The notes under the pieces: model-generated | Told to the model about the DNA's origin: nothing | Databases searched by the model: none | The model's input: only the letters and a program-made list of their open reading frames with translations | Source: Escherichia coli | GTDB taxonomy: Bacteria > Pseudomonadota > Gammaproteobacteria > Enterobacterales > Enterobacteriaceae | DNA: 64,000 bases | Assembly: GCF_003334255.1 (NCBI RefSeq) | Contig: NZ_QOWU01000014.1 | Reading direction: 5' to 3' (one strand) | Translations under genes and position numbers: made by a program | Shown: positions 1 through 64,000 of the stretch, in pieces | Layout of the letters: the number at the start of each line of letters is the position of its first letter | How positions within the stretch are numbered: the stretch's first letter is position 1

Positions 1-1
1 T

Positions 2-670
2 TTCAATATCCTGGCGGTGTGCGTACGCGGTGGGGCGATGATGTATTACGTCACATGGATTTTGGGCACGCCGGAAGTGTTTGTCGCTTTTCTCACCACT
101 TATTGCGTGGGTAACCTGATTGGTTCCGCACTGGCAAAACCTCTGACCGACTGGAAATGTAAAGTCACTATCTTCTGGTGGACGAACGCCCTGCTGGCAG
201 TGATTAGCCTCGCGATGTTCTTTGTTCCCATGCAGGCCAGCATCACTATGTTTGTCTTCATCTTCGTGATTGGTGTGTTGCATCAACTGGTGACACCTAT
301 CCAGTGGGTAATGATGTCCGATACCGTCGACTACGGCGAGTGGTGCAATGGTAAACGCCTGACCGGGATCAGTTTTGCTGGCACGCTGTTTGTGCTCAAA
401 CTGGGGTTGGCCTTCGGCGGCGCTCTTATCGGCTGGATGCTGGCTTATGGCGGATATGATGCGGCAGAAAAAGCGCAGAACAGCGCCACGATTAGCATCA
501 TTATTGCGCTATTCACGATTGTTCCGGCGATCTGTTATTTGCTGAGCGCGATTATCGCTAAACGCTACTACTCACTCACGACGCACAATCTGAAAACCGT
601 TATGGAACAGCTGGCTCAGGGTAAACGCCGTTGCCAGCAACAATTCACCTCTCAAGAAGTGCAGAACTAA
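2..670 (+). CDS. yicJ: GPH-family sugar:cation symporter YicJ, C-terminal part (5' end lies outside window)
   Basis: ORF track 17..670 is an in-frame open tail reaching the window edge; hydrophobic transporter-like sequence; directly upstream of yicI as in E. coli. Confidence 0.8.
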   Translation, partial: FNILAVCVRGGAMMYYVTWILGTPEVFVAFLTTYCVGNLIGSALAKPLTDWKCKVTIFWWTNALLAVISLAMFFVPMQASITMFVFIFVIGVLHQLVTPIQWVMMSDTVDYGEWCNGKRLTGISFAGTLFVLKLGLAFGGALIGWMLAYGGYDAAEKAQNSATISIIIALFTIVPAICYLLSAIIAKRYYSLTTHNLKTVMEQLAQGKRRCQQQFTSQEVQN

Positions 671-679
671 GGAACGGCA

Positions 680-2998
680 ATGAAAATTAGCGATGGAAAC
701 TGGTTGATTCAACCTGGCCTCAATTTGATTCACCCGCTTCAGGTGTTCGAGGTTGAACAGCAGGATAATGAAATGGTGGTCTATGCTGCCCCCCGTGATG
801 TGCGTGAACGTACCTGGCAGCTTGATACGCCTTTATTTACGTTGCGCTTTTTCTCCCCACAGGAAGGTATTGTCGGTGTGCGGATTGAGCATTTTCAGGG
901 GGCGCTGAATAACGGTCCTCATTATCCGCTCAATATTTTGCAGGACGTGAAGGTCACAATCGAAAACACAGAACGTTATGCTGAGTTTAAAAGTGGCAAC
1001 TTAAGCGCGCGTGTCAGCAAAGGTGAGTTCTGGTCACTGGATTTTCTGCGCAACGGCGAACGTATTACCGGTAGTCAGGTGAAAAATAATGGCTACGTGC
1101 AGGACACGAATAATCAACGCAATTATATGTTTGAGCGGCTTGATCTTGGCGTTGGCGAAACAGTTTACGGTCTGGGAGAGCGCTTTACTGCCCTGGTGCG
1201 CAATGGCCAGACGGTAGAGACCTGGAACCGGGACGGCGGCACAAGTACTGAACAGGCGTATAAAAATATCCCGTTCTACATGACTAACCGTGGTTATGGG
1301 GTACTGGTCAATCATCCCCAGTGTGTCTCTTTTGAAGTGGGATCGGAGAAAGTCTCCAAAGTGCAGTTCAGCGTTGAGAGTGAATATCTCGAATACTTTG
1401 TTATCGACGGCCCGACGCCGAAAGCGGTACTTGATCGTTATACCCGCTTTACTGGTCGTCCGGCGCTGCCGCCCGCGTGGTCCTTCGGCCTGTGGCTAAC
1501 CACTTCATTTACCACCAACTACGACGAAGCGACGGTAAACAGCTTTATCGATGGTATGGCGGAACGCAATCTGCCGCTGCATGTTTTCCACTTTGACTGT
1601 TTCTGGATGAAAGCCTTCCAGTGGTGCGATTTTGAGTGGGACCCGCTGACTTTCCCTGACCCGGAAGGGATGATCCGCCGCCTGAAAGCGAAAGGACTGA
1701 AAATCTGCGTCTGGATTAACCCCTATATCGGTCAAAAATCCCCCGTCTTTAAAGAGTTACAAGAGAAAGGCTATTTACTCAAACGCCCGGACGGTTCGCT
1801 ATGGCAGTGGGATAAATGGCAGCCAGGTCTGGCGATTTATGACTTTACCAATCCGGATGCCTGCAAATGGTACGCCGACAAACTGAAAGGTCTGGTCGCG
1901 ATGGGCGTTGATTGCTTTAAGACCGACTTTGGCGAACGTATCCCAACTGATGTTCAGTGGTTTGACGGTTCCGATCCGCAGAAAATGCATAACCATTATG
2001 CGTACATCTACAACGAACTGGTGTGGAACGTGCTCAAGGACACCGTTGGTGAGGAAGAAGCTGTCTTGTTTGCCCGCTCGGCCTCCGTCGGTGCGCAGAA
2101 ATTCCCGGTACACTGGGGTGGCGATTGTTACGCTAACTACGAATCAATGGCGGAAAGCCTGCGCGGTGGTTTGTCTATTGGCCTTTCAGGTTTTGGCTTC
2201 TGGAGCCACGATATCGGCGGCTTTGAAAATACCGCTCCGGCGCACGTTTACAAACGCTGGTGCGCGTTTGGTTTGCTCTCCAGCCATAGCCGTTTACACG
2301 GTAGCAAATCTTATCGTGTGCCGTGGGCCTACGATGATGAGTCCTGTGATGTGGTGCGCTTCTTCACGCAACTGAAATGCCGCATGATGCCGTATCTGTA
2401 TCGTGAAGCTGCGCGTGCGAACGCGCGGGGTACGCCGATGATGCGGGCCATGATGATGGAGTTCCCGGACGATCCGGCTTGTGATTACCTTGACCGTCAA
2501 TACATGTTAGGCGACAACGTGATGGTTGCGCCGGTGTTCACTGAAGCGGGCGATGTGCAGTTCTACCTGCCGGAAGGTCGCTGGACACACCTGTGGCACA
2601 ACGATGAACTCGACGGTAGTCGCTGGCATAAACAGCAGCACGGCTTCCTGAGTCTGCCCGTTTATGTGCGTGATAACACTCTACTGGCGCTGGGCAACAA
2701 CGATCAACGTCCCGATTACGTGTGGCACGAAGGCACGGCATTCCACCTCTTTAATCTGCAAGACGGGCATGAAGCCGTCTGTGAAGTGCCCGCTGCTGAC
2801 GGATCGGTGATCTTTACTTTAAAAGCAGCACGTACTGGCAACACGATTACTGTGACTGGTGCGGGCGAGGCGAAGAACTGGACACTGTGCCTGCGCAATG
2901 TTGTGAAAGTAAATGGTCTGCAAGACGGTTCGCAGGCTGAAAGTGAGCAGGGGCTGGTGGTGAAGCCTCAAGGGAATGCGCTGACAATTACGTTGTAA
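680..2998 (+). CDS. yicI: alpha-xylosidase (GH31)
   Basis: 772 aa ORF; length and sequence match E. coli YicI; 10 nt after yicJ stop (operon). Confidence 0.93.
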
Positions 2999-3012
2999 TC
3001 TATTGATGGAAT

Positions 3013-3039
3013 GCCGGGTACGTCTGAGTCGTACCCGGC
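3013..3039. terminator. bidirectional hairpin terminator between convergent yicI and yicH
   Basis: Inverted repeat gccgggtacgtctgagtcgtacccggc. Confidence 0.6.
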
Positions 3040-3050
3040 GAGATTGATGT

Positions 3051-4760
3051 TTACCGCACCGGCTCCGTCGATGTAACTTCACCGCTGGAAACGATGCCAG
3101 CATTCATGGTTTGAGTCACTTGCTGCTTTGCGGCGTTCACGGCATGCAATTGCCCGCTAACCGTAGGTTTCAACGGGACATTGGCCTGAATATCGCCACT
3201 GGCGGTAAGCTGAATATTGCCGTCGCCAGTCAACGGTAATTCAGGCCATCCCCACTGTTGCAAAATATTCACCGGCACACCGCGTCCATTCAGGCTGATA
3301 TGTGTCTGACGTTGTGGCGTTTGTGAAACACTGGCGGTGGCTTCCAGAATGCCTTTTTCAGTAAATGCACTCAGTTCGCTGATATTCACCGTGCTGCTGT
3401 TGGCGGTCAGCGCCAGCGACGGGCGACGAACATCAACACGATTGAATGTCGCGGCGGCGGCATTCAGATTCGCCGAGCCACTCCAGACGCCCCATTTATG
3501 ATCGGTAACCAGCGTCAGGTTGGCACCGTAACCATCGAGCGCGGTGAGCTGCCACGGGAAGTCAGGGTCGATATCAATGATCAGATTGCGGCTGGCGCTA
3601 AATCTCTTCAGTTGCAGGCTGTTTAACCAACCGGGTGTCGTTTCCATCCACAACTGTTGCCAGTTTTTCGGCAAGGTATATTCCAGCCCGGCAATTGCCG
3701 CATCATCAAGGATCAACGTTTTCCCGTCACGCAGCCAGTTCCCTGACGTTCTGACCATACCCCCTTCCCAGCGGCTGGTGAACTGGCGCAGCGCTACGCC
3801 CTGCGGGGAAAATTCCGTGTTTATAATCGGGTCAAATAAATGCAGCGAACCATAAATGAACTCGCTAGCGTTCATCGACAGTTTGCCTTCCTGTGTCTGC
3901 CAGTCATCTTTACTGAAGGTCATGTTGCGCAAGCTGAGATCGAGGTCGGTCACCGCCCAGTCCGGACCTTGCAAACGAGCATCGATCACTTCCAGGCGAC
4001 CAATCTGCAACGACGGGACAGAGCGTAATGGCGCAAAGAAGTCGGTTAGCGATTTTTCGCTTTGTAGACGTATATCCGCCATGCGCAGGTTTTCCACTTG
4101 CCAGCTGCCGTCGGCGTTACGCTGCGCGTTTCCGGTTAATGTCCCGCGGGCGATGTCGGCACCCAGGTTAGTCAGCGTAACGCGATCGTTATCAATACTG
4201 CCTTCAATCAGTACATTGGTGGCAGGAACATCATTGAGCGAAAGCGATCCGGCACTAAACTGAATCTGCGCCTTCGTACCCAGCACTTTACCGGCTTTTG
4301 GTGACCACGGAACTACGCCGCCATTTACCCGCTGCGCGCTCAGTTTCCATTCGCTATTCGGGCTATTAAACGCCATATCACGCAGTTGCAGACGATCGGC
4401 TTTGAACGGTAGCGGCGCGGTCTGGTCGGTGAGATTCAGCGTCCCGTTTTCCAGCAGGATGGTATCGACATGGCGTGGTTCGGTCAGTTGCCGACTGCTT
4501 AGCGCAATGTCGACACTTTTGGCCACCAGGGTCGCGGGCTGGCCATCACGACCAAACGTGACGTTCTCCAGCACGATATGAGATGGCGCGGAAAAACGGT
4601 GATCCATCGCCCCGAAGGCCAGATGATAGTCGCTATTCTCGGAAACCCATGCGCTGATATGTTCTGCTCCCCAGCGGGTTTGCAGAAGAAAATAGAGGCC
4701 AGCGATCGCCACTAACAGAGCGATGAGAATGTAGAGAAGCAGCTTCCCAATAAATTTCAT
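3051..4760 (-). CDS. yicH: AsmA-family outer membrane biogenesis protein YicH
   Basis: ORF 3051..4784 with N-terminal signal-anchor (MKFIGKLLLYILIALLVAIAGLYF); start trimmed to Met9. Confidence 0.85.
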   Translation of the reverse strand: MKFIGKLLLYILIALLVAIAGLYFLLQTRWGAEHISAWVSENSDYHLAFGAMDHRFSAPSHIVLENVTFGRDGQPATLVAKSVDIALSSRQLTEPRHVDTILLENGTLNLTDQTAPLPFKADRLQLRDMAFNSPNSEWKLSAQRVNGGVVPWSPKAGKVLGTKAQIQFSAGSLSLNDVPATNVLIEGSIDNDRVTLTNLGADIARGTLTGNAQRNADGSWQVENLRMADIRLQSEKSLTDFFAPLRSVPSLQIGRLEVIDARLQGPDWAVTDLDLSLRNMTFSKDDWQTQEGKLSMNASEFIYGSLHLFDPIINTEFSPQGVALRQFTSRWEGGMVRTSGNWLRDGKTLILDDAAIAGLEYTLPKNWQQLWMETTPGWLNSLQLKRFSASRNLIIDIDPDFPWQLTALDGYGANLTLVTDHKWGVWSGSANLNAAAATFNRVDVRRPSLALTANSSTVNISELSAFTEKGILEATASVSQTPQRQTHISLNGRGVPVNILQQWGWPELPLTGDGNIQLTASGDIQANVPLKPTVSGQLHAVNAAKQQVTQTMNAGIVSSGEVTSTEPVR

Positions 4761-4880
4761 GGTCTTCCATCCCGTGAAATGCACATAAGGGAGTTATGCA
4801 CGATTTACGCGCAATCCTCAAGGCGGGAATGGTTAAAGAGGTGAGACTGCGGCGGTAATTATCTTACCGCCGCCAGTGAA

Positions 4881-6272
4881 TTACTGTTTTTCTGGTGGGA
4901 AAATCAGATTCAGCACGATGGCAGTAATACCGCCCGCGGCGATCCCGGAGGAGAGCAGGTTTTTCAGCCATTCAGGGGCAAACTGCAAAATCAGCGGCTG
5001 CTGAGACACGCCCAGACCAACCGCCAGCGACAGCGCGATAATCAGAATCGCCCGACGGTTCAGCGGCTCACGAGAAACGATACGCACACCGGAGGCGGCG
5101 ATGGTGCCAAACATTACAAGCGTTGCGCCGCCCAGAACCGGTTCTGGAATGTGTTGTACAAAACCGCTCACTGCCGGGAACAGACCCAGCACGATCAACA
5201 TCAGCGCGACGACAAAACCGACATAGCGGCTGGCAACACCAGTCAACTGGATCACTCCGTTGTTTTGCCCGAAGCAGGAGTTCGGGAAGGTGTTAAACAC
5301 CGCCGAAACAAACGAGTTCAGGCCGTTTGCCAGCACGCCGCCTTTCAGGCGTTTCATGTACAGCGGACCGGACACTGGCTGTTCGGAAACGTCAGAGGTC
5401 GCCGTGATATCGCCAATGGTTTCCAGCGAAGTGATCATAAAGACCAGCATCAGCGGCAGCAGCAGACTCCATTCAATGCCAAGACCGTAATAGAGCGGCG
5501 TTGGCACCATAATCAGTTCTTGCGTCATAGGTTCGTTGCTTTCTGGCAACATGCCCATAAACCACGCCAGCGCATATCCGGCCGCCATCGCAATTACCAG
5601 TGAGGCCACGCGTAAGTAAGGGTTACGTTGACGGTTAAGCAGGATAATTAAGGCTAAGACCACGCCTGCCAGCAGCAGATTTTTCGGTGCGCCGAAGGTG
5701 TTATCGCTCATGGCTGCGTAACCGCCGCCAATGGACGTTAACCCAACCTGAATTAGCGACAGGCCGATAATCATCACCACAACGCCAGAAACCAGCGGCG
5801 TAATAATGCGGCGCGCCAGATGCAGAACGCGGGAGATCACCATCTCGGTGCAACTTGCCAGCATCAACGTGCCGAACAAAGCCGCCATCATGGTAGGAAC
5901 ATCAGCACCACCGGTTTTCAGCGCGGTACCGCCCATAATCAGCGGGGCAACAAAGTTGAAGCTGGTGCCCTGAATAGACAACAGCCCGGAGCCAACCGGA
6001 CCCCAGGCCTTAATTTGAATAATCGATGCCACACCGGAGGCAAACAGCGACATACTAATAATGTGTTGCGTGTCTTGTGCCGGTAAACCCAGCGCCTGGC
6101 AGATTAATAGCGCTGGCGTGATCACCGCAACGAACATCGCCAGCAGATGCTGACAGGCGGCAAACAGGGTTTGAGGAAGCGGCGGACGATCTTCAAGACG
6201 GTAAATCAGTTCGCTGTTTTGAGTCTGCGCAACCGGTTGCGCATTTTCTGACTCGAGGGTGGAAACAGACAT
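4881..6272 (-). CDS. xanP: xanthine permease (NCS2 family)
   Basis: 466 aa ORF, polytopic membrane protein; synteny yicH-xanP-gltS; start trimmed to Met4. Confidence 0.88.
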
Positions 6273-6551
6273 CGAAAACAATCCCGTGGTAGCAAAGCGG
6301 GCATTTTAGCTGACCGAAAGAGAAAAGCAAACGTTTGCCACATCCTCATCTAAATATTTAAATGAGATAAATGCACTTTTTTATATAACTTTTGGTATTT
6401 TTCTGCTTAAAATCCATGCCATTTGTTCATTAACAGCTGAGAATTTGACCCAGGAAAGCATAACTCGATACCCGTCATAGTTCATGAAGTTGCCACTGCG
6501 CGATGAAGTATGACGAGTATGAAAGAGTGATGCGGATACAAAGGAGTAACT

Positions 6552-7757
6552 ATGTTTCATCTCGATACTTTAGCAACGCTTGTTGCCGCAACGCTGACGT
6601 TGCTGCTCGGGCGTAAGTTGGTCCATTCCGTCTCCTTTTTGAAGAAATACACCATACCGGAACCTGTTGCGGGTGGTTTGTTGGTGGCGCTGGCGCTACT
6701 AGTACTGAAAAAAAGCATGGGCTGGGAAGTCAACTTTGATATGTCCCTGCGCGATCCGTTAATGCTGGCTTTCTTCGCCACCATTGGCCTGAACGCCAAC
6801 ATTGCCAGTTTGCGTGCCGGTGGGCGTGTGGTTGGCATCTTCTTGATTGTGGTTGTTGGTCTGTTGGTGATGCAAAATGCCATTGGCATTGGTATGGCTA
6901 GCTTGTTAGGGCTTGATCCGCTGATGGGGCTGTTGGCCGGTTCTATTACGCTTTCCGGCGGTCACGGTACGGGCGCTGCGTGGAGTAAATTGTTCATTGA
7001 ACGTTATGGCTTCACCAATGCGACGGAAGTGGCGATGGCCTGTGCAACGTTCGGTCTGGTGCTGGGCGGCTTGATTGGCGGTCCGGTGGCGCGCTATCTG
7101 GTGAAACACTCCACCACGCCGAACGGTATTCCGGATGACCAGGAAGTCCCGACGGCGTTTGAAAAGCCGGATGTGGGACGCATGATCACCTCGTTGGTGC
7201 TGATTGAAACTATCGCGCTGATTGCTATCTGCCTGACGGTGGGGAAAATTGTTGCGCAACTTTTGGCTGGCACTGCTTTTGAACTGCCGACCTTCGTCTG
7301 TGTACTGTTTGTTGGCGTGATTCTGAGCAACGGTCTGTCAATAATGGGCTTTTACCGCGTCTTTGAGCGTGCGGTATCCGTGCTGGGTAACGTAAGCTTG
7401 TCGTTGTTCCTGGCGATGGCGTTGATGGGGCTGAAACTGTGGGAGCTGGCTTCGCTGGCGCTGCCGATGCTGGCGATTCTGGTGGTACAGACCATCTTCA
7501 TGGCGTTGTATGCCATCTTCGTTACCTGGCGCATGATGGGCAAAAACTACGATGCGGCAGTGCTGGCTGCGGGTCACTGTGGTTTTGGCCTCGGTGCAAC
7601 GCCAACGGCAATCGCCAACATGCAGGCGATCACTGAACGCTTTGGCCCGTCGCACATGGCGTTTTTGGTGGTGCCGATGGTCGGTGCGTTCTTTATCGAT
7701 ATCGTCAATGCGCTGGTAATTAAGTTGTATTTGATGTTGCCGATTTTTGCCGGTTAA
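6552..7757 (+). CDS. gltS: sodium/glutamate symporter
   Basis: 401 aa ORF; sequence and length match GltS. Confidence 0.93.
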   Translation: MFHLDTLATLVAATLTLLLGRKLVHSVSFLKKYTIPEPVAGGLLVALALLVLKKSMGWEVNFDMSLRDPLMLAFFATIGLNANIASLRAGGRVVGIFLIVVVGLLVMQNAIGIGMASLLGLDPLMGLLAGSITLSGGHGTGAAWSKLFIERYGFTNATEVAMACATFGLVLGGLIGGPVARYLVKHSTTPNGIPDDQEVPTAFEKPDVGRMITSLVLIETIALIAICLTVGKIVAQLLAGTAFELPTFVCVLFVGVILSNGLSIMGFYRVFERAVSVLGNVSLSLFLAMALMGLKLWELASLALPMLAILVVQTIFMALYAIFVTWRMMGKNYDAAVLAAGHCGFGLGATPTAIANMQAITERFGPSHMAFLVVPMVGAFFIDIVNALVIKLYLMLPIFAG

Positions 7758-7765
7758 CCGATGAA

Positions 7766-7787
7766 GCGGCGGTAGAAGTGCCGCCGC
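7766..7787. terminator. hairpin terminator between convergent gltS and recG
   Basis: Inverted repeat gcggcggtagaagtgccgccgc just after gltS stop. Confidence 0.55.
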
Positions 7788-7925
7788 AACAAAGACAAAT
7801 GCCTGATACGCTTCGCTTATCAAGCCTGCGTATTGATTCATAATTTATTGAATTTGTAGGGTGATGAATCGCATCCGGCAGGAAGGTAGGGTAACCTGAA
7901 ATGGCGGTCTTCTCACTGCCGCCTT

Positions 7926-10007
7926 TTACGCATTCGAGTAACGTTCCGTCTCCGGCATCCAGCGTTCTATCAGGGCTTTTGCCTGTTGTGGGTAACGTTC
8001 GTGAATATGGCGTGCCAGGCGCTGAACTTCCGGGATCATCGCCTGATCGCGCAGTAAATCCGCCACTTTAAATTCAGCATTACCCGTCTGACGCGTGCCT
8101 AACAATTCGCCAGGGCCGCGAATCTCCAGATCTTTTTGCGCAATCACAAAACCGTCGTTACTGTCGCGCAGCACTTGCAGGCGAATTTGCGCCGTTTTAG
8201 AAAGCGGCGTTTTGTAGAGCAGCACGCAGTGAGAAGCCACCGCGCCACGACCTACGCGCCCGCGCAGCTGGTGTAACTGCGCCAGACCCAGACGCTCCGG
8301 GTTTTCGATAATCATCAGACTGGCGTTAGGCACATCAACGCCGACTTCAATAACGGTTGTGGCAACCAGCAGGTGTAGCTCACCTTGTTTAAACGACGCC
8401 ATCACCGCCTGTTTCTCGGCAGGTTTCATCCGCCCGTGTACCAGGCCAACGTTCAACTCTGGTAGCGCCAGTTTCAACTCTTCCCAGGTAGCTTCCGCCG
8501 CCTGCGCTTCCAGCAATTCCGACTCTTCAATCAACGTACAAACCCAGTATGCCTGACGACCTTCAGTTATGCAGGCGTGGTGCACGCGGTCAATGATGTC
8601 GGTACGGCGGGTATCAGGAATAGCGACCGTAGTCACTGGCGTGCGGCCTGGCGGCAGCTCATCTATCACCGAGGTATCGAGATCGGCATACGCAGTCATT
8701 GCCAGCGTGCGGGGGATCGGCGTGGCGGTCATGATCAACTGATGCGGATGGAAGCCCTGCTGCTGGCCTTTCTCCCACAATGCCAGACGCTGATGCACGC
8801 CAAAACGATGCTGTTCGTCGATAATCACCAGCGCCAGGCCGTTAAACTGCACCTGTTCCTGGAAGATGGCGTGTGTACCGACAATCATCTGCACCTGACC
8901 GCTGGCGATGGCTTCCTGCTGTGCCAGCCGTGCTTTACCTTTCTGCTTACCGGCGAGCCAGCCCACTTCGATACCGAGCGGTGCAAACCAGTTGCGGAAG
9001 TTATTGGCGTGCTGCTCGGCGAGTAATTCGGTTGGTGCCATCAATGCTACCTGTTTGCCGTGGGCAATCGCACGCAACGCGGCGAGGGCGGCGACCAGCG
9101 TTTTACCGGAACCTACATCGCCCTGCACCAGACGCATCATCGGCACATCCAGCGCCATATCGCGCTCGATCTCCGCCACTACGCGTGCCTGTGCGCCCGT
9201 TGGCTTGAACGGTAAGGCGGCGAGGAGTTTATTTTTCAGCGTGTCATTGGCGCTCAGCGGCTGGGCATGAAAACGCTGTGCTCCGGCACGTAAGGCTAAC
9301 ATGCTGAGGTTGTGCGCCAGCAGTTCTTCCAGAATCAGACGACGTTGCGCCGGATGCTGCCCGGTTTCCAGATCGCTAAGCTGTAGCGTCGGTGGCGGGC
9401 GGTGCAAAGTGCGCAACGCTTCCGGTAGCGTCATCATTCCTTGTGACAGTTCCGGCGGCAGGAGTTCTTCAATGGCGCAGGTGTCGAGCAGATCCAGCGC
9501 CTGGTCGGTTAATTTACGCAGCGTGGCCTGCTTTACGCCTTCCGTTGTTGGATAAACCGGCGTGAGCGTTTCCTGTAATTCTGGCGTGCTGAGATCGCCC
9601 TGCACGCGGTATTCCGGGTGGATCATCTCCGCACCATATTTACCGCGCTTTGCTTCGCCATAAGCCAGTACACGGCGGCCCGCCGCCAGGCTATTTTTCA
9701 TTGCCGCGCTGAAATTGAAAAAGCGCATGGTGAGGATGCCGGAACCGTCGCTGATCTGGCAGGTCATCATCCGCCGACCGCCGAAGGAGATATTGCAGTT
9801 CAGCACTTCGCCTTCCACCGTGGCATAAACGCCCGGCAGTAGTTCTCCGATGGGGTAGAGATGGGTGCGATCTTCGTAGCGCAGGGGAAGGTGTAAGAGT
9901 AGATCCTGCACGGTATGCAGGTTGATTTTCGCCAGTTTGTTACTAAGTGCTGCGCCAACGCCCGTTAGGGAACTGAGTGGGACAGCATCTAACAGGCGAC
10001 CTTTCAT
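7926..10007 (-). CDS. recG: ATP-dependent DNA helicase RecG
   Basis: ORF 7926..10040; helicase motifs (GDVGSGKT, DEQHRFG); start trimmed to Met12 giving 693 aa. Confidence 0.95.
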   Translation of the reverse strand: MKGRLLDAVPLSSLTGVGAALSNKLAKINLHTVQDLLLHLPLRYEDRTHLYPIGELLPGVYATVEGEVLNCNISFGGRRMMTCQISDGSGILTMRFFNFSAAMKNSLAAGRRVLAYGEAKRGKYGAEMIHPEYRVQGDLSTPELQETLTPVYPTTEGVKQATLRKLTDQALDLLDTCAIEELLPPELSQGMMTLPEALRTLHRPPPTLQLSDLETGQHPAQRRLILEELLAHNLSMLALRAGAQRFHAQPLSANDTLKNKLLAALPFKPTGAQARVVAEIERDMALDVPMMRLVQGDVGSGKTLVAALAALRAIAHGKQVALMAPTELLAEQHANNFRNWFAPLGIEVGWLAGKQKGKARLAQQEAIASGQVQMIVGTHAIFQEQVQFNGLALVIIDEQHRFGVHQRLALWEKGQQQGFHPHQLIMTATPIPRTLAMTAYADLDTSVIDELPPGRTPVTTVAIPDTRRTDIIDRVHHACITEGRQAYWVCTLIEESELLEAQAAEATWEELKLALPELNVGLVHGRMKPAEKQAVMASFKQGELHLLVATTVIEVGVDVPNASLMIIENPERLGLAQLHQLRGRVGRGAVASHCVLLYKTPLSKTAQIRLQVLRDSNDGFVIAQKDLEIRGPGELLGTRQTGNAEFKVADLLRDQAMIPEVQRLARHIHERYPQQAKALIERWMPETERYSNA

Positions 10008-10012
10008 GGCAC

Positions 10013-10702
10013 TTACCCTGCAGCCTGCATAGTAGCCCACCAGTCGGCATCAGCTTCGATCTCGCCTTGCTGATTGACGTGGGGATAAGGCAGGCCTTTG
10101 CGTTTTGCGACTTTCGCCAGCACCGGATAGCCGCCTTCAAACAACAGGCGTTGTTGCTCTGCTTCCGGCAACATGCTGTTTTCACGCAGGTACATGCCTG
10201 CATTTTGCCGCTGACGCTGGGCTTCGTAAAGAATGAGGGCTGAGGCAACGGAAACATTCAGCGACTGCACCATGCCGATCATCGGAATGATGATGTCCTG
10301 ATCCGCCAGGGCCAATGCTTCCTGCGTGATGCCCGTTTTCTCCTGTCCCATCAAAATGCAGGTCGGGCGAGTGTAATCAATTTCGCGGAAATCGACAGCG
10401 TTATCAGAAAGATGGGTTGCCAGAATCTGCATGCCCTGGCCTTTGAGATGAGCGACGGCATCGCCAATGGTGCGGTGTGTTTTCACCTGTACCCAGCTGT
10501 TACTACCCGCCGCTGCCGAAGCCATGGTGCGCATGCGGCTACCAGGCCAGACGGCGTGAACTTCATGTACGCCAACGGCATCTGCGGTACGAATAATCGC
10601 AGAAACGTTATGAGGTTTGTGGACCTGCTCCATGCAGACGGTCAGATCAGGCTGCCGCCTGGCGAGCATTTCGCAGATGCGTGCATAACGTGTTGGGTTC
10701 AT
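10013..10702 (-). CDS. trmH: tRNA (guanosine18-2'-O)-methyltransferase
   Basis: 229 aa SpoU-family ORF, last gene of spoT operon. Confidence 0.93.
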   Translation of the reverse strand: MNPTRYARICEMLARRQPDLTVCMEQVHKPHNVSAIIRTADAVGVHEVHAVWPGSRMRTMASAAAGSNSWVQVKTHRTIGDAVAHLKGQGMQILATHLSDNAVDFREIDYTRPTCILMGQEKTGITQEALALADQDIIIPMIGMVQSLNVSVASALILYEAQRQRQNAGMYLRENSMLPEAEQQRLLFEGGYPVLAKVAKRKGLPYPHVNQQGEIEADADWWATMQAAG

Positions 10703-10708
10703 AAAACA

Positions 10709-12817
10709 TTAATTTCGGTTTCGGGTGACTTTAATCACGTCTGGCATCACGCGGATTTTGCGCATGATATTCGCCAGATGCACACGGTCACGAGCGGTCA
10801 GACGAATAAAGGCGCTGTAGACGCGACCATCTTTCTCTTCCGTATTCAAACTTTGAATATTCGAAGTCGTGGTGTTAATTGCCGCCGTCAGGTTTGCCAG
10901 CGCACCCTGATGATTGAACATCTCCACCTTGATTTCGGTGATGAACTCCTGCGCCGTCTCTTTATCCCATTCCACAGCCATAAACTTCTCTGGCTCTTTC
11001 TGGTAGCCACGGATATTACGGCAGGATTCATGGTGGATCACCAGACCTTTACCGGGGCTGACGTGGGCGATAATCGGGTCGCCAGGAATAGGGCGGCAGC
11101 ATTTCGCAAAGGTGATCAGCACGCCATCGGCACCTTTAATGGGCAGATGTCCGTGGCTTTGGGTTGCCGGTGGAATGGAGGCGTCCCCATGTTGCAGATT
11201 TTTCGCGACCACCACGCTCATTGCGTTACCAAGTCCGATTTCTGCCAGCAGATCGTCAAGCGTTGCCAGCTTCATGCGATCCAGCTCGCGCTGAATATTT
11301 TCCTGCGGGATTTCATTCAGCTTACGGCTACCACCCAAAGCATGGTTGAGCAGACGACGGCCCAGGCTTACAGAATCATCACGCTTGAGGTTTTTCAGCA
11401 ACTGACGAATTTTGGCGCGCGCTTTCGAGCTAACGACAAAGTTCAGCCAAGCGGCATTCGGGCGAGCGCCCGGAGCGGTAATGATTTCAACGGTTTGACC
11501 GCTGGTAAGCGGCTGCGACAGCGGGTAAGGCTGGCGGTCAACGCGTGCGCCCACGCAGGCATGACCGATATCGGTATGCACTGCATAAGCGAAGTCGACG
11601 GGCGTTGCACCGGCAGGCAGCTCGACAATGCGCCCTTCCGGTGTGAAAACGTAAATCTCATCCGGGAAGAGATCGGATTTAACGCTCTCGATAAATTCAA
11701 ACGAACTACCGGCGCTCTGTTGCAGCTCCAGCAGGCTTTGCATCCAGCGCTGGGCGCGGATTTGTGCGGTAGTACTGGTTTCGCCGTGCTCTTTATAAGC
11801 CCAGTGCGCGGCAACACCCATCTCCGCCATCTGGTCCATATCTTCGGTACGGATCTGGACCTCAACCGGCACACCGTGCGGGCCGATCATCGAGGTGTGC
11901 AAAGACTGATAGCCGTTCGCTTTTGGAATGGCGATATAGTCTTTCACGCGGCCCGGACGCGGCTTGTACAGGCTGTGCATCTGGCCCAGCACGCGATAAC
12001 AGGTGTCAGAATCATTGACGATCACGCGGAAAGCGTAGATGTCCATGATCGAGTGAAAACGCTGCTCTTTGAGCACCATTTTGCAGTAAATCGAATAAAG
12101 ATGCTTCTCGCGACCACTGACGCGGCACGGTATTCCCGCTTCCTGCAAACGCCCTTCGATTTCAGAAAGAATCTTCTGGATCATCTCTTTACGGTTGCCG
12201 CGCGCGGCTTTCACCACTTCTTTGATTACGCGATAACGGTTGGGATACAGCGCCTCAAAACCCAGCTCTTCGAGTTCGGTTTTAATGTGGTGGATACCTA
12301 AACGGTGCGCCAGCGGGCTATAAATTTCGAGAGTTTCACGGGCGATGCGGCGACGTTTGTCCGGGCGAAGTGAGCCCAGCGTGCGCATGTTGTGGGTACG
12401 GTCGGCAAGTTTGATGAGGATGACGCGGATATCCTGCACCATCGCCATAATCATCTTGCGAAAGTTTTCGGCCTGCGCCTCTTTCTTATCGCGGAACTTG
12501 AGTTTATCAAGTTTCGACACCCCCTCTACCAGCTCGGCGACGCTTTTACCAAAAAGCTGTTCCATATCCTGGTAGGTGGCGGGAGTATCTTCAATCACGT
12601 CATGCAGCAGCGCCGCCATCAGCGTTTCATAGTCGAGTTTCATCTCGGCCAGAATGCAGGCAACCGCTACCGGGTGCGTGATATAGGGTTCACCGCTTGA
12701 ACGTGTTTGCCCCTCGTGAGCATCACGTGCAACGAGATACGCCTGCCGCAGACGCTTGATTTGGTCTTCCGGCAGGTAGGTTTGAATCAGTTGATTCAGG
12801 CTTTCAAACAGATACAA
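10709..12817 (-). CDS. spoT: bifunctional (p)ppGpp synthetase II / ppGpp pyrophosphohydrolase
   Basis: 702 aa ORF; HD domain (HDVIEDT), synthetase, TGS and ACT regions recognisable. Confidence 0.97.
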   Translation of the reverse strand: MYLFESLNQLIQTYLPEDQIKRLRQAYLVARDAHEGQTRSSGEPYITHPVAVACILAEMKLDYETLMAALLHDVIEDTPATYQDMEQLFGKSVAELVEGVSKLDKLKFRDKKEAQAENFRKMIMAMVQDIRVILIKLADRTHNMRTLGSLRPDKRRRIARETLEIYSPLAHRLGIHHIKTELEELGFEALYPNRYRVIKEVVKAARGNRKEMIQKILSEIEGRLQEAGIPCRVSGREKHLYSIYCKMVLKEQRFHSIMDIYAFRVIVNDSDTCYRVLGQMHSLYKPRPGRVKDYIAIPKANGYQSLHTSMIGPHGVPVEVQIRTEDMDQMAEMGVAAHWAYKEHGETSTTAQIRAQRWMQSLLELQQSAGSSFEFIESVKSDLFPDEIYVFTPEGRIVELPAGATPVDFAYAVHTDIGHACVGARVDRQPYPLSQPLTSGQTVEIITAPGARPNAAWLNFVVSSKARAKIRQLLKNLKRDDSVSLGRRLLNHALGGSRKLNEIPQENIQRELDRMKLATLDDLLAEIGLGNAMSVVVAKNLQHGDASIPPATQSHGHLPIKGADGVLITFAKCCRPIPGDPIIAHVSPGKGLVIHHESCRNIRGYQKEPEKFMAVEWDKETAQEFITEIKVEMFNHQGALANLTAAINTTTSNIQSLNTEEKDGRVYSAFIRLTARDRVHLANIMRKIRVMPDVIKVTRNRN

Positions 12818-12835
12818 GGGCGACCCGCTTTGTGA

Positions 12836-13111
12836 TTAACGACGACCTTCAGCAATAGCGGTAACGGCTTGTAATTCAGCGGCTTCCTGCTCTTGCTGTT
12901 CCTGGCGTTCGCGAACGTCGAGGATCTGGTTGTTGATCAGACCTTCTTCGATTTCGCGCAGCGCGATTACAGTGGTTTTATCGTTTTCTTCCGGTACCAG
13001 CGGATCCTTTCCGCCTACCTGCATCTGACGAGCGCGACGCGCGGCGACCAGTACCAGGTCAAAACGGTTACCAATTTTCTCTACAGCGTCCTGAACAGTT
13101 ACGCGTGCCAT
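12836..13111 (-). CDS. rpoZ: RNA polymerase omega subunit
   Basis: 91 aa [34 protein letters not shown]. Confidence 0.97.
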
Positions 13112-13165
13112 ACTTAAAAAGCTCCACAGGTGAAGAAATGACTGGGCATGATACTGAAATCAGGT

Positions 13166-16343
<3,178 letters not shown>

Positions 16344-16633
16344 GGTTCTCTCCCTAAAAATCTGTCTGGCAGGGTAGCGATTTGTGCGCATTGTCACGAT
16401 TGAGATTTTTTAAGGTGAGGGGAAATTGATAACTTGTAGTTATGTGAAATCGCTATTTTCTGTAGCAGAGATGCATTCTTCTGACTTCTTGTCTGAGAAA
16501 ATGCATAAGAAAAAATAGGTTAAAACTGAGGGGGGAAAAGAAAGGTGCAATATTTAGCCATTGTGTTCACTGCACCTGGACCTTGGCTTACGCATCGGGT
16601 GTCTCAATCAACAAAAAGAGTTTTTAGTTTCTG

Positions 16634-17458
16634 CTATTTCTTCTCTGTAATTTTTACACTGTTTTCCAACTGCTTGATGCTGACCTGCGGGGTCGGCAAC
16701 TCCTCAGGCATGGTTCCGCCAAGTTCCTGAATGGTTTGCCTCACCTTGCGACCCACGTCAAAGTGTGTGGTGTTTGCTTGCTGTTTTGAATTCACGCCAT
16801 CCCGCTTGAGTTTTTCTTCTGTTTGGGTAGCTCGAAAGAGATTAGCCGCCAGTTCTGTTGAACCCATATGATCCAGGATCTTCTGATTCTTTTTCAGCCC
16901 CTTCCGCTGATGAATAGCTTTCTGATCTAATCCACCATACAGCCCCCGGTAACCATGATTCTGAAATATGGCGAAATCGATAGCTGTCGCTCCCCCAGCT
17001 TGCTGCGCTGCCTCAACCAATTGTTTGTTATGTTCTTTCAATTCATTTCTCAGAAAAAGACGCTTTTCGTCTTCACGAAGTTGCCTGAAAGCTTCATCGT
17101 CAGCCAGCTCCTGCCGTCGGGTCTGGATAGCAAAATAAGTTTGCCCTGCCGCAATAACCGGTTTCGCAGGGTCGCCGTTTTGTACTACCAGGTAACAGGC
17201 ATAGCGGGAGAGATGAACATCTTCAAGTTCTCGTTGAGCCCCTGAACCTAATACAACCATTTTGGTGGTTTCAACGAAATGGTCAGATGCAGCTTGATTG
17301 CTGGCTTCGCACGCTTGAGTCGCGCGGGCCAGTACCTTTTGAAAATTGCGCCAGTCCCGATAATCCAGTAACGGTGCCAATTCTCTAGCTGACCAAAATT
17401 CTTGCCCTTCAGTGCCATAATGCCGTATTTCTTCAAAAGGTTGATGATGTTCGTTCAT
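16634..17458 (-). CDS. dinD: DNA damage-inducible protein D
   Basis: ORF 16634..17470 (274-278 aa); LexA box immediately upstream. Confidence 0.85.
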   Translation of the reverse strand: MNEHHQPFEEIRHYGTEGQEFWSARELAPLLDYRDWRNFQKVLARATQACEASNQAASDHFVETTKMVVLGSGAQRELEDVHLSRYACYLVVQNGDPAKPVIAAGQTYFAIQTRRQELADDEAFRQLREDEKRLFLRNELKEHNKQLVEAAQQAGGATAIDFAIFQNHGYRGLYGGLDQKAIHQRKGLKKNQKILDHMGSTELAANLFRATQTEEKLKRDGVNSKQQANTTHFDVGRKVRQTIQELGGTMPEELPTPQVSIKQLENSVKITEKK

Positions 17459-17503
17459 TGCCCACTCCATGTGATATCGATTGCAAAGAAAGTAAATCTG
17501 TAA

Positions 17504-17519
17504 CTGTATTTATATACAG
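17504..17519 (-). promoter_or_regulatory. LexA (SOS) box CTGTATTTATATACAG upstream of dinD
   Basis: Perfect CTG-N10-CAG palindrome with AT-rich centre about 35 nt upstream of dinD ORF start. Confidence 0.75.
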
Positions 17520-17613
17520 TTGTGAGTATCTCACGTTCTCAGTGTGCTGGGCAAAAAAACATCGCAAAATCTGGAGCAGGCACGCAAAACAGAATTGAAG
17601 TTGCGGGGAAGAA

Positions 17614-17645
17614 AAATGCCGCTCTGTTTGAGTGGGCGGCATTTG
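17614..17645 (-). terminator. yicC rho-independent terminator
   Basis: Hairpin gccgctc..gagtgggcggc with flanking T-run on minus strand downstream of yicC stop. Confidence 0.5.
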
Positions 17646-17678
17646 TGAAGGCTGAAAAGTAAGAATTAGTGTTACGAG

Positions 17679-18542
17679 TTACTCAATATTCTGAATCTGC
17701 TCGCGCATCTGCTCAATCAACACTTTCAGCTCGATGGCGGAGTTTGTCACTTCGGCATTGATAGATTTCGACGCAAGAGTGTTCGACTCGCGGTTGAATT
17801 CCTGCATCATAAAGTCCAGACGACGACCAACGGCTTCTTTTTTCTTCAGAATGTTGTAGGTCTCTTTGACATGCGCTTCCAGGCGGTCCAGTTCTTCGGC
17901 AACGTCAATTCGTTGTGCCAGCAGAACCAACTCCTGCTCCAGACGGTTGTTTTCCAACTGAACCTGAGCATCTTCCAGCTTCGCGACCAGACGCTCACGC
18001 TGCCATTGCAGGATTTCCGGCATATGGGCGCGGACTTTGACCACTTCGGCGGTGACGCCTTCCAGACGCTGCTCGATCAATGCTTTCAGTGCCTGACCTT
18101 CGGTTTCGCGCGCGACAATAAAGTCGTCCAGCGTACCATCCAGCGCCGCGAGAATTTCAGCGGCAATGGCGTCGAGATCCTGCTCCTGGGCTGCCATCAC
18201 GCCCGGCCAGCGCAGAATATCAACCGGGTTGATTTCCCCTTCGTCACTCTGCATTTTTACCCAGTTCGCGGCAGTTACCAGCTGTTTAGCCAGTTTTTCA
18301 TTGAGGATCAGCTCACCTTGTGCGCTAACATCTGGCTCATAGCGCAGGGTACATTCCACTTTACCGCGCGTCAGGCGAGAACGAATACGCTCGCGAACGA
18401 CAGGTTCAAGGCTACGGAACTGCTCCGGCAGACGAAAGTAAGTTTCCAGATAACGCTGGTTTACCGAGCGCATTTCCCAGGTTGCGCTCCCCCATTCACC
18501 CTTGATTTCACGCCGGGCGTAGGCGGTCATACTGCGGATCAT
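17679..18542 (-). CDS. yicC: YicC-family stress-induced protein
   Basis: 287 aa ORF MIRSMTAYARRE...; divergent from rph. Confidence 0.9.
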   Translation of the reverse strand: MIRSMTAYARREIKGEWGSATWEMRSVNQRYLETYFRLPEQFRSLEPVVRERIRSRLTRGKVECTLRYEPDVSAQGELILNEKLAKQLVTAANWVKMQSDEGEINPVDILRWPGVMAAQEQDLDAIAAEILAALDGTLDDFIVARETEGQALKALIEQRLEGVTAEVVKVRAHMPEILQWQRERLVAKLEDAQVQLENNRLEQELVLLAQRIDVAEELDRLEAHVKETYNILKKKEAVGRRLDFMMQEFNRESNTLASKSINAEVTNSAIELKVLIEQMREQIQNIE

Positions 18543-18668
18543 AGACGTTCCTGTTTATAAAAGGAGAGGTGGAAGGATTATAGCCATCGATGCCTTGTCA
18601 GGATAGGAATAACCGCCGGAAGTCCGTATAATGCGCAGCCACATTTGTTTCAAGCCGGAGATTTCAAT

Positions 18669-19385
18669 ATGCGTCCAGCAGGCCGTAGCAATAATCAGGT
18701 GCGTCCCGTTACCCTGACTCGTAACTATACAAAACATGCAGAAGGCTCGGTGCTGGTCGAATTTGGCGATACCAAAGTGTTGTGTACCGCCTCTATTGAA
18801 GAAGGCGTGCCGCGCTTCCTGAAAGGTCAGGACCAGGGCTGGATCACCGCAGAGTACGGCATGCTGCCACGTTCTACCCACACCCGTAACGCTCGTGAAG
18901 CGGCGAAAGGTAAGCAGGGTGGACGCACAATGGAAATCCAGCGTCTGATCGCCCGTGCTCTTCGCGCGGCAGTAGATTTGAAAGCGCTGGGTGAGTTCAC
19001 CATTACGCTGGACTGCGACGTGCTTCAGGCTGATGGTGGCACGCGTACCGCGTCGATTACGGGTGCCTGCGTGGCGCTGGCAGATGCGCTACAGAAGCTG
19101 GTGGAAAACGGCAAGCTGAAAACCAACCCGATGAAAGGGATGGTAGCCGCAGTTTCTGTCGGTATTGTAAACGGTGAAGCAATTTGCGATCTGGAATACG
19201 TTGAAGACTCAGCCGCAGAGACCGACATGAACGTAGTGATGACCGAAGACGGGCGCATCATTGAAGTGCAGGGGACGGCAGAAGGCGAGCCGTTCACCCA
19301 TGAAGAGCTACTCACCTTGTTGGCGCTGGCCCGAGGGGGAATCGAATCCATTGTAGCGACGCAGAAGGCGGCGCTGGCAAACTGA
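18669..19385 (+). CDS. rph: ribonuclease PH (intact, full-length)
   Basis: ORF 18645..19385; start trimmed to [14 protein letters not shown]; full 238 aa C-terminus ...ATQKAALAN present. Confidence 0.95.
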
Positions 19386-19392
19386 TTTTTAA

Positions 19393-19418
19393 GGCGACTG
19401 ATGAGTCGCCTTTTTTTT
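19393..19418 (+). terminator. pyrE attenuator / rph-distal rho-independent terminator (GGCGACTGATGAGTCGCC + T8)
   Basis: GC hairpin followed by 8 T, 8 nt after rph stop and about 30 nt before pyrE start. Confidence 0.8.
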
Positions 19419-19450
19419 GTCTGTAGAAAAGTAAGATGAGGAGCGAAGGC

Positions 19451-20092
19451 ATGAAACCATATCAGCGCCAGTTTATTGAATTTGCGCTTAGCAAGCAGGT
19501 GTTAAAGTTTGGCGAGTTTACGCTGAAATCCGGGCGCAAAAGCCCCTATTTCTTCAACGCCGGGCTGTTTAATACCGGGCGCGACCTGGCACTGTTAGGC
19601 CGTTTTTACGCTGAAGCATTGGTGGATTCTGGCATTGAGTTCGATCTGCTGTTTGGCCCTGCTTACAAAGGGATCCCGATTGCGACCACTACCGCCGTGG
19701 CGCTGGCGGAGCATCATGACCTTGACCTGCCGTACTGCTTTAACCGCAAAGAGGCAAAAGACCACGGTGAAGGCGGCAATCTGGTTGGTAGCGCGTTACA
19801 AGGACGCGTAATGCTGGTAGATGATGTGATCACCGCCGGAACGGCGATTCGCGAATCGATGGAGATTATTCAGGCTAATGGCGCGACGCTTGCTGGCGTA
19901 TTGATTTCGCTTGATCGTCAGGAACGGGGGCGCGGCGAGATTTCGGCGATTCAGGAAGTTGAGCGTGATTACAACTGCAAAGTGATCTCTATCATCACCC
20001 TGAAAGATCTGATTGCCTATCTGGAAGAGAAGCCGGAAATGGCGGAACATCTGGCGGCGGTTAAGGCCTATCGCGAAGAGTTTGGCGTTTAA
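19451..20092 (+). CDS. pyrE: orotate phosphoribosyltransferase
   Basis: ORF 19436..20092; start trimmed to [13 protein letters not shown] (213 aa). Confidence 0.95.
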
Positions 20093-20100
20093 AGAAACTC

Positions 20101-20122
20101 GCCGGATGAAAAGTCATCCGGC
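20101..20122. terminator. hairpin between convergent pyrE and slmA
   Basis: Inverted repeat gccggatgaaaagtcatccggc. Confidence 0.55.
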
Positions 20123-20128
20123 GTCATA

Positions 20129-20725
20129 TTACTGCAACTGCGCGGCAATTAGCGGCCAGCGGGCGTCAAAATCATCCGTCGGGCGGTATTTAAATTCGCT
20201 GCGGACAAAACGTGACAGCATACCTTCACAGAAGGCCAGGATCTGGCTTGCCAGCAGGGTTTCATCGGTGGTGTAACCTTCACCCTCACGCATTCTCTTT
20301 TCACGCAATACCTGACGCAGCTGCGCTTCAATACGCTCGAACAGCTGGTTGATACGCCCTTGCAGGCGATCCTGTTCAAACATCAGCGCATGACCAGTGA
20401 GGATGCGGGTCAGGCCAGGATTACGCTCACCAAAACCGAGAAGCAGCAACACAATCAGACGCAGGCGCGCTGTGGTGTCTTTCTCATCTTTCAGAATCAG
20501 GTTGATGCGAGTAATCAGGCTATCTTCGATAAACTCAATCAGGCTATCGAACATGCGGGTCTTACTGGGGAAGTGGCGATACAGTGCCGCTTCGGAAACG
20601 CCGACAGAGGCGGCCAGTTTTGCCGTCGTGATACGTTGGCTTCCATCGCTGGATTCCAGCATCAGCGCCAGAGACTGAAGTATTTCCTCGCGACGGTTCC
20701 TTTTCGCAGTTTGTTTTTCTGCCAT
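20129..20725 (-). CDS. slmA: nucleoid occlusion factor SlmA (TetR family)
   Basis: ORF 20129..20767; start trimmed to [17 protein letters not shown] (198 aa); TetR HTH. Confidence 0.93.
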
Positions 20726-20831
20726 GTTACAAAATACCCCTGAAAATAAGCACTTGCCAGGCGGCACCCACGCTATGACCGCAAACGAAATGTTTGCGGC
20801 TATGTTATGACGTTATTCGGATGCGTATGTG

Positions 20832-21287
20832 TTACTGACGACCAGAGTGACCAAAGCCGCCTTCACCGCGGTCGGTGGCGTCGAAATCTTCCACCAGATT
20901 AAATTCAGCCTGTACTACCGGAACAAAAATCATCTGGGCGATGCGTTCGCCAGGTTGAATGGTGAAGCTGTCCTGACCACGGTTCCAAACGGAAATCATC
21001 AACTGGCCCTGATAGTCAGAATCGATCAATCCTACCAGGTTACCAAGCACGATACCGTGCTTATGTCCCAATCCGGAGCGCGGCAGCATCATTGCCGCCA
21101 GTGAAGGATCGGCAATATGAATCGCCAGCCCGGTCGGAACCAGCGTAGTGTCACCCGGAGCCAGTTCTACGGCGTCGTCGAGACAGGCACGCAGGTCAAG
21201 TCCGGCAGAGCCAGAGGTGGCATAAGTCGGGAGCGGAAATTCCTTCCCAACGCGCGGGTCCAGAATCTTAACGTCGATTTTTTTCAT
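20832..21287 (-). CDS. dut: dUTP diphosphatase
   Basis: 152 aa ORF; start trimmed to second Met ([12 protein letters not shown]); start lies within 3' end of coaBC. Confidence 0.95.
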
Positions 21288-22488
21288 CATAACGGGTCAC
21301 GATCTCGTCGAGTAATAATTGGCCAAGGAGCTCTTTGCGCTCAAGCGGTAAGACTTTATCTCCGTCCTGCCAGAAAAGGTGTAATGCGTTGTTGTCGCTG
21401 TTAAATCCTTGAGTTGGCTGGGAAACATCGTTCGCGCAGATCAGATCAAGGTTTTTACGGATACGTTTTTGCCGGGCGTATTCTTCCACATTATTTGTTT
21501 CGGCGGCAAATCCAACGACGTAGGGTCGATGGTCTTTTAGTGCGGCAACGCCTGCGACGATATCGGGGTTTTTAACCATTTTTATTGTTAATTCATCACC
21601 CTGCGTGGCCTGCTTTTTGATTTTTTCTGGGGCCACGGTAGCTGCGCGATAATCCGCCACGGCGGCGCAACCGATAAAAATATTTTGCTGCTGTACAGAA
21701 GCATTCACGGCGGCTTCCATTTCCAGCGCGGTCATCACATCAACACGTTTAACAAACGGTGGCGTCGGTAGTGAAACCGGACCTGATACCAGCGTGACGT
21801 TCGCGCCACGACGGGCAGCGGCGGCGGCGATAGCAAAACCCATCTTGCCGGAGCTGTGATTAGAGATATAACGCACCGGATCGAGCGGTTCACGCGTCGG
21901 GCCGGCGGTAATCATAATGTTCAGATGTTTCAGGTCGTTGACGGGCGAAAAATGCGCTACCGCCATATCCACAATGGTTAATGGATCGAGCATTCGCCCT
22001 GGGCCGATATCACCACAAGCCTGACTGCCACTGTCTGGCCCCCAGATCAGCAAACCACGGGAAGCAAGCACCTCTAAATTATGCTGCGTGGCAGCGGCAC
22101 GGTACATCTGCTGGTTCATGGCGGGGAGCACGGCTACAGGCGCAGGTGTAGCCAGACAAATCGTCGATACCAGGTCATTCGCCATTCCGGCAGCAACACG
22201 GGCAATCAAATCTGCCGTGGCAGGGGCGAGAATCACTAAATCAGCCCATTTACCCAGCTCAATATGGCCCATAGCGGCTTCGGCTGCCGGGTCCAGCAGA
22301 CTGTCGGAAACGGGATAACCAGAAACCGCCTGCAAGCTAAGTGGGGTGATAAAGGCTTTTGCCGCTTCGGTCATGGCTACGCGGACGTCGGCCCCGCGAT
22401 CGCGCAAACGACGCACCAGTTCAGGGGTTTTATAGGCAGCAATACCGCCGCTAACGCCGAGAACGATTTTTTTACCGGCCAGGCTCAT
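21268..22488 (-). CDS. coaBC: phosphopantothenoylcysteine decarboxylase / phosphopantothenate-cysteine ligase
   Basis: ORF 21268..22560; start trimmed to [20 protein letters not shown] (406 aa). Confidence 0.95.
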
Positions 22489-22653
22489 GATGATTTTTCC
22501 TGTTGGGTGACACCAGAAGTTGGCGATTTTATCACAATACTTTTGTTGTCGTGCCTTCACCTGAGATTCACTTTGCGAGGCTCTTTCCAGGATTGAAAAC
22601 TGGCCGTCGATTTAACGGAACGACTATGACAGGATGCGAGCACCACAAAGGAG

Positions 22654-23328
22654 GTGAAGGTGAAAAACAATGCACAGCTGTTGATGCCGCGCGAAAAAAT
22701 GCTGAAGTTTGGTATTAGCGCCTTAACGGATGTCGAGCTGCTGGCGCTATTTCTGCGTACCGGAACGCGCGGTAAAGATGTATTAACCCTGGCAAAAGAG
22801 ATGCTGGAGAATTTCGGCTCTCTTTATGGCTTGTTAACCTCTGAATATGAACAATTTAGTGGTGTTCATGGAATTGGCGTAGCGAAATTTGCCCAGTTAA
22901 AGGGGATTGCTGAACTGGCGCGACGTTACTACAACGTGCGGATGCGTGAAGAAAGCCCTTTACTCAGCCCGGAGATGACGCGGGAATTTTTACAAAGCCA
23001 GCTCACGGGTGAGGAGCGGGAGATCTTTATGGTGATCTTTCTCGACTCCCAACACCGGGTTATAACGCATAGCCGTCTTTTTTCCGGCACGCTAAACCAT
23101 GTTGAAGTCCATCCTCGGGAAATTATCCGCGAAGCGATAAAAATAAACGCCTCGGCGCTGATCCTTGCACATAATCATCCTTCGGGTTGTGCTGAACCCA
23201 GTAAAGCGGATAAACTCATTACTGAACGGATAATAAAGAGTTGTCAGTTCATGGATTTACGCGTGCTCGACCATATCGTGATTGGGCGTGGAGAGTATGT
23301 TTCTTTTGCCGAACGCGGCTGGATTTAA
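22654..23328 (+). CDS. yicR: RadC-like JAB-domain protein (UPF0758)
   Basis: 224 aa ORF; JAMM-like motif HNHPSG. Confidence 0.9.
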
Positions 23329-23523
23329 CCCGCTATGCGCGATCCTTCGGGATCTTTGTCTGTTCGGGACTTGAGCACATCGCTGAGTCAGCGTATACTA
23401 CGCCACCTTTGAGAATCTCGGGTTTGGCATTTGGGCCTGGCAATCGAGAGTTCACATAGAACTGCGATGACCGGGCTGTAAAGCCTGACGAGGCGCCAAT
23501 ACCCCATACGAAGCTCGAGCTAA

Positions 23524-23781
<258 letters not shown>

Positions 23782-23798
23782 GTACTTAGAGGAAATAA

Positions 23799-23969
<171 letters not shown>

Positions 23970-23989
23970 TTCTCGCTTTGATGTAACGA

Positions 23990-24016
23990 AAAACCTCGCT
24001 CCGGCGGGGTTTTTTG
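23990..24016 (+). terminator. rpmBG terminator
   Basis: GC-rich hairpin (ctcgctccggcgggg) followed by T-run after rpmG stop. Confidence 0.6.
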
Positions 24017-24066
24017 TTATCTGCTTACCCCCATATTGATTGCATCTGTTCATTCCTGGAGATGCT

Positions 24067-24876
24067 ATGCCTGAATTACCCGAAGTTGAAACCAGCCGCC
24101 GCGGCATAGAACCGCATCTCGTTGGTGCAACCATTCTTCATGCTGTGGTGCGCAACGGACGCTTGCGCTGGCCGGTTTCAGAAGAGATCTACCGATTAAG
24201 CGATCAACCAGTGCTTAGCGTGCAGCGGCGGGCTAAATATCTGCTGCTGGAGCTGCCTGAGGGCTGGATTATCATTCATTTGGGGATGTCTGGCAGCCTG
24301 CGCATCCTTCCAGAAGAACTTCCCCCTGAGAAGCATGACCATGTTGATTTGGTGATGAGCAACGGCAAAGTGCTGCGCTACACCGATCCGCGCCGCTTTG
24401 GTGCCTGGCTGTGGACCAAAGAGCTGGAAGGGCACAACGTGCTGGCCCATCTTGGACCGGAGCCGCTTAGCGACGATTTCAACGGTGAGTACCTGCATCA
24501 GAAGTGCGCGAAGAAAAAAACGGCGATTAAACCGTGGCTGATGGATAACAAGCTGGTGGTAGGGGTAGGTAATATTTATGCCAGCGAATCACTGTTTGCG
24601 GCGGGGATCCATCCGGATCGGCTGGCGTCATCACTGTCGCTGGCAGAGTGTGAATTGTTAGCTCGGGTGATTAAAGCGGTGTTGCTGCGTTCGATTGAGC
24701 AGGGTGGTACAACGCTGAAAGATTTTCTGCAAAGTGATGGTAAACCGGGCTATTTCGCGCAGGAATTGCAGGTTTACGGGCGAAAAGGCGAGCCGTGTCG
24801 GGTGTGCGGTACGCCGATTGTGGCGACTAAACATGCGCAGCGGGCAACGTTTTATTGTCGGCAGTGCCAGAAGTAA
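24067..24876 (+). CDS. mutM: formamidopyrimidine-DNA glycosylase
   Basis: ORF 24040..24876; start trimmed to [13 protein letters not shown]; C-terminal zinc finger CRVCGTP...CRQCQ. Confidence 0.95.
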
Positions 24877-24885
24877 TTCATGCGC

Positions 24886-24907
24886 GCCGGATGGCATACC
24901 ATCCGGC
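24886..24907. repeat. REP-like palindrome after mutM (gccggatggcataccatccggc)
   Basis: Perfect inverted repeat with REP-like GCCGGATG arm. Confidence 0.55.
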
Positions 24908-24914
24908 ATAAACG

Positions 24915-26679
<1,765 letters not shown>

Positions 26680-27030
26680 AGTAAATAGCTGACTTATGGA
26701 TGTGCTGGGGATTCTATGTATTTAGCTGTGGCTTTACCATTACTTTTCCCGTTTTTGACTTAAATAGCAATTTACCCGCCAATTCTTGCTGAACATCTAT
26801 ACTTTTTTTGTATTTTTATGCGATTCATTGATTTCTGCTGTACGTGCAGGAAGGAATCGCAGAGCAACAGTGAAAGAATATGGTTGCTAATGATTTTATT
26901 TGATTGATTTCTTTATTGAAAATCAACAATGTGCTTAAAAATCATTCGGGTCGGATTGCCGCGAAAGAAGTGATACACTAGCGCGTCAATATCAGTGCGG
27001 TATCAGTATTCAGGTAGCTGTTGAGCCTGG

Positions 27031-27042
27031 GGCGGTAGCGTG
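27031..27042 (+). promoter_or_regulatory. ops element (GGCGGTAGCGTG) within JUMPStart sequence, RfaH recruitment site in the waaQ operon leader
   Basis: Exact 12-mer ggcggtagcgtg read about 50 nt upstream of waaQ start. Confidence 0.8.
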
Positions 27043-27091
27043 CTTTTTCTGCTTCACCTTAATCGGATAATCTCAACAAAAAGAGTTACTT

Positions 27092-28150
27092 GTGGATAAG
27101 CCATTTCGAAGAATTTTGCTCATTAAGATGCGTTTTCATGGGGATATGTTATTAACTACTCCCGTCATTAGTTCGCTGAAAAAAAATTACCCTGACGCAA
27201 AAATCGATGTGCTGCTTTATCAGGACACCATCCCGATCCTGTCTGAAAATCCAGAGATTAACGCGCTCTACGGCATAAAAAATAAAAAAGCAAAAGCCTC
27301 AGAAAAAATTGCCAACTTTTTTCATCTCATCAAGGTATTACGTGCCAATAAGTATGACCTTATCGTCAATCTTACCGATCAATGGATGGTTGCTATACTG
27401 GTTCGCTTATTAAATGCTCGTGTGAAAATTTCCCAGGATTATCATCATCGGCAGTCTGCTTTTTGGCGTAAAAGTTTCACCCATTTGGTGCCGTTGCAGG
27501 GTGGAAATGTGGTGGAAAGTAACTTATCCGTGCTGACACCATTGGGACTTGATTCGTTGGTGAAGCAGACAACCATGAGTTACCCGCCTGCAAGCTGGAA
27601 ACGTATGCGTCGCGAACTTGATCACGCTGGTGTTGGACAAAATTATGTGGTTATCCAACCTACGGCGCGGCAAATCTTCAAATGCTGGGACAACGCCAAG
27701 TTTTCCGCTGTGATTGATGCCTTACATGCTAGTGGTTATGAAGTCGTTCTGACGTCCGGCCCGGATAAAGACGATCTGGCCTGCGTCAATGAAATTGCGC
27801 AGGGATGCCAGACGCCACCAGTAACGGCGCTGGCTGGAAAGGTGACCTTCCCGGAACTTGGTGCGTTAATCGATCATGCGCAGCTGTTTATTGGCGTTGA
27901 TTCCGCACCGGCGCATATTGCCGCTGCAGTTAATACGCCGCTGATATCGCTGTTTGGTGCGACAGACCATATTTTCTGGCGTCCCTGGTCAAATAACATG
28001 ATTCAATTCTGGGCGGGAGATTACCGGGAAATGCCAACGCGCGATCAGCGTGACCGAAATGAGATGTATCTTTCGGTTATTCCGGCGGCAGATGTCATTG
28101 CTGCTGTCGATAAATTACTGCCCTTCTCCACGACAGGTACGTCGTTATGA
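27092..28150 (+). CDS. waaQ: LPS heptosyltransferase III
   Basis: 352 aa ORF from GTG; first gene after ops element; annotated start may be the internal TTG or ATG 8-12 codons in. Confidence 0.88.
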   Translation: MDKPFRRILLIKMRFHGDMLLTTPVISSLKKNYPDAKIDVLLYQDTIPILSENPEINALYGIKNKKAKASEKIANFFHLIKVLRANKYDLIVNLTDQWMVAILVRLLNARVKISQDYHHRQSAFWRKSFTHLVPLQGGNVVESNLSVLTPLGLDSLVKQTTMSYPPASWKRMRRELDHAGVGQNYVVIQPTARQIFKCWDNAKFSAVIDALHASGYEVVLTSGPDKDDLACVNEIAQGCQTPPVTALAGKVTFPELGALIDHAQLFIGVDSAPAHIAAAVNTPLISLFGATDHIFWRPWSNNMIQFWAGDYREMPTRDQRDRNEMYLSVIPAADVIAAVDKLLPFSTTGTSL

Positions 28151-29271
28151 TCGTTGCTTTTTGTTTATATAAATATTTTCCCTTTGGCGGTTTGCAGCGC
28201 GATTTTATGCGTATTGCTCAGACAGTCGCCGCCCGAGGTCATCATGTTCGGGTTTATACCCAGTCGTGGGAAGGCGAATGCCCTGATGTATTTGAACTGA
28301 TCAAAGTGCCGGTTAAATCGCATACCAATCACGGGCGCAATGCGGAGTATTTTACCTGGGTGCAAAAACATTTACGCGAACATCCCGTCGATAAAGTCGT
28401 TGGATTCAACAAAATGCCGGGGCTGGACGTTTATTATGCCGCTGATGTTTGTTATGCCGAGAAAGTAGCGCAGGAGAAAGGCTTTTTCTATCGCCTGACG
28501 TCACGTTATCGCCATTATGCCGCCTTTGAGCGGGCAACCTTCGAACAGGGCAAGCCGACACAGCTGCTGATGCTGACAGATAAGCAAATCGCCGATTTCC
28601 AGAAACATTATCAGACTGAAGCGGAGCGTTTTCATATTCTGCCACCGGGGATTTATCCTGATCGTAAATATAGCCAGCAGCCAGCCAATAGCCGTGAAAT
28701 CTTCCGTAAGAAGAATGGAATAACCGAACAACAATATTTATTGTTGCAGGTCGGTTCAGACTTCACGCGTAAAGGTGTCGATCGTTCCATTGAAGCACTT
28801 GCTTCTTTACCGGATTCGCTGCGCCACAACACATTGCTATATGTTGTTGGGCAGGATAAACCGCGAAAATTTGAGGCGCTGGCAGAAAAACGCGGCGTGC
28901 GCAGTAATGTTCACTTCTTCTCGGGGCGCAATGATGTCTCGGAATTAATGGCGGCGGCGGATTTATTACTGCATCCTGCCTACCAGGAAGCGGCGGGAAT
29001 TGTGCTGCTGGAAGCGATTACTGCAGGATTACCGGTACTAACAACAGCCGTTTGTGGCTATGCGCCTTATATTGTCGAGGCCAATTGCGGCGAGGCTATT
29101 GCTGAGCCATTCCGCCAGGAAACATTGAATGAGATTTTACGCAAAGCGTTAACGCAATCTTCATTGCGCCAGGCCTGGGCGGAAAATGCGCGACATTATG
29201 CTGATACACAAGATTTATACAGTCTGCCAGAGAAAGCGGCGGATATCATAACGGGTGGTCTGGATGGTTGA
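28147..29271 (+). CDS. waaG: LPS core glucosyltransferase I (GT4)
   Basis: 374 aa ORF; 4 nt overlap with waaQ stop. Confidence 0.95.
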
Positions 29272-30061
29272 ACTTAAAGAGCCGTTTGCCACGTTATGGC
29301 GCGGTAAAGATCCTTTTGAGGAAGTTAAAACCTTGCAGGGTGAGATATTTCGTGAACTGGAAACTCGCCGTACTCTGCGCTTTGAAATGGCGGGAAAAAG
29401 CTATTTTCTCAAATGGCATCGCGGCACGACCCTGAAAGAGATAATCAAAAATTTACTCTCATTGCGGATGCCAGTATTAGGCGCAGACCGCGAATGGAAT
29501 GCGATTCATCGACTGCGGGATGTCGGCGTTGATACTATGTATGGGGTGGCATTCGGCGAAAAAGGCATGAATCCGCTGACCAGAACCTCGTTTATTATTA
29601 CCGAAGATCTGACACCAACCATAAGTCTGGAAGATTACTGTGCTGACTGGGCGACCAACCCACCAGATGTTCGCGTAAAGCGTATGCTTATTAAGCGTGT
29701 CGCGACGATGGTGCGCGATATGCATGCTGCGGGCATTAATCACCGTGACTGTTATATCTGTCATTTCCTGCTGCACTTGCCTTTTTCCGGTAAGGAAGAG
29801 GAGTTAAAAATTTCGGTAATTGACCTGCACCGGGCGCAGCTTCGCACGCGCGTTCCACGTCGTTGGCGCGATAAAGATCTTATTGGACTTTATTTTTCTT
29901 CGATGAATATTGGCCTGACTCAGCGGGATATCTGGCGGTTTATGAAGGTGTATTTTGCCGCTCCGCTTAAAGACATTCTCAAGCAGGAACAAGGACTGCT
30001 GTTGCAAGCAGAAGCAAAAGCCACAAAAATCAGGGAAAGAACGATTCGAAAATCGTTGTAA
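29264..30061 (+). CDS. waaP: LPS core heptose(I) kinase
   Basis: ORF 29255..30061; start trimmed to [14 protein letters not shown] (265 aa); overlaps waaG 3' end. Confidence 0.93.
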
Positions 30062-30103
30062 CCCGTAACTTATTTTTGCCAAAATTTTGGATACAGAATA
30101 AAT

Positions 30104-31111
30104 ATGTCTCAACTCAATGATAGTGACATCATCCTTTTTGAGTATAATTTTCATTATCAAAATATAAGATCTAAAAATACTCTTGATATAGCATTTGGTA
30201 TTGACAGAAATTTTCTTTTTGGATGTGGTGTAGCCATCGCATCTATTCTATTAAACAATAGAGAAATCTCTTGTGAATTTCATGTTTTCACAGATTATAT
30301 CAGTGATAAAGACAAATTATATTTTTCTGATTTAGCAAAACAATATAATTCAAGAATTAATATTTATGTTATCAATTGTGATAAGCTGAAGTCATTACCA
30401 AGCACGAAAAACTGGACTTACGCAACATATTTTCGATTTATAATTGCAGATTATTTCTATCATAAACATGAAAAAATACTATATCTTGATGCAGATATTG
30501 CTTGCAAGGGTAGTATTAAAGAACTCTTAGATTATCAATTTTCTACTAATGAAATTGCCGCAGTTGTAGCTGAAAGAGATGTTGAATGGTGGCAAAATCG
30601 AGCCTCGGTATTAACTACACCACAGTTAGCTTCTGGATATTTCAATGCTGGTTTTTTACTGATAAATATTGATGAGTGGAATCTAAATAACATTTCGTCA
30701 AAAGCTATTGAAATGTTGCGTGACCCAGATTGGGTAAGTAAAATCACCCACCTTGATCAAGATGTACTGAATGTATTATTGAATGGTAAAGTGAAGTTTA
30801 TTTCGGAGAAATATAATACCCGATATAGTATTAACTATGAATTAAAAGACAAAGTTGATAATCCAGTCAATGATGACACCGTGTTTATACACTATGTGGG
30901 ACCTACAAAACCCTGGCATGAGTGGGCTGACTATCCGGTGTCACGTAGTTTTTTGATCGCCAAAGCAGCTTCTCCGTGGAGTAAAGAAGATTTACTTAAA
31001 CCTGTAAATAGCAATCAGTATCGGTATTGTGCAAAACATAAATTTAAACAAAAGCATTATATGGCAGGCATTTTTAATTATTTAAAGTATTATAAAGAAA
31101 AATGCTTCTAA
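30104..31111 (+). CDS. waaI: GT8-family LPS outer-core hexosyltransferase (R3-type WaaI-like)
   Basis: 335 aa ORF, low GC; GT8 features (DxD region LYLDADI, C-terminal HYxGxxKPW-like motif); position after waaP. Confidence 0.65.
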   Translation: MSQLNDSDIILFEYNFHYQNIRSKNTLDIAFGIDRNFLFGCGVAIASILLNNREISCEFHVFTDYISDKDKLYFSDLAKQYNSRINIYVINCDKLKSLPSTKNWTYATYFRFIIADYFYHKHEKILYLDADIACKGSIKELLDYQFSTNEIAAVVAERDVEWWQNRASVLTTPQLASGYFNAGFLLINIDEWNLNNISSKAIEMLRDPDWVSKITHLDQDVLNVLLNGKVKFISEKYNTRYSINYELKDKVDNPVNDDTVFIHYVGPTKPWHEWADYPVSRSFLIAKAASPWSKEDLLKPVNSNQYRYCAKHKFKQKHYMAGIFNYLKYYKEKCF

Positions 31112-31136
31112 AGATTTAAGGTTAAAATAATTCATT

Positions 31137-31844
31137 ATGATATATAATAAAACGATAAATGGGTTGAAAGTTTTCATAAAAGATAATGATCCCTTTTATG
31201 AGCAAGTTCTAAATGACTTTTTAACTTGCAGGGTTAAAACATTAAAAGTTTTTCGTTCTATTGATGATACTAAAGTCATTCTTATTGACACTGCTCGTGG
31301 ACCTCTTGTACTTAAAGTTTATGCGCCAAAGCATAAAATGACCGAACGTTTCTTAAAATCTTGCATAAAAAAAGATTATTATGAAAATTTAATTTATCAA
31401 ACCGATCGGGTACGTGGTGAAGGCATCCAATCAATTAATGACTATTTTTTGCTAGCTGAACGTAAAACATTAAATTTCGCTCATTATTATATTATGCTCA
31501 TTGAGTATATTGAAGGTGTCGGGTTAAATGAGTATTTGGAAATTTCTGAAGATCTGAAGGATCAATTATCAGAATCGATAAAAGAGTTGCATCAGCATGG
31601 AATGGTGTCTGGCGATCCTCATAAAGGAAATTTTATAGTATCCGAAAAAGGTTTAAGACTAATTGACCTTTCAGGTAAAAAAACAACCGCTGTTTTAAAA
31701 GCAAAAGATCGCATTGATCTTGAACGGCACTATAATATAAAAAATGAATTGAAAGACTTTGGCTATACATATCTTATATTCAAAAAGAAAATTAAAAAAG
31801 TAATCAGGGATGTAAAAGTCAAACTAGGATTGAAGAGCAAATAA
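31137..31844 (+). CDS. waaY: LPS core heptose(II) kinase
   Basis: 235 aa low-GC ORF, kinase-like; position between two GT8 genes. Confidence 0.75.
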   Translation: MIYNKTINGLKVFIKDNDPFYEQVLNDFLTCRVKTLKVFRSIDDTKVILIDTARGPLVLKVYAPKHKMTERFLKSCIKKDYYENLIYQTDRVRGEGIQSINDYFLLAERKTLNFAHYYIMLIEYIEGVGLNEYLEISEDLKDQLSESIKELHQHGMVSGDPHKGNFIVSEKGLRLIDLSGKKTTAVLKAKDRIDLERHYNIKNELKDFGYTYLIFKKKIKKVIRDVKVKLGLKSK

Positions 31845-31868
31845 TGATTATGATGAAGGGTAATTAAA

Positions 31869-32882
31869 TTGGATTTTAAACATCTTACTCAATTTAAAGA
31901 TATAATTGAACTGGACAAGCGCCCCGTTAAACTTGATGAACGGGAAACGTTTAATGTCTCATGGGGTATTGATGAGAACTACCAGGTTGGGGCTGCGATT
32001 TCAATTGCTTCAATTCTTGAAAATAATAAACAAAACAAATTTACCTTTCACATAATCGCTGATTACTTAGACAAAGAGTATATTGAATTATTATCACAAT
32101 TAGCAACGAAGTATCAAACAGTAATTAAATTATATCATATTGATTCTGAGCCATTGAAGGCGCTACCTCAATCAAATATCTGGCCAGTATCTATTTATTA
32201 TCGTTTGCTTTCATTTGATTATTTTTCTGCGCGATTGGATTCATTATTATATCTTGATGCTGATATCGTCTGTAAGGGTTCATTGAACGAGTTAATAGCA
32301 TTAGAGTTTAAAGATGAATATGGGGCAGTGGTAATTGATGTAGATGCTATGCAAAGTAAAAGCGCTGAGCGTTTGTGTAATGAGGATTTTAACGGTAGCT
32401 ATTTTAACTCTGGTGTAATGTATATTAATTTACGGGAATGGTTAAAACAAAGACTAACGGAAAAATTCTTTGATCTATTATCAGATGAGTCAATTATAAA
32501 AAAATTAAAGTACCCGGATCAAGATATTTTAAACTTAATGTTTCTACATCATGCTAAAATATTACCGAGAAAATATAATTGTATTTATACTATAAAGTCA
32601 GAATTTGAAGAAAAAAATAGTGAATATTACACCCGGTTTATTAATGATGACACTGTCTTCATACATTATACTGGTATAACTAAGCCATGGCATGATTGGG
32701 CGAACTACGCCTCTGCAGATTATTTTCGTAATATTTATAATATATCACCATGGAGAAATATACCTTATAAAAAAGCTGTTAAAAAACATGAGTACAAAGA
32801 AAAATATAAACACTTGCTTTACCAGAAAAAATTTCTCGATGGTGTTTTTACAGCAATTAAATATAATGTTATGAAAGGTTAA
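31869..32882 (+). CDS. waaJ: GT8-family LPS outer-core glycosyltransferase (WaaJ-like)
   Basis: 337 aa ORF, paralogous to 30104..31111 (LYLDADIVCKGS, FIHYTGxTKPWH). Confidence 0.65.
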   Translation: MDFKHLTQFKDIIELDKRPVKLDERETFNVSWGIDENYQVGAAISIASILENNKQNKFTFHIIADYLDKEYIELLSQLATKYQTVIKLYHIDSEPLKALPQSNIWPVSIYYRLLSFDYFSARLDSLLYLDADIVCKGSLNELIALEFKDEYGAVVIDVDAMQSKSAERLCNEDFNGSYFNSGVMYINLREWLKQRLTEKFFDLLSDESIIKKLKYPDQDILNLMFLHHAKILPRKYNCIYTIKSEFEEKNSEYYTRFINDDTVFIHYTGITKPWHDWANYASADYFRNIYNISPWRNIPYKKAVKKHEYKEKYKHLLYQKKFLDGVFTAIKYNVMKG

Positions 32883-32890
32883 TATACGAG

Positions 32891-34033
32891 ATGGTTGATA
32901 AAATAATATTTACGGTTACTCCTATTTTTTCAATTCCTCCTCGCGGAGCGGCTGCTGTTGAAACGTGGATGTATCAGGTTGCTCAGCGTACCAATTTTCC
33001 AAATCGTATTGTTTGTATCAAAAATCCAGGATACTCAAATTACACCTTTGTTAATGATAATTGTAGTATTCATAGGGTTGGATTCAGTCGCATATATAAG
33101 CGGTTATTTCAAAAATGGACAAGACTTGATCCTCTTCCATATTCACAGAGAATATTGAATATTGCACATGATTTTCCTATAACGAAAGAAAGTGTTATTG
33201 TAGTTCATAATAGCATGAAGCTATACACTCAAATTCGTAAGCGAGCTCCTCAGGCAAGAGTGGTTATACATATGCATAATGCATTTGAACCAAAATTGCT
33301 TGAGCAAAATGTTAAAATGATAGTGCCTAGTTTATACTTGAAAAAGTATTACCAATCTTATTTAGCAAATGCAGATATTGAGATTGTACCAAATGGAATT
33401 GATTTAGAAACCTATCAATCTAATTTTCAGCCGATCACTAGAAGCGAACTTAATATCTCCCCTGAAGAGAAAATTATTTTTTATGCTGGGCGTATCGTCC
33501 CTGACAAAGGCATATTGCTGTTGATGCAATCATTCGAAAAATTGGCCGCTGCTCACAAAAATTTAAAATTAGTTGTGATTGGTGATTATACAGAAATGAG
33601 TAAAAGTGACAAAGGTGCATATCAACGCAATGTCAGGGAAATTGCAAAACGTTTGAAGGATCGTTGCATTATGTTAGGAAGCATACCGCCTGAAAAGATG
33701 CATTGTTATTACCCACTGGCAGATTTAGTCGTCATTCCTTCCCAGTTCCAGGAACCATTTTGCATGGTGGCAATTGAAGCTATGGGTGCTGGTAAGCCTG
33801 TTTTAGTGAGTACGCGTGGGGGGATGACGGAATTTGTCAAAGAAAATACTACGGGATTCCATTTAAAAGAACCTATGACTGCAGACTCCATAAGCAGCGA
33901 TATTTTAAAAACGTTAGCGAATCCTGAATTAACAGCAGTTGCAAAGCAAGGTCAGGACTTTGTGTTTGATCACTACAGTTGGGATGGCGTAACTCAAAGA
34001 TTCGAAGAGGTTATTCATAATTGGTTTGAATAA
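32891..34033 (+). CDS. waaD: GT4-family glycosyltransferase, terminal outer-core transferase (R3 WaaD-like)
   Basis: 380 aa low-GC ORF with GT4 C-terminal motifs (EPFCMVAIEAMGAGKPV); last gene before convergent waaL. Confidence 0.55.
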   Translation: MVDKIIFTVTPIFSIPPRGAAAVETWMYQVAQRTNFPNRIVCIKNPGYSNYTFVNDNCSIHRVGFSRIYKRLFQKWTRLDPLPYSQRILNIAHDFPITKESVIVVHNSMKLYTQIRKRAPQARVVIHMHNAFEPKLLEQNVKMIVPSLYLKKYYQSYLANADIEIVPNGIDLETYQSNFQPITRSELNISPEEKIIFYAGRIVPDKGILLLMQSFEKLAAAHKNLKLVVIGDYTEMSKSDKGAYQRNVREIAKRLKDRCIMLGSIPPEKMHCYYPLADLVVIPSQFQEPFCMVAIEAMGAGKPVLVSTRGGMTEFVKENTTGFHLKEPMTADSISSDILKTLANPELTAVAKQGQDFVFDHYSWDGVTQRFEEVIHNWFE

Positions 34034-34035
34034 AT

Positions 34036-34066
34036 AAAAAGGCCGCATTATGCAGCCTTTTTTATT
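34036..34066. terminator. bidirectional terminator between convergent waaD and waaL
   Basis: A-run, hairpin ggccgcattatgcagcc, T-run. Confidence 0.65.
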
Positions 34067-34068
34067 TT

Positions 34069-35277
34069 TTACTTGTTTTTCATCGCTAATAATAAGCCGG
34101 CGTAAACGCCTAATAAATTTGGTTCAATTTGTTCTACGTTTCCACGGATAACAAAATAACCTATAAAAGATAGTAAGATTATATAATATGCATTATATGG
34201 TGAGCGATATTTATTCTTGACGCCATTTTTTATACACTCTTTCAATATTGCACAGTATAGCATCATAAGACTTACCAGCCCTAATAAACCAGTGCCAAAC
34301 CAGATGAATAGCGCAAAATTATGTGGCCCTATTGATTGTCTAAAGGTCCATTCTGGATAATCAATGACACGTTTATTATAGACATCTTTATATGCAACGT
34401 TACCGTAACCATAACCAATAACAGGATTTTCTAATATTAGATCGAGTGCGCTGCCTTGAGTACCATTTGCATAGCGATAAGAACTATTAGTTTGTTGAAG
34501 TTTATACGTTAGCTTTGCGGTCATCTCCTTATGTGTGAAAATAACCGACAATGCAATGATGGCAACCATTACTCCTACTAATAGTAACTTCCATTGTTTA
34601 AACATCAGAATCCATATTAATCCAATGACTAACACGGAAAGCCAGGCCCCTCTGGATAAAGTTCCTAATATCAGAAAAATAAAAATAACGCTTAGAACCA
34701 CAAAAGAAATGCGGTATTTTGCTGATTTGATAAGCCAGAGATTTAACAATGCAGGGAATAAAAAGACCATCGAGTCAGAAATGCTACGGTGTCTATAATC
34801 TGCGAATGGCATTATCCCTTGTTGATAGTCCTTATAATAGGTAATCAATTCAGAAAAACAGCGTAAGCCCAACGCACTAATAAATGAGAAGAAAACGATT
34901 TTTTCGACATCTTCTCTTTTCTCGTCTCTCAATATGATCGGTATTGCTATTGTGCATAGTAAAGTATTCTCAATAATAGCTTTGAAAATTTCCTTCATGC
35001 TAGCACCTGCATCAGGGGATTGAAGAAGTGACAGCAATGCAGCAATAGTTAATATGGCAACACTACCAAAAAGAAATGTTTTAAATAGTGAGAGATAGTG
35101 TTTTGGCCGTTTGCAGAGATAGACGATTGTCGTTATTGTCATAAGAATAACAATAAGATGTTTATACCTTGTAATCCCACCCAAAAAATAGGTGGTAATG
35201 AATAAGAATACGAGAGCTCTGTTCCAGTACGCTATCCAGTTTTTTTTCTCGAGAGAGAAAAATAATGTTGAGGTCAT
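34069..35277 (-). CDS. waaL: O-antigen ligase
   Basis: 402 aa polytopic membrane ORF, low GC; immediately downstream of waaC with ATGA-type overlap. Confidence 0.85.
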   Translation of the reverse strand: MTSTLFFSLEKKNWIAYWNRALVFLFITTYFLGGITRYKHLIVILMTITTIVYLCKRPKHYLSLFKTFLFGSVAILTIAALLSLLQSPDAGASMKEIFKAIIENTLLCTIAIPIILRDEKREDVEKIVFFSFISALGLRCFSELITYYKDYQQGIMPFADYRHRSISDSMVFLFPALLNLWLIKSAKYRISFVVLSVIFIFLILGTLSRGAWLSVLVIGLIWILMFKQWKLLLVGVMVAIIALSVIFTHKEMTAKLTYKLQQTNSSYRYANGTQGSALDLILENPVIGYGYGNVAYKDVYNKRVIDYPEWTFRQSIGPHNFALFIWFGTGLLGLVSLMMLYCAILKECIKNGVKNKYRSPYNAYYIILLSFIGYFVIRGNVEQIEPNLLGVYAGLLLAMKNK

Positions 35278-36266
35278 CTTATCTCCGATGTCAACTTATT
35301 GGTTATTATTTCAAGATTTAAATTTTGAAAAACGGTTTGAGCTGGCAAATCTGCAAGAGACATACTTGTAGAACGACACTCTACTTGATTCTTCCCATAC
35401 CCACCAATTAATCCCGGATCGGTTGGTCCATAAACCGTGATATTGGGTCTATCCAGTGCCGCCGTTAAATGGCTTAACCCCGTATCCACCGACACTACAA
35501 ATTTAGCCCCGGCCAGCACGCGGGCAACGCCTTCCAGACTCATCTTCGGCAATACTTCAACATAAGCAAATCCTTCCGCCAGTCGTTTCGCCCGTTCTTC
35601 CTCATGCGGCGCGCCCCACGGAAGTTTAATCCGTATTCCTGAATCAGCCAGTAAACCAATCAATTCTCGCCAGTGTTCTTCCGGCCAGTGTTTATCATCA
35701 CGGGTCGTCGCATGAAGAAATACGGCATATTCGCCAGCATCTGTAGGCAGGTTCGTCAGAAAATGCTGTGCGATAGCATAATCGCCCTGGGTTTGCGGTT
35801 TGCTATAGCCCAAACTTTTGGCAAACAGTTCGCGGGTGCGTTCTACGGCGTGCTGCTGTTTTGCAATATGATGCTTACGATTGTAAAACAGGCTGGCTAA
35901 AGGTTCGCGAGCGGTTTGCCAGTCCATGCCATGCTTTACGCCATGCGCCAGACGCGTCACCAGCGCCGCGCTTTTTACCAGCCCCTGAGCGTCGATAACT
36001 GCGTCATAGTTCTCTGCTTGTAGCGCTTCACGAAACGCTTTGCGTTCCGCTTTTATGGGGGCCGAGAACCAGGCTTTACGCCAGCGACGTATTGCCACAG
36101 GAATAACTCGCTCAACGGCAGCGTGCCAGGAAGGAATCTGTGCGAACCCTTCTTCCACCACCCAGTCAAACTTAATCCCTGGGATTGCCTGCTGGGCATC
36201 AGTGAGTGCGGGCAACGTATGGAGAACATCGCCCATCGACGATGTTTTAACGATCAAAACCCGCAT
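35274..36266 (-). CDS. waaC: LPS heptosyltransferase I
   Basis: 330 aa ORF MRVLIVKTSSMGDVLHTLPALTDA... Confidence 0.95.
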   Translation of the reverse strand: MRVLIVKTSSMGDVLHTLPALTDAQQAIPGIKFDWVVEEGFAQIPSWHAAVERVIPVAIRRWRKAWFSAPIKAERKAFREALQAENYDAVIDAQGLVKSAALVTRLAHGVKHGMDWQTAREPLASLFYNRKHHIAKQQHAVERTRELFAKSLGYSKPQTQGDYAIAQHFLTNLPTDAGEYAVFLHATTRDDKHWPEEHWRELIGLLADSGIRIKLPWGAPHEEERAKRLAEGFAYVEVLPKMSLEGVARVLAGAKFVVSVDTGLSHLTAALDRPNITVYGPTDPGLIGGYGKNQVECRSTSMSLADLPAQTVFQNLNLEIITNKLTSEIR

Positions 36267-36269
36267 CCG

Positions 36270-37316
36270 TCAGGCTTCCTCTTGTAACAATAGCGCGTTG
36301 AGTTCTTCCAGTACGCGCTGGGGAGTAATGTCGATTAAGCTCTGGTGATAACCCTCCGCAGCGTCACCTTTACGCACTTTGTGATAGCCGGTAATCAAAC
36401 GGATCACGCGCGCTTTATGGGATAGCGGCGGTGTGAAGTCCGGGCTACTCGGACCATACAGGGCAACCAGCGGACGATTGAGCGCCGCCGCAACATGCAT
36501 CAGGCCAGAATCGTTAGTGACAATGGCTTTACAGGCTGCAATCAGGATAACCGCTTGATCAAGCTGTGTTTCCCCCGCCAGGTTCCGACACCATGCCTGC
36601 TGCTCGGTATTCAAAGCGGCAAGAATCTCATTGCCCGCTTCATGATCTTTCGCCGAGCCAAACAGAACCACCTGATAACCTTCATCAATCAGCTGCTTTG
36701 CCAGCTCCGCATAGTGGTAGTGTGGCCAGCGTTTTGCCGGACCAAACTCCGCACCCGGGCAAAAACCAATCATCGGACGTTCTGATGAAAGCGAAAATTG
36801 ATTACAGGTATATGATTTTTCACCTTCGCTCACCTGCAACTGCGGCCATAACAATGGCTGCGGCAGATCTTGTGCTGTGCGCATAATGCCTTTGTCATAG
36901 GCCAGCGCTATATAGCGTTCCACCATTAGCGGCCAGGCTTCTTTATCGAGCACGCGTACATCGTTGAGTAAACCGTAGCGCATCTCGCCGCGCCAGCCGG
37001 TGCGATGAGGAATACCCGCGAAGAAAGGCACTAATGCAGATTTGAAGGAGTTGGGTAAGACGTAGGCGCGGTCGTAGCGCTTTTCACGCAGGCTATGACC
37101 CAGTTTGCGGCGTTCGCCGATTTCCAGCGCTCCGTGACCGAGAGGCATAGGAATAGCTTCGTTAACTTCCGGCATCCGCGATAATAATGGACGGCACCAT
37201 GCCGGTGCCATCACATCGATTATCGCCTGGGGATAGCGCGCCTGGAGCGTGCGATAGAGACTTTGCGACATCATCATGTCGCCAACCCAAGACGGGCCGA
37301 TCACCAGTATTTTCAT
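36270..37316 (-). CDS. waaF: LPS heptosyltransferase II
   Basis: 348 aa ORF MKILVIGPSWVGDMMMSQSLYRTLQ... Confidence 0.95.
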   Translation of the reverse strand: MKILVIGPSWVGDMMMSQSLYRTLQARYPQAIIDVMAPAWCRPLLSRMPEVNEAIPMPLGHGALEIGERRKLGHSLREKRYDRAYVLPNSFKSALVPFFAGIPHRTGWRGEMRYGLLNDVRVLDKEAWPLMVERYIALAYDKGIMRTAQDLPQPLLWPQLQVSEGEKSYTCNQFSLSSERPMIGFCPGAEFGPAKRWPHYHYAELAKQLIDEGYQVVLFGSAKDHEAGNEILAALNTEQQAWCRNLAGETQLDQAVILIAACKAIVTNDSGLMHVAAALNRPLVALYGPSSPDFTPPLSHKARVIRLITGYHKVRKGDAAEGYHQSLIDITPQRVLEELNALLLQEEA

Positions 37317-37325
37317 GCAGAGCTC

Positions 37326-38258
37326 TTATGCGTCGCGATTCAGCCAGGCCATGTATTCCGTTACACCTTCAGCAACGGTTTTGAACGGTTTGTCGTAACC
37401 CGCCGCGCGCAGATTCGTCAGATCTGCCTGAGTGAACGCCTGATAGCGGCCTTTCAGTTTATCCGGGAACGGAATGTATTCGATCTGGCCTTTCTTGTGA
37501 TAAGCCAGCGTAGCATCAGCTACCGCCTGGAAGGATTCCGCACGACCAGTACCGAGATTGAAGATGCCGGAAACGCCATTTTCCAGGAACCACAGATTCA
37601 CATCAGCCACGTCGCCCACATAGACGAAGTCGCGTTTGAAGTTCTCGCTACCTTCAAACAGCTTCGGTGATTCACCGTTGTTAAGCTGGGTGTTGAGATG
37701 GAAAGCGACGCTCGCCATGCTGCCTTTATGGCCTTCACGCGGTCCATAAACGTTGAAATAACGGAAGCCAACAATCTGCGAGTTCGCTTCAGGCAGGATT
37801 TGACGAACATATTCATCAAACAGGAATTTTGAGTAACCGTAGACGTTCAACGGTTTTTCGTACTCGCGGGATTCAATAAAGTCGGAGGTGCGTCCGCCGT
37901 AGGTGGCTGCGGAAGAAGCGTACAGGAACGGGATTTCACGCTCCAGGCAGTAGTGCAGCAGCTCCTTGGAGTATTGATAGTTGTTATCCATCATATACTT
38001 GCCGTCCCACTCGGTGGTGGAAGAGCACGCGCCTTCGTGGAAAATCGCTTCGACATCGCCGAACTCTTCGCCAGCCATAATCTGGATCAGGAAGTCTTCC
38101 TTATCCATATAGTCTGCGATATTCAGATCCACCAGGTTCACAAACTTGGTGCCGTCTTTCAGGTTGTCCACCACCAGAATATCGGTGATGCCTTTATCAT
38201 TCAGGGCTTTAACGATGTTGCTGCCGATAAAGCCCGCGCCGCCGGTAACGATGATCAT
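37326..38258 (-). CDS. hldD: ADP-L-glycero-D-manno-heptose 6-epimerase
   Basis: 310 aa [22 protein letters not shown] (Rossmann fold). Confidence 0.97.
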
Positions 38259-38561
38259 AACTGTAACCTTCGAATTATGGAGTCAGAGACAATCTCAGAC
38301 ACGAATGTCTGTAATCATACCATCACATCCGAATCCCTTCAGCCCTTTACATAGAGGTGCAAGGATGCTAATTGCAACAAACTAGTTTGGGTTTTAGCTA
38401 GTCCTTCATGGCGGATGTTGGTTTTGCATGTGAATAGTGCTTTAGTATCAATATTCCGATGTATGATAAATAACGGAAGCATTTGAATGGATAATATACA
38501 GTATACATTCTATTAATATTTATGATATAATTCTTTTTTTATATTAATGGTCTTATTAGTA

Positions 38562-39419
38562 ATGAAATCATCCACCACAATTATCACTGCATATTTTGAC
38601 ATTGGTAGAGGGGATTGGACTGCTAATAAAGGGTTCCGTGAAAAACTAGCTCGTTCAGTTGATGTTTATTTTAGTTACTTTGAGCGTCTGGCCGCACTTG
38701 AAAATGAGATGATTATTTTCACTTCTCCCGATTTGAAACCAAGGGTTGAAGCGATTCGCAACGGAAAACCAACAACGGTTATCGTTATCGATATAAAAAA
38801 GAAATTTAGATATATCAGAAGTCGTATCGAAAAAATTCAAAAAGATGAGTCGTTTACAAATAGACTTGAGCCTCGACAATTAAAAAACCCAGAGTACTGG
38901 TCACCAGAGTATGTTTTGGTATGTAACCTTAAGGCCTATTTTGTAAATAAAGCTATCAACATGGGCTTAGTGAAAACGCCTCTTGTTGCGTGGATAGATT
39001 TTGGCTATTGCCGTAAGCCAAATGTAACTCGAGGATTGAAAATTTGGGATTTCCCATTTGATGAAAGTAAGATGCATCTTTTCACTATAAAAAAAGGGCT
39101 TACTGTCACATCTCAACAACAGGTTTTTGATTTCATGATTGGCAATCATGTATATATTATTGGGGGCGCAATTGTTGGTTCACAGCATAAATGGAAAGAA
39201 TTCTATAAATTAGTTCTGGAAAGTCAAAAAATAACACTAAATAATAACATTGTGGACGATGACCAGGGCATTTTTGTCATGTGCTATTACAAACGCCCCG
39301 ATCTCTTCAACCTAAACTATCTGGGGAGAGGAAAATGGTTCGATTTGTTTCGCTGCTTCAGGAGTAACACTTTAGGGGCAAAAATGCAGGCGCTGAGAAT
39401 TTTCCTTTCAAGAAAATAG
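38562..39419 (+). CDS. htrL: HtrL/YibB family protein
   Basis: ORF 38547..39419, AT-rich; start trimmed to Met6; divergent from hldD. Confidence 0.82.
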   Translation: MKSSTTIITAYFDIGRGDWTANKGFREKLARSVDVYFSYFERLAALENEMIIFTSPDLKPRVEAIRNGKPTTVIVIDIKKKFRYIRSRIEKIQKDESFTNRLEPRQLKNPEYWSPEYVLVCNLKAYFVNKAINMGLVKTPLVAWIDFGYCRKPNVTRGLKIWDFPFDESKMHLFTIKKGLTVTSQQQVFDFMIGNHVYIIGGAIVGSQHKWKEFYKLVLESQKITLNNNIVDDDQGIFVMCYYKRPDLFNLNYLGRGKWFDLFRCFRSNTLGAKMQALRIFLSRK

Positions 39420-39693
39420 GTTTCCCTCCATTAGTGGGTAGCGTTTTGATACCAACTGAGATAGGAAAAATGATGCTTTGGCATCATTTTTTCTTTTTAT
39501 ATCAATGCAGTAAAATCAATCATCATTATGCCCAGCCAAAACTGTACAGTTTTTCTACTATCTGTAGGTGTTGAGAGACATCAAGTTACACGTTATTTAT
39601 CCTGAATTTTGCAGAAGTGTTAACGCGTTATCTCGTCGCGACCTATAAGTTTGGGTAATATGTGCTGGAATTTGCCCTGTCTGGAGAATCGCA

Positions 39694-40890
39694 ATGCGTG
39701 GAGAATTTTATCAGCAGTTAACCAACGATCTGGAAACCGCACGGGCGGAAGGGTTGTTTAAAGAAGAGCGCATTATTACGTCTGCGCAGCAAGCAGATAT
39801 CACTGTGGCTGATGGAAGCCACGTCATTAACTTTTGTGCCAACAACTATCTCGGGCTGGCGAATCATCCTGATCTGATTGCGGCGGCAAAGGCGGGAATG
39901 GATTCTCACGGTTTCGGCATGGCTTCGGTGCGTTTTATTTGCGGCACTCAGGACAGCCATAAAGAGCTTGAACAAAAACTGGCGGCCTTCCTGGGGATGG
40001 AAGATGCGATTCTCTACTCTTCCTGCTTTGATGCTAACGGTGGCCTGTTTGAAACGCTTCTGGGTGCGGAAGACGCCATTATCTCCGACGCACTGAACCA
40101 CGCGTCTATTATTGATGGTGTGCGTCTGTGCAAAGCTAAACGCTATCGCTATGCCAACAACGATATGCAGGAGCTGGAAGCACGTCTGAAAGAAGCGCGT
40201 GAAGCCGGTGCGCGTCATGTGCTGATCGCCACCGATGGTGTGTTCTCAATGGACGGCGTGATTGCCAACCTGAAGGGCGTTTGCGATCTGGCAGATAAAT
40301 ATGATGCCCTGGTGATGGTAGACGACTCCCACGCGGTCGGTTTTGTCGGTGAAAATGGTCGTGGTTCCCATGAATACTGCGATGTGATGGGCCGGGTCGA
40401 TATTATCACCGGTACGCTTGGTAAAGCGCTGGGCGGGGCTTCTGGTGGTTATACCGCGGCGCGCAAAGAAGTGGTTGAGTGGCTGCGCCAGCGTTCTCGT
40501 CCGTACCTGTTCTCCAACTCGCTGGCACCGGCCATTGTTGCCGCGTCCATCAAAGTACTGGAGATGGTCGAAGCGGGCAGCGAACTGCGTGACCGTCTGT
40601 GGGCGAACGCGCGTCAGTTCCGTGAGCAAATGTCGGCGGCGGGCTTTACCCTGGCGGGAGCCGATCACGCCATTATTCCGGTCATGCTTGGTGATGCGGT
40701 AGTGGCGCAGAAATTTGCCCGTGAGCTGCAAAAAGAGGGCATTTACGTTACCGGTTTCTTCTATCCGGTCGTTCCGAAAGGTCAGGCGCGTATTCGTACC
40801 CAGATGTCTGCGGCGCATACCCCTGAGCAAATTACGCGTGCAGTAGAAGCATTTACGCGTATTGGTAAACAACTGGGCGTTATCGCCTGA
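39694..40890 (+). CDS. kbl: 2-amino-3-ketobutyrate CoA ligase (glycine C-acetyltransferase)
   Basis: 398 aa PLP-dependent ORF. Confidence 0.97.
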
Positions 40891-40899
40891 GGATGTGAG

Positions 40900-41925
40900 A
40901 TGAAAGCGTTATCCAAACTGAAAGCGGAAGAGGGCATCTGGATGACCGACGTTCCTGTACCGGAACTCGGGCATAACGATCTGCTGATTAAAATCCGTAA
41001 AACAGCCATCTGCGGGACTGACGTTCACATCTATAACTGGGATGAGTGGTCGCAAAAAACCATCCCGGTGCCGATGGTCGTGGGCCATGAATATGTCGGT
41101 GAAGTGGTAGGTATTGGTCAGGAAGTGAAAGGCTTCAAGATCGGCGATCGCGTTTCTGGCGAAGGCCATATCACCTGTGGTCATTGCCGCAACTGTCGTG
41201 GTGGTCGTACCCATTTGTGCCGCAACACGATAGGCGTTGGTGTTAATCGCCCGGGCTGCTTTGCCGAATATCTGGTGATCCCGGCATTCAACGCCTTCAA
41301 AATCCCCGACAATATTTCCGATGACTTAGCCGCAATTTTTGATCCCTTCGGTAACGCCGTGCATACCGCGCTGTCGTTTGATCTGGTGGGCGAAGATGTG
41401 CTGGTTTCTGGTGCAGGTCCGATAGGTATTATGGCTGCGGCGGTGGCGAAACACGTTGGTGCACGCAATGTGGTGATCACCGATGTTAACGAATACCGCC
41501 TTGAGCTGGCGCGCAAAATGGGTATCACCCGTGCGGTTAACGTCGCGAAAGAAAACCTTAATGATGTGATGGCTGAACTGGGCATGACCGAAGGCTTTGA
41601 TGTCGGTCTGGAAATGTCCGGCGCGCCGCCAGCGTTTCGTACCATGCTCGATACCATGAACCACGGCGGTCGTATTGCGATGCTGGGTATTCCACCGTCT
41701 GACATGTCTATCGACTGGACCAAAGTGATCTTTAAAGGCTTGTTCATTAAAGGCATTTACGGTCGTGAGATGTTTGAAACCTGGTACAAGATGGCGGCGC
41801 TGATTCAGTCTGGCCTCGATCTCTCGCCGATCATTACCCATCGTTTCTCTATCGATGATTTCCAGAAGGGCTTTGACGCCATGCGTTCGGGCCAGTCCGG
41901 GAAAGTTATTCTGAGCTGGGATTAA
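40900..41925 (+). CDS. tdh: L-threonine 3-dehydrogenase
   Basis: 341 aa zinc-ADH ORF, 9 nt after kbl. Confidence 0.97.
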
Positions 41926-41930
41926 CACGA

Positions 41931-41958
41931 AAAAGGGCTGGTATTCCAGCCCTTTTGC
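41931..41958 (+). terminator. tdh rho-independent terminator
   Basis: Hairpin gggctggtattccagccc followed by TTTT. Confidence 0.7.
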
Positions 41959-42163
41959 CTGAGGATAATCCGTTAAATATGTAAAATCCTGTCAGTGTAA
42001 TAAAGATATCGTAATTGCGCTGATCTCTTATATAGCTGCTCTCATTATCTCTCTACCCTGAAGTGACTCTCTCACCTGTAAAAATAATATCTCACAGGCT
42101 TAATAGTTTCTTAATACAAAGCCTGTAAAACGTCAGGATAACTTCAGAGGTCGTCGGTAATTT

Positions 42164-43198
42164 ATGATGAACAGCACCAATAAACTTAGTGTTATTATTC
42201 CGTTATATAATGCGGGCGATGATTTCCGCACTTGTATGGAATCTTTAATTACGCAAACCTGGACTGCTCTGGAAATCATTATTATTAACGATGGTTCAAC
42301 GGATAATTCTGTTGAAATAGCAAAGCATTACGCAGAAAACTATCCGCACGTTCGTTTGTTGCATCAGGCGAATGCTGGCGCATCGGTGGCGCGTAATCGT
42401 GGGATCGAGGTGGCAACGGGCAAATATGTCGCTTTTGTCGATGCTGACGATGAAGTCTATCCCACCATGTACGAAACGCTGATGACCATGGCGTTAGAGG
42501 ACGACCTCGATGTAGCGCAGTGCAACGCTGACTGGTGTTTTCGTGAAACGGGAGAAACCTGGCAATCTATCCCCAGCGATCGCCTTCGCTCAACCGGTGT
42601 ATTAACCGGCCCGGACTGGCTGCGGATGGGGCTTTCTTCGCGCCGTTGGACTCACGTTGTCTGGATGGGGGTTTATCGCCGCGATGTTATTGTTAAAAAT
42701 AACATTAAATTTATTGCCGGATTACATCATCAGGATATTGTCTGGACAACAGAATTCATGTTTAATGCGCTGCGTGCGCGATATACCGAGCAATCATTAT
42801 ATAAATATTATCTGCATAATACGTCAGTGAGTCGGTTGCATAGACAAGGGAATAAAAACCTTAATTATCAACGTCACTATATTAAGATTACCCGCCTGCT
42901 GGAGAAATTAAATCGAAATTATGCCGACAAAATTACGATTTATCCGGAATTTCATCAGCAAATAACTTACGAAGCATTGCGTGTTTGCCATGCGGTGCGC
43001 AAAGAGCCGGATATTCTTACCCGCCAACGGATGATTGCCGAGATATTTACTTCCGGTATGTATAAGCGCCTGATTACCAATGTGCGCAGCGTGAAGGTGG
43101 GTTACCAGGCGTTACTGTGGTCTTTCCGCTTATGGCAATGGCGCGACAAAACGCGGTCGCACCATCGCATTACGCGTAGCGCCTTTAATTTGCGCTAG
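42164..43198 (+). CDS. waaH: GT2-family glycosyltransferase WaaH/YibD
   Basis: 344 aa ORF; GT2 N-terminus (LSVIIPLYNAGDDF, DADDEVYP). Confidence 0.88.
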   Translation: MMNSTNKLSVIIPLYNAGDDFRTCMESLITQTWTALEIIIINDGSTDNSVEIAKHYAENYPHVRLLHQANAGASVARNRGIEVATGKYVAFVDADDEVYPTMYETLMTMALEDDLDVAQCNADWCFRETGETWQSIPSDRLRSTGVLTGPDWLRMGLSSRRWTHVVWMGVYRRDVIVKNNIKFIAGLHHQDIVWTTEFMFNALRARYTEQSLYKYYLHNTSVSRLHRQGNKNLNYQRHYIKITRLLEKLNRNYADKITIYPEFHQQITYEALRVCHAVRKEPDILTRQRMIAEIFTSGMYKRLITNVRSVKVGYQALLWSFRLWQWRDKTRSHHRITRSAFNLR

Positions 43199-44144
43199 CG
43201 TTAAACTTCGCCGCTTCGGGCTGTTTGCCCCAGCCTTGCCACTGATGCTGGAAGTAAACGATCAGCGTGCTCTGGCTGATGCTTTCGCTTAATACTTCAA
43301 AGAAGCGATTAGCATAAACAGGTTCTATCGGTTTCTTCGGTTTGCACAGCTTCACGCCACGGAACGGATTACGCGGTGCATCAGGCACAGCGTTTTTCGG
43401 CGGTGTAGAAGTATCAACCTGCGGTTCATTCAGCAAGCTGCTGGCTTTCACCAGCGTAATGTCTGGCGGCAGGTTATAAACCATCTGTTGCAACACGCGT
43501 ACCGTTGCAGGGTGAGGATGCCCAATGGCAATGGTCGAACCGTTGCGACGCGCCAGGTCAATTGCGCGATTAAATTGCACACGGATGTCCGCTTCATTTT
43601 GCGAATCGTCGAGGAATACCTTCCGTTTGATCACCTTCACGCCAGTGCCTTGCGCGGCGCGCATCGCCTGGGTATTACCGATGGTTACGCTGTCGAGGAA
43701 GTAAAGATTGTAACGCTCCAGCGCCTGCATCACTTTCTGCATACCAAACAGGTTAGAGGTCATCTTGCTGCCCATGTGGTTGTTGATCCCCACGGCATAG
43801 GGCACGTTATTGACCGCACTACGAATAATGCGCTCAATTTCGTCGCTGCTCATCTCCGGGCGTAGCGTATTTTTCTCCAGCGGCTGTTTACTCAACGGTG
43901 CCATCGGGAGATGAATCAACACTTCGTGCCCGCTGTTATGCGCTTTGGTCGCCATCTCTCTGGCGTGCGGTGAATCGGGTAATACAGCGACGGAGATAGC
44001 GGAAGGCATCGCCAGCACCTGGTTTTCGTTGTGCGGGCGATACCCAAAATCATCAATGACGATGGCAAGTTTGCCAGCAAGTACGGGGGAGGAGAGCGCC
44101 AACAGAGCGGCAAATGCAAGAACGTTACGACGAAATGGAAACAA
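43185..44144 (-). CDS. yibQ: divergent polysaccharide deacetylase family protein YibQ
   Basis: 319 aa ORF with signal peptide; 3' end overlaps waaH 3' end convergently by 14 nt. Confidence 0.85.
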   Translation of the reverse strand: MFPFRRNVLAFAALLALSSPVLAGKLAIVIDDFGYRPHNENQVLAMPSAISVAVLPDSPHAREMATKAHNSGHEVLIHLPMAPLSKQPLEKNTLRPEMSSDEIERIIRSAVNNVPYAVGINNHMGSKMTSNLFGMQKVMQALERYNLYFLDSVTIGNTQAMRAAQGTGVKVIKRKVFLDDSQNEADIRVQFNRAIDLARRNGSTIAIGHPHPATVRVLQQMVYNLPPDITLVKASSLLNEPQVDTSTPPKNAVPDAPRNPFRGVKLCKPKKPIEPVYANRFFEVLSESISQSTLIVYFQHQWQGWGKQPEAAKFNASAN

Positions 44145-44147
44145 AAC

Positions 44148-45407
44148 TTATCTTCCCAACCACGGCTGTGGATTGACCGCCTGACCCTGGCGGCGAATTT
44201 CGAAATAGAGTGAAGGCCGACCCTGACCGCCACTGCTGCCCACCAGTGCAATCGGCTGGCCCGCGCGAACCTGCGAACCAACGCTCACCAGTGCGCTCTG
44301 ATTATAGCCGTAAAGACTCATGTCGCCTTTACCATGCTCAACCACCACCACCAGACCGTAGCCTTGCAGCCAGTCAGCCAGAATCACCCGACCGTCGGCA
44401 ATCGCTTTAACTTCAGTACCTTCAGAAGCACCGATAACCATACCTTTCCAGCGTAATTCACCCTGTAGCTGTTCGCCATAGCGATGCAGCGTCGGCCCGC
44501 GAACCGGCCAGAATGCCTGACCACGCGGCGCGCCCAGACCACCGGTACGGGACATCAGCGATTTTTCGCTTTCGGTCGGTTTGTAGGTGGTGCCTTTGCG
44601 CGTCGCTTCTTTCTGGCGGTCGCGAACCGCCTGGGCCTCACGTGCTTCTCGTTCTGCACGCGCTTTCGCCGCGGCTTCCGCACGGGCAATGCTGTTACGC
44701 AGACGGGATTCGTTGGCGCGCAGCTCGCTCAACTGTTGCTGACCTTGCTGGATGGAAGACTCCAGCCCTGCCAGCGTCTTTTTACGCTCGTTCAGCGCCT
44801 GAGTCAGTTTCGCCTGTTGGGCGCGCTGCTCATATAACAGCGTTTGTTGCTCGCTCTGTTTCTCTTCCAGTTCAGCACGCTGCATGGCGACTTCTTCACG
44901 CGTTTGCTTCAACTGGGCAATGGTTTCTTGTCGCGCCTGGTTGAGATAGCCGAAATAAGCCTGTAAACGCTGTCCACGCTGGCTTTCTTCACCGCTGAGA
45001 ATCAGCTGAATACCGGTATGCTCGCCCTGACGGAATGCGGCATCCAGTTGTGCGGCGAGGCTGCGCTCCTGGGCGGCTTTTTGCTGCTCCAGTTTGGCAA
45101 TCGACGCGTTCATCTCATCAATCTGTTTATTGAGTTGATTGAGCGTGTTTTGCGTTTCGCGCAGCTTACGGGTGGCTTCAGAGATCGCTTCTTCCTGCTT
45201 TTTCAATTGTGCGAGCAGGCTTGCGCGTTGTTGTTGCTTTTGGCGTACCGCGCGCTCTTTTGCGGCGATGTCAGCCTGAATAGATTTGAGTTGGTCACGC
45301 TCATCCGCGTGGGCGGAAAAGGCGCACAACAATACGCCAGCGCTAAGAACGCTGGCGTAGATGATGGGCCTGATTGCAAACCTGCGCGGTTTCACGGCCC
45401 GTGTCAT
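44148..45407 (-). CDS. envC: murein hydrolase activator EnvC (coiled-coil plus LytM domain)
   Basis: ORF 44148..45431; start trimmed to Met9; long coiled-coil then LytM-like C-terminus. Confidence 0.9.
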   Translation of the reverse strand: MTRAVKPRRFAIRPIIYASVLSAGVLLCAFSAHADERDQLKSIQADIAAKERAVRQKQQQRASLLAQLKKQEEAISEATRKLRETQNTLNQLNKQIDEMNASIAKLEQQKAAQERSLAAQLDAAFRQGEHTGIQLILSGEESQRGQRLQAYFGYLNQARQETIAQLKQTREEVAMQRAELEEKQSEQQTLLYEQRAQQAKLTQALNERKKTLAGLESSIQQGQQQLSELRANESRLRNSIARAEAAAKARAEREAREAQAVRDRQKEATRKGTTYKPTESEKSLMSRTGGLGAPRGQAFWPVRGPTLHRYGEQLQGELRWKGMVIGASEGTEVKAIADGRVILADWLQGYGLVVVVEHGKGDMSLYGYNQSALVSVGSQVRAGQPIALVGSSGGQGRPSLYFEIRRQGQAVNPQPWLGR

Positions 45408-45440
45408 GGTATTAATCGCCTTTCCCCTCATGGGGAGGGA

Positions 45441-46985
45441 TTATTCCACGATGAACAGCGGCTTACCAGTCATCTCTTGCGGGATTTCCATACCCATCAG
45501 CGACAACATGGTCGGCGCGATGTCAGAAAGTTTGCCGCCTTCAACCGCTTTCACGTTCTTATCACCAACGTAAATCAGCGGAACTGGCAGGTTGGTGTGT
45601 GCCGTGTGTGCCTGACCCGTTGCCGGATCGCGCATCTGCTCAGCGTTACCGTGGTCAGCGGTGATCAGCAGTTGTCCACCCACGGACTCAACCGCTTTCG
45701 CGACTTCTTCCACGCAGTGATCCAGCGCTTCAACCGCTTTAACCGCCGCTTCCATCACCCCGGTGTGACCTACCATGTCGCCGTTCGGATAGTTACAGAT
45801 GATGGTGTCGTATTTGCCGCTCTTGATGGCCGCAACCAGTTTTTCGGTCAGCTCTGCGGAGCTCATTTCCGGTTGCAGATCGTAGGTAGCCACTTTCGGT
45901 GAGTTGATCAGAATGCGATCTTCGCCTTTGAACGACTCTTCTACGCCACCGTTGAAGAAGAAAGTAACGTGGGCATATTTTTCGGTTTCGGAAATACGCA
46001 ACTGAGTTTTGTCGTTTTTCGCCATCCACTCGCCGAAGGTGTTAACCAGGGAAGCGGGTGGGTAAGCAACCGCAGTTTTGATGTCAGCGGCGTATTCGGT
46101 CAGCATCACGAAATCGACGTTAACCACTTTCTTACGCGCGAAGCCATCGAAATCAGCGTTCACGAAAGCACGAGTGATTTCACGCGCGCGGTCAGCACGG
46201 AAGTTCATGAAAATCAGTGCATCGCCGTCTTCCATTGCCGCGTCTGGCTGACCTTCAGCACGGATAACGGTCGCTTTCACGAATTCATCATTTTCGTCGC
46301 GAGCATAAGCAGCCTGCAAACCAGCAACGGCGGTATCGGCCTGGAACTCGCCCTGCGCCAGAGTCAGCAGGTCATAAGCTTTTTCTACGCGATCCCAACG
46401 GTTATCGCGGTCCATCGCGTAGTAACGACCAATGATGGACGCTACGCGGCCTTTGCCCAGCGCGGCAAATTTTTCTTCGAATTTTTTCAGCGAGGATTCA
46501 GCACTGCGCGGCGGAGTGTCGCGACCGTCAAGGAATGCGTGCAGGTAGATTTTTTCTGCGCCACGTTCAGCTGCCAGTTCTACCATCGCCATGATGTGAT
46601 CTTCGTGGCTGTGTACGCCGCCTGCGGAGAGCAGACCCATAATGTGTACCGCTTTGCCTGCGTTTTTCGCTTTATTTACCGCGCCAGTCAGCACCGGATT
46701 AGCAAAGAAAGCGCGATCTTTGATTTCAACGTCCAGACGAGTCAGGTCCTGATACACGATGCGGCCGGCACCCAGGTTAACGTGGCCTACTTCGGAGTTA
46801 CCCATCTGACGGTCAGGCAGACCGACTTCCAGACCGGAAGCGTCGATTAGGGTATGCGGACGATTGGCCCACAGTGCATCCATTACCGGGGTTTTAGCAC
46901 TAAAAATGGCGTTATCCTGCTGTTCTTCGCGATAGCCATAGCCATCCAGAATCACCAGTACCATAGGTTTTTTAGAAACCGACAT
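45441..46985 (-). CDS. gpmM: 2,3-bisphosphoglycerate-independent phosphoglycerate mutase
   Basis: ORF 45441..47129 starts at an upstream alternative start; trimmed to [17 protein letters not shown] (514 aa). Confidence 0.95.
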
Positions 46986-47229
46986 TGCGACAACCTCATA
47001 CTCAAGAGTCAAAATTTGCGTAATTTTACTACAGCTGAATCGATAAAATAGCCTCTGAAGATCAAAATATACGACCGCTCGCGGCAAGCCGATGCCAGAT
47101 TTACGCTTTTTTTTCGTCGCGCCCCGCAAAATTGCATTCCAGTTAACGCGCTGGCTGTATTTGCCGCACCGCGCAGGTATACTCCTTTCCTGGTTTTTTT
47201 AATCACTACGTCGGGAGTTGTTACCCCCC

Positions 47230-47661
47230 ATGCAAGAAATTATGCAATTTGTTGGCCGTCATCCCATACTGAGTATCGCCTGGATCGCGTTACTGGTGGC
47301 GGTTCTTGTGACTACGTTTAAGAGCCTGACCTCGAAAGTGAAGGTGATTACTCGTGGTGAAGCTACGCGTCTGATCAACAAAGAAGACGCTGTGGTTGTG
47401 GATTTACGTCAGCGTGATGACTTCCGTAAAGGCCATATCGCAGGTTCTATTAATCTGTTGCCGAGCGAAATCAAAGCCAACAATGTTGGTGAGCTTGAGA
47501 AGCACAAAGACAAACCGGTTATCGTGGTAGACGGTTCTGGCATGCAGTGCCAGGAGCCTGCAAACGCACTGACGAAAGCTGGTTTTGCGCAAGTATTCGT
47601 GCTGAAAGAAGGCGTCGCTGGCTGGGCTGGCGAAAACTTGCCTTTGGTGCGCGGCAAATAA
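47230..47661 (+). CDS. yibN: rhodanese-domain inner membrane protein YibN
   Basis: ORF 47218..47661; start trimmed to [12 protein letters not shown]. Confidence 0.88.
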
Positions 47662-47802
47662 TTTACCTGTCGTCTTTCATGATGCAGGCCGTTAGCTGCA
47701 ATTAGGCCCCCAGCGACTTATTGTTATAAGCTTCTGGGGACACTCCATTTTGCTGCCGCCCTGCAACATGAAATTTCAGGGTAAAAAAACAGGAGCTAAT
47801 TT

Positions 47803-48054
47803 ATGGCCAATGTTGAAATCTATACCAAAGAAACCTGCCCGTATTGCCATCGTGCAAAAGCACTGCTGAGCAGCAAGGGCGTGAGTTTCCAGGAGCTGCC
47901 GATCGATGGCAACGCCGCCAAGCGTGAAGAGATGATCAAACGCAGCGGTCGCACCACGGTTCCCCAGATTTTTATTGACGCACAGCACATTGGCGGCTGT
48001 GATGACTTGTATGCATTGGATGCACGTGGTGGACTGGATCCCCTGCTGAAATAA
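47803..48054 (+). CDS. grxC: glutaredoxin 3
   Basis: 83 aa ORF with CPYC active site. Confidence 0.96.
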
Positions 48055-48116
48055 CGTGTGAACGTTGGCATTACATTGCGCAGTATTTAAGGACAACACT
48101 TAAGGGTTTTCTACAC

Positions 48117-48584
48117 ATGTCAGAACAAAACAACACTGAAATGACTTTCCAGATCCAACGTATTTATACCAAGGATATCTCTTTCGAAGCGCCGAACGCG
48201 CCGCACGTTTTCCAGAAAGATTGGCAACCAGAAGTTAAACTTGATCTGGATACGGCATCTTCCCAACTGGCAGATGACGTATACGAAGTGGTACTGCGTG
48301 TTACCGTAACGGCCTCTTTGGGCGAAGAAACCGCGTTCCTGTGTGAAGTTCAGCAGGGCGGTATTTTCTCCATCGCGGGTATCGAAGGCACCCAGATGGC
48401 GCATTGCCTGGGAGCATACTGCCCGAACATTCTGTTCCCGTATGCTCGTGAGTGCATCACCAGCATGGTATCCCGCGGTACATTCCCGCAACTGAACCTT
48501 GCGCCGGTTAACTTCGATGCGCTGTTCATGAACTATTTGCAGCAGCAGGCTGGCGAAGGTACTGAAGAACATCAGGATGCCTGA
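48117..48584 (+). CDS. secB: protein-export chaperone SecB
   Basis: 155 aa [32 protein letters not shown]. Confidence 0.97.
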
Positions 48585-49603
48585 TGAACCAACGTAATGC
48601 TTCAATGACTGTGATCGGTGCCGGCTCGTACGGCACCGCTCTTGCCATCACCCTGGCAAGAAATGGCCACGAGGTTGTCCTCTGGGGCCATGACCCTGAA
48701 CATATCGCAACGCTTGAACGCGACCGCTGTAACGCCGCGTTTCTCCCCGATGTGCCTTTTCCCGATACGCTCCATCTTGAAAGCGATCTCGCCACTGCGC
48801 TGGCAGCCAGCCGTAATATTCTCGTCGTCGTACCCAGCCATGTCTTTGGTGAAGTGCTGCGCCAGATTAAACCACTGATGCGTCCTGATGCGCGTCTGGT
48901 GTGGGCGACCAAAGGGCTGGAAGCGGAAACCGGACGTCTGTTACAGGACGTGGCGCGTGAGGCCTTAGGCGATCAAATTCCGCTGGCGGTTATCTCTGGC
49001 CCAACGTTTGCGAAAGAACTGGCGGCAGGTTTACCGACAGCTATTTCGCTGGCCTCGACCGATCAGACCTTTGCCGATGATCTCCAGCAGCTGCTGCACT
49101 GCGGCAAAAGTTTCCGCGTTTACAGCAATCCGGATTTCATTGGCGTGCAGCTTGGCGGCGCGGTGAAAAACGTTATTGCCATTGGTGCGGGGATGTCCGA
49201 CGGTATCGGTTTTGGTGCGAATGCGCGTACGGCGCTGATCACCCGTGGGCTGGCTGAAATGTCGCGTCTTGGTGCGGTGCTGGGTGCCGACCCTGCCACC
49301 TTTATGGGCATGGCGGGGCTTGGCGATCTGGTGCTTACCTGTACCGACAACCAGTCGCGTAACCGCCGTTTTGGCATGATGCTCGGTCAGGGCATGGATG
49401 TACAAAGCGCGCAGGAGAAGATTGGTCAGGTGGTGGAAGGCTACCGCAATACGAAAGAAGTCCGCGAACTGGCGCATCGCTTCGGCGTTGAAATGCCAAT
49501 AACCGAGGAAATTTATCAAGTATTATATTGCGGAAAAAAAGCGCGCGAGGCAGCATTGACTTTACTAGGTCGTGCACGCAAGGACGAGCGCAGCAGCCAC
49601 TAA
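48584..49603 (+). CDS. gpsA: NAD(P)H-dependent glycerol-3-phosphate dehydrogenase
   Basis: 339 aa ORF; start overlaps secB stop by 1 nt. Confidence 0.97.
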
Positions 49604-49682
49604 CCCCAGGGAACCTTTGTTACCGCTATGACCCGGCCCGCGCAGAACGGGCCGGTCATTATCTCATCGTGTGGAGTAAGCA

Positions 49683-50504
49683 ATGTCGTGTGAAGAACTG
49701 GAAATTGTCTGGAACAATATTAAAGCCGAAGCCAGAACGCTGGCGGACTGTGAGCCAATGCTGGCCAGTTTTTACCACGCGACGCTACTCAAGCACGAAA
49801 ACCTTGGCAGTGCACTGAGCTACATGCTGGCGAACAAGCTGTCATCGCCAATTATGCCTGCTATTGCTATCCGTGAAGTGGTGGAAGAAGCCTACGCCGC
49901 TGACCCGGAAATGATCGCCTCTGCGGCCTGTGATATTCAGGCGGTGCGTACCCGCGACCCGGCAGTCGATAAATACTCAACCCCGTTGTTATACCTGAAG
50001 GGTTTTCATGCCTTGCAGGCCTATCGCATCGGTCACTGGTTGTGGAATCAGGGGCGTCGCGCACTGGCAATCTTTCTGCAAAACCAGGTTTCTGTGACGT
50101 TCCAGGTCGATATTCACCCGGCAGCAAAAATTGGTCGCGGTATCATGCTTGACCACGCGACAGGCATCGTCGTTGGTGAAACGGCGGTGATTGAAAACGA
50201 CGTATCGATTCTGCAATCTGTGACGCTTGGCGGTACGGGTAAATCTGGTGGTGACCGTCACCCGAAAATTCGTGAAGGTGTGATGATTGGCGCGGGCGCG
50301 AAAATCCTCGGCAATATTGAAGTTGGGCGCGGCGCGAAGATTGGCGCAGGTTCCGTGGTGCTGCAACCGGTGCCGCCGCATACCACCGCCGCTGGCGTTC
50401 CGGCTCGTATTGTCGGTAAACCAGACAGCGATAAGCCATCAATGGATATGGACCAGCATTTCAACGGTATTAACCATACATTTGAGTATGGGGATGGGAT
50501 CTAA
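49683..50504 (+). CDS. cysE: serine O-acetyltransferase
   Basis: 273 aa ORF with hexapeptide repeats. Confidence 0.97.
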   Translation: MSCEELEIVWNNIKAEARTLADCEPMLASFYHATLLKHENLGSALSYMLANKLSSPIMPAIAIREVVEEAYAADPEMIASAACDIQAVRTRDPAVDKYSTPLLYLKGFHALQAYRIGHWLWNQGRRALAIFLQNQVSVTFQVDIHPAAKIGRGIMLDHATGIVVGETAVIENDVSILQSVTLGGTGKSGGDRHPKIREGVMIGAGAKILGNIEVGRGAKIGAGSVVLQPVPPHTTAAGVPARIVGKPDSDKPSMDMDQHFNGINHTFEYGDGI

Positions 50505-50556
50505 TGTCCTGTGATCGTGCCGGATGCGATGTAATCATCTATCCGGCCTACAGTAA

Positions 50557-51030
50557 CTAATCTCTCAATACCGCTCCCGGATACCCCAACTGCCGCCAGG
50601 CTTCATACACCACTACCGACACCGCATTGGACAGATTCATGCTGCGGCTGTCCGGCACCATCGGAATGCGAATTTTTTGTTCAGCGGGCAGGGCATCAAG
50701 AATGCTCGCTGGCAGGCCGCGTGTTTCCGGGCCGAACATCAGATAATCGCCATCCTGATAGCTTACGGCGCTGTGAGCAGGTGTACCTTTCGTGGTGAGG
50801 GCGAACAGGCGCTGGGGATTTTCTGCTTCGAGGAACGCGCGATAGTCATGATGACGCGTAACGGCGGTAAACTCGTGATAGTCCAGCCCCGCGCGGCGCA
50901 GGCGCTTATCGTCCCAGGCAAATCCCATCGGTTCGATGATATGCAGACGAAAGCCGGTATTAGCGCAAAGACGGATGATGTTGCCAGTATTTGGCGGAAT
51001 TTCTGGTTCGTAAAGTACGATGTTTAGCAT
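50557..51030 (-). CDS. trmL: tRNA (cytidine/uridine-2'-O)-methyltransferase TrmL
   Basis: 157 aa SpoU-family ORF. Confidence 0.93.
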
Positions 51031-51087
51031 ACTGCCCCCTTAGTGCGGGGGCAGGATAGCAGAAAATTGGTGAGCAGTGCGGCCTTT

Positions 51088-51218
51088 TCCCCTCACCCCG
51101 GCCCTCTCCCCGGAGGGGCGAGGGAGAAAAAAAGAGTGCGGTGTCGTTTCAGAGTGAGGGAGTACATACAGCGCCGAACGGTCCCCTCTCCCTGAGGGAG
51201 AGGGTTAGGGTGAGGGGG
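51088..51218. repeat. pair of GC-rich palindromic repeat units (CCCTCACCC / CCCTCTCCC arms) in trmL-lldD intergenic region
   Basis: cccctcaccccggccctctccccggaggggcgagggag and gtcccctctccctgagggagagggttagggtgaggggg. Confidence 0.6.
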
Positions 51219-51227
51219 CGCAAACGA

Positions 51228-52418
51228 CTATGCCGCATTCCCTTTCGCCATGGGATCCAGTGCCGCAGGCAACTCTTTACCCAGCCCCTGCACCAGCGAA
51301 TCTTGCGTAATTTCGCTGATCGATTTCGCGCCAGTCAGCGTCATCGCCACTTTCATCTCTTTTTCGATCAGATTTAGCAGGTTAGCTACACCCGCCTGGC
51401 CCGCTGTTGCCAGCGCATACAAGAAAGCACGACCCAGCAGTACGGTGTCGGCACCGAGCGCAATCATACGCACGACATCAAGCCCGTTACGAATTCCGCT
51501 ATCCGCCAGAATGGCGATATCACCTTTCACCGCATCTGCAATAGCGGGCAACGCACGAGCGGAAGAGAGTACACCGTCCAGCTGGCGGCCACCGTGGTTA
51601 GAAACCACAATTCCATCAGCACCAAAACGTACGGCATCGCGCGCATCTTCCGGATCGAGGATCCCTTTGATCACCATCGGGCCATCCCAGAAATCGCGGA
51701 TCCACTCAAGGTCTTTCCATGAGATAGACGGATCGAAGTTATTCCCCAGCCAGCCGATGTAATCTTCCAGTCCGGTCGGTTTGCCGAGATAAGCTGAGAT
51801 ATTACCTAAATCATGCGGACGACCGTTCAGACCCACATCCCACGCCCATTGCGGATGCGTCACCGCCTGCAAGTAACGGCGCATTGCCGCATTCGGGCCG
51901 CTCATACCTGAATGCGCATCACGGTAGCGTGCGCCCGGTGTCGGCATATCCACGGTGAAAACCAGCGTCGAACAACCCGCTGCTTTTGCTCGCTCCAGCG
52001 CGTTACGCATAAAGCCGCGATCGCGCAGTACATAAAGCTGGAACCACATTGGGCGCTTGATGGCTGGCGCGACTTCTTCAATCGGGCAAACGGAAACCGT
52101 CGAGAGAGTAAACGGAATGCCATGCGCGTCCGCCGCTTTGGCTGCCTGAACTTCGCCACGACGCGCATACATGCCACACAAACCCACCGGTGCCAGTGCT
52201 ACCGGCATCGACAATTTCTCATTAAACAGCGTCGTTTCCAGGCTTAAGTCGGACATGTTTTTCAGAATACGCTGGCGCAGTGCCACTTCTGACAAATCTT
52301 CCACGTTGCGGCGCAGCGTGTATTCAGAATATGCACCACCATCCATATAGTGGAACAGGAACGGCGGCAGAATGCGTTGCGCTGCGGCGCGATAATCGCT
52401 GGCTGCGGAAATAATCAT
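51228..52418 (-). CDS. lldD: L-lactate dehydrogenase (FMN-dependent)
   Basis: 396 aa ORF; overlaps lldR stop (ATGA-type). Confidence 0.97.
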
Positions 52419-53191
52419 GCGTTTTTCTCCCTCGAATGCTCATTATGCTCACCGGGCAGGCGGGTAATCCGTGCGTGGCGAGCCTGATCTTCATCGAATC
52501 GTTTCATGGTGGTGTGAACAAAACTAAGGTGCGCCATCATTGCTTTACGCGCCCCGTCGGCATCACCAGCAAAAATGGCGTCAATGACAGCCTGATGTTG
52601 TTCGGTCAGTTGTGAAAAAACCGGTGGCACCAGATACATCCGCTGACGGCTATGCTTCACTGAGGATTGCAGGACATCGAAGAAACCGCGCATGGTTTGC
52701 AGCAGCACGATGTTATGTGAGGCTTCGGCAATCGCCAGATGAAAACGAACGTCCGCTTGTGAGGCGATATCCGGGTCTTCACTTAGCGTTGCTTCAAAGC
52801 AAAGCTGAATCTTTTCTTTGTCGCCAGGTGTGGCGCGCATTGCCGCATGCCATGCGGTGCTGGCTTCAATGGCGTAGCGGGCTTCCAGAATATCGAAACT
52901 GTAATCCGGATCATCGGCCATCAGCGTTTTTAGCGGCTGGACGATGTTTTGCTCCGACCATGTGTCATGACGCCAGCGAATAAACGTCCCGCCGCCGCGT
53001 CGACTGAGCAGCACGCCTTCGCTCACCAGTTTTGCCAGTGCCTCGCGCAGTGAATTACGCGATACGCCGAGTTGCATCGCCAGTTGACGTTCAGCGGGCA
53101 ACTTCATGCCCGCCTCCAGGTTTTTTTCATCAATCAGCGCCCGCACACGATCGGCAACCTCGTCTGACAGGCGTCTGGGTAAAACAATCAT
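52415..53191 (-). CDS. lldR: GntR-family regulator LldR
   Basis: ORF 52415..53206; start trimmed to [15 protein letters not shown] (258 aa). Confidence 0.95.
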
Positions 53192-54846
53192 TAAGGAATC
53201 ATCCACGTTAAGACATAAGCCTGAAGCGTGGTGATCACGCCCACCATACAGGTGAAGATCAGGCTGTGTTTGACAGTAAAGCGGAACAAATCAGACTCTT
53301 TGCCCACCAGGCCTACCGCCGCACAGGCGATAGCGATAGATTGCGGGGAGATCATCTTACCGGTGACGCCACCGGTGGTATTGGCGGCAACCAGCAACAG
53401 ATCAGAGACGCCAATTTGTTGTGCTGCGGTGGCTTGCAGCGCGGCGAACAGGGCGTTAGATGAGGTATCCGACCCGGTCAGGAATACCCCCAGCCAGCCG
53501 AGGAACGGCGAGAAGAAGGTGAATGCATGACCGGTGTGCGCCAGTGCCAGCGCCAGGGTTGATGACAGTCCGGAATAGTTCGAAATAAAGGCGAATGCCA
53601 GCACCATACCGATGGAGTAGATGGGCAGAGCCAGTTCTTTCAGCGTGCTGCCGAAGGTGCTGATAGCGTCAGACGGTTTCATCTTCAGCCAGACAATCGA
53701 GAGCAGTGCAGCAAACAGAATGGCGGTGCCGGTGGCAGAGAACCAGTCAAACTTAAACACGGCGGCATAGGCTGTAGCCTCGCTGACCACTGGCGGCATA
53801 CGGGCAACCAGTTTATCGAGGTACGGCACCGGAATGTTGATCACCCACTCATACAGCGCGCCACCCGATGCGAACAGGGCTTTAAACGGCGGGATACTCC
53901 ACAGTGTTACGGTAGCTGTCAGGAACAGGAATGGTGTCCAGGCACGTAACACCTGACCCGCAGTGTAACCGGTGTGGGCCAGCGTCATATCAACCTGTGA
54001 CGCCCCCAAATCACCAAAACGGAATACGCGCACTGGCTGCCAGCGTTTGAGGAACAGCGTCAGGCAGAGCAGTGATACCAGCGAAGAGATAATGTCCGGC
54101 AGCTCCGGCCCAATGAAGTTAGAGCTAAGGTACTGAGCGATGGCAAACGAGCCGCCCGCAACCACGACCGCAGGCCAGGTTTCTTTGATACCGCGCCAGC
54201 CGTCCATAATCGCCATGATCCAGAACAGCACGATGATGGTCATAAACGGTAGCTGACGCCCCACCATCTGGCCAATCTCAAAGCTGTCGATGCCTGTTAC
54301 CTGTCCGGCAACCAGGATTGGAATGCCCATCGCACCAAATGCCACTGGCGCGGTGTTAACAATCAGGCACAGCCCGGCGGCGTACAGCGGTTTAAAGCCC
54401 AGACCGACCAGCAATGCGGCGGTAATTGCTACCGGTGCGCCAAAGCCTGCAGCTCCTTCGAGGAACGCGCCGAAACAGAAACCGACGATCAGCATTTGCA
54501 GGCGCTGGTCTGGGGTTATCGAAAGAATAGACGAGCGAATGATGTCAAACTGCCCGGTTTTCACCGAGATCTTATAGACGAACACTGCTGCAATAATGAT
54601 CCACGCGATGGGCCACAAACCATAGAAGAAGCCATAAACCACCGAGGCCAGCGCGTTAGCGACCGGCATTTTATAGAACAGCAAAGCCACGGCAAGGGCG
54701 ATTGCCACCGTCCATGAGGCGGCGACGTATCCTTTCAGTTTGAGCTTAATCAGCGCAAAGAAGAAAAACAGGATGGGAAGCGATGCTATCAGACTGGAAA
54801 GCCAGATATTCCCGGCGGGATCGTAGTTTTGTTGCCAGAGATTCAT
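53191..54846 (-). CDS. lldP: L-lactate permease
   Basis: ORF 53191..54873; start trimmed to [13 protein letters not shown] (551 aa). Confidence 0.95.
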
Positions 54847-55137
54847 TGCAGGTCTCCTGGAGTCCACGCACATCGTGTAATGAGTCTGTTGCTCATCTCC
54901 TTGTCACACGTTGTGTAAAAGTGGCACTGCCAATTGTGTTGTGTAGGGATAATGACAATGAATAGTTAACTAAATGTTATGTATTGGCAACGTTGATGTG
55001 AGTTTTAATTGGGGAATTGTGAACCAGAGGTCAGATAAGCGAAGAATTGGTAGGGCCAATTTTTTGGTGAAGGGAGATGTCTGGTAAAGAAAAGGGCAAT
55101 CCTCATCAGAGAATTGCCCTTAGATTGTTGATCCAGA

Positions 55138-55190
55138 GCGCCTTATCTTGCCGGATGCGGCGTGAACACCTTACTCGGCCTATAGGAATG
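55138..55190. repeat. REP element between lldP and yibL
   Basis: gccttatcttgccggatgcggcgtgaacaccttactcggcctatagg, REP-like. Confidence 0.6.
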
Positions 55191-55219
55191 TGCAGAATCA
55201 CCCTGTAGATACTGTGTTC

Positions 55220-55582
55220 TTAAAACGCGGTCTTTGAAAACCCAGTCATCTCCTGCAGGCCCATTTCGCGGCCCAGTGCGGTCATTGGGTGCACAACGAC
55301 CAGTCCGCGAACACTTTTCTTCAGCTTGCCCATATCAGCCTGCTCTTTTTTGGTAATTGCGCGCTGGAATGGCATCTTCATCAGCTTCTGTGCTTCTTTA
55401 CTCAGTTTTTGGCTATGAACTTCACGCAGGCGAGCAATTTCTGCTTCCAGCGTGGCTTTCTCTTTTTCCAGCTCGGCATATTTGTCTGCGGCTTCAACCA
55501 GCGAAAGATCGGCCTGCTGGTGGCGGATGGCGTCCAGGCGATCGCTGAGACGTTTGATTTCGTTTTTTTCGACTTCTTTCAT
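55220..55582 (-). CDS. yibL: uncharacterised protein YibL
   Basis: 120 aa [31 protein letters not shown]... Confidence 0.88.
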
Positions 55583-55866
55583 GTGATGGCTTCTGATAAA
55601 GATAAATTTATAGCCCCTAGTATGCGCGACCAGGTGCTTTGTTCACAACTAATGACATTGTAATAGTTCTGTAACGTAATCATTAACATGCTCAAAAACT
55701 ACGCAATTCGTTGATTAATTAAGAAATCTATAGAAAAAAGATAATAAACAGCAGCGGATGATTATTGAGGATTCAGCACGTTTTCCTTAATGTCATCTTT
55801 ACCGGGAACCTAAACTAAAATTGGCGGCCGCGCATTCCCGGCGCGGGGTAATACGGAGATATCATC

Positions 55867-56076
55867 ATGGGCAAATTAGGTGAAAACGTTCCGCTTCTTA
55901 TCGATAAAGCCGTAGATTTCATGGCATCAAGCCAGGCGTTCCGGGAGTATCTGAAAAAACTTCCTCCCCGTAACGCGATTCCGTCCGGAATACCCGATGA
56001 AAGCGTGCCGTTATATCTACAACGTCTGGAGTATTATCGTCGGCTTTATCGGCCGAAGCAGGTAGAGGGGCAGTAA
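55867..56076 (+). CDS. yibT: small uncharacterised protein YibT
   Basis: 69 aa ORF; position between yibL and mtlR matches E. coli yibT. Confidence 0.7.
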
Positions 56077-56087
56077 GCAGACGTTGC

Positions 56088-56675
56088 TTACTTTTGAAAG
56101 GCTTTTTTTAAGCTGATTTTGGAAATCAGCTCAGTCAGTGAAAGGACCATTGTTGATCGCACAGCCTGTTGATAGCGCTGAATTTGCATTGCATACAAAC
56201 TGGAGTCTGCTGGTTCAAACTGTGGCGGCGGTGGTAACGCCGCCACGCAGTGCAGTTCACCAAAGGGTCCAAGGATTTCGTCGTCGGTAAAGGCGTACTC
56301 GTTGCCGTCGTGATTTAGCTCTTCACGCAATGCCATCAGCAGTTCCGCATCTTCGTATTCCTGGCGGTTAATGACGCCCAACCCGTAAATGAGTTTTAAA
56401 CGCACAGAAAGATCGCCCAGCGGACCATCGCCGTCGAGTAACGGTTCTACAGCATACTTCACCGCGTAATCGTCTTTGCGGAATACCTGAAGCACCAGAA
56501 GATTTACCGCCTCGGTCAGGAGCTCGACGGCGGTGATCAGAAAGCTTCGCACGGTTTTGCCAGCATTCAGACGCTCAAGCACACGGTTTTCAAAGGCCTG
56601 GGTTTGTTCCATTGTTGCCTGCATATCTGACAATCTGTTATTCGGGCGCAGGGTGTCCTGCGCCTGGTCCACCAT
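56088..56675 (-). CDS. mtlR: mannitol operon repressor
   Basis: 195 aa ORF, last gene of mtlADR. Confidence 0.95.
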   Translation of the reverse strand: MVDQAQDTLRPNNRLSDMQATMEQTQAFENRVLERLNAGKTVRSFLITAVELLTEAVNLLVLQVFRKDDYAVKYAVEPLLDGDGPLGDLSVRLKLIYGLGVINRQEYEDAELLMALREELNHDGNEYAFTDDEILGPFGELHCVAALPPPPQFEPADSSLYAMQIQRYQQAVRSTMVLSLTELISKISLKKAFQK

Positions 56676-57823
56676 TATTGCATTGCTTTATAAGCGGTTA
56701 CCGCCTCGGATACAACCTCGCTGTTGGCATCAAGACCGGAAATCTGTGCCAGCGCCGCCTGCGGACCTTTGTCAGCGATCAGTGCTGCCAGTTCCTGAGC
56801 CTGCGGATCATCTTCACTGCGGAAGTGCATTGCAGCGGCAATACCTTCAATCAGGTTTTTATGTGGCAGACCATATTCCAGCGTACCGAGCAGTGGCTTG
56901 ATCAGACGGTCGCCAGCACTCAGTTTACGCAGTGGCTGACGGCCTACGCGCTCTACATCATCTTTCAGATACGGGTTCTCAAAACGGCCGAGAATTTTCT
57001 GGATGTACGCCGCATGCTTGTCAGCGTCAAAGCCGTAGCGCTTGATCAATACTGCACCACTTTCTTCCATCGCACCTTTTACCACCGCGCGGATTTTCTC
57101 GTCGAGAATCGCGTCACGAATGGTCTGATGACCGGCCAGTTTTCCGAGGTACGCGGTTATAGCATGACCCGTGTTCAGGGTGAAGAGTTTACGTTCGACA
57201 AATGCCATCAGGTTGTCGGTTAACTCCATGCCTGGGATGTTCGGCAGTGCGCCTTTGAACTGCGTTTTATCGACAATCCATTCGCTGAAGGTTTCTACCG
57301 TCACTTCCAGCGGATCGTTAGTTGCCGAAGCCGAAGGCGGTACGATGCGGTCAACGGCGGAATCGACAAAGCCAACGTGTTCTTCTACCCACGCTTTGGC
57401 GTCTTCCGGCAGGGCGTTCATCACATGGCCTTTCAGCTGCGTGGTACCGCGTACCATGTTTTCACAGGCGATGATGTTCAGCGGGGATTCATTACCTTGT
57501 TCTTTACGTTTCACCAGCCCTTTGGCGATTGCCGGAGCAATACGTTCCAGCACAACCGGGCCAACGGCGGTAGTGACTAAATCAACCTGAGCAATCAGAT
57601 CAACGACATCATCACCAATGCTGCTGACAGCATTGACGCCGGAAACGGTATCTACCTGCTCGGTTTCACCAACCACATGTACCTGATAGCTATGACGGGC
57701 ATTCAGGGCATCAAGTACCACCTGATTGACATCGGCAAACGTCAGTTGGATACCCGCGTCTGCCAGCAGTTTACCGATAAAGCCACGACCGATATTACCT
57801 GCGCCAAAATGTAATGCTTTCAT
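56675..57823 (-). CDS. mtlD: mannitol-1-phosphate 5-dehydrogenase
   Basis: ORF 56675..58141 runs upstream through REP sequences; trimmed to [15 protein letters not shown] (382 aa). Confidence 0.96.
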
Positions 57824-57849
57824 AGTATTAACCTTCATCAATGTTTTTA

Positions 57850-58048
57850 CCCGAGAGGGCTGGGGTGAGGCTTTTCCCTCACCCAAACCCTCTCCGTGAG
57901 GAGAGGGGCAGCGCCGGATGCGGCGTAAGCGCCTTATCCGGCCTACAAGAACGTGCAAATTCAACAAATTGTGATGCATCCTGTAGGCCTGATAAGCGTA
58001 GCGCATCAGGCAATTAACCCCACCTTCTCCATGTGGAGAGGGTGGGAT
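57850..58048. repeat. BIME/REP cluster in mtlA-mtlD intergenic region
   Basis: Two REP units (gccggatgcggcgtaagcgccttatccggcctaca; gatgcatcctgtaggcctgataagcgtagcgcatcaggc) plus CCCTCACCC/CCCTCTCC palindromes. Confidence 0.75.
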
Positions 58049-58052
58049 TGGA

Positions 58053-59966
58053 TTACTTACGACCTGCCAGCAGTTCCAGCACTTCATCCACGCTGGTGGT
58101 GTGTGCCAGACGCTCGATGACGGACTCATCATCCAGTGCATTGGTCAGGCTGGTGATAACCTGAATGTGCTCGTTGTTACGGGCAGCAATACCAATCACC
58201 AGACGGGCAATGTCATCTTCTTCTTCACCGAAGCGCACGCCTTCCGGGTACTGGCAGAACACGACGCCCGTTTTCAGTACGCGATCTTTCGCTTCAACCG
58301 TACCGTGTGGCACCGCGATAGACTCACCCAGATAAGTCGGGGTCAGTTTTTCACGATCCAGCATCGCCTGAACGTATTCCGGCTCAACGTAACCGCCTTT
58401 CACCAGCTGCTCGCCAGCAAAACGAATCGCTTCTTCTTTGGTTGCCGCTTTGCGACCGAGGAAGATGTTCTCCGCGCCTAGCTTGAACAGGTTAGCACTG
58501 GAATCGTCAAAGCTGTCTTTCAGGCTGTCTTTTACTTTCTCTTCGTTTGCCGTGTGGCGTTGGGCAGCAACCAGACGTTCGGTCAGGCTGGTGTACAGGC
58601 CGCTGTCGAGGAAGTTGGTCAGCGAAATATGCTGTGCCTGCGGAACCTGGCGCATAGCGCGTTCGGTCAGGTCACGGTGAGTGATGACGAGGTCCACATC
58701 TGGCGGCAGGTTGTTGATCGCGCTGTTAGTAACAGAAATCTGCGACAGACCTGCATCCTGAATTTTCTTACGCAGAACGCCTGCGCCCATCGCACTGGAA
58801 CCCATACCGGCGTCACAGGCAACGATGATTTTACGTACGTGGCTCAGGTCGTTAGTCACATCGCCAGCAGACAGCGGAGATGCGCCTTTAGACTCAGCTT
58901 TCATGTCCTGCATACGACGAGTTGCTGCTTCAATATCATCTTCTTCTTTCACTTTGCTGGTTTTCAGCAAAATAGCAGAGACAACGAAGGAGACAGCCAT
59001 CGCCGCACACACACCCGCGATGTTAGCGAAGTAAGCACCTTTTGGTGTCATCGCCAGTACAGCAAGGATAGAACCCGGAGATGCCGGAGAAACCAGACCA
59101 CCGCCCAGGATAGTCAGCGTGAACACGCCAGTCATACCGCCGAGGATGACTGCGAGGATCAGACGCGGATTCATCAGCACATACGGGAAGTAGATTTCGT
59201 GGATACCCCCCAGGAAGTGGATGATTGCCGCACCGCCCGCAGACTGTTTAGCGCTACCACGACCAAAGAACATGTACGCCAGCAGCACGCCCATACCTGG
59301 ACCTGGGTTAGCTTCAATCAGGAAGAAGATTGATTTACCCAGTTCATGGGACTGCTGAATACCCAGCGGCGAGAAGATACCGTGGTTAATGGCGTTGTTG
59401 AGGAACAGGATTTTCGCCGGTTCAACAAAGATAGACGCCAGCGGCAGCATGTCATGGACAACCATGAAGTTAACGCCCGCAGCCAGCATTTTGGACAGGG
59501 CTTCAACAATCGGGCCAATGCCGAGGAATGCCAGAATAGCGAGGATCATCCCGATGATGCCTGCGGAGAAGTTATTCACCAGCATCTCAAAACCGGATTT
59601 GATCTTACCGTCTACCCAGCGGTCGAAGTGCTTAATGCACCAGCCGCCCAGCGGACCTGCAATCATAGAACCGAGGAACATCGGCATGTCTGCGCCGACG
59701 ATAACGCCCATGGTGGTGATGGCACCGACTACGCCGCCACGTTCGCCGCCTACCAGCTTACCACCGGTATAACCGATCAGCAGCGGCAGGAGATAAGTGA
59801 TCATCGGCCCGACCAGCTTCGCCAGCGTCTCGTTCGGTAACCACCCTGTTGGAATAAATAACGCGGTGATGATACCCCACGCGATAAACGCGCCGATATT
59901 TGGCATCACCATGTTGCTGAGGAAACGACCAAAGCTTTGCACTTTGATCTTAATATCGGATGACAT
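58053..59966 (-). CDS. mtlA: PTS mannitol-specific EIICBA
   Basis: 637 aa [30 protein letters not shown]... Confidence 0.97.
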
Positions 59967-60109
59967 AAAAACACCCCTTCTTATGTTTGCTGTCGCGCAG
60001 GCTGGAAGCCCGAGGTTTTTTGTTAATGTGGCGGCAGAGGTAGCCGGACCTTGTAGATACTGCGAAATCTGGCACTGAATCGGTTAACTGTCCAGTCGAC
60101 GGCCTTTTG

Positions 60110-60125
60110 TGTGATATCAATCACA
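60110..60125. promoter_or_regulatory. CRP-binding site TGTGATATCAATCACA in mtlA upstream region
   Basis: TGTGA-N6-TCACA palindrome. Confidence 0.65.
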
Positions 60126-60226
60126 TAAATATAGGGGGTAGAGAGGTAATTGACGTGACGTTCATCACAAAACGCTTGTGTAAAAAAGCAACAAGGCGGC
60201 GATTTTCGCTAAAAATGGCATTTAAA

Positions 60227-60242
60227 TGTGAGTAGTGTCACA
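60227..60242. promoter_or_regulatory. CRP-binding site TGTGAGTAGTGTCACA in mtlA upstream region
   Basis: TGTGA-N6-TCACA palindrome. Confidence 0.6.
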
Positions 60243-60270
60243 TTTTTGTTTTGATGGTTTGTTGAATCTT

Positions 60271-60286
60271 TGTGATCTGAATCACA
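60271..60286. promoter_or_regulatory. CRP-binding site TGTGATCTGAATCACA in mtlA upstream region
   Basis: TGTGA-N6-TCACA palindrome. Confidence 0.65.
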
Positions 60287-60502
60287 AGATATTTTCTTAC
60301 GGCGTTCACCTGATGTGATCTACAGCATGTTATGCCTTCGTCATACAATCGTTATGTAACTAAGCAACTCATCACCTCTAAAAATTATTCTTTGGTGTTA
60401 TGGCGAGAATCGCGAACCCGGATTATTGTCAAAATATCAGCCTGACTCCCTTCTGGCTGCCAGCCCAAAAACAACACTGATAAACGTGAATCCGAGGCAG
60501 AT

Positions 60503-60865
60503 ATGTTTCTAAACTATTTCGCGTTGGGAGTGCTGATCTTCGTCTTTCTGGTGATTTTTTATGGAATCATCGCGATACATGACATCCCTTATCTGATTGC
60601 CAAAAAGCGCAACCATCCCCATGCCGACGCTATTCATACGGCGGGCTGGGTGAGCCTGTTTACTCTGCATGTTATCTGGCCGTTTCTGTGGATCTGGGCG
60701 ACGCTCTATCAACCGGAGCGTGGCTGGGGTATGCAGTCACATGTTGCGTCGCAGGAGAAAGCGACTGACCCGGAAATCGCCGCACTTTCTGACCGAATTT
60801 CCCGGCTGGAGCATCAACTCGCCGCCGAGAAAAAGACTGACTATTCCACGTTCCCGGAGATCTAA
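60503..60865 (+). CDS. yibI: DUF3302-like small inner membrane protein YibI
   Basis: 120 aa ORF with two TM segments; 2 nt before yibH. Confidence 0.85.
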
Positions 60866-60867
60866 TT

Positions 60868-62004
60868 ATGGATCTATTGATTGTTTTAACTTACGTGGCG
60901 CTGGCGTGGGCGGTCTTTAAAATCTTCCGCATTCCGGTAAATCAGTGGACGCTGGCGACGGCGGCGCTGGGAGGCGTGTTTCTGGTGAGTGGTTTGATTT
61001 TGTTGATGAACTACAACCACCCTTACACTTTTACCGCGCAAAAGGCAGTGATAGCGATCCCTATCACGCCACAGGTGACGGGAATTGTTACTGAAGTCAC
61101 TGACAAGAATAATCAGCTTATTCAAAAGGGCGAGGTGCTTTTTAAGCTCGACCCGGTTCGTTACCAGGCGCGAGTTGACAGACTTCAGGCTGACCTGATG
61201 ACGGCGACGCATAATATAAAGACGCTGCGTGCGCAGCTCACTGAAGCGCAGGCCAACACCACCCAGGTTTCAGCGGAGCGCGACCGTCTGTTTAAAAATT
61301 ATCAACGTTACTTGAAAGGCAGCCAGGCGGCGGTGAATCCGTTCTCGGAACGTGACATCGACGATGCGCGGCAAAATTTCCTCGCGCAGGATGCGCTGGT
61401 GAAAGGCTCGGTGGCGGAGCAGGCGCAGATCCAGAGCCAGCTCGACAGTATGGTTAACGGCGAGCAATCGCAGATTGTGAGCTTAAGAGCGCAACTTACT
61501 GAAGCAAAATATAACCTTGAGCAGACTGTCATTCGCGCGCCGAGCAATGGCTACGTTACTCAGGTACTGATCCGCCCAGGTACATACGCAGCTGCCTTGC
61601 CGCTGCGTCCGGTGATGGTCTTCATCCCCGAGCAAAAACGGCAAATTGTCGCCCAATTTCGGCAAAACTCGCTGTTACGTCTGAAACCCGGCGATGATGC
61701 GGAAGTGGTGTTTAACGCGCTACCTGGGCAGGTGTTTCACGGCAAACTGACTAGTATTTTACCTGTCGTGCTAGGCGGTTCTTATCAGGCGCAGGGGGTA
61801 TTGCAATCATTAACGGTCGTGCCCGGCACGGACGGTGTGCTGGGAACCATTGAACTGGACCCTAACGATGATATCGATGCCTTACCCGACGGCATCTACG
61901 CCCAGGTGGCGGTTTACTCCGACCATTTCAGCCATGTTTCGGTGATGCGGAAAGTGCTGCTAAGAATGACCAGCTGGATGCATTATCTTTATTTGGATCA
62001 TTGA
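60868..62004 (+). CDS. yibH: HlyD-family membrane fusion protein YibH
   Basis: 378 aa ORF; N-terminal TM, coiled-coil, C-terminal beta-barrel HlyD-like region. Confidence 0.88.
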
Positions 62005-62463
62005 GGGGGAGGGGGGAGATTATGGAACTTTGCTCCTTGTAAGGACTAATTATTTTTGCATATTACTTCATTAGCTGCGATGATTTTTCTTTAATATTCA
62101 TTATGTTAATAAGTTCTGGATGAGTGTGCTCTCATTGGATTTTTTATCCGTCTTGTTCTGCCGCAGGATGAGACTATACATCGTCGAGATCGCAATGATG
62201 ATATGAGTTGTTCCTCCTGCGACGGCTCTAATCAAAAAAGAGCAGGAGTGCTTTTCCATCTATTGCGATGATGGCTTTATTATCTGAAGGATGACAGTCA
62301 CATTTAAAAAATATTTAATCTATAGATCACAATGTAGGGTCATGGAATATATGTATACAACTATTTTCTTCTTCACTTTTAATTATCGTATTCATTATAA
62401 AACTAAGTTAAAAAAACTCCTGGAGAGTGAGTTATTAATATATTTTTAAATAAAATTAAGTTA

Positions 62464-62984
62464 TCATTCATCGATGCACTTTATAGAATCATCAATGGCC
62501 ATAATAGTACTATTAACTCTCAATTTTATATTTTTATCATCACTACAAATATTAACTGAATTTATATCAATGATTTTTTTATTCTTATCTTTTATTTTAT
62601 TTACTGTTTCAATGCAATCAGCGGCAAGTTGGAGTGGATTTAGATTTTTCAGATATGGTCTTATGATCTTTCCCTTACTTAATAAATAGCATGTATAGGA
62701 TTCGGAAAGTCCAGCATCTATTTTGTACCTCATTATATTAGATAAGGATGTGAGAAATTCCTTGTTATCATTCGCAGCCATATATGCCAGTCCGAGTTCA
62801 GCCTCTGCGGCCTTACAGGCAAAATAGCTTAGTGAACACGCTTTTCGTCCCTCTTTAGTACTGGCTGATATTAGTGCCCATAATATTGCTTTGTCTGCCA
62901 AATCTAACTCTCTCTGAAATTGTCTTGCAGTAACTGCACTCGCAGAAATAGAGAAAAAAATACAATTGTTAATAATCTTGCCAT
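62464..62984 (-). CDS. Sel1-like repeat protein, putative Rhs-toxin immunity protein; in-frame ORF covers 62464..62901 only, upstream ATG (62982..62984) with signal peptide is out of frame across a T7 tract
   Basis: ORF track 62464..62901 starts at TTG; ATG 5 nt after the upstream CT ORF stop encodes MARLLTIVFF.. then frame is lost in homopolymer at 62954..62960; low GC. Confidence 0.45.
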
Positions 62985-62989
62985 ATTTT

Positions 62990-63600
62990 TTAGTCCGTAA
63001 CTGTTAATGTGCTATCTGGCTCTGAAAATATTAACTCATTTAATTTTTGCATGTCATTAGATAAACCAGTTATACAACCCTCGGAACAGAATCGAGGTCC
63101 TAAAGACGGACCAAAAGCGTTTAAACAACTATGTATTGAAAATCCATTGCGATTATAAGTTCCTGTATTAACTGACGGTACTAATCGTATGCCGTCAGGT
63201 TTTCTATTGCTTGCTCCCGGGTCATTAACATTCCAACTCCATAGGCCTTGAGGTATTGGCCATCTATTTATAAATGTGTACAACGGGGATTATTTTTACA
63301 TTGCATATTATTACCAGAAGCGACTGGAATACTAAGCACATCATAAAAATTATCATCACATGGTATATCTGAAACACACGAAAGCATACCTAAAGTTATG
63401 CTGTATAAACAGGTGGCTAATCCCAAGGGGATCGATTCCAGAAATCGGGTTCAACGGATACTGATAAAAATTCCACCTACCTTCCAGCCCAATCGGAGCC
63501 TGAGTGTTATACCGCCCCTGCTGCGGTTAATGTTACCGATAATAGTTATAGTACAGCCCTGATTCATCATCATACTACTGCTGCGGCAGTCTGATGAACT
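62990..63600 (-). pseudogene. degenerate orphan Rhs fragment: Rhs core C-terminal remnant (..[45 protein letters not shown]) plus C-terminal toxin-tip coding sequence split over three frames
   Basis: Manual translation of minus strand; ORF track shows only the 97 aa tail 62990..63283; stops and frame changes interrupt the core motif; no intact start. Confidence 0.55.
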
Positions 63601-63607
63601 ATTGCTT

Positions 63608-63982
63608 TTACGGATTCTCCTTATTCTTCCTTCTATCCATTCGCTTTAGCTTTTTGAGCTCTTGAAGTTTGCTCTTTGCATCAATATTACCGTTATTTAC
63701 AGCGAATTCCATCCAATAAATAGCTCTATTCAAATTATAATATTCTGATAATGTTGGATTTGTATCTGATAAAAAGACCCCATAATTAAACTGCGCTGTA
63801 ACATTCCCCTGAGATGCTGATCTTTCCAAGAATCGCAATTGTTTGTAAATGTTATTTTTAGTAAAGCAGTAATATTGATATAGTCGAAATGATGCCTCTG
63901 AATCACCATGTTGTGATTTATACTTCAGTTTCATCAACTTTTCTTCACTTAAATCATAGGTCATTGCTGTAGACCCCATCAT
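63608..63982 (-). CDS. Sel1-like repeat protein, putative immunity protein of the upstream Rhs toxin module
   Basis: 124 aa low-GC ORF with Sel1/TPR-like repeats (AQFNYGVFL..., AIYWMEFAVNNG); directly upstream of the Rhs core remnant. Confidence 0.5.
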   Translation of the reverse strand: MMGSTAMTYDLSEEKLMKLKYKSQHGDSEASFRLYQYYCFTKNNIYKQLRFLERSASQGNVTAQFNYGVFLSDTNPTLSEYYNLNRAIYWMEFAVNNGNIDAKSKLQELKKLKRMDRRKNKENP

Positions 63983-64000
63983 ACTTTCGTTTTGTTTTAT

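Follow-up and report, generated by a model that had tools for sequence, protein, structure and literature searches.

The long-known, very strong LexA operator of dinD in a non-K-12 strain of Escherichia coli

SOS regulation of dinD

In the SOS system, a LexA dimer represses transcription by binding to a palindromic operator, and after DNA damage the self-cleavage of LexA is triggered by RecA-ssDNA filaments (PMC6590174). A low heterology index (HI) of an operator stands for tight LexA binding (PMC6590174). Reviews draw their heterology indices and known SOS boxes from Lewis et al. 1994 and Fernandez de Henestrosa et al. 2000.

For dinD, this regulation has been followed by several experimental routes in E. 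coli K-12. The dinD box has a published HI of 2.2, and AZT induces the gene 9.8-fold, with a lexA dependence of 12-fold (lexA3 background, PMC11228462). Under ciprofloxacin, the log2 fold change of dinD climbs gradually to 4.47 (PMC11002266). RT-qPCR measurements on lexA(Def) and lexA3 mutants also confirmed the LexA dependence (PMC3009722). A dinD::lacZ fusion serves as a reporter of the SOS response and of DNA damage.

Here, an E. coli stretch of 64,000 nucleotides (the window) was analysed. A sequence-only reading of this DNA had pointed to an SOS box upstream of a gene that it called dinD. The features of the region are collected in Table 1, and all positions are those of the window unless a comparison locus is named.

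Table 1. Features of the dinD-yicC intergenic region and its flanking genes (window positions)
Feature	Position	Strand	Basis
dinD coding sequence, 274 aa, start MNEHHQPF, Bro-N domain	16634..17458	minus	NF008573, Pfam, RefSeq at the identical ATCC 8739 locus
Shine-Dalgarno sequence of dinD (GGAG)	17464..17467	minus	6 nt upstream of the ATG at 17458, read from the sequence
LexA operator (SOS box) of dinD	17502..17521	minus	Matrix score, simulations, identity to the published K-12 box
Candidate sigma-70 promoter of dinD	17525..17554	minus	Best hexamer pair on the minus strand in 17440..17660; inferred
GTG-initiated ORF, 46 aa, likely a spurious call	17522..17662	plus	WP_000028342.1, hypothetical, few RefSeq E. 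coli genomes
Predicted intrinsic terminator hairpin of yicC	17614..17644	minus	Inverted repeat, folding, position in other genera
yicC, YicC/YloC family endoribonuclease, upstream of dinD	17679..18542	minus	TIGR00255, RefSeq

The dinD-yicC locus

The gene downstream of the box encodes the DNA damage-inducible protein D. Its product matches the NCBIfam equivalog NF008573 over the full length (residues 1-274) with 502.2 bits, well above the curated cutoff of 242, and is thereby a member of the DinD family. The Bro-N domain was located by Pfam at residues 10-105 (E 1e-10). RefSeq likewise names the gene dinD at loci that are 100% identical. The upstream neighbor scores 462 bits with TIGR00255 (cutoff: 167.5), and the gene order given by RefSeq for the locus is ligB, yicG, dinD, yicC, rph, pyrE and slmA. 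Over 17300..17800, many E. coli chromosomes, among them those of ATCC 8739 and E. coli C, match the window with 100% identity. The window is confirmed as a correctly read E. coli dinD-yicC locus.

The position of the dinD start codon determines how far away the box lies. The longest open reading frame begins at 17470 (MEWAMNEHH...), whereas the RefSeq start is found at 17458 (MNEHHQPF...). Both Pseudocitrobacter and Yersinia massiliensis retain the motif GGAGTG, which contains the Shine-Dalgarno sequence. Pseudocitrobacter also retains the downstream ATG, but shows AAG where the upstream in-frame ATG would stand. The annotated start at 17458, with its GGAG at 6 nt, is accepted here, so that the end of the LexA box lies 45 nt from the start codon. 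The distance of about 35 nt given in the sequence-only reading has to be corrected accordingly; only the ATG of the longest frame at 17470 lies at a comparable distance (33 nt).

The dinD coding sequence is mosaic within E. coli (window 16634..17426; L003 1931..2533). A common allele of 200 aa, present in many genomes, has a divergent N-terminal Bro-N part and is devoid of residues about 155-221 of the 274-aa form. It retains the promoter and the LexA box, and homology to the window returns at about 17426. This allele occurs in roughly 1700 genomes, a rough estimate obtained by subtracting counts from different searches.

The LexA box upstream of dinD

The 16-mer that had been put forward as SOS box, CTGTATTTATATACAG, is indeed present at 17504..17519 and forms the CTG-N10-CAG core of the dinD LexA box. 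On the plus strand it stands in the context ...gtaaCTGTATTTATATACAGttgtg..., and on the strand of dinD the complete 20-mer (17521..17502) reads AACTGTATATAAATACAGTT. An inverted-repeat search showed that the outer 8-nt arms of this 20-mer, AACTGTAT and ATACAGTT, form a fully complementary palindrome. Its palindromic core, CTGT-N8-ACAG, and the AT-rich (TA)n spacer are those of a gammaproteobacterial SOS box. Compared to the consensus TACTG(TA)5CAGTA, 15 of the 16 core positions agree and 17 of 20 overall. The box had been called perfect, and this holds for the invariant CTGT/ACAG parts and for the palindromic arms, but not for the consensus as a whole.

The identity of the box can be traced directly to the literature. 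The minus-strand 25-mer ACAACTGTATATAAATACAGTTACA is the same, in every letter, as the dinD site listed in Table 4 of PMC3009722. When the region was aligned to K-12 MG1655, neither the box nor its distance from the start codon differed; elsewhere in the intergenic region there are a few substitutions and one 1-nt indel. The interpretation given in the sequence-only reading is supported: the gene is dinD by NF008573, and the box equals the SOS box published for dinD. The claim that the gene is SOS-regulated agrees with the K-12 literature (PMC11228462, PMC11002266, PMC3009722). LexA dependence and induction by damage were established in K-12, and the identity of the operator suggests that both would hold in the present strain.

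Overall, the 20-mer at 17502..17521 is almost certainly the LexA operator of E. coli dinD. This operator is long known and very strong, real and functional, but ordinary. The site adds no new biology, as dinD belongs to the textbook SOS genes and its promoter already serves as a reporter of DNA damage.

Promoter and proposed mechanism of repression

The best candidate for the dinD promoter directly abuts the LexA box. It consists of the -35 hexamer TTGCCC (17554..17549), an 18-nt spacer and the extended -10 element TGaGATACT (17533..17525; hexamer GATACT at 17530..17525), with 8 of 12 hexamer matches in addition to the TG extension. From this candidate, transcription is predicted to start near 17518, inside the box, and the box would then span about +1 to +16. 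A second, weaker hexamer pair, GTGAGA and TAAATA at a distance of 16 nt, has its -10 element inside the box. A sigma-70 promoter scan of both strands of 17300..17800 at a threshold of 9/12 found no promoter, and no experimentally mapped promoter or transcription start of dinD turned up in a literature search. We infer the exact hexamers and the transcription start from the sequence.

On the dinD strand, the LexA box is directly preceded by a further perfect palindrome, GTGAG-TAT-CTCAC (17522..17534), which overlaps with the candidate extended -10 element and is unchanged in all five E. coli lineages that were aligned.

The dinD promoter most likely lies directly upstream of the box and overlaps it. 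In the undamaged cell, a LexA dimer would sit on the two CTGT half-sites and thereby block RNA polymerase at this promoter; with either of the two promoter candidates, the polymerase would be occluded. Upon DNA damage, RecA filaments on single-stranded DNA would induce the self-cleavage of LexA, the operator would be vacated and dinD transcribed. Because the site is very close to the consensus, both tight repression and a large fold-induction would be expected.

As the site is palindromic and hence neutral in orientation, its main target could in principle also be a divergent transcript on the plus strand, running from about 17520 towards yicC. The product would then be either the 46-aa ORF of Table 1, which a few RefSeq genomes list as a hypothetical protein, or an antisense RNA to the 3' end of yicC. 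Precedents are available in the SOS-controlled small-toxin and antisense loci tisB/istR, dinQ and symE. However, the 46-aa ORF is omitted from most RefSeq annotations of the identical sequence. Rfam yields no match in 17300..17800 even at E<=1, i.e. no known RNA element in the intergenic region, and the above scan found nothing promoter-like on either strand. Moreover, the experimental LexA dependence of dinD itself suffices to explain the site. A divergent target is therefore very unlikely, and repression of dinD is retained as the function of the operator.

The predicted yicC terminator

A terminator hairpin of yicC had also been noted in the same interval, and it was recovered on the minus strand. 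The stem AAAUGCCGC/GCGGCAUUU comprises 9 bp (arms 17644..17636 and 17622..17614) and encloses a loop of 13 nt. The U-tract UUUUUCUU covers 17618 to 17611 and overlaps the stem, whose last pairs are formed by the first U residues of the tract; after the stem comes UUCUU. The hairpin begins 34 nt past the yicC stop codon (17679..17681). Its predicted folding energy is -12.4 kcal/mol (z -4.2), and none of 200 shuffled sequences folds as well. Intrinsic terminators are recognized by this arrangement, a stable stem-loop with a U-tract past the stop codon of a gene of the same strand.

Downstream of yicC, hairpins followed by a U-run occupy the corresponding position in Pseudocitrobacter (L010), Yersinia massiliensis (L009), Providencia vermicola (L012) and Morganella psychrotolerans (L019). 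Each was folded separately, and the stems of these four genera are unrelated in sequence. The recurrence of a hairpin at the same place with unrelated stems argues for a conserved terminator function, so that the predicted yicC terminator appears to be conserved in position across five genera. RNAalifold, applied to the yicC-downstream regions of the five genera, recovered only 3 consensus pairs; this is uninformative because the hairpin stems do not align in sequence. Similarly, a simple terminator scan of 17300..17800 (loops of 3-8 nt) returned no terminator, because the loop of the yicC hairpin measures 13 nt.

The hairpin resembles typical Rho-independent terminators in its G+C-rich stem, its U-tract just past the stop codon and its A-tract/U-tract flanks. 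It differs from them by the unusually large loop and the short G+C core, with 5 G-C pairs in the 9-bp stem. Located about 95 nt upstream on the same strand, the terminator should insulate dinD from read-through out of yicC, in which case the LexA-controlled promoter would be the main input of dinD.

A perfect complementarity of 8 nt exists between the terminator loop (17630..17637) and the Shine-Dalgarno region of dinD (17460..17467). It was rejected as a meaningful pairing, as about 0.4 such pairs are expected by chance in 222 nt (estimate). In K-12 it is weakened by a 1-nt deletion in the loop, and it is probably due to chance.

The box compared to chance expectation

The box was scored with a symmetrised LexA matrix built from the 17 other K-12 boxes in Table 4 of PMC3009722, with dinD left out. 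Scoring against a LexA position weight matrix had been proposed as a check, and its outcome is favorable: the full 20-mer reaches 25.06 bits, while the runner-up in the 64-kb window has 11.3. Windows simulated with a first-order Markov model (n = 300) had maxima with a mean of 12.0 bits (sd 2.2; largest: 20.5), and not one of them attained the score of the dinD box. In addition, an HI-like value was calculated with the Lewis formula from the 18-site table; functional sites have an HI below about 15. The dinD box has a value of 2.14 (2.95 in the leave-one-out calculation), close to the published 2.2, and the remaining window sites all have values of at least 12. The box thus combines the low HI and the high matrix score that characterize a LexA operator. 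From the matrix, simulation and HI scores it follows that the dinD box is the sole credible LexA site within the 64-kb window.

The bare CTG-N10-CAG pattern, which had been offered as textbook evidence, cannot carry this conclusion. With 26 occurrences in the window (expected: 12.5), it is too abundant to be diagnostic; the same number is reached in only one of 100 shuffles. This enrichment has nothing to do with LexA, as every site other than the dinD box scores at most 11.3 bits, and presumably reflects the composition of the coding sequences. The stricter CTGT-N8-ACAG is found twice (expected: 0.71), and 21 of 100 shuffles contain at least two.

The idea that the box is a chance AT-rich palindrome not bound by LexA (e.g. 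part of a -10 element or an insertion-sequence target) could draw on the frequency of CTG-N10-CAG, on the non-significant count of CTGT-N8-ACAG and on the 227 genomes in which the AT-rich core served as an ISL3-family target, but with 25 bits attained in 0/300 simulated windows and the box identical to a published one with experimental support, it deserves practically no credence and is effectively refuted already by the published LexA-dependent expression.

Variation within E. coli

Among 5426 complete E. coli genomes, 4449 contain a 90-bp segment of the dinD promoter, 4173 of them at full length; about 18% of the complete genomes have no match to it. A diverged E. coli lineage (Z142-2, E57 and DA61218) has the box CTGTATATAAACACAG, which still scores 23.0 bits. 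The conservation of the box within E. coli does not discriminate, because the entire intergenic region is about 97% identical within the species.

In some strains, the box is interrupted. The ISL3-family element ISKox3 lies inside the dinD LexA box (L002 2676..4010, corresponding to window 17508..17515), with a target duplication of 8 bp, ATTTATAT. The exact junction occurs in 227 of the 5426 complete E. coli genomes (about 4%). The half-sites left by the insertion score only -0.2 bits, and judged from its position the element would separate dinD from its candidate promoter. The strains bearing ISKox3 are ready-made natural operator mutants.

A second kind of rearrangement concerns the other end of the intergenic region. 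The homology of some E. coli genomes to the window ends exactly at the yicC stop codon (window 17678..17681; L004 1..5001), where an integrase-bearing element is inserted. Beyond this point, the comparison locus carries a tyrosine integrase with phage- or satellite-like genes (a Rha regulator and an Icd-like protein). Based on this junction, the 3' end of yicC looks like an integration hotspot.

Origin of the SOS control of dinD

DinD is a highly conserved gene that moves horizontally, and its family is widely distributed. Relatives with 63-84% identity occur in Chlamydiae, Chlorobi, Campylobacterota, Bacillota, Planctomycetes and many Proteobacteria. Members are also found in phages and satellites, such as the Campylobacter phage A11a (84%) and Streptococcus satellites (about 54%).

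To compare their regulation, the 250 nt upstream of 80 dinD homologue loci of other species (L009-L088) were scanned with the LexA matrix, and at 79 of these 80 loci no strong LexA box was found. The single strong box belongs to Citrobacter werkmanii (L020 1444..1463, CACTGTAAAAATATCCAGTA, 23.1 bits). There, dinD is not located beside yicC, its reading frame is split and the flanks are unrelated to those of E. coli. This copy follows a pair of small heat-shock-protein-like ORFs, which, from their translations, we take to be ibpA/ibpB. The four syntenic yicC-dinD loci in other Enterobacterales (the same four that carry a hairpin after yicC; L009, L010, L012 and L019) have no LexA box, with scores between -3.2 and 2.5 bits. 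The Gram-positive-type LexA motif GAAC-N4-GTTC was observed upstream of one dinD homologue only (L044).

The cross-species comparison gives no support for an ancient LexA site. Among the loci examined, LexA control of dinD looks like a trait of Escherichia and not of the family as a whole. We lean slightly towards the view that this control is a recent, lineage-specific gain, in which a mobile Bro-N gene was wired into the SOS regulon via an operator-bearing promoter segment, and that part of the E. coli population is now losing the operator again. A lineage-specific operator in a mobile gene family, together with its disruption by an insertion sequence, offers a modestly interesting case of regulon turnover in evolution.

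Comparison with known LexA operators

The closest described system is the dinD (pcsA) SOS box of E. coli K-12 in the classical LexA regulon, which shares with the window the same 25-mer, gene, neighbors and spacing to the start codon. The operator itself is without difference; the distinction is that the window comes from a non-K-12 strain.

Among the other high-affinity operators of E. coli, those of umuDC, sbmC, recN and tisB/istR-2 have the TACTG(TA)5CAGTA-type palindrome in common with the dinD box. Their matrix scores are in the same range: 27.7 bits for sbmC and umuD, 24.6 for recN and 25.1-25.2 for dinD. As with other high-affinity E. coli LexA operators, the dinD box is found within about 50 nt of the start codon. 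Several LexA boxes are carried by recN and lexA, whereas dinD has one box only. The candidate promoter hexamers of dinD are weak.

Follow-up and report, generated by a model that had tools for sequence, protein, structure and literature searches.

In the 64-kb stretch of Escherichia coli DNA that we analysed (hereafter the window), the list of open reading frames places waaA on the minus strand, with its 5' side at 26679, and waaQ on the plus strand, starting with a GTG at 27092. The two genes are divergent and leave a gap of 412 bp between them (26680-27091). The GC content of the gap is 38.3%, compared with 49.7% in the window, 54% in waaA and 46.7% in waaQ, and the low GC content extends past the gap for about 400 bp inside waaQ. 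The sequence of the gap is 100% identical to that found in many E. coli chromosomes, where it is located between the annotated waaA and rfaQ genes. The initial annotation had taken this stretch for the AT-rich, 412-bp intergenic region between the divergent waaA and waaQ genes of E. coli, and the reading frame coordinates, the base composition and the chromosomal matches agree with it in each of these respects. It had also spoken of a long leader, a description that can be kept for only part of the gap. Orthology with rirA puts the transcript start at 26986, which leaves about 106 nt for the waaQ leader; the ~306 bp upstream of it are thus promoter and regulatory DNA shared with waaA. The features of the locus are listed in Table 1.

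Table 1. Features of the waaA-waaQ intergenic region and its surroundings, in window coordinates.
Feature	Position	Strand	Basis and remarks
waaA (Kdo transferase) coding sequence	25402..26679	-	425-aa open reading frame; annotated as waaA in matching E. coli records
waaA-proximal block	26680..26750	-	Conserved across genera; putative waaA core promoter and short leader
Conserved island TTTTTTTGTATTTTTATGCGATTCATTGA	26803..26831		29 bp, inside the diverged middle of the gap
Putative waaQ promoter	26951..26979	+	Conserved TCGGAT at the -35 position, 17-nt spacer, extended -10 TGaTACACT; activity predicted
RirA orthologue, 5' part of the waaQ mRNA leader	26986..27057	+	Alignment to MG1655 rirA (b4760)
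Extended imperfect RNA hairpin, terminator-like	26993..27048	+	RNAalifold, 15 waaQ-type leaders
JUMPStart element (Rfam RF01707) with small hairpin CAGG...CCTG	27004..27042	+	cmscan, 55.2 bits
ops 12-mer GGCGGTAGCGTG	27031..27042	+	Exact match; expected RNA polymerase pause position U11 = 27041
Weak Shine-Dalgarno-like AAGAG	27081..27085	+	6 nt before the GTG
ops-controlled operon	27092..34033	+	Seven co-directional open reading frames, ~6.9 kb
Other copies of GGCGGTAG	7768, 16131, 19696, 21964, 37527, 53320, 57566		

Downstream of the gap, waaQ (27092-28150) is followed in the same direction by waaG, waaP, waaO, waaY, a GT8 transferase gene and a GlcNAc transferase gene, the gene names being taken from a 99% identical annotated E. 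coli locus. The waaL, waaC, waaF and hldD genes come after this operon in convergent orientation. In E. coli O157:H7 PV15-279 the intergenic region is likewise 100% identical, the surrounding 22.8 kb show 99.07% identity, and the waa genes are found in the same order; the DNA of the window thus comes from another strain than PV15-279. The outer-core gene set of the window corresponds gene for gene, at 99%, to the O157:H7 waa locus, which we take to be of the R3 core type, whereas the K-12 operon carries the K-12 core gene set. The GT8 reading frame (31869-32882, TTG start) is intact in the window and encodes 337 aa; the copy in O157:H7 PV15-279 is a frameshifted pseudogene by annotation.

The start of waaQ differs from that annotated in MG1655, in which the gene begins at an ATG equivalent to window position 27128 (NC_000913.3 3808098) and encodes 344 aa. 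The upstream GTG at 27092 adds 12 residues, including a conserved RILLIK strand, and gives a reading frame of 352 aa. The NCBIfam RfaQ equivalog model aligns with residues 1-351 of this frame, and the broader heptosyltransferase I and III models begin already at residue 7. The GTG is also conserved in the 10 other loci checked (nine other genera and a second E. coli strain). From the profile alignment and the conservation across genera, we conclude that the GTG at 27092 is the real start of waaQ, and the ATG at 27128 was rejected on the same grounds. PGAP records already take the GTG as the start. All 12 aligned intergenic sequences share an unchanged AGAG motif 6-7 nt before the GTG.

In the putative waaQ promoter, the extended -10 element is composed of a TG at 26971-72 and the hexamer TACACT at 26974-79, the last base of which lies 7 nt before the counterpart of the K-12 rirA 5' end. 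The 12 aligned intergenic sequences all retain the motif TGnTACA(C/A)T. A simple promoter scan for the consensus did not flag this promoter because of its poor -35 element, and inspection by eye of the conserved promoter block revealed no convincing sigma-32 or sigma-E match. At the other end of the gap, the ~70-nt waaA-proximal block is kept almost base for base in the 12 aligned sequences from 10 genera. On the waaA strand it includes CATAGAAT, with a -10-like TAGAAT at 26716-26711 (minus strand) that is invariant except in Kosakonia (TAAAAT). We found no obvious Shine-Dalgarno sequence before the waaA ATG in this block, and no Rfam family matches positions 26680-26750. The block probably comprises the core promoter of waaA and a short leader. 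Not one base of the island TTTTTTTGTATTTTTATGCGATTCATTGA differs between the alleles of the window and of K-12, and most of it is retained in Escherichia and Citrobacter; the middle of the gap around it is ~50% diverged. The island may serve as a site for a regulator or as an additional promoter.

An ops element is defined by the 8-nt core GGCGGTAG inside the 12-nt GGCGGTAGnnTG, which includes the pause-inducing T11-G12. The initial annotation had placed an exact ops 12-mer about 50 nt before waaQ. Indeed, GGCGGTAGCGTG occurs once in the window, on the waaQ-sense (non-template) strand, with no mismatch in the 8-bp core and with 49 nt between its last base and the GTG. The 5' end shared by rirA and waaQ in K-12 has its counterpart 45 nt upstream of this 12-mer, the start being placed by orthology. 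In dinucleotide-preserving shuffles, 0.02 exact matches per window are expected. Alignment to the JUMPStart consensus, which had been proposed as a check, gave a match to RF01707 over the full model (1-38 of 38), with a score well above the gathering score of 35 (E = 2e-11 locally and 6.4e-10 for the whole window). In an unbiased Rfam scan this was the only match in the window. The element is also placed as expected of a JUMPStart, just 5' of the seven co-directional LPS-core reading frames. By every sequence criterion tested, the region belongs fully to the ops and JUMPStart families, and the claim that a complete JUMPStart/ops element on the waaQ-sense strand marks an RfaH site agrees with both the sequence and the published role of ops (PMC5995543).

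Short ops-like strings can arise without function, and one may ask whether the 12-mer arose by chance, or is a decayed element, and plays no part in regulation here. The 8-mer core GGCGGTAG occurs eight times in the window, mostly in genes, compared with 1.5 copies expected from dinucleotide shuffles. The seven copies outside the intergenic region have neither T11-G12 nor a JUMPStart context and were rejected as ops sites. Four of them are found within the annotated stretch, and all four lie inside genes: those at 21964 and 37527 are in coaBC and hldD/rfaD, respectively, both in sense orientation, that at 19696 is antisense in pyrE, and the fourth is at 16131. Their rejection is consistent with the published observation that RfaH ignores ops-like sites in genes (PMC9765446). 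The excess of the 8-mer is probably a codon-usage effect (GGC-GGT-AGC). Unlike these copies, the one at 27031 has the full 12-mer and the JUMPStart context. It is also positionally orthologous to the experimentally studied element of K-12, and it is near-universal in E. coli and present in other genera too. This conservation and orthology effectively refute a chance match, to which we assign next to no probability.

We compared the leader with that of K-12, where the waaQ (rfaQ) leader has the same locus, the same gene order and the same position of the RirA 5' end, and where the promoter block differs by two substitutions. In MG1655, rirA (b4760) is annotated at 3808166-3808238 on the minus strand and is 73 nt long. 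Full-length alignment shows that the corresponding stretch of the window is 72 nt long, with five substitutions and one T fewer in the T-run; the identity by BLAST is 95.4% over positions 9-72. The JUMPStart and ops sequences are identical to those of K-12 from 27000 to 27048. The RirA stretch was found in 5425 of the 5426 complete E. coli genomes at an identity of at least 90%. For the properties of RirA we rely on three reviews by the discoverers' group and on the MG1655 annotation. According to the reviews, RirA and the waaQ mRNA have a common 5' end and RirA binds RfaH in an ops-dependent manner (PMC6358824, PMC5736990, PMC8745692), acting by titration of the RfaH protein and not by base-pairing. 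Since the 5' end is common to both RNAs, we infer that 26986 is the transcription start. The statement that this leader gives rise to the small RNA RirA is thus upheld by the orthologous MG1655 ncRNA b4760 and by the reviews.

It is also evident that the gap is a mosaic when compared with its K-12 counterpart, which is a minority allele with ~80% identity to the gap in the window. Next to waaA, the two alleles agree in all of the first 89 bp. In the middle they differ strongly, with the island at 26803-26831 as the exception. The stretch from 26936 to 27048, which holds the promoter, the 5' part of RirA, JUMPStart and ops, is nearly identical, and the final ~40 nt are diverged. The gap allele of the window (at least 99% identity) is found in ~4,410 of the 5,426 complete E. 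coli genomes, and K-12-like alleles (60-80% over the gap) are found in ~935. The mosaic pattern suggests old recombination breakpoints within the gap, linked to different waa core types. Among the 5,437 gap matches in E. coli genomes, one belongs to a record labelled as plasmid, and a single genome contains the gap twice.

The same layout can be found outside E. coli. Species-representative genomes were scanned with the pattern GGTAGC-N9-14-GGCGGTAGCGTG, which returned at least 120 loci. By tblastn with WaaQ and WaaA of the window, the element is immediately upstream of a waaQ homologue in at least 18 of the loci listed. Among the matches listed, 14 other loci are of the waaA type, and a divergent waaA is present in 13 of these; at the Pluralibacter locus the upstream DNA is too short. 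The layout recurs in at least 10 enterobacterial taxa: E. albertii, Citrobacter, Silvania, Pluralibacter, Kluyvera, Kosakonia, Cedecea, Enterobacter sp. Ag1, Shimwellia and Pseudescherichia. The spacing from the waaA ATG to the waaQ GTG ranges from 372 to 411 bp in 10 further loci (412 bp in the window and 405 bp in K-12), and the GC content of the gap is 36-43% in all 12 sequences. Among the waaQ-type loci listed, the distance from ops to the GTG is 39-49 nt, in agreement with the 40-67 nt from ops to the start that has been reported for RfaH operons (PMC9765446). Four blocks are conserved across the 12 sequences, namely the ~70 nt next to waaA, the waaQ promoter, the RirA/JUMPStart/ops stretch, and AGAG with the GTG.

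Several loci of other kinds were recovered by the same scan. In Pectobacterium (two loci), Citrobacter sp. Cu233 and C. youngae, a JUMPStart/ops element precedes a waaQ-like heptosyltransferase gene with no waaA neighbour, and these loci have neither the T-run nor the upstream arm described below. The Citrobacter sp. Cu233 and C. youngae loci have a near-consensus promoter, TTGTCA-N17-TATAAT. Elements nearly identical to the K-12 rfb leader were also found in Arthrobacter sp. GMC3 (a 4,155-bp contig with ~2x coverage) and in an Erysipelotrichia metagenome-assembled genome; in the former, the flanks too are nearly identical to the K-12 rfb leader. The most likely explanation for both is enterobacterial contamination or mis-binning.

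The JUMPStart/ops elements of other RfaH operons (rfb/O-antigen, kps, hly and tra) are of the same 39-nt type, with the small hairpin and ops in the 5' leader, and they serve the same function as an RfaH loading and pause site. How this site works is known in some detail. The ops element is a consensus-type pause at which RNA polymerase (RNAP) halts at C9 and U11, and the U11 complex backtracks (PMC5995543). The non-template ops DNA exposed there forms a small hairpin to which RfaH binds, and pausing is afterwards suppressed by RfaH; in NET-seq, ops ranks with the strongest pauses (PMC5995543). At the rfa locus of CFT073, the RfaH ChIP signal begins at ops, H-NS and StpA coat the locus, and deletion of rfaH causes a collapse of RNAP occupancy further downstream (PMC9765446). 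The same study is the published source for RfaH occupancy and RfaH-dependent progression of RNAP at the rfa/waaQ operon in CFT073, and cites work on K-12 (PMC9765446). The coating by H-NS and StpA provides a rationale for the AT-richness of the gap.

On this basis, a course of events can be proposed in which the sequence elements, their positions, orthology and conservation come from the present analysis, and pausing, RfaH loading, RfaH dependence, H-NS binding and RirA activity come from the literature. RNAP would initiate at about 26986 from the extended -10 promoter, transcribe the JUMPStart element and pause at ops with U11 at 27041. The paused bubble would expose the non-template ops DNA, where RfaH would bind and then remain on the polymerase. 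RfaH-modified RNAP would withstand pausing, Rho and the H-NS/StpA roadblocks in this AT-rich locus, and it is thought to aid ribosome loading at the weak AAGAG/GTG start 49 nt downstream. The expected outcome is expression of the whole 6.9-kb operon, from waaQ to the GlcNAc transferase gene. The first ~72 nt of the transcript would constitute RirA, which in K-12 binds RfaH (together with RNAP, and needing ops) and dampens RfaH activity. Pausing, RfaH dependence and RirA production have been documented in E. coli strains with an identical ops/JUMPStart sequence, and the present allele presumably behaves like those of K-12 and CFT073. Taken together, we consider it very likely, with a probability of roughly 93%, that the region controls the waaQ operon of E. 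coli as an already known leader for RfaH-dependent processive antitermination; none of our results contradicts this reading. This region is well studied, and its RfaH loading site was already known.

We further noticed that the waaQ-type leaders have two features that most other JUMPStarts lack, namely an additional upstream arm, AGTGCGnTATC, which can pair with the ops RNA, and a T-run. In the window, the 5' arm (26993-27007) is predicted to pair with the ops RNA and three further nucleotides (27032-27045), enclosing the JUMPStart hairpin, and the T-run at 27044-27048 overlaps and follows the stem. Across 15 leaders from ~11 genera, 97.2% of the cells are paired in this hairpin, compared with 31-51% with slid partners. 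Most one-sided changes leave the pairing intact: among the 27 cells that differ from the commonest pair, 20 keep pairing and 7 are unpaired. Three pairs show compensatory changes, a number to be read with the search pattern in mind, which fixed the 3' arm of the hairpin and so limited covariation. The same hairpin was recovered in 14 of the 15 independent minimum free energy folds, often with an upstream A-tract. The T-run comes directly after ops in 12 of the 15 waaQ-type leaders and is uncommon among the ~70 other JUMPStarts listed. Of those listed from enterobacteria outside the waaQ type, ~30 of ~70 have GGCGGTAGCGTG followed by YCTG, which is complementary to the CAG of the upstream CAGTGC; the Rfam JUMPstart model stops at ops, and YCTG is outside it.

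The conserved hairpin at a T-run raises the possibility that the waaQ leader is also an RfaH-gated intrinsic attenuator. RNAP without RfaH would terminate at the U-run and release RirA, whereas RfaH-modified RNAP would read through. Such a function would be added to RfaH loading and would not exclude it. The pairing statistics with the three compensatory pairs, the recovery of the fold in nearly all leaders with its frequent A-tract, and the scarcity of the T-run outside waaQ-type leaders all speak for an attenuator. So does the intrinsic-terminator score of the K-12 site, which is 6.28 according to Adams et al., where 3 or more is suggestive (PMC7815308). Other results speak against it. Although the hairpin ends at the T-run in 12 of the 15 leaders, the single-sequence fold of RirA (-19.3 kcal/mol, z = -0.66) is no better than that of shuffled sequences, a simple terminator scan called no terminator in the waaQ leader, and the 3' arm was fixed by the search pattern. 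Our literature search yielded no description of a terminator in the rfaQ leader, and the papers that it covered treat ops as a hairpin-independent pause. The discoverers of RirA (Klein et al., 2016, in JBC) are said to describe it in their abstract as a processing product.

The 3' ends mapped by Term-seq in K-12 bear directly on this question. Two ends are recorded, 3808184 (62,669 reads, not Rho-dependent) and 3808183 (116,952 reads) (PMC7815308, supplementary file 3). They map to G10 and U11 of ops, equivalent to window positions 27040 and 27041. The RNAs ending there would be 55-56 nt long, and the ends do not coincide with nt 73, the annotated end of RirA. An intrinsic terminator is expected to give in vivo 3' ends in or after the U-run, but the K-12 ends are upstream of the U-run and inside the stem. 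The K-12 rfb leader provides a control. It lacks a T-run, and its terminator score of 2.83 is below the threshold, but Term-seq places a 3' end at G10 of ops in this leader as well (2113139). Since a leader without a T-run ends at the same nucleotide, the G10/U11 ends reflect the pause and not termination, and we rejected them as evidence of termination. In another growth condition, the rfb leader has a second Term-seq end at 2113181, ~42 nt further upstream and before JUMPStart.

A comparison can also be made with the 5'-UTR-derived sRNAs described by Term-seq in E. coli, which are produced when transcription terminates prematurely or pauses. These are likewise short, abundant RNAs that have the 5' end of the mRNA and end inside the leader, and among the 5'-UTR 3' ends tabulated from Term-seq is the K-12 site. 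Unlike in those sRNAs, the 3' ends in the waaQ leader are at the known elemental and backtracked pause positions G10 and U11 and not at a terminator U-tract, and RirA is reported to titrate the RfaH protein rather than to base-pair. Altogether, we regard an attenuator as improbable. We are equally doubtful of what would follow from it, that RfaH loading at ops chooses between read-through and release of RirA and that RirA is an attenuation product and not a processing product.

The T-run and the upstream arm might instead be conserved for reasons other than termination, an explanation that we find somewhat easier to accept than attenuation and still rather unlikely. The U-rich tract could be a ribosome (S1) landing site or translation enhancer for the weak AAGAG/GTG, or could influence how RNAP leaves the ops pause. 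As for the 5' arm, it might represent the CAGTGC motif of JUMPStart in a shifted position, with an effect at the level of DNA or of the initial transcript: CAGTGC adjoins the small hairpin in ordinary JUMPStarts, whereas CAGTGCG is located ~10 nt further upstream in waaQ leaders. It would fit such roles that the T-run of Kosakonia and Cedecea sulfonylureivorans is ~5-9 nt further downstream, off the stem, that the start codon is GTG with a Shine-Dalgarno-like motif that is weak but invariant, and that reviews stress RfaH-mediated ribosome recruitment for RfaH operons. However, the changes in the 5' arm that preserve its pairing with ops would be left unexplained. A functional hairpin with its U-run, which is weakly suggested by these data, is the one point here that could add to the field.

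As the control region of the waaQ operon, the locus has its main value as a positive control and as a base-resolution annotation of the present allele, covering the promoter, the start, RirA, JUMPStart, the ops pause site and the true GTG start. The element governs expression of the LPS core operon and through it outer-membrane integrity, resistance to serum and phages, and virulence. The hairpin and U-run are specific to waaQ leaders and, if functional, would join RfaH loading, RirA biogenesis and LPS feedback; if attenuation did take place, RirA would be a built-in feedback reporter of RfaH availability.

Follow-up and report, generated by a model that had tools for sequence, protein, structure and literature searches.

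The 64,000-nucleotide stretch of Escherichia coli DNA analysed here (NZ_QOWU01000014.1; hereafter the window) almost certainly carries a waa (rfa) locus of the canonical chromosomal R3 type. Four of the five proteins encoded by its core-type-specific block, WaaI, WaaJ, WaaD and WaaL, are 100% identical in amino acid sequence to those of O157:H7 and the fifth, WaaY, differs by one amino acid (99.6%), the R3-specific typing amplicon is present at its published size, and, among 5426 complete E. coli genomes, 1364 have the same block. Descriptions of the R3 locus, of its low GC content and of its mosaic origin go back to the late 1990s. Gene content, gene order, families, identity and distribution were computed here, and enzyme activities and ligation are taken from publications on identical proteins. 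The assignment groups the strain with the roughly one quarter of E. coli that have the R3 cassette, most EHEC included, and from its R3 core one can predict the core-specific phages and antibodies and the O-antigen ligation chemistry that apply to it.

Organization of the waaQ operon and the convergent waaL gene

The ORF map places waaQ-waaG-waaP-waaI-waaY-waaJ-waaD on the plus strand, with waaL next, convergent to them on the minus strand and joined to waaC-waaF-hldD. All nine waa genes in the window are full length and intact, and the R3 gene set is annotated in the same way in O157:H7 and in the human commensal strain G6/7. The features of the locus are as follows:

27031..27042, plus strand: ops element GGCGGTAGCGTG, exact match in the waaA-waaQ intergenic region, 61 nt 5' of the waaQ start
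27092..28150, plus strand: waaQ (rfaQ), LPS heptosyltransferase III, R1/R3/R4-type allele (NCBIfam NF007742 equivalog, 709 bits)
28147..29271, plus strand: waaG, GT4 glucosyltransferase I, Glc I to Hep II (identity to O157/R1/R4 WaaG; annotation of collinear genomes)
29264..30061, plus strand: waaP, heptose(I) kinase (NF011703 equivalog, 480 bits)
30062..35385, no strand: low-GC R3-specific block, 5324 bp, 33.2% GC (breakpoints by blastn and MAFFT against K-12, R1, R2 and R4)
30104..31111, plus strand: waaI, GT8 UDP-galactose:(glucosyl)LPS alpha-1,3-galactosyltransferase, 335 aa (Pfam Glyco_transf_8 and Glyco_transf_8C; NF011718 equivalog, 620 bits against a cutoff of 461)
31137..31844, plus strand: waaY, heptose(II) kinase, 235 aa (NF007684 RfaY equivalog, 390 bits)
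31869..32882, plus strand: waaJ, GT8, 337 aa, TTG start (Pfam Glyco_transf_8 and Glyco_transf_8C)
32891..34033, plus strand: waaD, GT4, 380 aa (Pfam Glycos_transf_1)
34036..34062, no strand: hairpin AAAAAGGCTGCATAATGCGGCCTTTTT, in the 35-bp gap where waaD and waaL converge, stop codon to stop codon
34069..35277, minus strand: waaL, O-antigen ligase specific to R3, at the end of the hldD-waaF-waaC-waaL operon, 402 aa (Pfam Wzy_C; NF012031 RfaL equivalog, 693 bits)
35274..36266, minus strand: waaC, heptosyltransferase I (NF008204 equivalog)
36270-37316, minus strand: waaF, inner-core gene (NF008162 equivalog)
37326-38258, minus strand: hldD/rfaD, inner-core gene (100% aa identity to K-12)

A preliminary description of this DNA had listed a GT8 gene, the waaY kinase, a second GT8, a GT4 and a convergent waaL after waaQ-waaG-waaP, and ORFs, Pfam and NCBIfam families all agree with this order. 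It had also counted the locus as one gene shorter than that of K-12, a figure that has to be corrected to three, as four genes stand here in place of seven (waaS, B, O, J, Y, Z, U).

The ops element confers RfaH-dependent antitermination on the waaQ operon, and we take GGCGGTAGCGTG to be the RfaH recruitment site within the JUMPstart leader. At the other end of the operon, a terminator scan found that hairpin AAAAAGGCTGCATAATGCGGCCTTTTT has a 12-pair stem with 5 G-C pairs, flanked by an A-run and a T-run, and it is probably a bidirectional intrinsic terminator, judging from these sequence features. A promoter scan of the locus returned 33 sites versus 31.9 expected from shuffled sequence, that is, no excess. 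The waaH gene is intact in the window (344 aa) and a pseudogene in G6/7; the idea that the two share the pseudogene was rejected, the stop codon being one of the two differences between them.

A low-GC block specific to the R3 type

The left edge of the block coincides with the waaP stop codon, as alignments to both R1 and R4 end at 30061. The right edge, at 35385/35386, falls inside waaC near its 3' terminus: the final ~110 nt of this gene (35274-35385) are type-specific, every core type diverges past ...GGGTATGGGAAGAATCA in the 3'-end alignment, and in the search of 5426 genomes non-R3 matches begin at 35386. WaaC is accordingly 330 aa long here versus 319 aa in K-12. An end of the block at 35277, as first proposed, is thus too early, since type-specific sequence runs on to 35385, into waaC.

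The block had been described as AT-rich against flanks of about 51% GC, and windowed GC (33%) bears this out. GC content by gene ranges from 30.5 to 37.0%, and is 33.1% over 30104-35277 versus 51.2% in the remaining window; among 481 windows of equal size taken from the rest of the stretch, GC averages 52.0% (sd 2.1%) and never falls below 45.5%, which puts the block at a z-score of -9.1. The mosaic origin that had been suggested for the outer-core genes agrees with the published view of a horizontal, mosaic, low-GC origin (PMC8715443).

Assignment to the R3 core type

Protein comparison upholds the proposed R3 arrangement waaI-waaY-waaJ-waaD, with 99.6-100% identity to O157:H7 and at most 58% to other types. 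At the nucleotide level, the block shows 4 mismatches in 5324 nt relative to O157:H7, versus a difference of 0.6-2.4% in the flanking waaQGP, waaCF and hldD; these flanking-gene differences reflect a different strain background. The best non-R3 counterparts of the block proteins (WaaO, WaaY, WaaK and WaaL of R2, WaaT of R1/R4) reach 42-58% identity, WaaY having 52-58% to its counterparts in other core types. WaaL has no significant match to the WaaL of K-12, R1 or R4, and 52% identity to that of R2; the R3-specific waaL allele is itself a criterion for in-silico typing (PMC8715443).

Five type-specific primer pairs, published in PMC13293308 (Table 2), were tried on the window by in-silico PCR. 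The R3 pair has exact sites at 31953-31975 (R3-R, in waaJ) and 32954-32973 (R3-F, in waaD), giving the published product size of 1021 bp, and the R1, R2, R4 and K-12 pairs have no match in the window at up to 3 mismatches. The K-12, R1, R2, R4 and O157 loci used as controls were all typed correctly.

Published oligonucleotides and O157:H7 provide the link to the R3 prototype strain F653 (AF019745). Eight long oligonucleotides served for the engineering of F653 (PMC9927288); they total ~455 nt, cover less than 10% of the block, and match at 100% and at the expected positions. Of four short F653 verification primers, one matches exactly, one with one mismatch, and the other two gave no hit at the search threshold (blastn-short). 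Over the part covered, these matches are consistent with identity to the prototype. Deletion arms designed for S. flexneri 2457T and O157 ATCC 43895 likewise match at 100% at the expected gene ends (PMC3184986, PMC11394844), and both ends of waaI are matched at 100% by the F653 oligonucleotides and by the S. flexneri and O157 deletion arms.

The 1364 genomes that carry the block (at least 95% identity, full length) include O157:H7 and O111:H8. The commensal strain G6/7 is collinear with the window, with 2 differences in 49,487 positions and the same annotation. Gene content and order, the diagnostic amplicon, the low-GC block and its breakpoints are all the same as in the known R3 locus of O157:H7, a type that also includes the prototype F653 and Shigella flexneri 2a.

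Predicted core structure and assembly

The R3 outer core has the structure Glc III-(1,2)-Glc II-(1,2)-[GlcNAc]-Gal-(1,3)-Glc I, and the R3 enzymes have reportedly been characterised in O157:H7. In the pathway that we propose, the waaQ operon would be transcribed from a promoter situated 5' of the ops/JUMPstart leader, these transcription signals being predicted from sequence. WaaG would transfer Glc I to Hep II, WaaP would phosphorylate Hep I, WaaQ would add Hep III and WaaY would phosphorylate Hep II. The R3-specific enzymes would then extend the outer core: WaaI would attach an alpha-1,3-linked Gal to Glc I, WaaJ an alpha-1,2-linked Glc II to the Gal, and WaaD an alpha-1,2-linked Glc III to Glc II, after which the R3-specific WaaL would join the undecaprenyl-PP-linked O antigen to the finished core. 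The 5.3-kb block (30062-35385) as a whole is, in this view, one of five alternative cassettes that are exchanged among E. coli lineages by recombination at this site.

According to PMC9927288, WaaI adds Gal I onto Glc I (citing Kaniuk 2004) and WaaJ adds an alpha-1,2-linked Glc II onto the Gal, an activity under which PGAP also names the O157 protein identical to WaaJ. PMC3899070 and PMC9927288 describe WaaD as a glucosyltransferase that adds an alpha-1,2-linked Glc III onto Glc II; a contrary account found GlcNAc to be missing from a waaD mutant (PMC3184986). NCBI names WaaD an 'N-acetylglucosaminyltransferase' on the basis of a subfamily-level HMM (NF012028), a product name that conflicts with the published biochemistry. 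The gene has been reported to be exclusive to R3 strains (PMC3899070), and the K-12, R1 and R4 reference loci contain no homologue of it except for a distant match to WaaG.

The overall composition of the R3 core is given as Glc3-Gal-GlcNAc-Hep3-Kdo (PMC7504096). An R3 chemotype is predicted for this strain from its genotype, as the O157-type R3 structure depends in part on the plasmid-borne wabB, which lies outside the chromosomal window and, together with a deacetylase gene next to it, accounts for GlcNAc/GlcN on Hep III. Chances seem about even that, with an R3 genotype, the strain has either an incomplete core, through regulatory or unlinked defects, or a glycoform unlike that of O157:H7 through the absence of wabB. 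The GlcNAc on HepIII requires wabB (bioRxiv 10.1101/536201), and a wabB-like GT4 gene (pO157p80) occurs in 540 of the 5426 genomes versus 1364 with the R3 locus, nearly always on plasmids of EHEC serotypes; no such gene was found in the near-identical strain G6/7 over the initial 50 kb of its first plasmid. An incomplete core is at odds with the intact, full-length state of the nine waa genes, and loss of wabB affects a non-stoichiometric inner-core decoration alone, leaving the type-defining R3 outer core unchanged.

Relationship to other core types and origin of the locus

Among the other core types, R2 (waaQGP-S/wabA-B-O-J-Y-Z-K) offers the nearest non-R3 matches (WaaI 58%, WaaY 58%, WaaD 57% to WaaK, WaaL 52%), and, as in the Salmonella-type locus, it also has a convergent waaL and a GT4 gene that ends the waaQ operon. 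It differs by three extra genes absent from the window (a GT8 annotated at the waaS position, waaB and waaZ) and by a waaQGP of the K-12 lineage; moreover, R2 WaaK transfers GlcNAc, and R3 WaaD reportedly transfers glucose. An R2 core type is not found in the window, where waaB and waaZ as well as the 610 bp R2 amplicon are absent.

K-12 has its locus at the same chromosomal site, and its WaaA, WaaF and HldD are 100% identical in amino acids to those of the window, with htrL present in both. Yet K-12 WaaS, WaaB, WaaZ, WaaU and WaaL have no homologue in the window, and its WaaO and WaaY are 56-57% and its WaaJ 40% identical to the window proteins. To the right of 35386, the flank of K-12 is again 99.5-100% identical. 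The earlier statement that the strain is not K-12 therefore holds for the core type, but not for the right flank, where laboratory strains of the K-12 lineage show 100% identity over 35386-39419.

R1 and R4 share with the window a waaQGP that is ~99% identical as far as the waaP stop codon. WaaQ has 99.4% amino acid identity to O157, R1 and R4 versus 73% to K-12 and R2, and WaaG has 99% to O157/R1/R4 versus 89.6% to K-12. The description of waaQ-waaG-waaP as conserved thus applies in comparison to R1/R4 (~99% aa) but not to K-12/R2 (73%, 88-90% and 84%, respectively). In R1/R4, waaL lies on the strand of the waaQ operon, whereas that of the window is convergent, and the outer-core genes are waaO, waaT and waaW, with waaV (GT2) in R1 or waaX (GT25) in R4. 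Homologues of waaV and waaX are absent from the window, and the best R1/R4 GT8 matches reach 37-44%.

Shigella flexneri also has an R3 core, and the deletion arms for waaI, waaJ and waaD of S. flexneri 2457T match the window at 100%, so that the window might be thought to come from this organism rather than from E. coli; this is very improbable given the collinearity with E. coli G6/7 (2 differences in 49,487 positions). Least probable of all, to the point of being negligible, is that the locus represents a hybrid or variant which resembles R3 in gene order alone and would make a different outer core: core-type hybrids are known (K-12/R2 and R1/R4; PMC13293308) and the locus is mosaic, with an R1/R4-like waaQGP, a K-12-like right flank, and WaaD and WaaL at 57% and 52% identity to R2 WaaK and WaaL, but all five proteins are 99.6-100% identical to those of O157:H7, with 4 differences in 5324 nt, and the same mosaic is common to O157:H7 and all 1364 R3-locus genomes, so that it characterises R3 as such rather than a new hybrid.

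The adjacent gene htrL

The adjacent gene htrL/yibB is present alongside every R3 locus. The idea that it marks the K-12 and R3 types alone was considered and rejected, as ST131, with a K-12-type outer core, is devoid of htrL, and one R1 strain carries it. The only Pfam family assigned to HtrL is PF09612, a family of unknown function, and a sequence search against solved structures gave nothing significant. By fold comparison, the predicted fold of HtrL resembles that of GT-A glycosyltransferases. We speculate, on the basis of this co-occurrence and of the predicted fold, that htrL/yibB might be a candidate for the GlcNAc transferase of the R3 outer core; it would be a cheap candidate to test for the R3 outer-core sugar that has no assigned enzyme.

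The outer-core locus is of R3 type

Reference LPS core loci were taken from K-12 MG1655, O157:H7 (the R3 reference), two R1 strains, one R2 and one R4, and their types verified in silico with the five published type-specific primer pairs (PMC13293308, Table 2), each locus yielding only its own amplicon, of the published size. The low-GC cassette of the window consists of four outer-core genes and a convergent waaL, which overlaps the waaC stop by 4 nt on the ORF map. Positions, order and families of these genes had been described correctly: the ORF map agrees to the base, and Pfam and NCBIfam concur.

Genes of the core locus, with protein identities to O157:H7 and to the best non-R3 reference
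27092-28150, +: waaQ (ORF map)
28147-29271, +: waaG (ORF map)
29264-30061, +: waaP (ORF map)
30104-31111, +: waaI, gene 1, Glyco_transf_8 and C-terminal domain (Pfam); O157:H7 100%, R2 WaaO 58%
31137-31844, +: waaY, gene 2, RfaY heptose(II) kinase equivalog; O157:H7 99.6%, R2 58%
31869-32882, +: waaJ, gene 3, GT8, scoring below the cutoff of the gene-1 equivalog; O157:H7 100%, R1/R4 WaaT 44% (R2 WaaJ 42%)
32891-34033, +: waaD, gene 4, Glycos_transf_1/GT4; O157:H7 100%, R2 WaaK 57%
34069-35277, -: waaL, gene 5, Wzy_C and RfaL equivalog; O157:H7 100%, R2 52%
35274-36266, -: waaC (ORF map)

WaaI scores 620 bits against the NCBIfam "LPS 3-alpha-galactosyltransferase" equivalog (cutoff 461). In the protein comparison with the R1-R4 and K-12 loci, all five cassette products are closest to O157:H7; WaaD has no counterpart in the K-12, R1 and R4 reference loci, and WaaL no significant match to K-12, R1 or R4 WaaL. 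The R3 primers find exact sites at 31953-31975 and 32954-32973, spanning the published 1021 bp, and the other four pairs have no match in the window with up to three mismatches tolerated. Long homology arms and primers with which the R3 prototype F653 was engineered (PMC9927288) match at 100% at the expected gene boundaries, as do oligonucleotides designed for S. flexneri 2457T (PMC3184986) and O157:H7 ATCC 43895 (PMC11394844). Collectively, the O157:H7 identities, the sole R3 amplicon and the exact oligonucleotide matches rule out a hybrid core type, and on sequence grounds the locus is of canonical R3 type; from this genotype we infer an R3 chemotype for the strain. The preliminary description, which had proposed an R3 set and a non-K-12 outer core, was thus correct about what is a textbook, already known locus, and the corrections it needs are minor (gene count, boundary, waaQGP conservation and the name of the WaaD product). 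It had called the set one gene shorter than that of K-12, which is wrong: seven genes (waaS, B, O, J, Y, Z, U) lie between waaP and waaL in K-12 versus four in the window, a difference of three.

Using megablast against 5426 complete E. coli genomes, we found the entire block (30104-35277) in 1364 at ≥95% identity, 1119 of them at ≥99%, single-copy and chromosomal without exception. Identity reaches 99.9% in O157:H7 and 100% in the commensal strain G6/7, which is collinear with the window and differs at 2 of 49,487 positions. A second search with waaP, waaI and waaY returned the same 1364 genomes, and O111:H8 was also matched.

Composition, edges and mosaic structure

The AT-richness noted for the block was borne out by a windowed GC calculation: 33.1% GC versus 51.2% in the remaining window (z = -9.1 against 481 windows of this length from the rest of the 64 kb, none of which falls below 45.5%), with individual genes at 30.5-37.0% and neighbours at 47-54%. 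On the left, the ∼99% identity to R1 and R4 ends at the waaP stop codon (30061); on the right, all core types part ways inside the final ∼110 nt of waaC, and matches of non-R3 genomes among the 5426 all start at 35386. These sharp edges place the cassette at 30062-35385, so that 30104-35277 holds as the gene span but understates the type-specific DNA. The cassette end also makes the WaaC C-terminus type-specific (330 aa versus 319 in K-12).

The description of waaQ-waaG-waaP as conserved applies to R1, R4 and O157 (∼99% protein identity) but not to K-12 and R2 (73%, 88-90% and 84%, respectively). At the nucleotide level, identity to K-12 is 62-83%, divergence setting in near 26,700, in the waaA-waaQ intergenic region. 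Region 26700-30061, from this intergenic region through waaP, falls into two allele lineages of 62-83% nucleotide identity, one comprising the R1, R3 and R4 loci and an ST131 locus with a K-12-type outer core, the other K-12 MG1655 and R2. The waaQGP lineage is thus uncoupled from outer-core type, forming a second mosaic layer. To the right, by contrast, 35386-39419 matches laboratory strains of K-12 lineage at 100%. The locus is thus a mosaic of at least two layers, in agreement with the proposed mosaic origin and with the literature (PMC8715443). Compared with O157:H7, the cassette differs at only 4 of 5324 positions, versus 0.6-2.4% in flanking and intervening genes, a signature of cassette exchange between lineages.

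Proposed assembly pathway

Enzyme activities are those published for identical proteins; the sequence features come from this analysis.

27031-27042: ops element GGCGGTAGCGTG, 61 nt upstream of waaQ (sequence match)
34036-34062: palindromic hairpin AAAAAGGCTGCATAATGCGGCCTTTTT, 12 pairs, flanked by A and T runs

The ops element is the RfaH recruitment site, as expected for so long an operon. By the published activities, WaaG contributes Glc I; WaaP, WaaQ and WaaY modify the heptose region; WaaI, WaaJ and WaaD contribute Gal, Glc II and Glc III, respectively, and WaaL ligates the O antigen. O polysaccharide ligation is reportedly lost in a waaD mutant (PMC3899070). The hairpin fills the gap between the stop codons of waaD and waaL, which are transcribed towards each other, and is a plausible bidirectional intrinsic terminator for both operons.

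PGAP names WaaD a "lipopolysaccharide N-acetylglucosaminyltransferase", from a subfamily-level model common to WaaK. Two papers citing Kaniuk et al. treat it as a glucosyltransferase (PMC3899070, PMC9927288), and one Shigella paper assumes a GlcNAc role (PMC3184986). A 2025 typing paper (PMC13293308) mixes up R3 waaD with the epimerase gene rfaD/hldD, sometimes named waaD.

GlcNAc addition to the R3 core

The R3 cassette enzymes cover only Gal, Glc II and Glc III, and the addition of GlcNAc to the outer-core galactose is attributed to "an unknown protein" (bioRxiv 10.1101/536201). One gene to the right of hldD is a testable candidate, based on its co-occurrence with R3 and its divergence pattern.

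38562-39419, +: htrL/yibB CDS, on a 1283-bp segment (38307-39589) of ∼36% GC

This segment, between hldD and kbl, varies in presence among genomes and is missing from the R1, R2, R4 and ST131 (K-12-type) reference loci. The R3 match reaches into it in all 1364 R3-locus genomes; htrL occurs in 1958 genomes overall (only 8 matches cover <80% of the gene), with essentially every R3 locus versus ∼15% of non-R3 genomes. The gene also occurs outside R3, in K-12 and one R1 strain. Like the R3 cassette, the segment is almost identical to O157:H7 (2 of 1283 positions different), although waaC-waaF-hldD, which lie between the two, show background divergence. HtrL is predicted (pLDDT 91) to adopt a GT-A fold, most similar to that of retaining alpha-glycosyltransferases of the GT6/GT8 families. 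Yet hitch-hiking over 3 kb would suffice to explain the association with R3, and with circumstantial evidence of this kind we regard HtrL as an improbable, if possible, missing GlcNAc transferase.

In the O157-type R3 core, the Hep III GlcNAc/GlcN is added by the plasmid-borne WabB (bioRxiv 10.1101/536201).

47223-48766 of pO157 Sakai, outside the window: pgdA/ecf1 deacetylase and wabB/ecf2 GT4 (pO157p79-p80)

The deacetylase-GT4 pair, both members of which this Hep III addition requires, is present in only 540 of the 5426 complete genomes, nearly always on plasmids of EHEC serotypes; most R3-locus genomes thus lack wabB and, judging from gene content, would be unable to make this glycoform by the pgdA-wabB route. 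We also observed that waaH/yibD (42164-43198, +) is intact in the window (344 aa) and carries an internal stop in G6/7; over 49.5 kb the two sequences differ only at this position, 42947, and one other. WaaH is a PhoB-regulated GT2, the HepIII glucuronosyltransferase of K-12. Reportedly, no LPS product of WaaH could be detected in O157:H7, an R3-core serotype (bioRxiv 10.1101/536201).

A second low-GC patch (33-37% GC) occupies the window end, 62001-64000, and corresponds in the collinear G6/7 annotation to an Rhs element tail downstream of yibH, comprising orphan fragments of RHS C-termini, an Imm57 immunity gene with a frameshift, yibG and yibA. Low GC is the usual composition of Rhs tips.

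Follow-up and report, generated by a model that had tools for sequence, protein, structure and literature searches.

The window, as we call the whole 64,000-nucleotide stretch of Escherichia coli DNA that was analyzed, carries on its minus strand the genes trmL (50557-51030), lldD (51228-52418), mtlD (ending at about 57823), and mtlA (58053-59966). The spacer from the lldD stop codon to the trmL start codon is 197 nt long. Within it lie two GC-rich units, inverted copies of a single three-block design, whose 22-nt arms are 86% complementary and 85 nt apart. The sequence-only reading of the window had proposed two inverted units of this kind, and both were confirmed as exact matches to the consensus CCCTCNCCC-N3-6-GGGNGAGGG-N3-GGGNGAGGG, which was published for the repeat called TMECO (Holder et al. 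2015, NAR 43:10126, PMC4666352). The full pattern occurs twice in the window and never in 100 shuffled versions of it (0 expected); its two matches, 51090-51124 on the minus strand and 51184-51216 on the plus strand, show 0 mismatches. The shorter word GGGWGAGGG is found six times where 0.43 occurrences are expected, and all six fall inside the lldD-trmL and mtlA-mtlD spacers. The features of both spacers are collected in Table 1.

Table 1. Repeat features of the lldD-trmL and mtlA-mtlD spacers, in window coordinates.
Feature	Position	Strand	Basis
BoxC/TMECO core, type B, one mismatched triplet	51089..51124	-	exact pattern match, identity to MG1655 no. 18, profile
12-nt tandem direct repeat CCCTCACCCCGG / CCCTCTCCCCGG, within type B unit	51090..51113	+	repeat scan; O111:H8 allele
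59-nt centre between the two cores	51125..51183	.	contains the 5' flank of each unit plus one stray GAGTGAGGGAG block
BoxC/TMECO core, type A, CCCTCTCCCTGAGGGAGAGGGTTAGGGTGAGGGG	51184..51217	+	exact pattern match, identity to MG1655 no. 17, profile
Decayed inverted BoxC pair	57851..57908	-	sequence, mismatch scan, profile E 2.5e-6 for 57869-57907
BIME, two REP units in opposite orientation with spacer	57910..58012	.	inverted-repeat scan; units 57910-57946 and 57979-58012
Local hairpin directly after the mtlA stop codon	58016..58049	.	repeat scan, folding, profile, copy count

Identity of the lldD-trmL pair

The minus-strand unit reads CCCTCGCCCCTCCGGGGAGAGGGCCGGGGTGAGGGG on its own strand and CCCCTCACCCCGGCCCTCTCCCCGGAGGGGCGAGGG on the plus strand, where its blocks are arranged as CCCCTCACCC-CGG-CCCTCTCCCC-GGA-GGGGCGAGGG. 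The plus-strand unit is arranged as CCCTCTCCC-TGA-GGGAGAGGG-TTA-GGGTGAGGGG. The second loop assigns the plus-strand unit (TTA) to type A and the inverted minus-strand unit (CCG) to type B, and an inverted TMECO pair is reported always to contain one unit of each type (Holder et al. 2015, PMC4666352). The same study lists 23 copies for strain MG1655 in its Table 1. Its no. 17 (type A, MG1655 3,781,061-3,781,028) and no. 18 (type B, one mismatch, MG1655 3,781,121-3,781,156), both given again in its supplement for MG1655 and W3110, agree letter for letter with the type A and type B units of the window, and an alignment of the MG1655 lldD-trmL spacer to the window shows no difference across the pair. 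TMECO is the element first named BoxC in the 1990s and renamed PIT by Hoyne et al. in 2000 (Holder et al. 2015, PMC4666352); the earlier sources are the Bachellier/Hofnung surveys of the 1990s and Hoyne et al. 2000 (J Mol Biol 302:797). BoxC also appears among the known repeat families of E. coli in Petrillo et al. 2008 (PMC2267715). In consensus, in A and B loops, and in the inverted pairing of an A with a B, we see no difference from the published family. Comparison with annotated repeat families, which the sequence-only reading had recommended, thus leads to two individual entries in an existing catalogue: judged by sequence, the lldD-trmL units are BoxC/PIT/TMECO elements, and neither copy is new.

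The NC_000913.3 annotation lists no repeat features for the lldD-trmL or the mtlA-mtlD spacer. In searches against Rfam, the BoxC units had no match at the gathering threshold and only chance-level matches at E<=1. Of the whole window, only 27004-27042 on the plus strand reaches that threshold, as a JUMPstart RNA (RF01707; 55.2 bits, E 6e-10).

BoxC copies and subfamilies in E. coli

A 45-nt query around the type A unit has matches in 5389 of 5426 complete E. coli genomes, at about 65,000 places in total, with a median of 14 places per genome and a range from 1 to 27. No annotated feature lies beneath any listed match. The palindrome pattern therefore does recur genome-wide, and the idea of a small dispersed repeat family beyond standard REP, put forward from the window alone, holds. 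The family is much the smaller of the two in published E. coli counts, with 32 BoxC elements against 485 PU-BIME (Petrillo et al. 2008, PMC2267715).

All 23 MG1655 copies were recovered from the Table 1 loci of Holder et al., and every copy is intergenic. In each unit a C-rich block of 9 nt is separated by a short loop from its G-rich complement, and a 3-nt loop leads on to a second G-rich block. The MG1655 copies fall into two subfamilies whose similarity runs past the core on both sides, through flanks of about 10-15 nt that are specific to the subfamily, which makes an element of about 56-65 nt. Upstream, type A units have GCRC-N5-CGGTC and type B units TTTTCT; downstream, type A has GAACAG or GAAAAG, and type B has CATCAGCGCGCAC or a similar string. 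In the window the type B element with its conserved flanks spans approximately 51077-51138, and the conserved 5' flank of the type A unit, AGCGCCGAACGGTC, starts at about 51170. An nhmmer profile built solely from the 21 MG1655 copies at other loci, then run on the window, matched 51077-51130 on the minus strand (E 1.8e-14), 51174-51217 on the plus strand (E 3.4e-11), and 57869-57907 on the minus strand (E 2.5e-6), with no other significant match in the window. Among the five MG1655 pairs, the lldD-trmL pair alone has its third blocks facing outwards, and its centre measures 59 nt versus 16-27 nt.

Two of the 23 MG1655 copies, at 282,101 and 289,246, fall within CP4-6, a cryptic prophage, and this is odd beside the published statement that there is no phage association. 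In our literature search the term TMECO was found in no follow-up paper, and Delihas 2008 does not mention BoxC.

A BoxC remnant and a REP cluster between mtlA and mtlD

The sequence-only reading held that the same arm motifs recur at two places between mtlA and mtlD, interleaved with canonical REP units. One of the two places, 57862-57908, stands as a degenerate copy; the other, 58017..58046, does not, as described below. On the minus strand the degenerate copy reads CCCTCTCC-TCAC-GGAGAGGG-TTT-GGGTGAGGG-AAAAG-CCTCACCCC-CAG-CCCTCTC, that is, one degenerate unit and then the C-rich complement of a partner without its first block. It fails the exact TMECO consensus: its blocks are 8 nt long, with 1 mismatch in one of its two inverted G-G halves and 3 in the other. 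Its form recalls the inverted pairs with partial deletions described as a 'palindrome effect' by Holder et al. 2015 (PMC4666352), and, as far as the supplement of that paper shows, it is not among the listed TMECO copies. An alignment of five diverse alleles shows the remnant unchanged, and it folds (ViennaRNA) into two adjacent hairpins.

REP units are located only at the two positions given in Table 1, next to the remnant, so this part of the sequence-only reading was correct. The 331-nt stretch that contains them matches many places per genome. The number of REP units depends on the mtlA-mtlD allele: none in O157:H7, two in the window, four in N41, and eight in EC444. The spacer is a copy-number hot spot. 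A sub-threshold Rfam match to naRNA4 at 57887-57943 on the minus strand (38 bits against a gathering threshold of 59.5, E 1.6e-5) lies over the REP unit that adjoins the BoxC remnant; because naRNA4 is a REP-derived nucleoid-associated RNA, we read this match as REP similarity.

The two families that stand side by side here share several traits, both being short, GC-rich, intergenic, palindromic, multi-copy, and mostly found at gene 3' ends. Their sequences are unrelated: REP is of the form GCCGGATGCGGCG...CGCCTTATCCGGCCTAC, has no third G block, and is far more numerous, and the REP consensus palindrome (of the type GCCGGATG...CATCCGGC, with a conserved GTAG/CTAC foot) was not found in the BoxC units. 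REP elements have a RAYT transposase and interactions with gyrase, IHF, and Pol I, whereas we know of no RAYT-type transposase and no gyrase, IHF, or Pol I interactions for BoxC. From its sequence, the mtlA-mtlD spacer is best described as a BoxC remnant beside an ordinary REP cluster.

The hairpin that directly follows the mtlA stop codon was considered as a further BoxC member and rejected, since the family profile misses it (no nhmmer match at E<=10) and it has a single copy per genome, occupying one place in every E. coli genome matched. Its arms, CCCCACCTTCTCC / GGAGAGGGTGGG(G), merely resemble the BoxC motif. With the hairpin at 57887-57907 it forms a direct repeat (18/21), and the O157:H7 allele, in which all REPs are lost, is shorter by exactly 135 nt, the distance between these two direct copies. 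Because it is a single-copy direct repeat and the O157:H7 deletion runs between the copies, this hairpin counts as a local duplicate or a partner in recombination and does not belong to the dispersed family.

Allelic variation at lldD-trmL

Among 5421 genomes, just 3531 cover at least 80% of a 501-nt stretch around the lldD-trmL spacer, and about a third fall below that level. The spacer exists in at least five allelic states. The first contains the full BoxC pair. The second, in O111:H8, has a 12-nt deletion that equals the loss of exactly one copy of the tandem repeat in the type B unit. In the third, of E. coli B-type, the centre is replaced by a 35-nt palindrome; the fourth is a near-complete deletion that leaves CCCCTCCCTCCC; and the fifth bears no trace of the pair. 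Both of the low-coverage alleles sampled (strain 4314 and ATCC 11775) are without the BoxC pair. No clean empty site and no target duplication was found at the locus among the alleles aligned. Sequences near TMECO loci are reported to vary more than control sites do (Holder et al. 2015, PMC4666352), and the instability of the lldD-trmL spacer agrees with this published link between TMECO and intergenic variability.

The 35-nt palindrome, CTGTCTCTTGATCAGGAGATCTGATCAAGAGACAG, forms the centre in AS19-RrmA- (L003:310-344), MB53, EC0026B, T43, and NEBExpress. Elsewhere it lies in DNA annotated 'IS4 family transposase', and it has roughly 1000 places on plasmids. Its arms look like the inside end of IS50/Tn5; the palindrome could be the scar of an IS end or a mini-element that sits within the BoxC pair.

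A single-base difference lies in the same neighborhood. At position 51254 the window has T where MG1655 has G, which changes GGGAGCC to GGGATCC, creates a GGATCC site, and converts the tenth lldD codon from the end from GCT (Ala) to GAT (Asp), in the C-terminal tail of LldD. The best match to the 501-nt stretch among 5426 complete genomes is 99.8%; because no genome exceeds this value, the change may be limited to the source strain, or it may be an error.

Folding, termination, and orientation

The folding of the units that the sequence-only reading had called for gives, for each BoxC unit, a hairpin with a free third block (ViennaRNA, which admits only Watson-Crick and GU pairs). The whole lldD-trmL spacer, as RNA, would form a single long composite stem (-87.9 kcal/mol, z -3.8), and the mtlA-mtlD spacer reaches -111 kcal/mol (z -9.2). 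Type A and type B oligonucleotides form a purine-motif intrastrand triplex in vitro according to CD and NMR, and in vivo DMS footprinting did not demonstrate a stable triplex (Holder et al. 2015, PMC4666352).

A role as terminators, one of two functions suggested from the window alone, is not supported. BoxC units do share with intrinsic (Rho-independent) terminators a GC-rich hairpin downstream of genes. They differ in having no 3' U-tract, in occurring in both orientations, and in the absence of terminator activity in published assays. A promoter and terminator scan of 50900-51400 found neither on the relevant strand, and no GC-rich hairpin followed within 0-2 nt by a T-rich run on the transcribed minus strand; type B units have their T-run on the 5' side of the hairpin. 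As summarized by Holder et al. 2015 (PMC4666352), Hoyne and Maher (2002, J Mol Biol 318:373) found that the elements neither acted as promoters or terminators nor affected RNA polymerase.

Gene context gives no fixed orientation. Of 18 BoxC loci in MG1655, 7 are convergent, 9 co-directional, and 2 divergent, and 16 abut a gene 3' end. At the five single-copy co-directional loci the unit is sense in two and antisense in three. For about 250 copies in other genomes and in viral contigs, where genes were taken from a crude ORF caller, sense and antisense stand at 11:14 and 24:22, so that no strand bias relative to genes was seen in either the MG1655 annotation or these crude calls; convergent against divergent contexts in the same copies stand at 13:2 and 8:3. 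The crude caller placed 71 copies 'inside ORFs', which we take as an artefact in GC-rich DNA.

A separate hairpin, CTGCCCCC-TTAGTGC-GGGGGCAG, lies at 51033-51055, immediately ahead of the start codon of trmL (51030, minus strand). On the mRNA strand its 3' arm overlaps a purine-rich stretch at the position expected for a ribosome-binding site. The six aligned alleles, those without BoxC among them, all have this hairpin unchanged.

Occurrence beyond E. coli

The exact TMECO pattern has been reported from 262 proteobacterial genomes, with no phage association (Holder et al. 2015, PMC4666352). We scanned a collection of species-representative genomes with the same pattern and obtained at least 120 matches, those listed all lying in records titled 'MAG'. 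The pattern has 24 fixed bases, and by our own arithmetic chance would give at most a few matches in the whole collection even at 70% GC. Alpha-, beta-, and gammaproteobacteria are all represented among the listed matches of the 24-base core, and the proteobacterial multi-copy matches among them come from Hydrogenophaga, Burkholderiaceae, Ottowia, Azonexus, Hyphomicrobiaceae, Pelagibius, Competibacteraceae, and Sedimenticola. Also among those listed are MAGs labeled Anaerolineales (Chloroflexota, more than 30 copies), Dehalococcoidia, Planctomycetota, Melainabacteria, and Moraniibacteriota. In IMG/VR the exact pattern has at least 120 matches on more than 100 contigs, predicted to be viral, several of which contain 2-7 copies. 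The flanks of the core are conserved within a genome and differ between genomes.

The Anaerolineales MAG JAUXWL01 (L069:2520-2760, L070, L082, L095) contains a high-copy element of about 190 nt with a BoxC-like core, often at contig ends. This element has terminal inverted repeats, GGGTCTGTAAA / TTTACGAACCC, with TAA/TTA/TAG-like flanks, and from its sequence looks like a MITE. Other copies in JAUXWL01 share only an upstream CCCTCAYCCCC block and a second hairpin; an outer stem closes the two hairpins, which is the layout of the lldD-trmL pair. The spread of the core beyond its published range is a modest extension, drawn from MAG labels and viral predictions.

Discussion

We consider it very probable that the window contains an inverted BoxC A+B pair between lldD and trmL and a decayed pair between mtlA and mtlD, and that these are structure-prone, non-coding repeat DNA with no dedicated regulatory role. 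The family identity of the units, their multi-copy intergenic distribution, the allelic instability of the lldD-trmL spacer, and the lack of terminator features are direct observations. We infer that hairpin or triplex formation together with microhomology causes the instability, and that at lldD-trmL the units serve no selected function. In the mechanism we propose, the C block and the first G block of a unit would pair into a hairpin, or, for paired units, into a cruciform. When the strand is single and isolated, the second G block would lie on this hairpin as a purine-motif intrastrand triplex, as published in vitro. The repeated blocks would supply microhomology and make the spacers hot spots of replication slippage and deletion, with slippage and template switching promoted by the hairpins, by possible transient single-strand triplexes, and by the many short direct repeats. 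The expected outcome would be presence/absence and partial-deletion alleles such as those at lldD-trmL, and a family that varies from 1 to 27 places per genome.

Several observations stand against this explanation. Because the in vivo DMS footprint gave no stable triplex, the triplex step may never take place in cells. The invariance of the mtl remnant in five alleles exceeds a purely neutral expectation. The placement at gene 3' ends could reflect either a role at the RNA level or mere tolerance of insertions. The same 24 fixed bases across phyla hint at a constraint beyond 'junk'.

The alternative that survives best concerns origin and is compatible with the preferred explanation: the units, or the A+B pair, would be non-autonomous miniature mobile elements moved by a transposase acting in trans, now seen as old and decaying insertions. 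We regard this as rather unlikely. BoxC resembles MITEs in being small, non-coding, multi-copy, and polymorphic for presence and absence, and its inverted pair resembles terminal inverted repeats. The conserved flanks past the core in two subfamilies, the variation between strains from 1 to 27 copies, the presence/absence alleles, the two MG1655 copies in CP4-6, the core on many viral contigs, and the Anaerolineales repeat of about 190 nt, with its terminal inverted repeats and TNA-like flanks, would all fit such an origin. Single E. coli units, however, have neither terminal inverted repeats nor target duplications, none of the pair-lacking alleles at lldD-trmL is a clean empty site, BoxC has no known cognate transposase, and E. 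coli TMECO loci are largely syntenic between strains (Holder et al. 2015, PMC4666352).

The pair might instead act at the RNA level, if the stem in the transcript from the end of lldD (minus strand) blocked 3' exonucleases or caused termination, as REP does in some operons. The stable folds of both spacers, the 16 of 18 MG1655 loci at gene 3' ends, and the excess of convergent over divergent contexts elsewhere would be expected of such an element, but we judge it improbable: the transcribed strand has no hairpin with a T-run, orientation relative to the upstream gene is close to even, both sampled low-coverage alleles do without the pair while about a third of complete genomes fall below 80% coverage, the BoxC units match no Rfam family above chance level even at E<=1, and the published tests, in the account given by Holder et al. 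2015 (PMC4666352) of Hoyne and Maher 2002, found no terminator or promoter activity. Stabilization of mRNA by the BoxC pair, the other function suggested from the window alone, would be a minority possibility.

It is still less probable, indeed very doubtful, that the G-rich blocks or the folded hairpin are a binding site for a host protein, such as a nucleoid, replication, or repair factor, with a function at the level of the chromosome. A core conserved in several phyla within lineage-specific flanks, and a remnant invariant within E. coli, would suit such a site. No protein of this kind is reported in the literature searched, and some E. coli genomes have just one or two copies, so that an essential role is impossible. 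That the motifs are chance GC-rich matches without recurrence can be dismissed, given two full-pattern matches against none expected, some 65,000 places in E. coli, and E-values down to 1.8e-14.

More tentatively, and with the odds against it, the BoxC core may be a cross-phylum module set in lineage-specific flanking repeats, and not an enterobacterial or proteobacterial peculiarity. If this were true, it would mean either repeated horizontal spread, perhaps borne by phages, or convergent selection of the hairpin-plus-G-block fold by a universal process of DNA metabolism.

What was found in the window is the rediscovery of a catalogued repeat family, down to its individual copies, and as such it matters little here. 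For annotation, the lldD-trmL spacer can be marked as an inverted BoxC A/B pair, and the mtlA-mtlD spacer as a BoxC remnant with a BIME. Both spacers are indel hot spots, which is relevant to typing schemes and to alignments that cover the region. The natural allelic series at lldD-trmL is a ready-made test set for the function of BoxC, for its spread, and for its cross-phylum recurrence.

Follow-up and report, generated by a model that had tools for sequence, protein, structure and literature searches.

The mtlA-mtlD spacer of Escherichia coli as a mosaic of one BIME-1 and a conserved BoxC-type element with a probable role at the mRNA level

In this study, we characterized the spacer between mtlA and mtlD in a stretch of 64,000 nucleotides of Escherichia coli DNA (contig NZ_QOWU01000014.1 of assembly GCF_003334255.1), called the window in what follows. 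The spacer occupies positions 57824-58052 and lies inside one transcription unit on the minus strand, although an earlier reading made from the letters alone (the sequence-only reading) had described the operon as if it ran from left to right. The length of 229 bp between the mtlA stop and the mtlD start given there is exact, both by the open reading frame coordinates and by the identical 229-nt gap in the RefSeq record of K-12 MG1655 (mtlA end 3774194, mtlD start 3774424), in which mtlD starts at the same position as in the window and is annotated with 1149 nt. The same reading had called for an alignment with the K-12 intergenic region, and the spacer turned out to be 100% identical to that of MG1655. 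It had also remarked that the reading frame track over-extends mtlD (488 against 382 aa), on which the list of open reading frames and RefSeq agree. A longer MtlD is ruled out by the RefSeq length of 382 aa and by the lengths of the spacer alleles, and the 488-aa frame is therefore an artefact, since alleles of 228, 319 and 419 nt differ by non-multiples of three. At the gap, the RefSeq K-12 record holds coding sequences only; the REP pair of the spacer is, we presume, already annotated in the GenBank and EcoCyc records of K-12. The coordinates of all features are collected in Table 1.

Table 1. Features of the mtlA-mtlD spacer and its surroundings in window coordinates, listed along the mRNA
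Feature	Position	Strand	Sequence or description
mtlA open reading frame	58053-59966	-	637 aa, C-terminal ...LAGRK
mtlA stop codon	58053-58055	-	TAA
Hairpin A	58016-58049	-	AATCCCACCCTCTCCA / TGGAGAAGGTGGGGTT; inverted repeat I4, 16-nt arms, 88% complementary
Direct repeats (family D1)	57887-57907 and 58022-58042		21 nt, 86% identical, 135 nt start to start
Whole BIME-1	57913-58011		Z1 - L - inverted Y, 99 nt
REP unit Z1	57983-58011	-	GCCTGATGCGCTACGCTTATCAGGCCTAC; mRNA direction; 0 mismatches to Z1 consensus
L linker	57947-57982		36 nt, AT-rich, between Z1 and Y
IHF-consensus-like site	57959-57971	+	ATTCAACAAATTG; one mismatch to WATCAANNNNTTR; in L linker
REP unit Y	57913-57946	+	GCCGGATGCGGCGTAAGCGCCTTATCCGGCCTAC; inverted relative to Z1, tail to tail; 2 mismatches to consensus
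Five-block BoxC/PIT/TMECO-type element	57853-57907	-	starts five nt after the Y REP, ends 29 nt before the mtlD ATG
Block Y1	57900-57907	-	CCCTCTCC
Block R1	57888-57895	-	GGAGAGGG
Block R2	57876-57884	-	GGGTGAGGG
Block Y2	57863-57870	-	CCTCACCC
Block Y3	57853-57859	-	CCCTCTC
Hairpin B	57888-57907	-	R1 with Y1
Long hairpin C	57853-57894	-	R1 with Y3; R1R2 with Y2Y3
mtlD translation initiation region	57824-57852	-	GGGTAAAAACATTGATGAAGGTTAATACT; 29 nt; Shine-Dalgarno AAGG 57832-57835; start codon 57821-57823
mtlD start codon	57823-57821	-	ATG; product 382 aa
488-aa mechanical reading frame	56675-58141	-	mtlD over-extended across the spacer into the mtlA 3′ end; not a gene
Exact BoxC copy, trmL-lldD	51090-51124	-	in window, 6.7 kb from the mtl element
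Exact BoxC copy, trmL-lldD	51184-51216	+	in window, 6.7 kb from the mtl element

The spacer had been described beforehand as packed with REP units and GC palindromes. The REP units are real, but there are only two of them, which together with their linker take up 99 of the 229 nt; GC palindromes are likewise present, but those beyond the two REPs are of the BoxC/PIT/TMECO family. Along the mRNA, the Z1 unit starts four nucleotides past hairpin A. Alignment with the REP consensus, set beforehand as the test that could refute that description, gave a perfect match for Z1 and two mismatches for Y, and the chance expectation of such matches was 0 for each over 100 dinucleotide-preserving shuffles of the window. 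Identity with the REPs of four further loci backs the two consensus strings; BIME-1 copies at four unrelated loci carry the very same Z1 sequence. A REP is an imperfect palindrome with a conserved GTAG/CTAC tetranucleotide at its foot (PMC3333891). Both units of the spacer end in GGCCTAC (GTAGGCC on the opposite strand), which constitutes this foot, and their imperfect stems are seen in inverted repeat I5 and in the predicted fold.

The core of the linker, CACAATTTGTTGAATTTGCACG, aligns with GCAATaTaTTGAATTTGC of the BIME-1 copies at sseB-pepB, gldA-yijF, downstream of glnS and entD-fepA. As Z1 and an inverted Y are separated by a 36-nt L linker common to other BIME-1 copies, the REP pair is, judged by its units and their arrangement, one BIME-1. 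This class is described as a z1 REP and an inversely oriented y REP, joined by a long and well conserved L linker that often holds an IHF site, and present in single copy, in contrast to BIME-2, which combines z2 and y with short linkers in tandem and varies in copy number between strains (Ton-Hoang et al., PMC3333891). No Z2 unit was found in the window at up to three mismatches, so that the element here does not qualify as a BIME-2. The BIME-1 is extragenic, between two coding sequences, and is present once in the window. The exact IHF consensus WATCAANNNNTTR was not found in the L linker; the mismatch of the IHF-like site (T for A at position 2) falls at the same position as in other L linkers. 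A 109-nt query made of the BIME segment matched at a median of 20 places per genome (with at most 40 matches listed per genome) in 5426 of 5426 E. coli genomes, and in genomes without a BIME at mtl the best matches elsewhere, at the four loci named above, comprised the whole unit at 85-91% identity. A search of Rfam found no model at gathering threshold in the spacer region; the naRNA4 model (RF02564) on the Y REP (57887-57943, minus strand) reached a sub-threshold 38 bits against a gathering threshold of 59.5.

Hairpin A begins 3 nt after the mtlA stop and is present in the minimum-energy fold. It is a BoxC-like Y-Y/R-R palindrome (CCCACCCTCTCC / GGAGAAGGTGGG) and not a REP, and its core is the upstream copy of the D1 direct repeat, the downstream copy being hairpin B. 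For the spacer RNA as a whole, five stem-loops are predicted at -113 kcal/mol (z = -7.5 against shuffles). Across 81 spacers, the first helix of at least 6 bp begins at a median distance of 9 nt from the mtlA stop, and in 57 of them this distance is 15 nt or less. Scanning for sigma-70-like promoters and for intrinsic terminators (a GC stem-loop followed by a T run) gave no promoter-like site and 0 terminator-like sites in 57600-58300 on both strands.

Between the BIME-1 and the mtlD ribosome-binding region lies the five-block element, which contains inverted repeats I1 and I7. Its blocks recall the BoxC/PIT/TMECO motif, of which the consensus is CCCTCNCCC N3-6 GGGNGAGGG N3 GGGNGAGGG and of which MG1655 has 23 copies, all intergenic (Holder et al. 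2015, PMC4666352). In a fuzzy scan of the window, blocks Y1-R1-R2 (57876-57907, minus strand) fit this consensus with two substitutions, and 100 first-order Markov random windows gave 0 matches to the same scan. The strict consensus is missed by the window copy on account of these two substitutions, and its first loop measures 2 nt if 9-mers are required; yet the exact consensus is found in 24 of 80 orthologous spacers, on which grounds we class the window copy as a decayed member of the family and call it BoxC-type. The motif is said to have been treated also by Bachellier et al., and by Hoyne et al. in 2000. As a dispersed repeat, the 67-nt segment of GC palindromes had been rejected by blastn, which placed it at one locus per genome and so made it locus-specific at that sensitivity; family membership therefore needed a pattern search. 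Near fabI (envM), reportedly where Box C was first described, the two spacers read in K-12 1348300-1350500 held no such element, and the consensus was therefore taken from PMC4666352.

Within E. coli, the spacer comes in a series of lengths. Hairpin A and the BIME-1 form a 135-nt module that is bounded by the direct repeats and present in 0, 1 or 2 copies: the 94-nt allele (O157:H7 and others) has no module, the 228- and 229-nt alleles have one, and the 364-nt allele of strain 2020CK-00188 has the hairpin and BIME-1 duplicated in tandem, so that alleles of 94, 229 and 364 nt are separated by steps of exactly 135 nt, the spacing of the direct repeats. Further alleles of 319, 419 and 520 nt hold Z1-short L-Y followed by one, two or three Z2-S-Y units of 101 nt, and the strains that carry them (ST131 and others) we take from their lineage names to be of phylogroup B2. 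Among 59 evenly spaced chromosomes, 38 had one module, 11 a BIME-2-type array and 10 the 94-nt allele. At least 80% of a K-12-type query was covered in 4487 of 5426 genomes, in a collection biased to clinical lineages. The BIME module is missing in about 17% of E. coli genomes, O157:H7 included; with roughly one sixth of genomes lacking it, the BIME part is dispensable, and any effect it has must be modulatory. That the BIME part is a copy-number-variable, dispensable insert had escaped the sequence-only reading, as had the BIME-1 class and the BoxC-type nature of the flanking palindromes.

In the 94-nt allele, the 5′ flank of hairpin A is fused to the loop of hairpin B. Since hairpin A, a BIME and hairpin B are all present in the spacer of E. 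albertii, this allele is best read as a secondary deletion between the direct repeats, which would have restored the ancestral length. Compared across species, hairpin A with the BIME-1 is a younger 135-nt insert of the Escherichia lineage, and the slot between the mtlA stop and Y1 is filled elsewhere by a single species-type REP (Citrobacter and Salmonella), by a second BoxC (Cedecea neteri) or by an element of about 125 nt (C. werkmanii, C. youngae and strain RIT691), the last of which we presume to be ERIC/IRU-like. One could conclude that the entire spacer is selfish or neutral repeat DNA at a permissive landing site, with its blocks kept uniform by gene conversion or by spread of the family. 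Filling of the mtlA-proximal slot by different repeat families according to lineage agrees with this, as do the free variation of module copy number within E. coli, the dispersal of BoxC in diverse metagenomes, and the published observations that sequence around TMECO copies is unusually variable and that these loci are unstable with no function detected (PMC4666352). How the five-block core has fared at this site, however, speaks against neutrality.

To compare this core, the mtlD region was taken from representatives of 80 enterobacterial species and the spacers were extracted. The five blocks lie at the same position in 65 of the 80 species, with spacers typically of 92-110 nt, most of which consist essentially of the five blocks and the mtlD ribosome-binding region. 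The genera concerned are Escherichia, Citrobacter, Salmonella, Klebsiella, Enterobacter, Kosakonia, Leclercia, Lelliottia, Yokenella, Pluralibacter, Cedecea, Buttiauxella, Siccibacter, Franconibacter, Atlantibacter and Mangrovibacter. In Pantoea, Mixta and a small number of further taxa (among them some Enterobacter), the spacer is unrelated and has a different pair of GC hairpins; as the Pantoea-type spacer was negative in the terminator scan, we make no terminator claim for it. Mean identity to E. coli is 92% in the R1-R2 blocks, 95% in the Y2-Y3 blocks and 84% in the mtlD ribosome-binding region, against 52% at fourfold-degenerate sites of mtlD and 39% in the loop of the long hairpin. Within E. 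coli, the 67-nt core is retained in 5405 of 5426 complete genomes (99.6%), whereas an intact canonical BoxC pair is present at trmL-lldD in only 2716 of the 5426 (50%), a loss that fits the instability reported for BoxC/TMECO motifs. On this comparison, what is ancestral in the spacer is the BoxC-type core, an old element that most Enterobacteriaceae have kept in place, a finding that is new here, and its retention at one site is its unusual feature. Near-universal retention at one orthologous position while synonymous sites saturate, next to a control locus in the same window that decays in half of the genomes, is not what neutral repeat DNA would lead one to expect; moreover, from what is known of REPs, an mRNA structure of -113 kcal/mol is unlikely to be inconsequential for exonucleolytic decay. 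We therefore regard the neutral explanation as unlikely.

If the core is kept by selection, it may be as a functional cis-regulatory RNA. R1 can pair with Y1, towards the mtlA stop, or with Y3, towards the mtlD ribosome-binding site, which results in two exclusive folds (hairpins B and C), and such a switch could make what becomes of the mtlD-mtlR message depend on the passage of ribosomes over the mtlA end or on RNase processing, with the BIME as a passenger. Put more specifically, the BoxC-type core would be a domesticated, two-state, cis-acting RNA that sets survival or translation of the mtlD-mtlR message relative to mtlA. Beyond the contrast between stems and loop and the retention in E. 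coli, several observations point this way. Over 65 distinct sequences, pairing in hairpin C amounts to 93%, compared with 33-57% in slid controls, and six of its pairs are compensatory, where column shuffles give 1.3 and 0 of 500 attain six, although these covariation counts are of cells and not of independent events. With the two central positions excluded, its non-Watson-Crick combinations on the mRNA strand comprise 28 G.U cells and 4 A.C cells, an excess that leans towards folding of the sense RNA, the cells again not being independent events. Hairpin B forms nine of nine pairs in 45 of the 65 sequences, with loops of 3-5 nt; the two alternative folds are predicted to be nearly iso-energetic (a difference of -0.5 +/- 2.5 kcal/mol over 65 species), and in short spacers some 9 nt separate Y1 from the mtlA stop.

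A survey of the family outside mtl qualifies this picture. Scanning metagenomes with a generic R-R/loop/Y-Y pattern matched at least 120 contigs, and among the matches listed 14 were at mtlA-mtlD and 106 elsewhere, many of them from soil or peat samples. The outer block is present on both sides (Y-R-R-loop-Y-Y-R) in 72 of the 101 complete non-mtl copies among these listed matches, and on the mtlA side only in 14 of the 14 mtl copies. By its pattern, then, the mtl element belongs to a widespread BoxC family and is marked by a constant truncation on the mtlD side, the latter being a further argument for a local RNA role. The blocks are, however, equally invariant in BoxC copies at unrelated loci of very distant bacteria; block invariance is thus a property of the family and cannot alone prove local function at mtl. 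Likewise, blocks that recur will of themselves give two iso-energetic folds, the Shine-Dalgarno sequence stays outside both folds (which rules out its sequestration), Pantoea, Mixta and some Enterobacter do with a different spacer, and BoxC was inactive in published tests (PMC4666352). Overall, domestication of the core as a two-state RNA is a tentative proposal that we think rather improbable; all the same, the conserved BoxC-type core is a better candidate for a selected role than the BIME part.

An effect at the level of DNA would be of another kind: IHF might act on the L linker through bending, insulation of supercoils or organisation of the nucleoid, and BoxC might form a triplex or a cruciform. 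BIME-1 L linkers often have an IHF site (PMC3333891), the linker at mtl is a member of the conserved L family, and the mismatch of its candidate site is shared with other linkers. In addition, BoxC consensus oligonucleotides form a triplex in vitro (PMC4666352), and there is the weak similarity to naRNA4, which derives from REP325. On the other hand, the triplex is unsupported in vivo or in duplex DNA according to the same source (PMC4666352), the text of the IHF ChIP paper of Prieto et al. is silent on REPs, and the BIME is missing from many strains. The excess of G.U over A.C also favours folding of sense RNA over a symmetric DNA structure. Taken together, we consider action at the DNA level highly improbable.

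Our preferred reading, in which we have moderate confidence, is that the spacer is a mosaic of two dispersed palindromic repeat families within an operon transcribed as one mRNA, and that it probably acts on this mRNA. With neither a promoter-like nor an intrinsic-terminator-like site in the spacer, any effect would be on the mtlADR transcript, with its five very stable predicted stem-loops. REPs reportedly stabilise upstream mRNA, in work attributed to Newbury et al. in 1987 and Higgins et al. in 1988, and the intercistronic REPs of malE-malF and hisJ-hisQ are said to be mRNA stabilisers, as Higgins et al. in 1982 and Newbury et al. in 1987 are held to have found. The stem-loops at mtl may block 3′-to-5′ exonucleases as the REPs in malE-malF do, in which case mtlA message would persist for longer than that of mtlD-mtlR and the ratio of MtlA to MtlD and MtlR would shift. 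The earlier suggestion that intra-operon REP clusters can modulate relative mtlA and mtlD expression, by way of mRNA stability or partial termination, is fair for REPs in general and may hold at mtl. Furthermore, MtlA synthesis could terminate more slowly because of hairpin A, which sits no more than 15 nt past the mtlA stop, and at the DNA level IHF may occupy the putative site in the L linker. Each of these effects, namely mRNA stabilisation, the influence of a stop-proximal hairpin and IHF binding, we infer from analogy with other systems.

Several points weigh against the mRNA-level reading. About 17% of E. coli do without the BIME module with no known consequence, and the IHF-like site has its mismatch. 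Earlier work, as cited in PMC4666352, found that PIT elements act neither as promoters nor as terminators and leave RNA polymerase unaffected. REPs lower translation only if fewer than 16 nt separate them from the stop, as Liang et al. 2015 is summarised in PMC12306157; the first true REP at mtl is 41 nt from the mtlA stop and thus outside this range, and as the only close element is hairpin A, which is not a REP, carrying over a 15-nt rule that was set for REPs is an extrapolation. The 3′-end tables of Adams et al. 2021 hold no sense-strand signal at mtlA or mtlD, but mannitol was absent and the operon uninduced, so that these blank tables are uninformative. A full-text literature search for mtlA or mtlD together with REP or intergenic found nothing relevant, the mtl operon sequence papers of 1988-1990 lying outside the search, and two papers on mtl regulation make no mention of the spacer.

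REP and BIME elements between cistrons have been textbook knowledge since the 1980s, and the spacer examined here is, going by its make-up, of a known kind (a BIME-1 plus a BoxC-type element) with a sequence identical to that of K-12. Only two things about it deserve following up, namely the five-block core, which is conserved, and the allele series that nature provides. Carrying 0, 1 or 2 modules of 135 nt, or one to three BIME-2 units, in an otherwise identical operon, this series is material to examine how a BIME affects a polycistronic mRNA. To our knowledge, BoxC elements have no known function, and a copy fixed at one intercistronic position across many genera, its loops variable and its stems near-invariant, makes a good starting point for seeking one. 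If true, domestication of the mtl core would be the first function for a member of BoxC/PIT/TMECO, for which earlier work found none.

Set beside known systems, the BIME part of the spacer agrees with BIME-1 (RIP or RIB) in its inverse, tail-to-tail Z1 and Y, its long conserved L linker, its single copy and its extragenic position adjoining the 3′ end of a gene. It differs in that it lies within an operon and not at the end of one, and in that the BoxC-like hairpins on both sides act as direct repeats; moreover, where the known class often has an IHF site, the mtl linker offers a candidate with one mismatch. The strain-to-strain variation in copy number known for BIME-2 is matched by the mtl alleles, since in the mtl slot B2-type E. 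coli hold Z1-short L-Y and then one to three Z2-S-Y units, repeated in tandem every 101 nt, whereas the window copy has no such array. With naRNA4 the spacer has a Y-type REP hairpin in common, but its score is below threshold and it is thus not a member. The mtl core is like BoxC/PIT/TMECO in its blocks, their spacing and its intergenic location, although the K-12 copy differs by two substitutions and the mtl copies have five blocks instead of the usual six, the one on the mtlD side being absent; and while TMECO loci are reported to be unstable, the mtl element is retained in nearly all E. coli and in many genera. Finally, as in malE-malF and hisJ-hisQ, REP stem-loops stand between cistrons of an operon for sugar or amino-acid transport, downstream of whichever gene is needed at the higher level, and from the established knowledge of those systems a block to exonucleases would be expected at mtl as well.

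Repeat content at the mtlA-mtlD junction differs between genera. In Citrobacter werkmanii, C. youngae and Enterobacteriaceae RIT691, an element of about 125 nt with GTGAATCCCCAGGAGC..GTGACTGGGGTGAGCG, which we take to resemble ERIC/IRU, occupies the interval from the mtlA stop to the BoxC core. One landing site is thus shared by different repeat families. The BoxC core itself is absent from the 67-99-nt mtlA-mtlD spacers of the Pantoea, Mixta, Enterobacter cancerogenus and E. ludwigii records. There, TTTCGTCATTT is preceded by one or two GGGGCGG..CCCGCCC hairpins, which a simple terminator scan did not call.

Elsewhere in the window, the generic REP pattern found a sole further match, situated between a 273-aa open reading frame (49683..50504) in a cysE-like position and trmL. 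Across the 64 kb, only the JUMPstart element scored above its Rfam threshold. The sub-threshold matches to STnc380 and naRNA4 both fall between open reading frames of 560 aa (53191..54873) and 120 aa (55220..55582), and may represent another degenerate REP-like element. Within the operon, Adams et al. 2021 (eLife 62438) tabulate in their supplement a site classed as antisense to mtlD.

Coordinates of the features discussed (window positions unless a fetched mtlA-mtlD record, L, is named)
Feature	Location	Strand	Basis or remark
Single REP-like unit GATGCGATGTAATCATCTATCCGGCCTAC	50523-50551	+	generic REP pattern
JUMPstart RNA element (RF01707)	27004-27042	+	55.2 bits; gathering score 35
STnc380, sub-threshold	55020-55130	+	31.6 bits vs 60
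naRNA4, sub-threshold	55140-55180	-	27.3 bits vs 59.5
Antisense-classed site inside mtlD	about 56757 (K-12 3775490)	-	Adams et al. 2021 (eLife 62438), supplementary table; strand as in K-12
trmL	50557..51030		left neighbour of BoxC/TMECO pair
BoxC/TMECO, exact consensus copy	51090-51124	-	fuzzy consensus scan
BoxC/TMECO, exact consensus copy	51184-51216	+	fuzzy consensus scan
lldD	51228..52418		right neighbour of BoxC/TMECO pair
Element of about 125 nt, region	L019 1281-1411; L021 1281-1411; L058 1272-1402
BoxC-less mtlA-mtlD spacers	L077, L079, L082, L083, L085-L089, L091-L093

The two BoxC/TMECO copies between trmL and lldD are mutually inverted, lie about 60 nt apart and have second loops of type CCG and type TTA. 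This spacer is highly polymorphic, since only 2716 of 5426 E. coli genomes retain it intact, counted as at least 80% coverage of the 311-nt query. Among the 5426 complete genomes, identity to 50980-51290 reached 99.7% at most and never 100%, so that the window differs here at one position or more from each genome of the collection; the mtl spacer region, by contrast, matches K-12 and B strains at 100% identity.

In E. coli FY10 (NZ_CP095816.1), the RefSeq annotation places a 'hypothetical protein' over the mtlA-mtlD spacer. This protein is probably an open-reading-frame artefact across the repeats, of the same kind as the 488-aa frame that over-extends mtlD in the window.

The spacer of E. coli 2020CK-00188 (positions 231-594 of record L007) is 364 nt long and contains the 135-nt unit of hairpin and BIME-1 twice in tandem. 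BIME-1 elements are described as single-copy, which makes such a tandem pair atypical of them.

Follow-up and report, generated by a model that had tools for sequence, protein, structure and literature searches.

The mtlA-yibI intergenic spacer of the analysed window (here, the whole 64,000-base stretch of DNA) is best read as the control region of mtlADR, with a probability that we put at about 0.94. Under this reading, five CRP sites accompany a weak CRP-dependent sigma-70 promoter, the CRP array serves as the activator platform and also as the MtlR operator, and Cra adds repression. No feature of the sequence speaks against this reading. The sites, their statistics, their agreement with the published map and the conserved spacing come from the present analysis, and protein binding and the effects on expression are taken from the literature. 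The five-site CRP array of mtlA is already known E. coli biology, and the tethering of MtlR as the reason for its spacing has been in print since July 2026 (Lee et al. NAR 2026, PMC13421365); only the order-wide 44-73-44 invariance, a 10-bp variant in Edwardsiella and a set of conserved blocks are mildly new.

The features of the locus are collected in Table 1. An earlier note on this DNA had described a 536 bp region upstream of mtlA, which is indeed the extent of the spacer; mtlA is on the minus strand, so that higher coordinates in the spacer lie further upstream of it. The genes mtlA, mtlD and mtlR were all intact, in the order mtlA-mtlD-mtlR. Bases 59900-60560 were identical to E. coli K-12 MG1655 at 661/661 positions (100% in the spacer), and four substitutions relative to MG1655 were found in the colinear stretch from mtlR to yibH. 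The region was present in 5405 of the 5426 complete E. coli genomes, in every case chromosomal and between mtlA and yibI. Beyond about 62580, downstream of yibH, the window diverges from K-12 in an Imm57/Rhs-remnant region. The G+C content was 0.37-0.40 at 28001-36000 and 0.42 at 60001-64000, and about 0.51-0.56 elsewhere in the window. The mtlA-mtlD intergenic region gave a sub-threshold match to Rfam naRNA4 on both strands at 57876-57943 (38 bits vs. a gathering score of 59.5), which was read as a putative REP-type palindromic element.

Table 1. Features of the mtl locus in the 64,000-base window; CRP centres are also given relative to the mtlA transcription start site (TSS).
Feature	Coordinates	Strand	Details
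mtlR, mannitol operon repressor	56088..56675	minus	195 aa; Pfam MtlR domain only
mtlD, mannitol-1-phosphate 5-dehydrogenase	56675..57823	minus	382 aa
mtlA, PTS mannitol transporter EIICBA	58053..59966	minus	637 aa
mtlA-yibI divergent intergenic spacer	59967..60502		536 bp; ORF list and annotation
mtlA 5' UTR	59967..60058	minus	about 93 nt from TSS 60059; Shine-Dalgarno AAGGGG
Core promoter mtlAp (predicted)	60059..60094	minus	-35 TGGACA at 60094..60089; 17-bp spacer
Extended -10 of mtlAp, TGcCAGATT (predicted)	60074..60066	minus	
Cra (FruR) operator ACTGAATCGGTTAA	60074..60087	plus	-15 to -28, between -35 and -10
CRP5 TGTGATATCAATCACA	60110..60125		10/10 core; centre 60117.5 = -58.5; promoter-proximal, Class I-like activator site
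CRP4 CGTGACGTTCATCACA	60154..60169		9/10 core; centre 60161.5 = -102.5
Conserved block TGTTGCTTTTTTACA, TGT-N2-T7-ACA	60179..60193	minus	inside the 73-bp CRP3-CRP4 spacer
CRP3 TGTGAGTAGTGTCACA	60227..60242		10/10 core; centre 60234.5 = -175.5
CRP2 TGTGATCTGAATCACA	60271..60286		10/10 core; centre 60278.5 = -219.5; most conserved site
CRP1 TGTGATCTACAGCATG	60314..60329		7/10 core; centre 60321.5 = -262.5; weak
Second, weaker copy of the block, AGTTGCTTAGTTACA	60355..60369	minus	upstream of CRP1
yibI (DUF3302), divergent neighbour	60503..60865	plus	ORF list and annotation

CRP sites were called by the number of matches to the TGTGA-N6-TCACA core and by their rank within the window. Exactly three perfect palindromes were found in the 64,000 bases (CRP5, CRP3 and CRP2), all within 177 bp of the spacer, vs. 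a mean of 0.04 in dinucleotide-preserving shuffles, none of which reached three (0/100). Allowing one mismatch added a single site window-wide, CRP4, and the four 16-mers of the window that match 9/10 core bases or more were thus all located in the mtlA-yibI spacer. Matches of 7/10 were common (175 in the window), for which reason CRP1 was not significant and cannot be called from sequence alone; its call rests on its position, the literature and its conservation across species. The coordinates and sequences of the three palindromes had been given correctly in the earlier note, and they are the only perfect ones in the window. The same note had counted at least three sites plus a TGTGA half-site near 60314: these sites are real, but the total is five, CRP4 having been missed, and the TGTGA at 60314-60318 belongs to a full, weak site, CRP1.

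Five mtl CRP sites were reportedly footprinted by Ramseier & Saier in 1995. The recent K-12 map places the CRP centres at -262.5, -219.5, -175.5, -102.5 and -58.5, with gaps of 43, 44, 73 and 44, and gives CRP1 7/10 conserved bases and CRP2 and CRP3 10/10 (PMC13421365). In the window, the centre-to-centre gaps from CRP5 to CRP1 were 44, 73, 44 and 43 bp, and the centres, gaps and core counts all agreed with the published values. All the published numbers being in agreement, the 16-mers were assigned as CRP1-CRP5, names that are based on spacing and core counts and not on printed sequence. The window therefore shares with the K-12 mtlADR control region its locus, an identical spacer, the five sites, their spacings and their core counts; the unusually CRP-rich mtl promoter of E. 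coli named in the earlier note is the one present here, and the comparison with the characterised K-12 sites that had been suggested ended in agreement. In CRP genomic SELEX, the yibI-mtlA spacer ranked second in abundance among the clone classes, with 38 clones (Shimada et al.), and it came first in PhyloScan, a PWM-based CRP search that answers the PWM scan suggested in the earlier note.

The array was compared across species by scanning one genome per species with the first 200 MtlA residues as query, which returned 80 loci, one of them from a Tolumonas MAG and the others from Enterobacterales (Escherichia to Providencia, Serratia, Pectobacterium, Rahnella and Edwardsiella). All 80 species kept four strong CRP sites, and the 44-73-44 spacing was conserved within 1 bp in 79 of them, being exactly 44-73-44 in 72 loci, 44-72-44 in four, 44-74-44 in two and 45-74-43 in Tolumonas (n = 1). 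The single further arrangement, 44-63-44, was found in Edwardsiella hoshinae (locus L081, about 150-300 bp upstream of mtlA), in which both 44-bp gaps were kept and the middle gap, at 63 bp, was exactly 10 bp shorter, or one helical turn, suggesting that helical phase may be the constrained quantity. A core of at least 9/10 was observed for CRP5 in 76/80 species and for CRP4 in 74/80, the range for CRP2 to CRP5 being 74-76/80, and the CRP2 core was perfect (10/10) in 58/80. At precisely 43 bp upstream of CRP2, a CRP1 with at least 7/10 core bases was present in 38/80 species, with counts of 0-5 at other offsets. Identity to E. coli was 50-55% for the spacer sequences vs. 66-79% for the 16-mers, and CRP5 lay between 131 and 256 bp from the start of the mtlA match across the 80 loci. 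This comparison shows independently that site geometry, and not spacer sequence, is under selection across Enterobacterales. It agrees with PMC13421365, whose survey of operator architecture covered just four other species, and shows in addition that the 73-bp gap is under as tight a constraint as the gaps of 44 bp.

A functionless chance cluster of palindromes in AT-rich intergenic DNA deserves practically no credence as an explanation: the frequency of 7/10 matches is the one point in its favour, and against it stand the three perfect sites where 0.04 were expected, the sites and spacing kept across the order, and the published binding and mutant data. The shuffle statistics and the conserved spacing already refute it. 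It is also improbable that the array chiefly controls the divergent yibIH, or that yibIH and mtlADR share it equally. In favour of this reading, the spacer is divergent, Shimada et al. place both genes downstream of the CRP-binding sequence, and RpoD-SELEX (PMC3946193) lists, within the yibI/mtlA spacer, the constitutive RpoD promoter TCTACA-19-TACAAT, which was located at 60319-60349 on the plus strand, pointing toward yibI, its -35 overlapping CRP1. However, a yibI homologue was upstream of mtlA in only 27 of the 80 loci, the four-site array being present in 80/80 and thus kept in the 53/80 without yibI, from which we conclude that the array belongs to mtlA. Moreover, the strong sites lie 170-390 bp from the yibI start, and chromosomal site mutations abolish mtl expression and mannitol growth (PMC13421365). 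A literature search on yibI/yibH regulation found nothing specific. yibI is outside the mtl system; at most CRP1 could serve it, and this site might act on yibIH and not on mtlA.

For the mtlADR control region, the mtlA TSS near 60059 (+1 = T) was back-calculated from the published CRP centres and may be 1-2 nt off; we infer its exact coordinate, the promoter hexamers and the looping geometry considered below. The -35 and -10 hexamers of mtlAp were conserved across the 80 species. A generic sigma-70 and terminator scan, whose output was at chance level, did not find mtlAp, as expected for a CRP-dependent promoter. The sequence ACTGAATCGGTTAA, between the two hexamers, is an exact match to the Cra consensus RSTGAAWCSNTHHW, which had three matches in the window vs. 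0.72 expected. The other two exact matches were at 47034-47047 and 61332-61345, the second inside yibH. The match in the spacer agrees with the Cra binding and repression reported at mtlA (PMC5888115). Folding of the mtlA 5' UTR revealed no structure beyond that of shuffles (z = -0.36), and an Rfam scan of 57700-60900 at E <= 1 gave no match in the spacer and hence no E. coli equivalent of the MtlS antisense RNA known from Vibrio.

The MtlR encoded in the window matched the solved structure PDB 6kcr and contained Pfam PF05068 only, with no DNA-binding domain. According to PMC13421365, which presents EMSAs along with mutants of the spacing and of the chromosomal sites, MtlR and HPr, alone or together, do not bind mtl DNA without CRP; an MtlR supershift is obtained only with two CRP dimers 43-46 bp apart (optimum 44-45 bp); MtlR is not recruited by the CRP3-4 pair, whose spacing is 73 bp; and a malK operator was turned into an MtlR target by resetting its 34-bp spacing to 44 bp. 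In the window, the pairs CRP1-2 (43 bp), CRP2-3 (44 bp) and CRP4-5 (44 bp) fell within the 43-46 bp range, and CRP3-4 (73 bp) outside it. The CRP array itself is the MtlR operator, and separate ones are not supported. The same study reports that dephosphorylated EII-Mtl sequesters MtlR, which leads to derepression, and that HPr competes for the same MtlR surface. As for activation, strains with a chromosomal mutation in CRP2, CRP4 or CRP5 neither express mtl nor grow on mannitol, mutation of CRP3 has a mild effect and mutation of CRP1 has none, this site staying empty when CRP2 and CRP3 are available; phase-dependent looping or anti-silencing was put forward as an idea in the Discussion (PMC13421365).

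Taken with the site map, these reports suggest the following scheme. cAMP-CRP at CRP5 and CRP4 recruits RNA polymerase in a Class I / Class III manner, as published; CRP2, and to a lesser degree CRP3, are needed as well, probably through a looped or wrapped structure dependent on helical phase, and the weak CRP1 is dispensable. MtlR, unable to bind DNA, is held by pairs of CRP dimers, making the array an activator platform and a repressor operator together. Mannitol transport dephosphorylates EII-Mtl, which draws MtlR to the membrane and relieves repression, again as published, and Cra adds repression from its operator between -35 and -10.

The conservation of positions outside the CRP sites was evaluated in an ungapped alignment anchored on these sites, and several non-CRP spacer positions were as conserved as the CRP sites in the 80 species. 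The block TGTTGCTTTTTTACA, centred 24.5 bp from the CRP4 centre, reached up to 1.7 bits per position at this fixed offset, and its arms were matched at 7/8 positions or more at the same CRP4 offset in 49/80 species, vs. a background of 0.18 per offset. Its T7 run was conserved in Enterobacteriaceae; in distant genera the block read TGTA-N7-TACA, its arms forming TGTAG-N5-CTACA-like dyads with a variable centre in Providencia and Rahnella. The second copy, AGTTGCTTAGTTACA, was conserved in those Enterobacteriaceae that have CRP1, and lies within a 32-nt direct repeat, D1 (60337-60368 vs. 60161-60192, 72% identity, 176 bp apart). On the minus strand, AAAATA (60290-60295), 4-9 nt 5' of CRP2, was nearly invariant across Enterobacterales, as was AACAAA (60257-60262), which starts 8 nt 3' of CRP2 and has its centre 19 bp away from that of CRP2; the conservation of both motifs extends well past the 22-bp CRP consensus.

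Several candidates for these blocks were discarded. The TGT and ACA of TGTTGCTTTTTTACA are 9 nt apart and not 10, which makes it 1 bp too short for a sixth CRP site, and D1 is not a duplicated CRP module, its second copy having only 5/10 of the CRP core. By manual comparison, TGTTGCTTTTTTACA fitted the Fis and IHF consensus only partially, and distant genera conserved the arms of the block and not the Fis G/C ends. A search for the CytR octamer GTTGCATT gave one octamer with one mismatch in the spacer and 45 in the window vs. 86 expected, and TGTW-N7-TACA occurred four times in the window vs. 2.6 expected, that is, not as a window-wide repeated operator. Fis footprinting was reportedly carried out by Gonzalez-Gil in 1996, and TGTTGCTTTTTTACA has perhaps already been footprinted there; the conserved blocks may correspond to Fis sites that the literature mentions, or to architectural A-tracts. 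Fis sites are mentioned in PMC13421365 without positions, and the A-tract reading fits the looping idea of its authors.

The earlier note had also seen room for MtlR operators in the long spacer, an expectation that this re-analysis corrects along with the site count. Separate operators recognised directly by MtlR, such as the TGT-N2-T7-ACA block or other dyads, would account for the conserved non-CRP blocks between the CRP sites and for the titration of MtlR in vivo by a multicopy mtl promoter fragment (PMC5320558). Nevertheless, we regard them as very unlikely: MtlR carries the MtlR Pfam domain alone, with no DNA-binding motif, and purified MtlR, with or without HPr, produces no shift of mtl DNA when CRP is absent (PMC13421365), which leaves such operators unsupported. 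In addition, re-spacing to 44 bp suffices to recruit MtlR to the unrelated malK operator, and the conserved block sits between CRP3 and CRP4, which alone among the pairs fail to recruit MtlR. A further element beside CRP, MtlR and Cra would complement the main explanation and not compete with it. Tentatively, the invariant 73-bp interval and the TGT-N2-T7-ACA block could form an A-tract or protein site that phase-locks the CRP2/3 complex onto CRP4/5-RNA polymerase. This possibility, which we hold to be real although not the likelier outcome, draws on the gap of exactly 73 bp in 72/80 species (1 bp off in seven and 63 bp in Edwardsiella), on the information content of TGTTGCTTTTTTACA at its fixed CRP4 offset and its second copy upstream of CRP1, and on PMC13421365, which itself proposes phase-dependent looping or anti-silencing and mentions Fis sites. 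On the other hand, no factor was matched (CytR at chance, a poor Fis/IHF fit, 1 bp short for CRP), the motif was unenriched in the window, and the block may be a Fis site that has already been footprinted. Somewhat more doubtful still is the wider proposal that the 73-bp interval, TGTTGCTTTTTTACA, AGTTGCTTAGTTACA and AAAATA/AACAAA are an undescribed part of the mtl switch, either a protein docking site or a built-in bend phasing a CRP2/3-MtlR loop onto CRP4/5-RNA polymerase. If true, it would explain why the far-upstream CRP sites are essential, which was left open by PMC13421365; the conserved blocks and the phase-preserving 10-bp variant bear on how CRP sites 175-220 bp upstream activate a promoter.

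The mtlADR control region resembles other systems in part. As in malEp-malKp, where three to four tandem CRP sites occur alongside MalT boxes, several CRP sites in tandem build a higher-order nucleoprotein structure ahead of an operon for sugar transport; however, the mal promoters depend on MalT, whereas mtl lacks a specific regulator that binds DNA, and the malK CRP2 and CRP3 sites are 34 bp apart and do not recruit MtlR unless re-spaced to 44 bp (PMC13421365). In the CytR-CRP promoters (deoP2, cdd and udp), CRP likewise activates transcription and also serves a specific repressor as its platform, the repressor sitting on or between tandem dimers, but CytR, a LacI-family protein, also contacts DNA octamers, whereas MtlR has no DNA-binding domain and the selecting feature at mtl is the 43-46 bp spacing and not sequence. 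The capture of a repressor at the membrane by a dephosphorylated PTS transporter, with derepression as the result, is shared with Mlc-EIIB(Glc), although Mlc binds its own DNA operator and MtlR is tethered through CRP.

Two further elements were observed in the alignments of the 80 loci. A GGA-N5-TCC dyad (e.g. CCAGGAGAAATCCTGG) was present between CRP1 and CRP2 in many loci from Citrobacter, Klebsiella, Enterobacter and Kosakonia (L004-L010, L015, L035, L052 and others), and its E. coli form, GGTGAACGCC, at about 60303-60312, is degenerate. Within the 5' UTR, the block CACATTAACAAAAAACC (60014-60031, minus strand) was kept in most of the 80 species and might be recognised by a post-transcriptional regulator.

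Follow-up and report, generated by a model that had tools for sequence, protein, structure and literature searches.

The window analyzed here is a stretch of 64,000 nucleotides from an Escherichia coli genome, toward the end of which a spacer of 459 bp (62005-62463) separates yibH from a frameshifted immunity gene. Alignment to E. coli K-12 MG1655 identifies this spacer as the yibV-yibH interval, in reverse orientation and with one base different. The gene order in MG1655 is rhsA, yibA, yibJ', yibG, yibS', yibW', yibV, yibU', yibH, yibI, mtlA, and the spacer accordingly occupies the distal end of the RhsA element; the yibF-yibH locus counts among 11 Rhs positions described for E. coli (PMC2935791). 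On one side, yibH is so annotated in MG1655 and in PGAP genomes, where its product is named "HlyD family secretion protein". On the other side, the gene adjoining the spacer is the last of an orphan Rhs toxin/immunity block. Its 145-aa ORF (62464-62901, minus strand), beyond which more short minus-strand ORFs are found, matches the Pfam family Imm57 (E-value 2.7e-48); PGAP labels the yibV locus "Imm57 family immunity protein, frameshifted", and Imm57 is intact in strain 201609 (173 aa). The neighboring toxin/immunity ORFs gave zero NCBIfam matches, their family assignments coming from Pfam. The orphan array beside the spacer consists of the yibS/yibW toxin remnants (Tlde1-like toxin remnant) and yibV/Imm57. 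C-terminal tips downstream of rhs genes have been described previously (PMC3032704), and the spacer closes one such array of orphan tips and immunity genes, but is itself devoid of Rhs core, toxin, or immunity homology. The features of the locus, in window coordinates, are the following:

58053-59966, minus strand: mtlA (ORF list)
60503-60865, plus strand: yibI (ORF list)
60868-62004, plus strand: yibH, encoding a membrane protein of the HlyD family, the final conserved gene ahead of the island (378-aa ORF)
62005-62015, plus strand: G-rich run GGGGGAGGGGG that immediately follows the yibH stop codon and joins the yibH flank to island DNA
62012-62047, minus strand: likely remnant of a transposase gene 3' end and right terminal repeat (aligns with ISEc1 nt 1254-1291)
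62069-62301, minus strand: core relic, an internal fragment of an ISEc1/H-rpt-like (ISAs1-family) transposase gene (blastn, tblastn, NCBIfam)
62101-62299, minus strand: pseudogene yibU (b4652), within the core relic (MG1655 annotation mapped via alignment)
62101-62259, minus strand: 52-aa ORF (ORF list)
62120-62206, plus strand: 28-codon ORF MSVLSLDFLSVLFCRRMRLYIVEIAMMI, antisense to the transposase relic (ORF list)
about 62261-62678, no strand: promoter island 3767592_418 (coordinates approximate, converted between genome versions)
62291-62449, plus strand: 52-aa ORF, with GAAGG immediately abutting its ATG (ORF list)
62302-62463, minus strand: AT-rich segment reaching from the Imm57/yibV stop codon to the core relic, of 20% G+C and with a weak ISEc1 match
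62382-62411, minus strand: promoter-like hexamers TTAACT...GATAAT, directed toward the relic and yibH (consensus scan)
62410-62428, minus strand: weak hairpin of 5 pairs, ACUCU-CCA-GGAGU, which resembles a terminator and has a U run after it (minimum-free-energy fold)
62464-62984, minus strand: Imm57-family immunity gene with a frameshift, named yibV in K-12, which ends the orphan Rhs toxin/immunity block

The original prediction described this interval as an AT-rich, non-coding spacer with no ORF of at least 60 aa on either strand, with short inverted repeats and with one short hydrophobic ORF lacking a convincing Shine-Dalgarno sequence, and most of this description holds. The G+C content of the spacer is 0.331, compared with 0.497 for the whole window and 0.527 for yibH, and is unevenly distributed (0.204 in 62302-62463, 0.399 in 62069-62301, and 0.406 in 62005-62068). 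The longest ORFs in the spacer are of 52 aa; the hydrophobic ORF is present at 62120-62206 on the plus strand, and the 15 nt (gttaataagttctgg) ahead of its ATG contain no Shine-Dalgarno-like motif. Neither the 28-codon ORF nor the 52-aa plus-strand ORF has an NCBIfam match; a weak hit to SocB_toxin among the short ORFs (E-value 0.0045) was dismissed as noise given its 16 bits against a 210-bit cut-off. An inverted repeat also exists, with 10-nt arms at 62162-62171 and 62212-62221 that are 90% complementary and 40 nt apart; it is unremarkable, as 571 bases hold 22 inverted pairs of comparable quality, this one included. As for the term non-coding, it is correct in that the spacer holds no intact gene, but it leaves out the annotated pseudogene yibU. 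In MG1655, yibU extends over NC_000913.3 3769948-3770146 (plus strand) and is the only RefSeq annotation within the spacer; it carries a pseudogene flag, its record is shown without a product name, and we found no function assigned to it in the open literature.

The spacer was also proposed to mark the boundary between core genes and the variable Rhs-linked region. A megablast search of complete E. coli genomes (query 61900-62600) detected the end of yibH in 5403 of 5426 genomes. By blastn the spacer is present in 3685 of them (68%), and about 32% of genomes lack the spacer yet keep yibH. In most of the spacer-less genomes that we sampled, homology stops at query base 106, that is, at window position 62005, one base past the yibH stop codon. 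The one spacer-less genome that was inspected lacks the entire RhsA element, and 70 bp separate its yibH from the start of yibF; alignment of this empty-site junction shows TGA-G in common on the yibH side and GCCATACTG... in common on the yibF side. Other arrangements were encountered as well. Genome L012 carries a fimbrial operon island after yibH, in place of RhsA, and its homology to the window stops at about 62015: it has GGGGGAAGGGG where the window has the G-rich run GGGGGAGGGGG, and past yibH nothing else is common to the two. This run is absent from the genomes in which 70 bp separate yibH from yibF (such as L004). In another genome an IS5-family element truncates yibH, and still others (e.g., H1) show IS1 insertions or deletions within the island end. 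Because homology to island-less genomes ends at 62005/62006, nearly the whole spacer is island DNA. There is indeed a boundary here, but it is situated at the left edge of the spacer (62005-62016) rather than within it, and different islands repeatedly meet the conserved genes at the position directly past the end of yibH.

What the original prediction overlooked is that the core of the spacer is a recognizable fragment of a transposase gene. When the spacer was searched against E. coli genomes with blastn, matches were of two kinds, the orthologous locus and transposase genes. Those of the second kind, found in thousands of E. coli genomes at a median of five places per genome, involve only query positions 163-395 (window 62301-62069), have 73-77% identity, and always fall under genes annotated as ISAs1/ISEc1 family transposase. 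The core displays 77% DNA identity (E-value 4e-40) to the ISAs1/ISEc1 transposase genes ydcC and ybfD. In pairwise alignment it corresponds to nt 284-517 of the 1137-nt ydcC gene (codons 95-173 of 378), from which it differs by one inserted nucleotide, two deletions of 1 nt each, and a lysine codon replaced by an in-frame TAG. Consistent results were obtained at the protein level: tblastn of YdcC returned two adjacent segments in different frames, with 61% and 56% identity and a combined E-value of 1e-13, and the VIAIDGKTL region of YdcC is kept in the relic as IIAIDGKAL. The stitched translation of the core matched the NCBIfam model NF033564 (transpos_ISAs1) with an E-value of 6.4e-14, over profile positions 68-138 of 314; its score of 51.9 bits lies below the 70-bit whole-protein cut-off, as is expected from a fragment spanning 71 of the 314 profile positions. 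Finally, PGAP annotates the same stretch of strain Z142-7 as [quoted passage not shown]. It is thus practically certain that the core (62069-62301) stems from the interior of an H-rpt-like ISAs1 element and has since decayed.

The ISAs1-family DDE transposase that such an element encodes is present as a fragment only: an intact frame of about 378 codons is absent, and what can be recognized are codons 95-173 and the last ~9 codons. These fragments, together with the three 1-nt indels and the TAG codon, indicate a relic of the ISAs1 family and not a working member. We found no closer intact parent when 1.84 billion representative proteins were searched exhaustively with HMMER; this search returned only ISEc1/H-rpt-type proteins and chimeras, with at most 65% identity over full-length-sized proteins. 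A word-indexed protein search retrieved only the relic's own short E. coli "hypothetical proteins", and the plasmid collection contained only other ISEc1-like copies, apart from chromosome-sized records misfiled as plasmids. Because the core diverges from ISEc1 by 23% at the DNA level, compared with about 2.3% between two intact ISEc1 copies, the parent may have been a distinct H-rpt subtype and not ISEc1 itself. As a side observation, H144 is another degenerate copy, and the P0017 contig is again H-rpt-like. The "H-repeat", of 1291 bp, has long been associated with Rhs elements. This association is also noted in PMC3032704, and in the open-access literature we found no description of this remnant in RhsA.

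The spacer exists as two main alleles, with identity of at least 99% to the window in about 3350 records and of 90-95% in about 320. Compared with the second allele in three genomes, the window shows 26-28 differences plus 2 indels (6.1-6.5%), which by our own count from the alignment are spread across all three pieces of the spacer considered here (62302-62463, the core, and the yibH-proximal part). In the same comparison, divergence amounts to 2.6-6.3% at third codon positions of yibH and to 7.3-7.7% in the Imm57 gene; that of the spacer is no lower than that of the yibH third positions, and no constraint was detected on it. The second allele carries changes in both arms of the inverted repeat that, judged by eye, do not restore pairing. 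Conservation across E. coli genomes, which the original prediction had named as a check, speaks against a small RNA, a structured 3' UTR, or a small protein: the spacer is absent from about one-third of the genomes and its two alleles, about 6% apart, drift without detectable constraint. The second allele lacks the 1-nt insertion and is 78-81% identical to ISEc1, against 76-77% for the window allele. Being nearer to ISEc1, with one frameshift fewer, it indicates that the allele of the window and of K-12 is the more decayed of the two.

To delimit the element, we defined the ends of ISEc1 from two intact copies, at the ydcC locus and in the Rhs region of strain 201609, which share exactly 1291 bp; its terminal repeats are CAGGGAAAGATCACG... 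and CAGGGCAAGATTACG.... On the yibH side of the core, 62012-62047 aligns with ISEc1 nt 1254-1291, which comprise the last 28 nt of ydcC and the right end, the relic stop codon being at 62020-62022. Within the 64 nt adjoining yibH, AGTCCTTGCAGGGAGCAAAGTTCCATAATCT of the less decayed allele aligns with AGTCCTTGCGGGGAGCGGGCTTTCGTAATCT of ISEc1, with a z-score of 4.45 and none of 400 dinucleotide shuffles as good. The match is weaker and more eroded in the window allele (z 1.84, 30/400 shuffles as good). In our own reading, the right end translates as LVLAGSKVP* in the alternative allele, against SVLAGSGLS* in YdcC, with the stop codon in register. We consider it likely from these alignments that the right-end piece derives from an ISAs1-family element. 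Between this piece and the core, continuing core homology is visible by eye in 62048-62068 (21 nt) and is not significant.

The evidence is thinner on the opposite side. The AT-rich segment (162 nt), which is single-copy in E. coli, aligns collinearly, with many gaps, to ISEc1 nt 47-193, that is, to the region upstream of the transposase gene and its first codons. This alignment has z-scores of 3.0-3.3, with 2-4 of 400 dinucleotide shuffles as good, and controls against its reverse complement or the element's other half gave no signal for this segment; the assignment is suggestive only, because another control reached a z-score of 2.8. Given a gapped alignment of AT-rich DNA, with a z-score of about 3 and one negative control so close to it, 62302-62463 could instead be the native 3' flank of the Imm57 cassette. 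We lean slightly toward regarding this piece as the decayed left part of the element. The left terminal repeat and a target-site duplication were not found, the left end being missing or unrecognizable; a 10/13 match to the left terminal repeat inside the 3' end of Imm57 was judged to be due to chance.

Taken as a whole, the spacer is very likely a decayed insertion-sequence remnant of the ISAs1 family (ISEc1/H-rpt type). Under this scenario, an ISAs1-type element would once have sat at the distal end of the RhsA island, downstream of the last orphan toxin/immunity pair. Two internal deletions would have removed roughly nt 194-427 and 662-1253 of this element, and the remaining sequence would then have decayed through point mutations, frameshifts, and the gain of a stop codon. 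This would leave three collinear pieces, namely a possible left part (62302-62463), the core (62069-62301), and the right end (62012-62047), the latter abutting the G-rich run. Directly observed are the identity of the core, its place within the island, the presence/absence pattern, and the lack of constraint, and the alignments suggest that all three pieces probably come from a single element and that events probably followed this order. The relic resembles ISEc1/H-rpt elements (ydcC, ybfD, yhhI) by its 77% identity over codons 95-173, its collinear right end, and its association with Rhs. It differs from them in that it keeps about 420 of 1291 bp, has two large internal deletions and no left terminal repeat, and can neither transpose nor encode a transposase. 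With respect to yibU of MG1655, the locus is the same, but transposase homology exceeds the annotation (62069-62301) and further pieces of the element are probably found on both sides.

An alternative is that the AT-rich part is more than debris and functions as a promoter island or as a nucleation site for H-NS, kept because it silences the toxin/immunity block or insulates yibIH. Using an offset between U00096.2 and U00096.3 that we take to be +1977, the published island 3767592_418 is placed at about 62261-62678. This island, listed as yibV(+)/yibH(-), is among the 78 "promoter islands" of K-12, is bound by H-NS in all ChIP studies compared, and overlaps a predicted genomic island (Panyukov and Ozoline 2013, PMC3661553, Table 1). 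Moreover, the RNA polymerase holoenzyme binds there in vitro: genomic SELEX identified a "constitutive promoter" yibV>yibU with hexamers TTAACT/GATAAT (Shimada et al., PMC3946193). In addition, 62410-62430 is invariant between the two alleles. On the other hand, a simple sigma-70 consensus scan, which differs from the PlatProm method of the authors of the island study, counted 6 promoter-like sites in the spacer for 4.9 +/- 2.0 expected from dinucleotide shuffles, so that these sites are no denser than composition predicts, any excess over the genomic average being accounted for by composition, and the binding of H-NS and polymerase may follow simply from a G+C content of 20%. Between alleles, about 9 of the 162 positions plus an indel differ in the AT-rich part (our own count), near the rate in the rest of the spacer, and strains that lack the island altogether do without such an element. 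Island 3767592_418 does take in the AT-rich part together with the 3' end of yibV, but the published island covers only about 62261-62678 and promoter-like sites do not exceed shuffles here. Maintenance for such a role is compatible with the relic explanation, to which it adds little, and we find it unlikely. That the decayed element binds RNA polymerase and H-NS, as published, is accounted for by its being AT-rich foreign DNA. Promoter islands are reported to bind RNA polymerase and to yield very little full-length RNA (PMC3661553), and from this literature the spacer is probably kept transcriptionally quiet by H-NS.

A more speculative variant would combine an H-NS nucleation point and spurious promoters in the AT-rich part, tuning the toxin/immunity genes or the convergent yibIH, with, separately, an exported short RNA originating from the G-rich start of the yibH 3' UTR; we hold it to be very improbable. 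The weak hairpin at 62410-62428 lies 36 nt downstream of the Imm57/yibV stop codon, in the invariant stretch, and falls below the threshold of our terminator scan because it has only 2 G-C pairs; according to the fold prediction, it could be a candidate end of the orphan toxin-immunity transcript.

The original prediction also suggested that the spacer could hold a 3' UTR or a small RNA. The specific form considered here is that its yibH-proximal part is the yibIH 3' UTR and yields a stable or exported small RNA. Since the consensus scan found no terminator-like site inside the spacer past the stop codon, yibH transcripts must end somewhere in it, and the tables of PMC8082180 list extracellular RNA reads of 12-50 nt whose 5' end falls at NC_000913.3 3770242 (minus strand), that is, at window position 62005, labeled "yibH 3'-UTR". 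However, the counts given in these tables are "67/0" (Suppl. Table 2) and 68/0 in the second one, a signal that is unreproduced if the two numbers are replicates, and by our own inference the reads begin in the G-rich run, where short reads map poorly, so that we regard them as weak evidence. Nor did the sequence itself behave as that of a structured RNA. A permissive Rfam search of 61500-63000 gave no E-value below 1 (best 1.2), all matches being far below gathering scores and to eukaryotic or archaeal snoRNA/lncRNA models, at chance level. Folding was compared with shuffles for four segments of the spacer and for the empty-site intergenic region: the yibH 3' end (61995-62090) had a z-score of -0.32, the AT-rich part was worse than shuffles (z +1.76), and only the 86 nt around the inverted repeat were marginal (z about -2, equaled by 4/200 shuffles, on both strands). 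In addition, a TCCT/AGGA stem at 62037-62048 loses a pair in the second allele in our reading, 6 of the 64 yibH-proximal positions differ between alleles, and the sequence is missing from the ~32% of yibH-bearing genomes noted above. With no Rfam match, scan-detected terminator, conserved structure, or detectable constraint, we give very little credence to a small RNA or a structured 3' UTR.

The remaining suggestion, a small hydrophobic protein encoded by the 28-codon ORF or another short ORF of the spacer, can draw on the ATG start, the hydrophobic product, and the equal length of this ORF in both natural alleles, but is hardly credible, as it has no Shine-Dalgarno sequence upstream, no NCBIfam family, and no MG1655 RefSeq gene, lies antisense to the transposase reading frame, and shows no sign of purifying selection (6 base differences give 3 amino-acid changes, L4N, F13I, and M17I, too few events to be informative), while a 1-nt deletion in the second allele shifts the frame of the 52-codon plus-strand ORF. 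Antisense to a transposase frame, long open frames may arise by chance, and we judge the 28-codon ORF to be such a chance ORF.

These data indicate that the yibV-yibH interval is very likely a decayed insertion-sequence remnant that encodes nothing functional and evolves without detectable constraint. The gap was already known as a catalogued pseudogene, yibU, and as a published H-NS-bound promoter island, and is not a new gene or RNA. To this, the present analysis adds the exact placement of the boundary, a drift without detectable constraint, and a probable single-element origin, by which the whole yibV-yibH interval, beyond yibU, would derive from one decayed H-rpt/ISAs1 element. Removing a candidate for a new gene or RNA matters little by itself; the refined boundary and the single-element origin may nevertheless help to reconstruct how the RhsA island was assembled.

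Directly 3' of the yibH stop codon lies a site at which junctions recur, and at least five states of it exist among the genomes compared. The junction sites that were compared are the following:

62005-62016, in the window
L004:8106-8175, the 'empty' site of a genome without the RhsA island
L012:4106-4250, in a genome with a fimbrial island after yibH
L013:4040-4140, a further locus in the comparison

The states of this junction can be described as follows:

State 1, the RhsA island
State 2, an island with a fimbrial operon
State 3, yibH followed directly by yibF, with 70 bp between them
State 4, an IS5-family insertion, with yibH truncated
State 5, an island end altered by IS1 insertions or deletions

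The 'empty' yibH-yibF site contains 32 bp that are unique to it, within which we found the 10-mer TTATATCACC (L004:8108-8119). The same 10-mer is also present in the rhsA-yibF intergenic region of the island-bearing K-12 strain MG1655 (L001:2040-2060), and it may be a trace of island gain or loss, or else a chance occurrence.

A G-rich run located 3' of the yibH stop codon (window 62005-62015; L012:4106-4116) is common to genomes carrying the Rhs island and the fimbrial island, and was not found in the single empty-site genome inspected. The reported start of extracellular RNA reads falls on this same run (window 62005-62015). As for base composition, a dip to 35-36% G+C also occurs elsewhere in the window, in the mtlA-yibI intergenic region (60100-60400).

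The spacer is adjoined by an orphan module, composed of a Tlde1-domain toxin remnant and an Imm57 immunity gene:

62464-63355, minus strand, orphan toxin/immunity module in the window
L005:3067-4000, the same module in strain 201609

Both genes are broken in the window and in K-12, the toxin gene being yibW' and the immunity gene yibV, which carries a frameshift. Strain 201609 has intact versions of the two genes: the toxin gene product is 135 aa long and matches the Pfam Tlde1 domain (E-value 2.2e-7), and the Imm57 protein is 173 aa long.

Three database proteins (P0015, P0017, and P0019) consist of the N-terminal part of an H-rpt transposase, cut after ~100-230 residues and followed by unrelated sequence, which in P0019 is an Rhs-like end (...YDPLQGRYITQDPIGLKGG...). 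These proteins look like chimeric ORFs that arose at truncated H-rpt copies. An intact 1291-bp copy of ISEc1/H-rpt is found in strain 201609 (L005:1641-2931), in the same distal region of RhsA and between Rhs fragments. This copy lies ~1 kb from the decayed transposase relic of the spacer, so that live and dead copies of the element coexist in one island.
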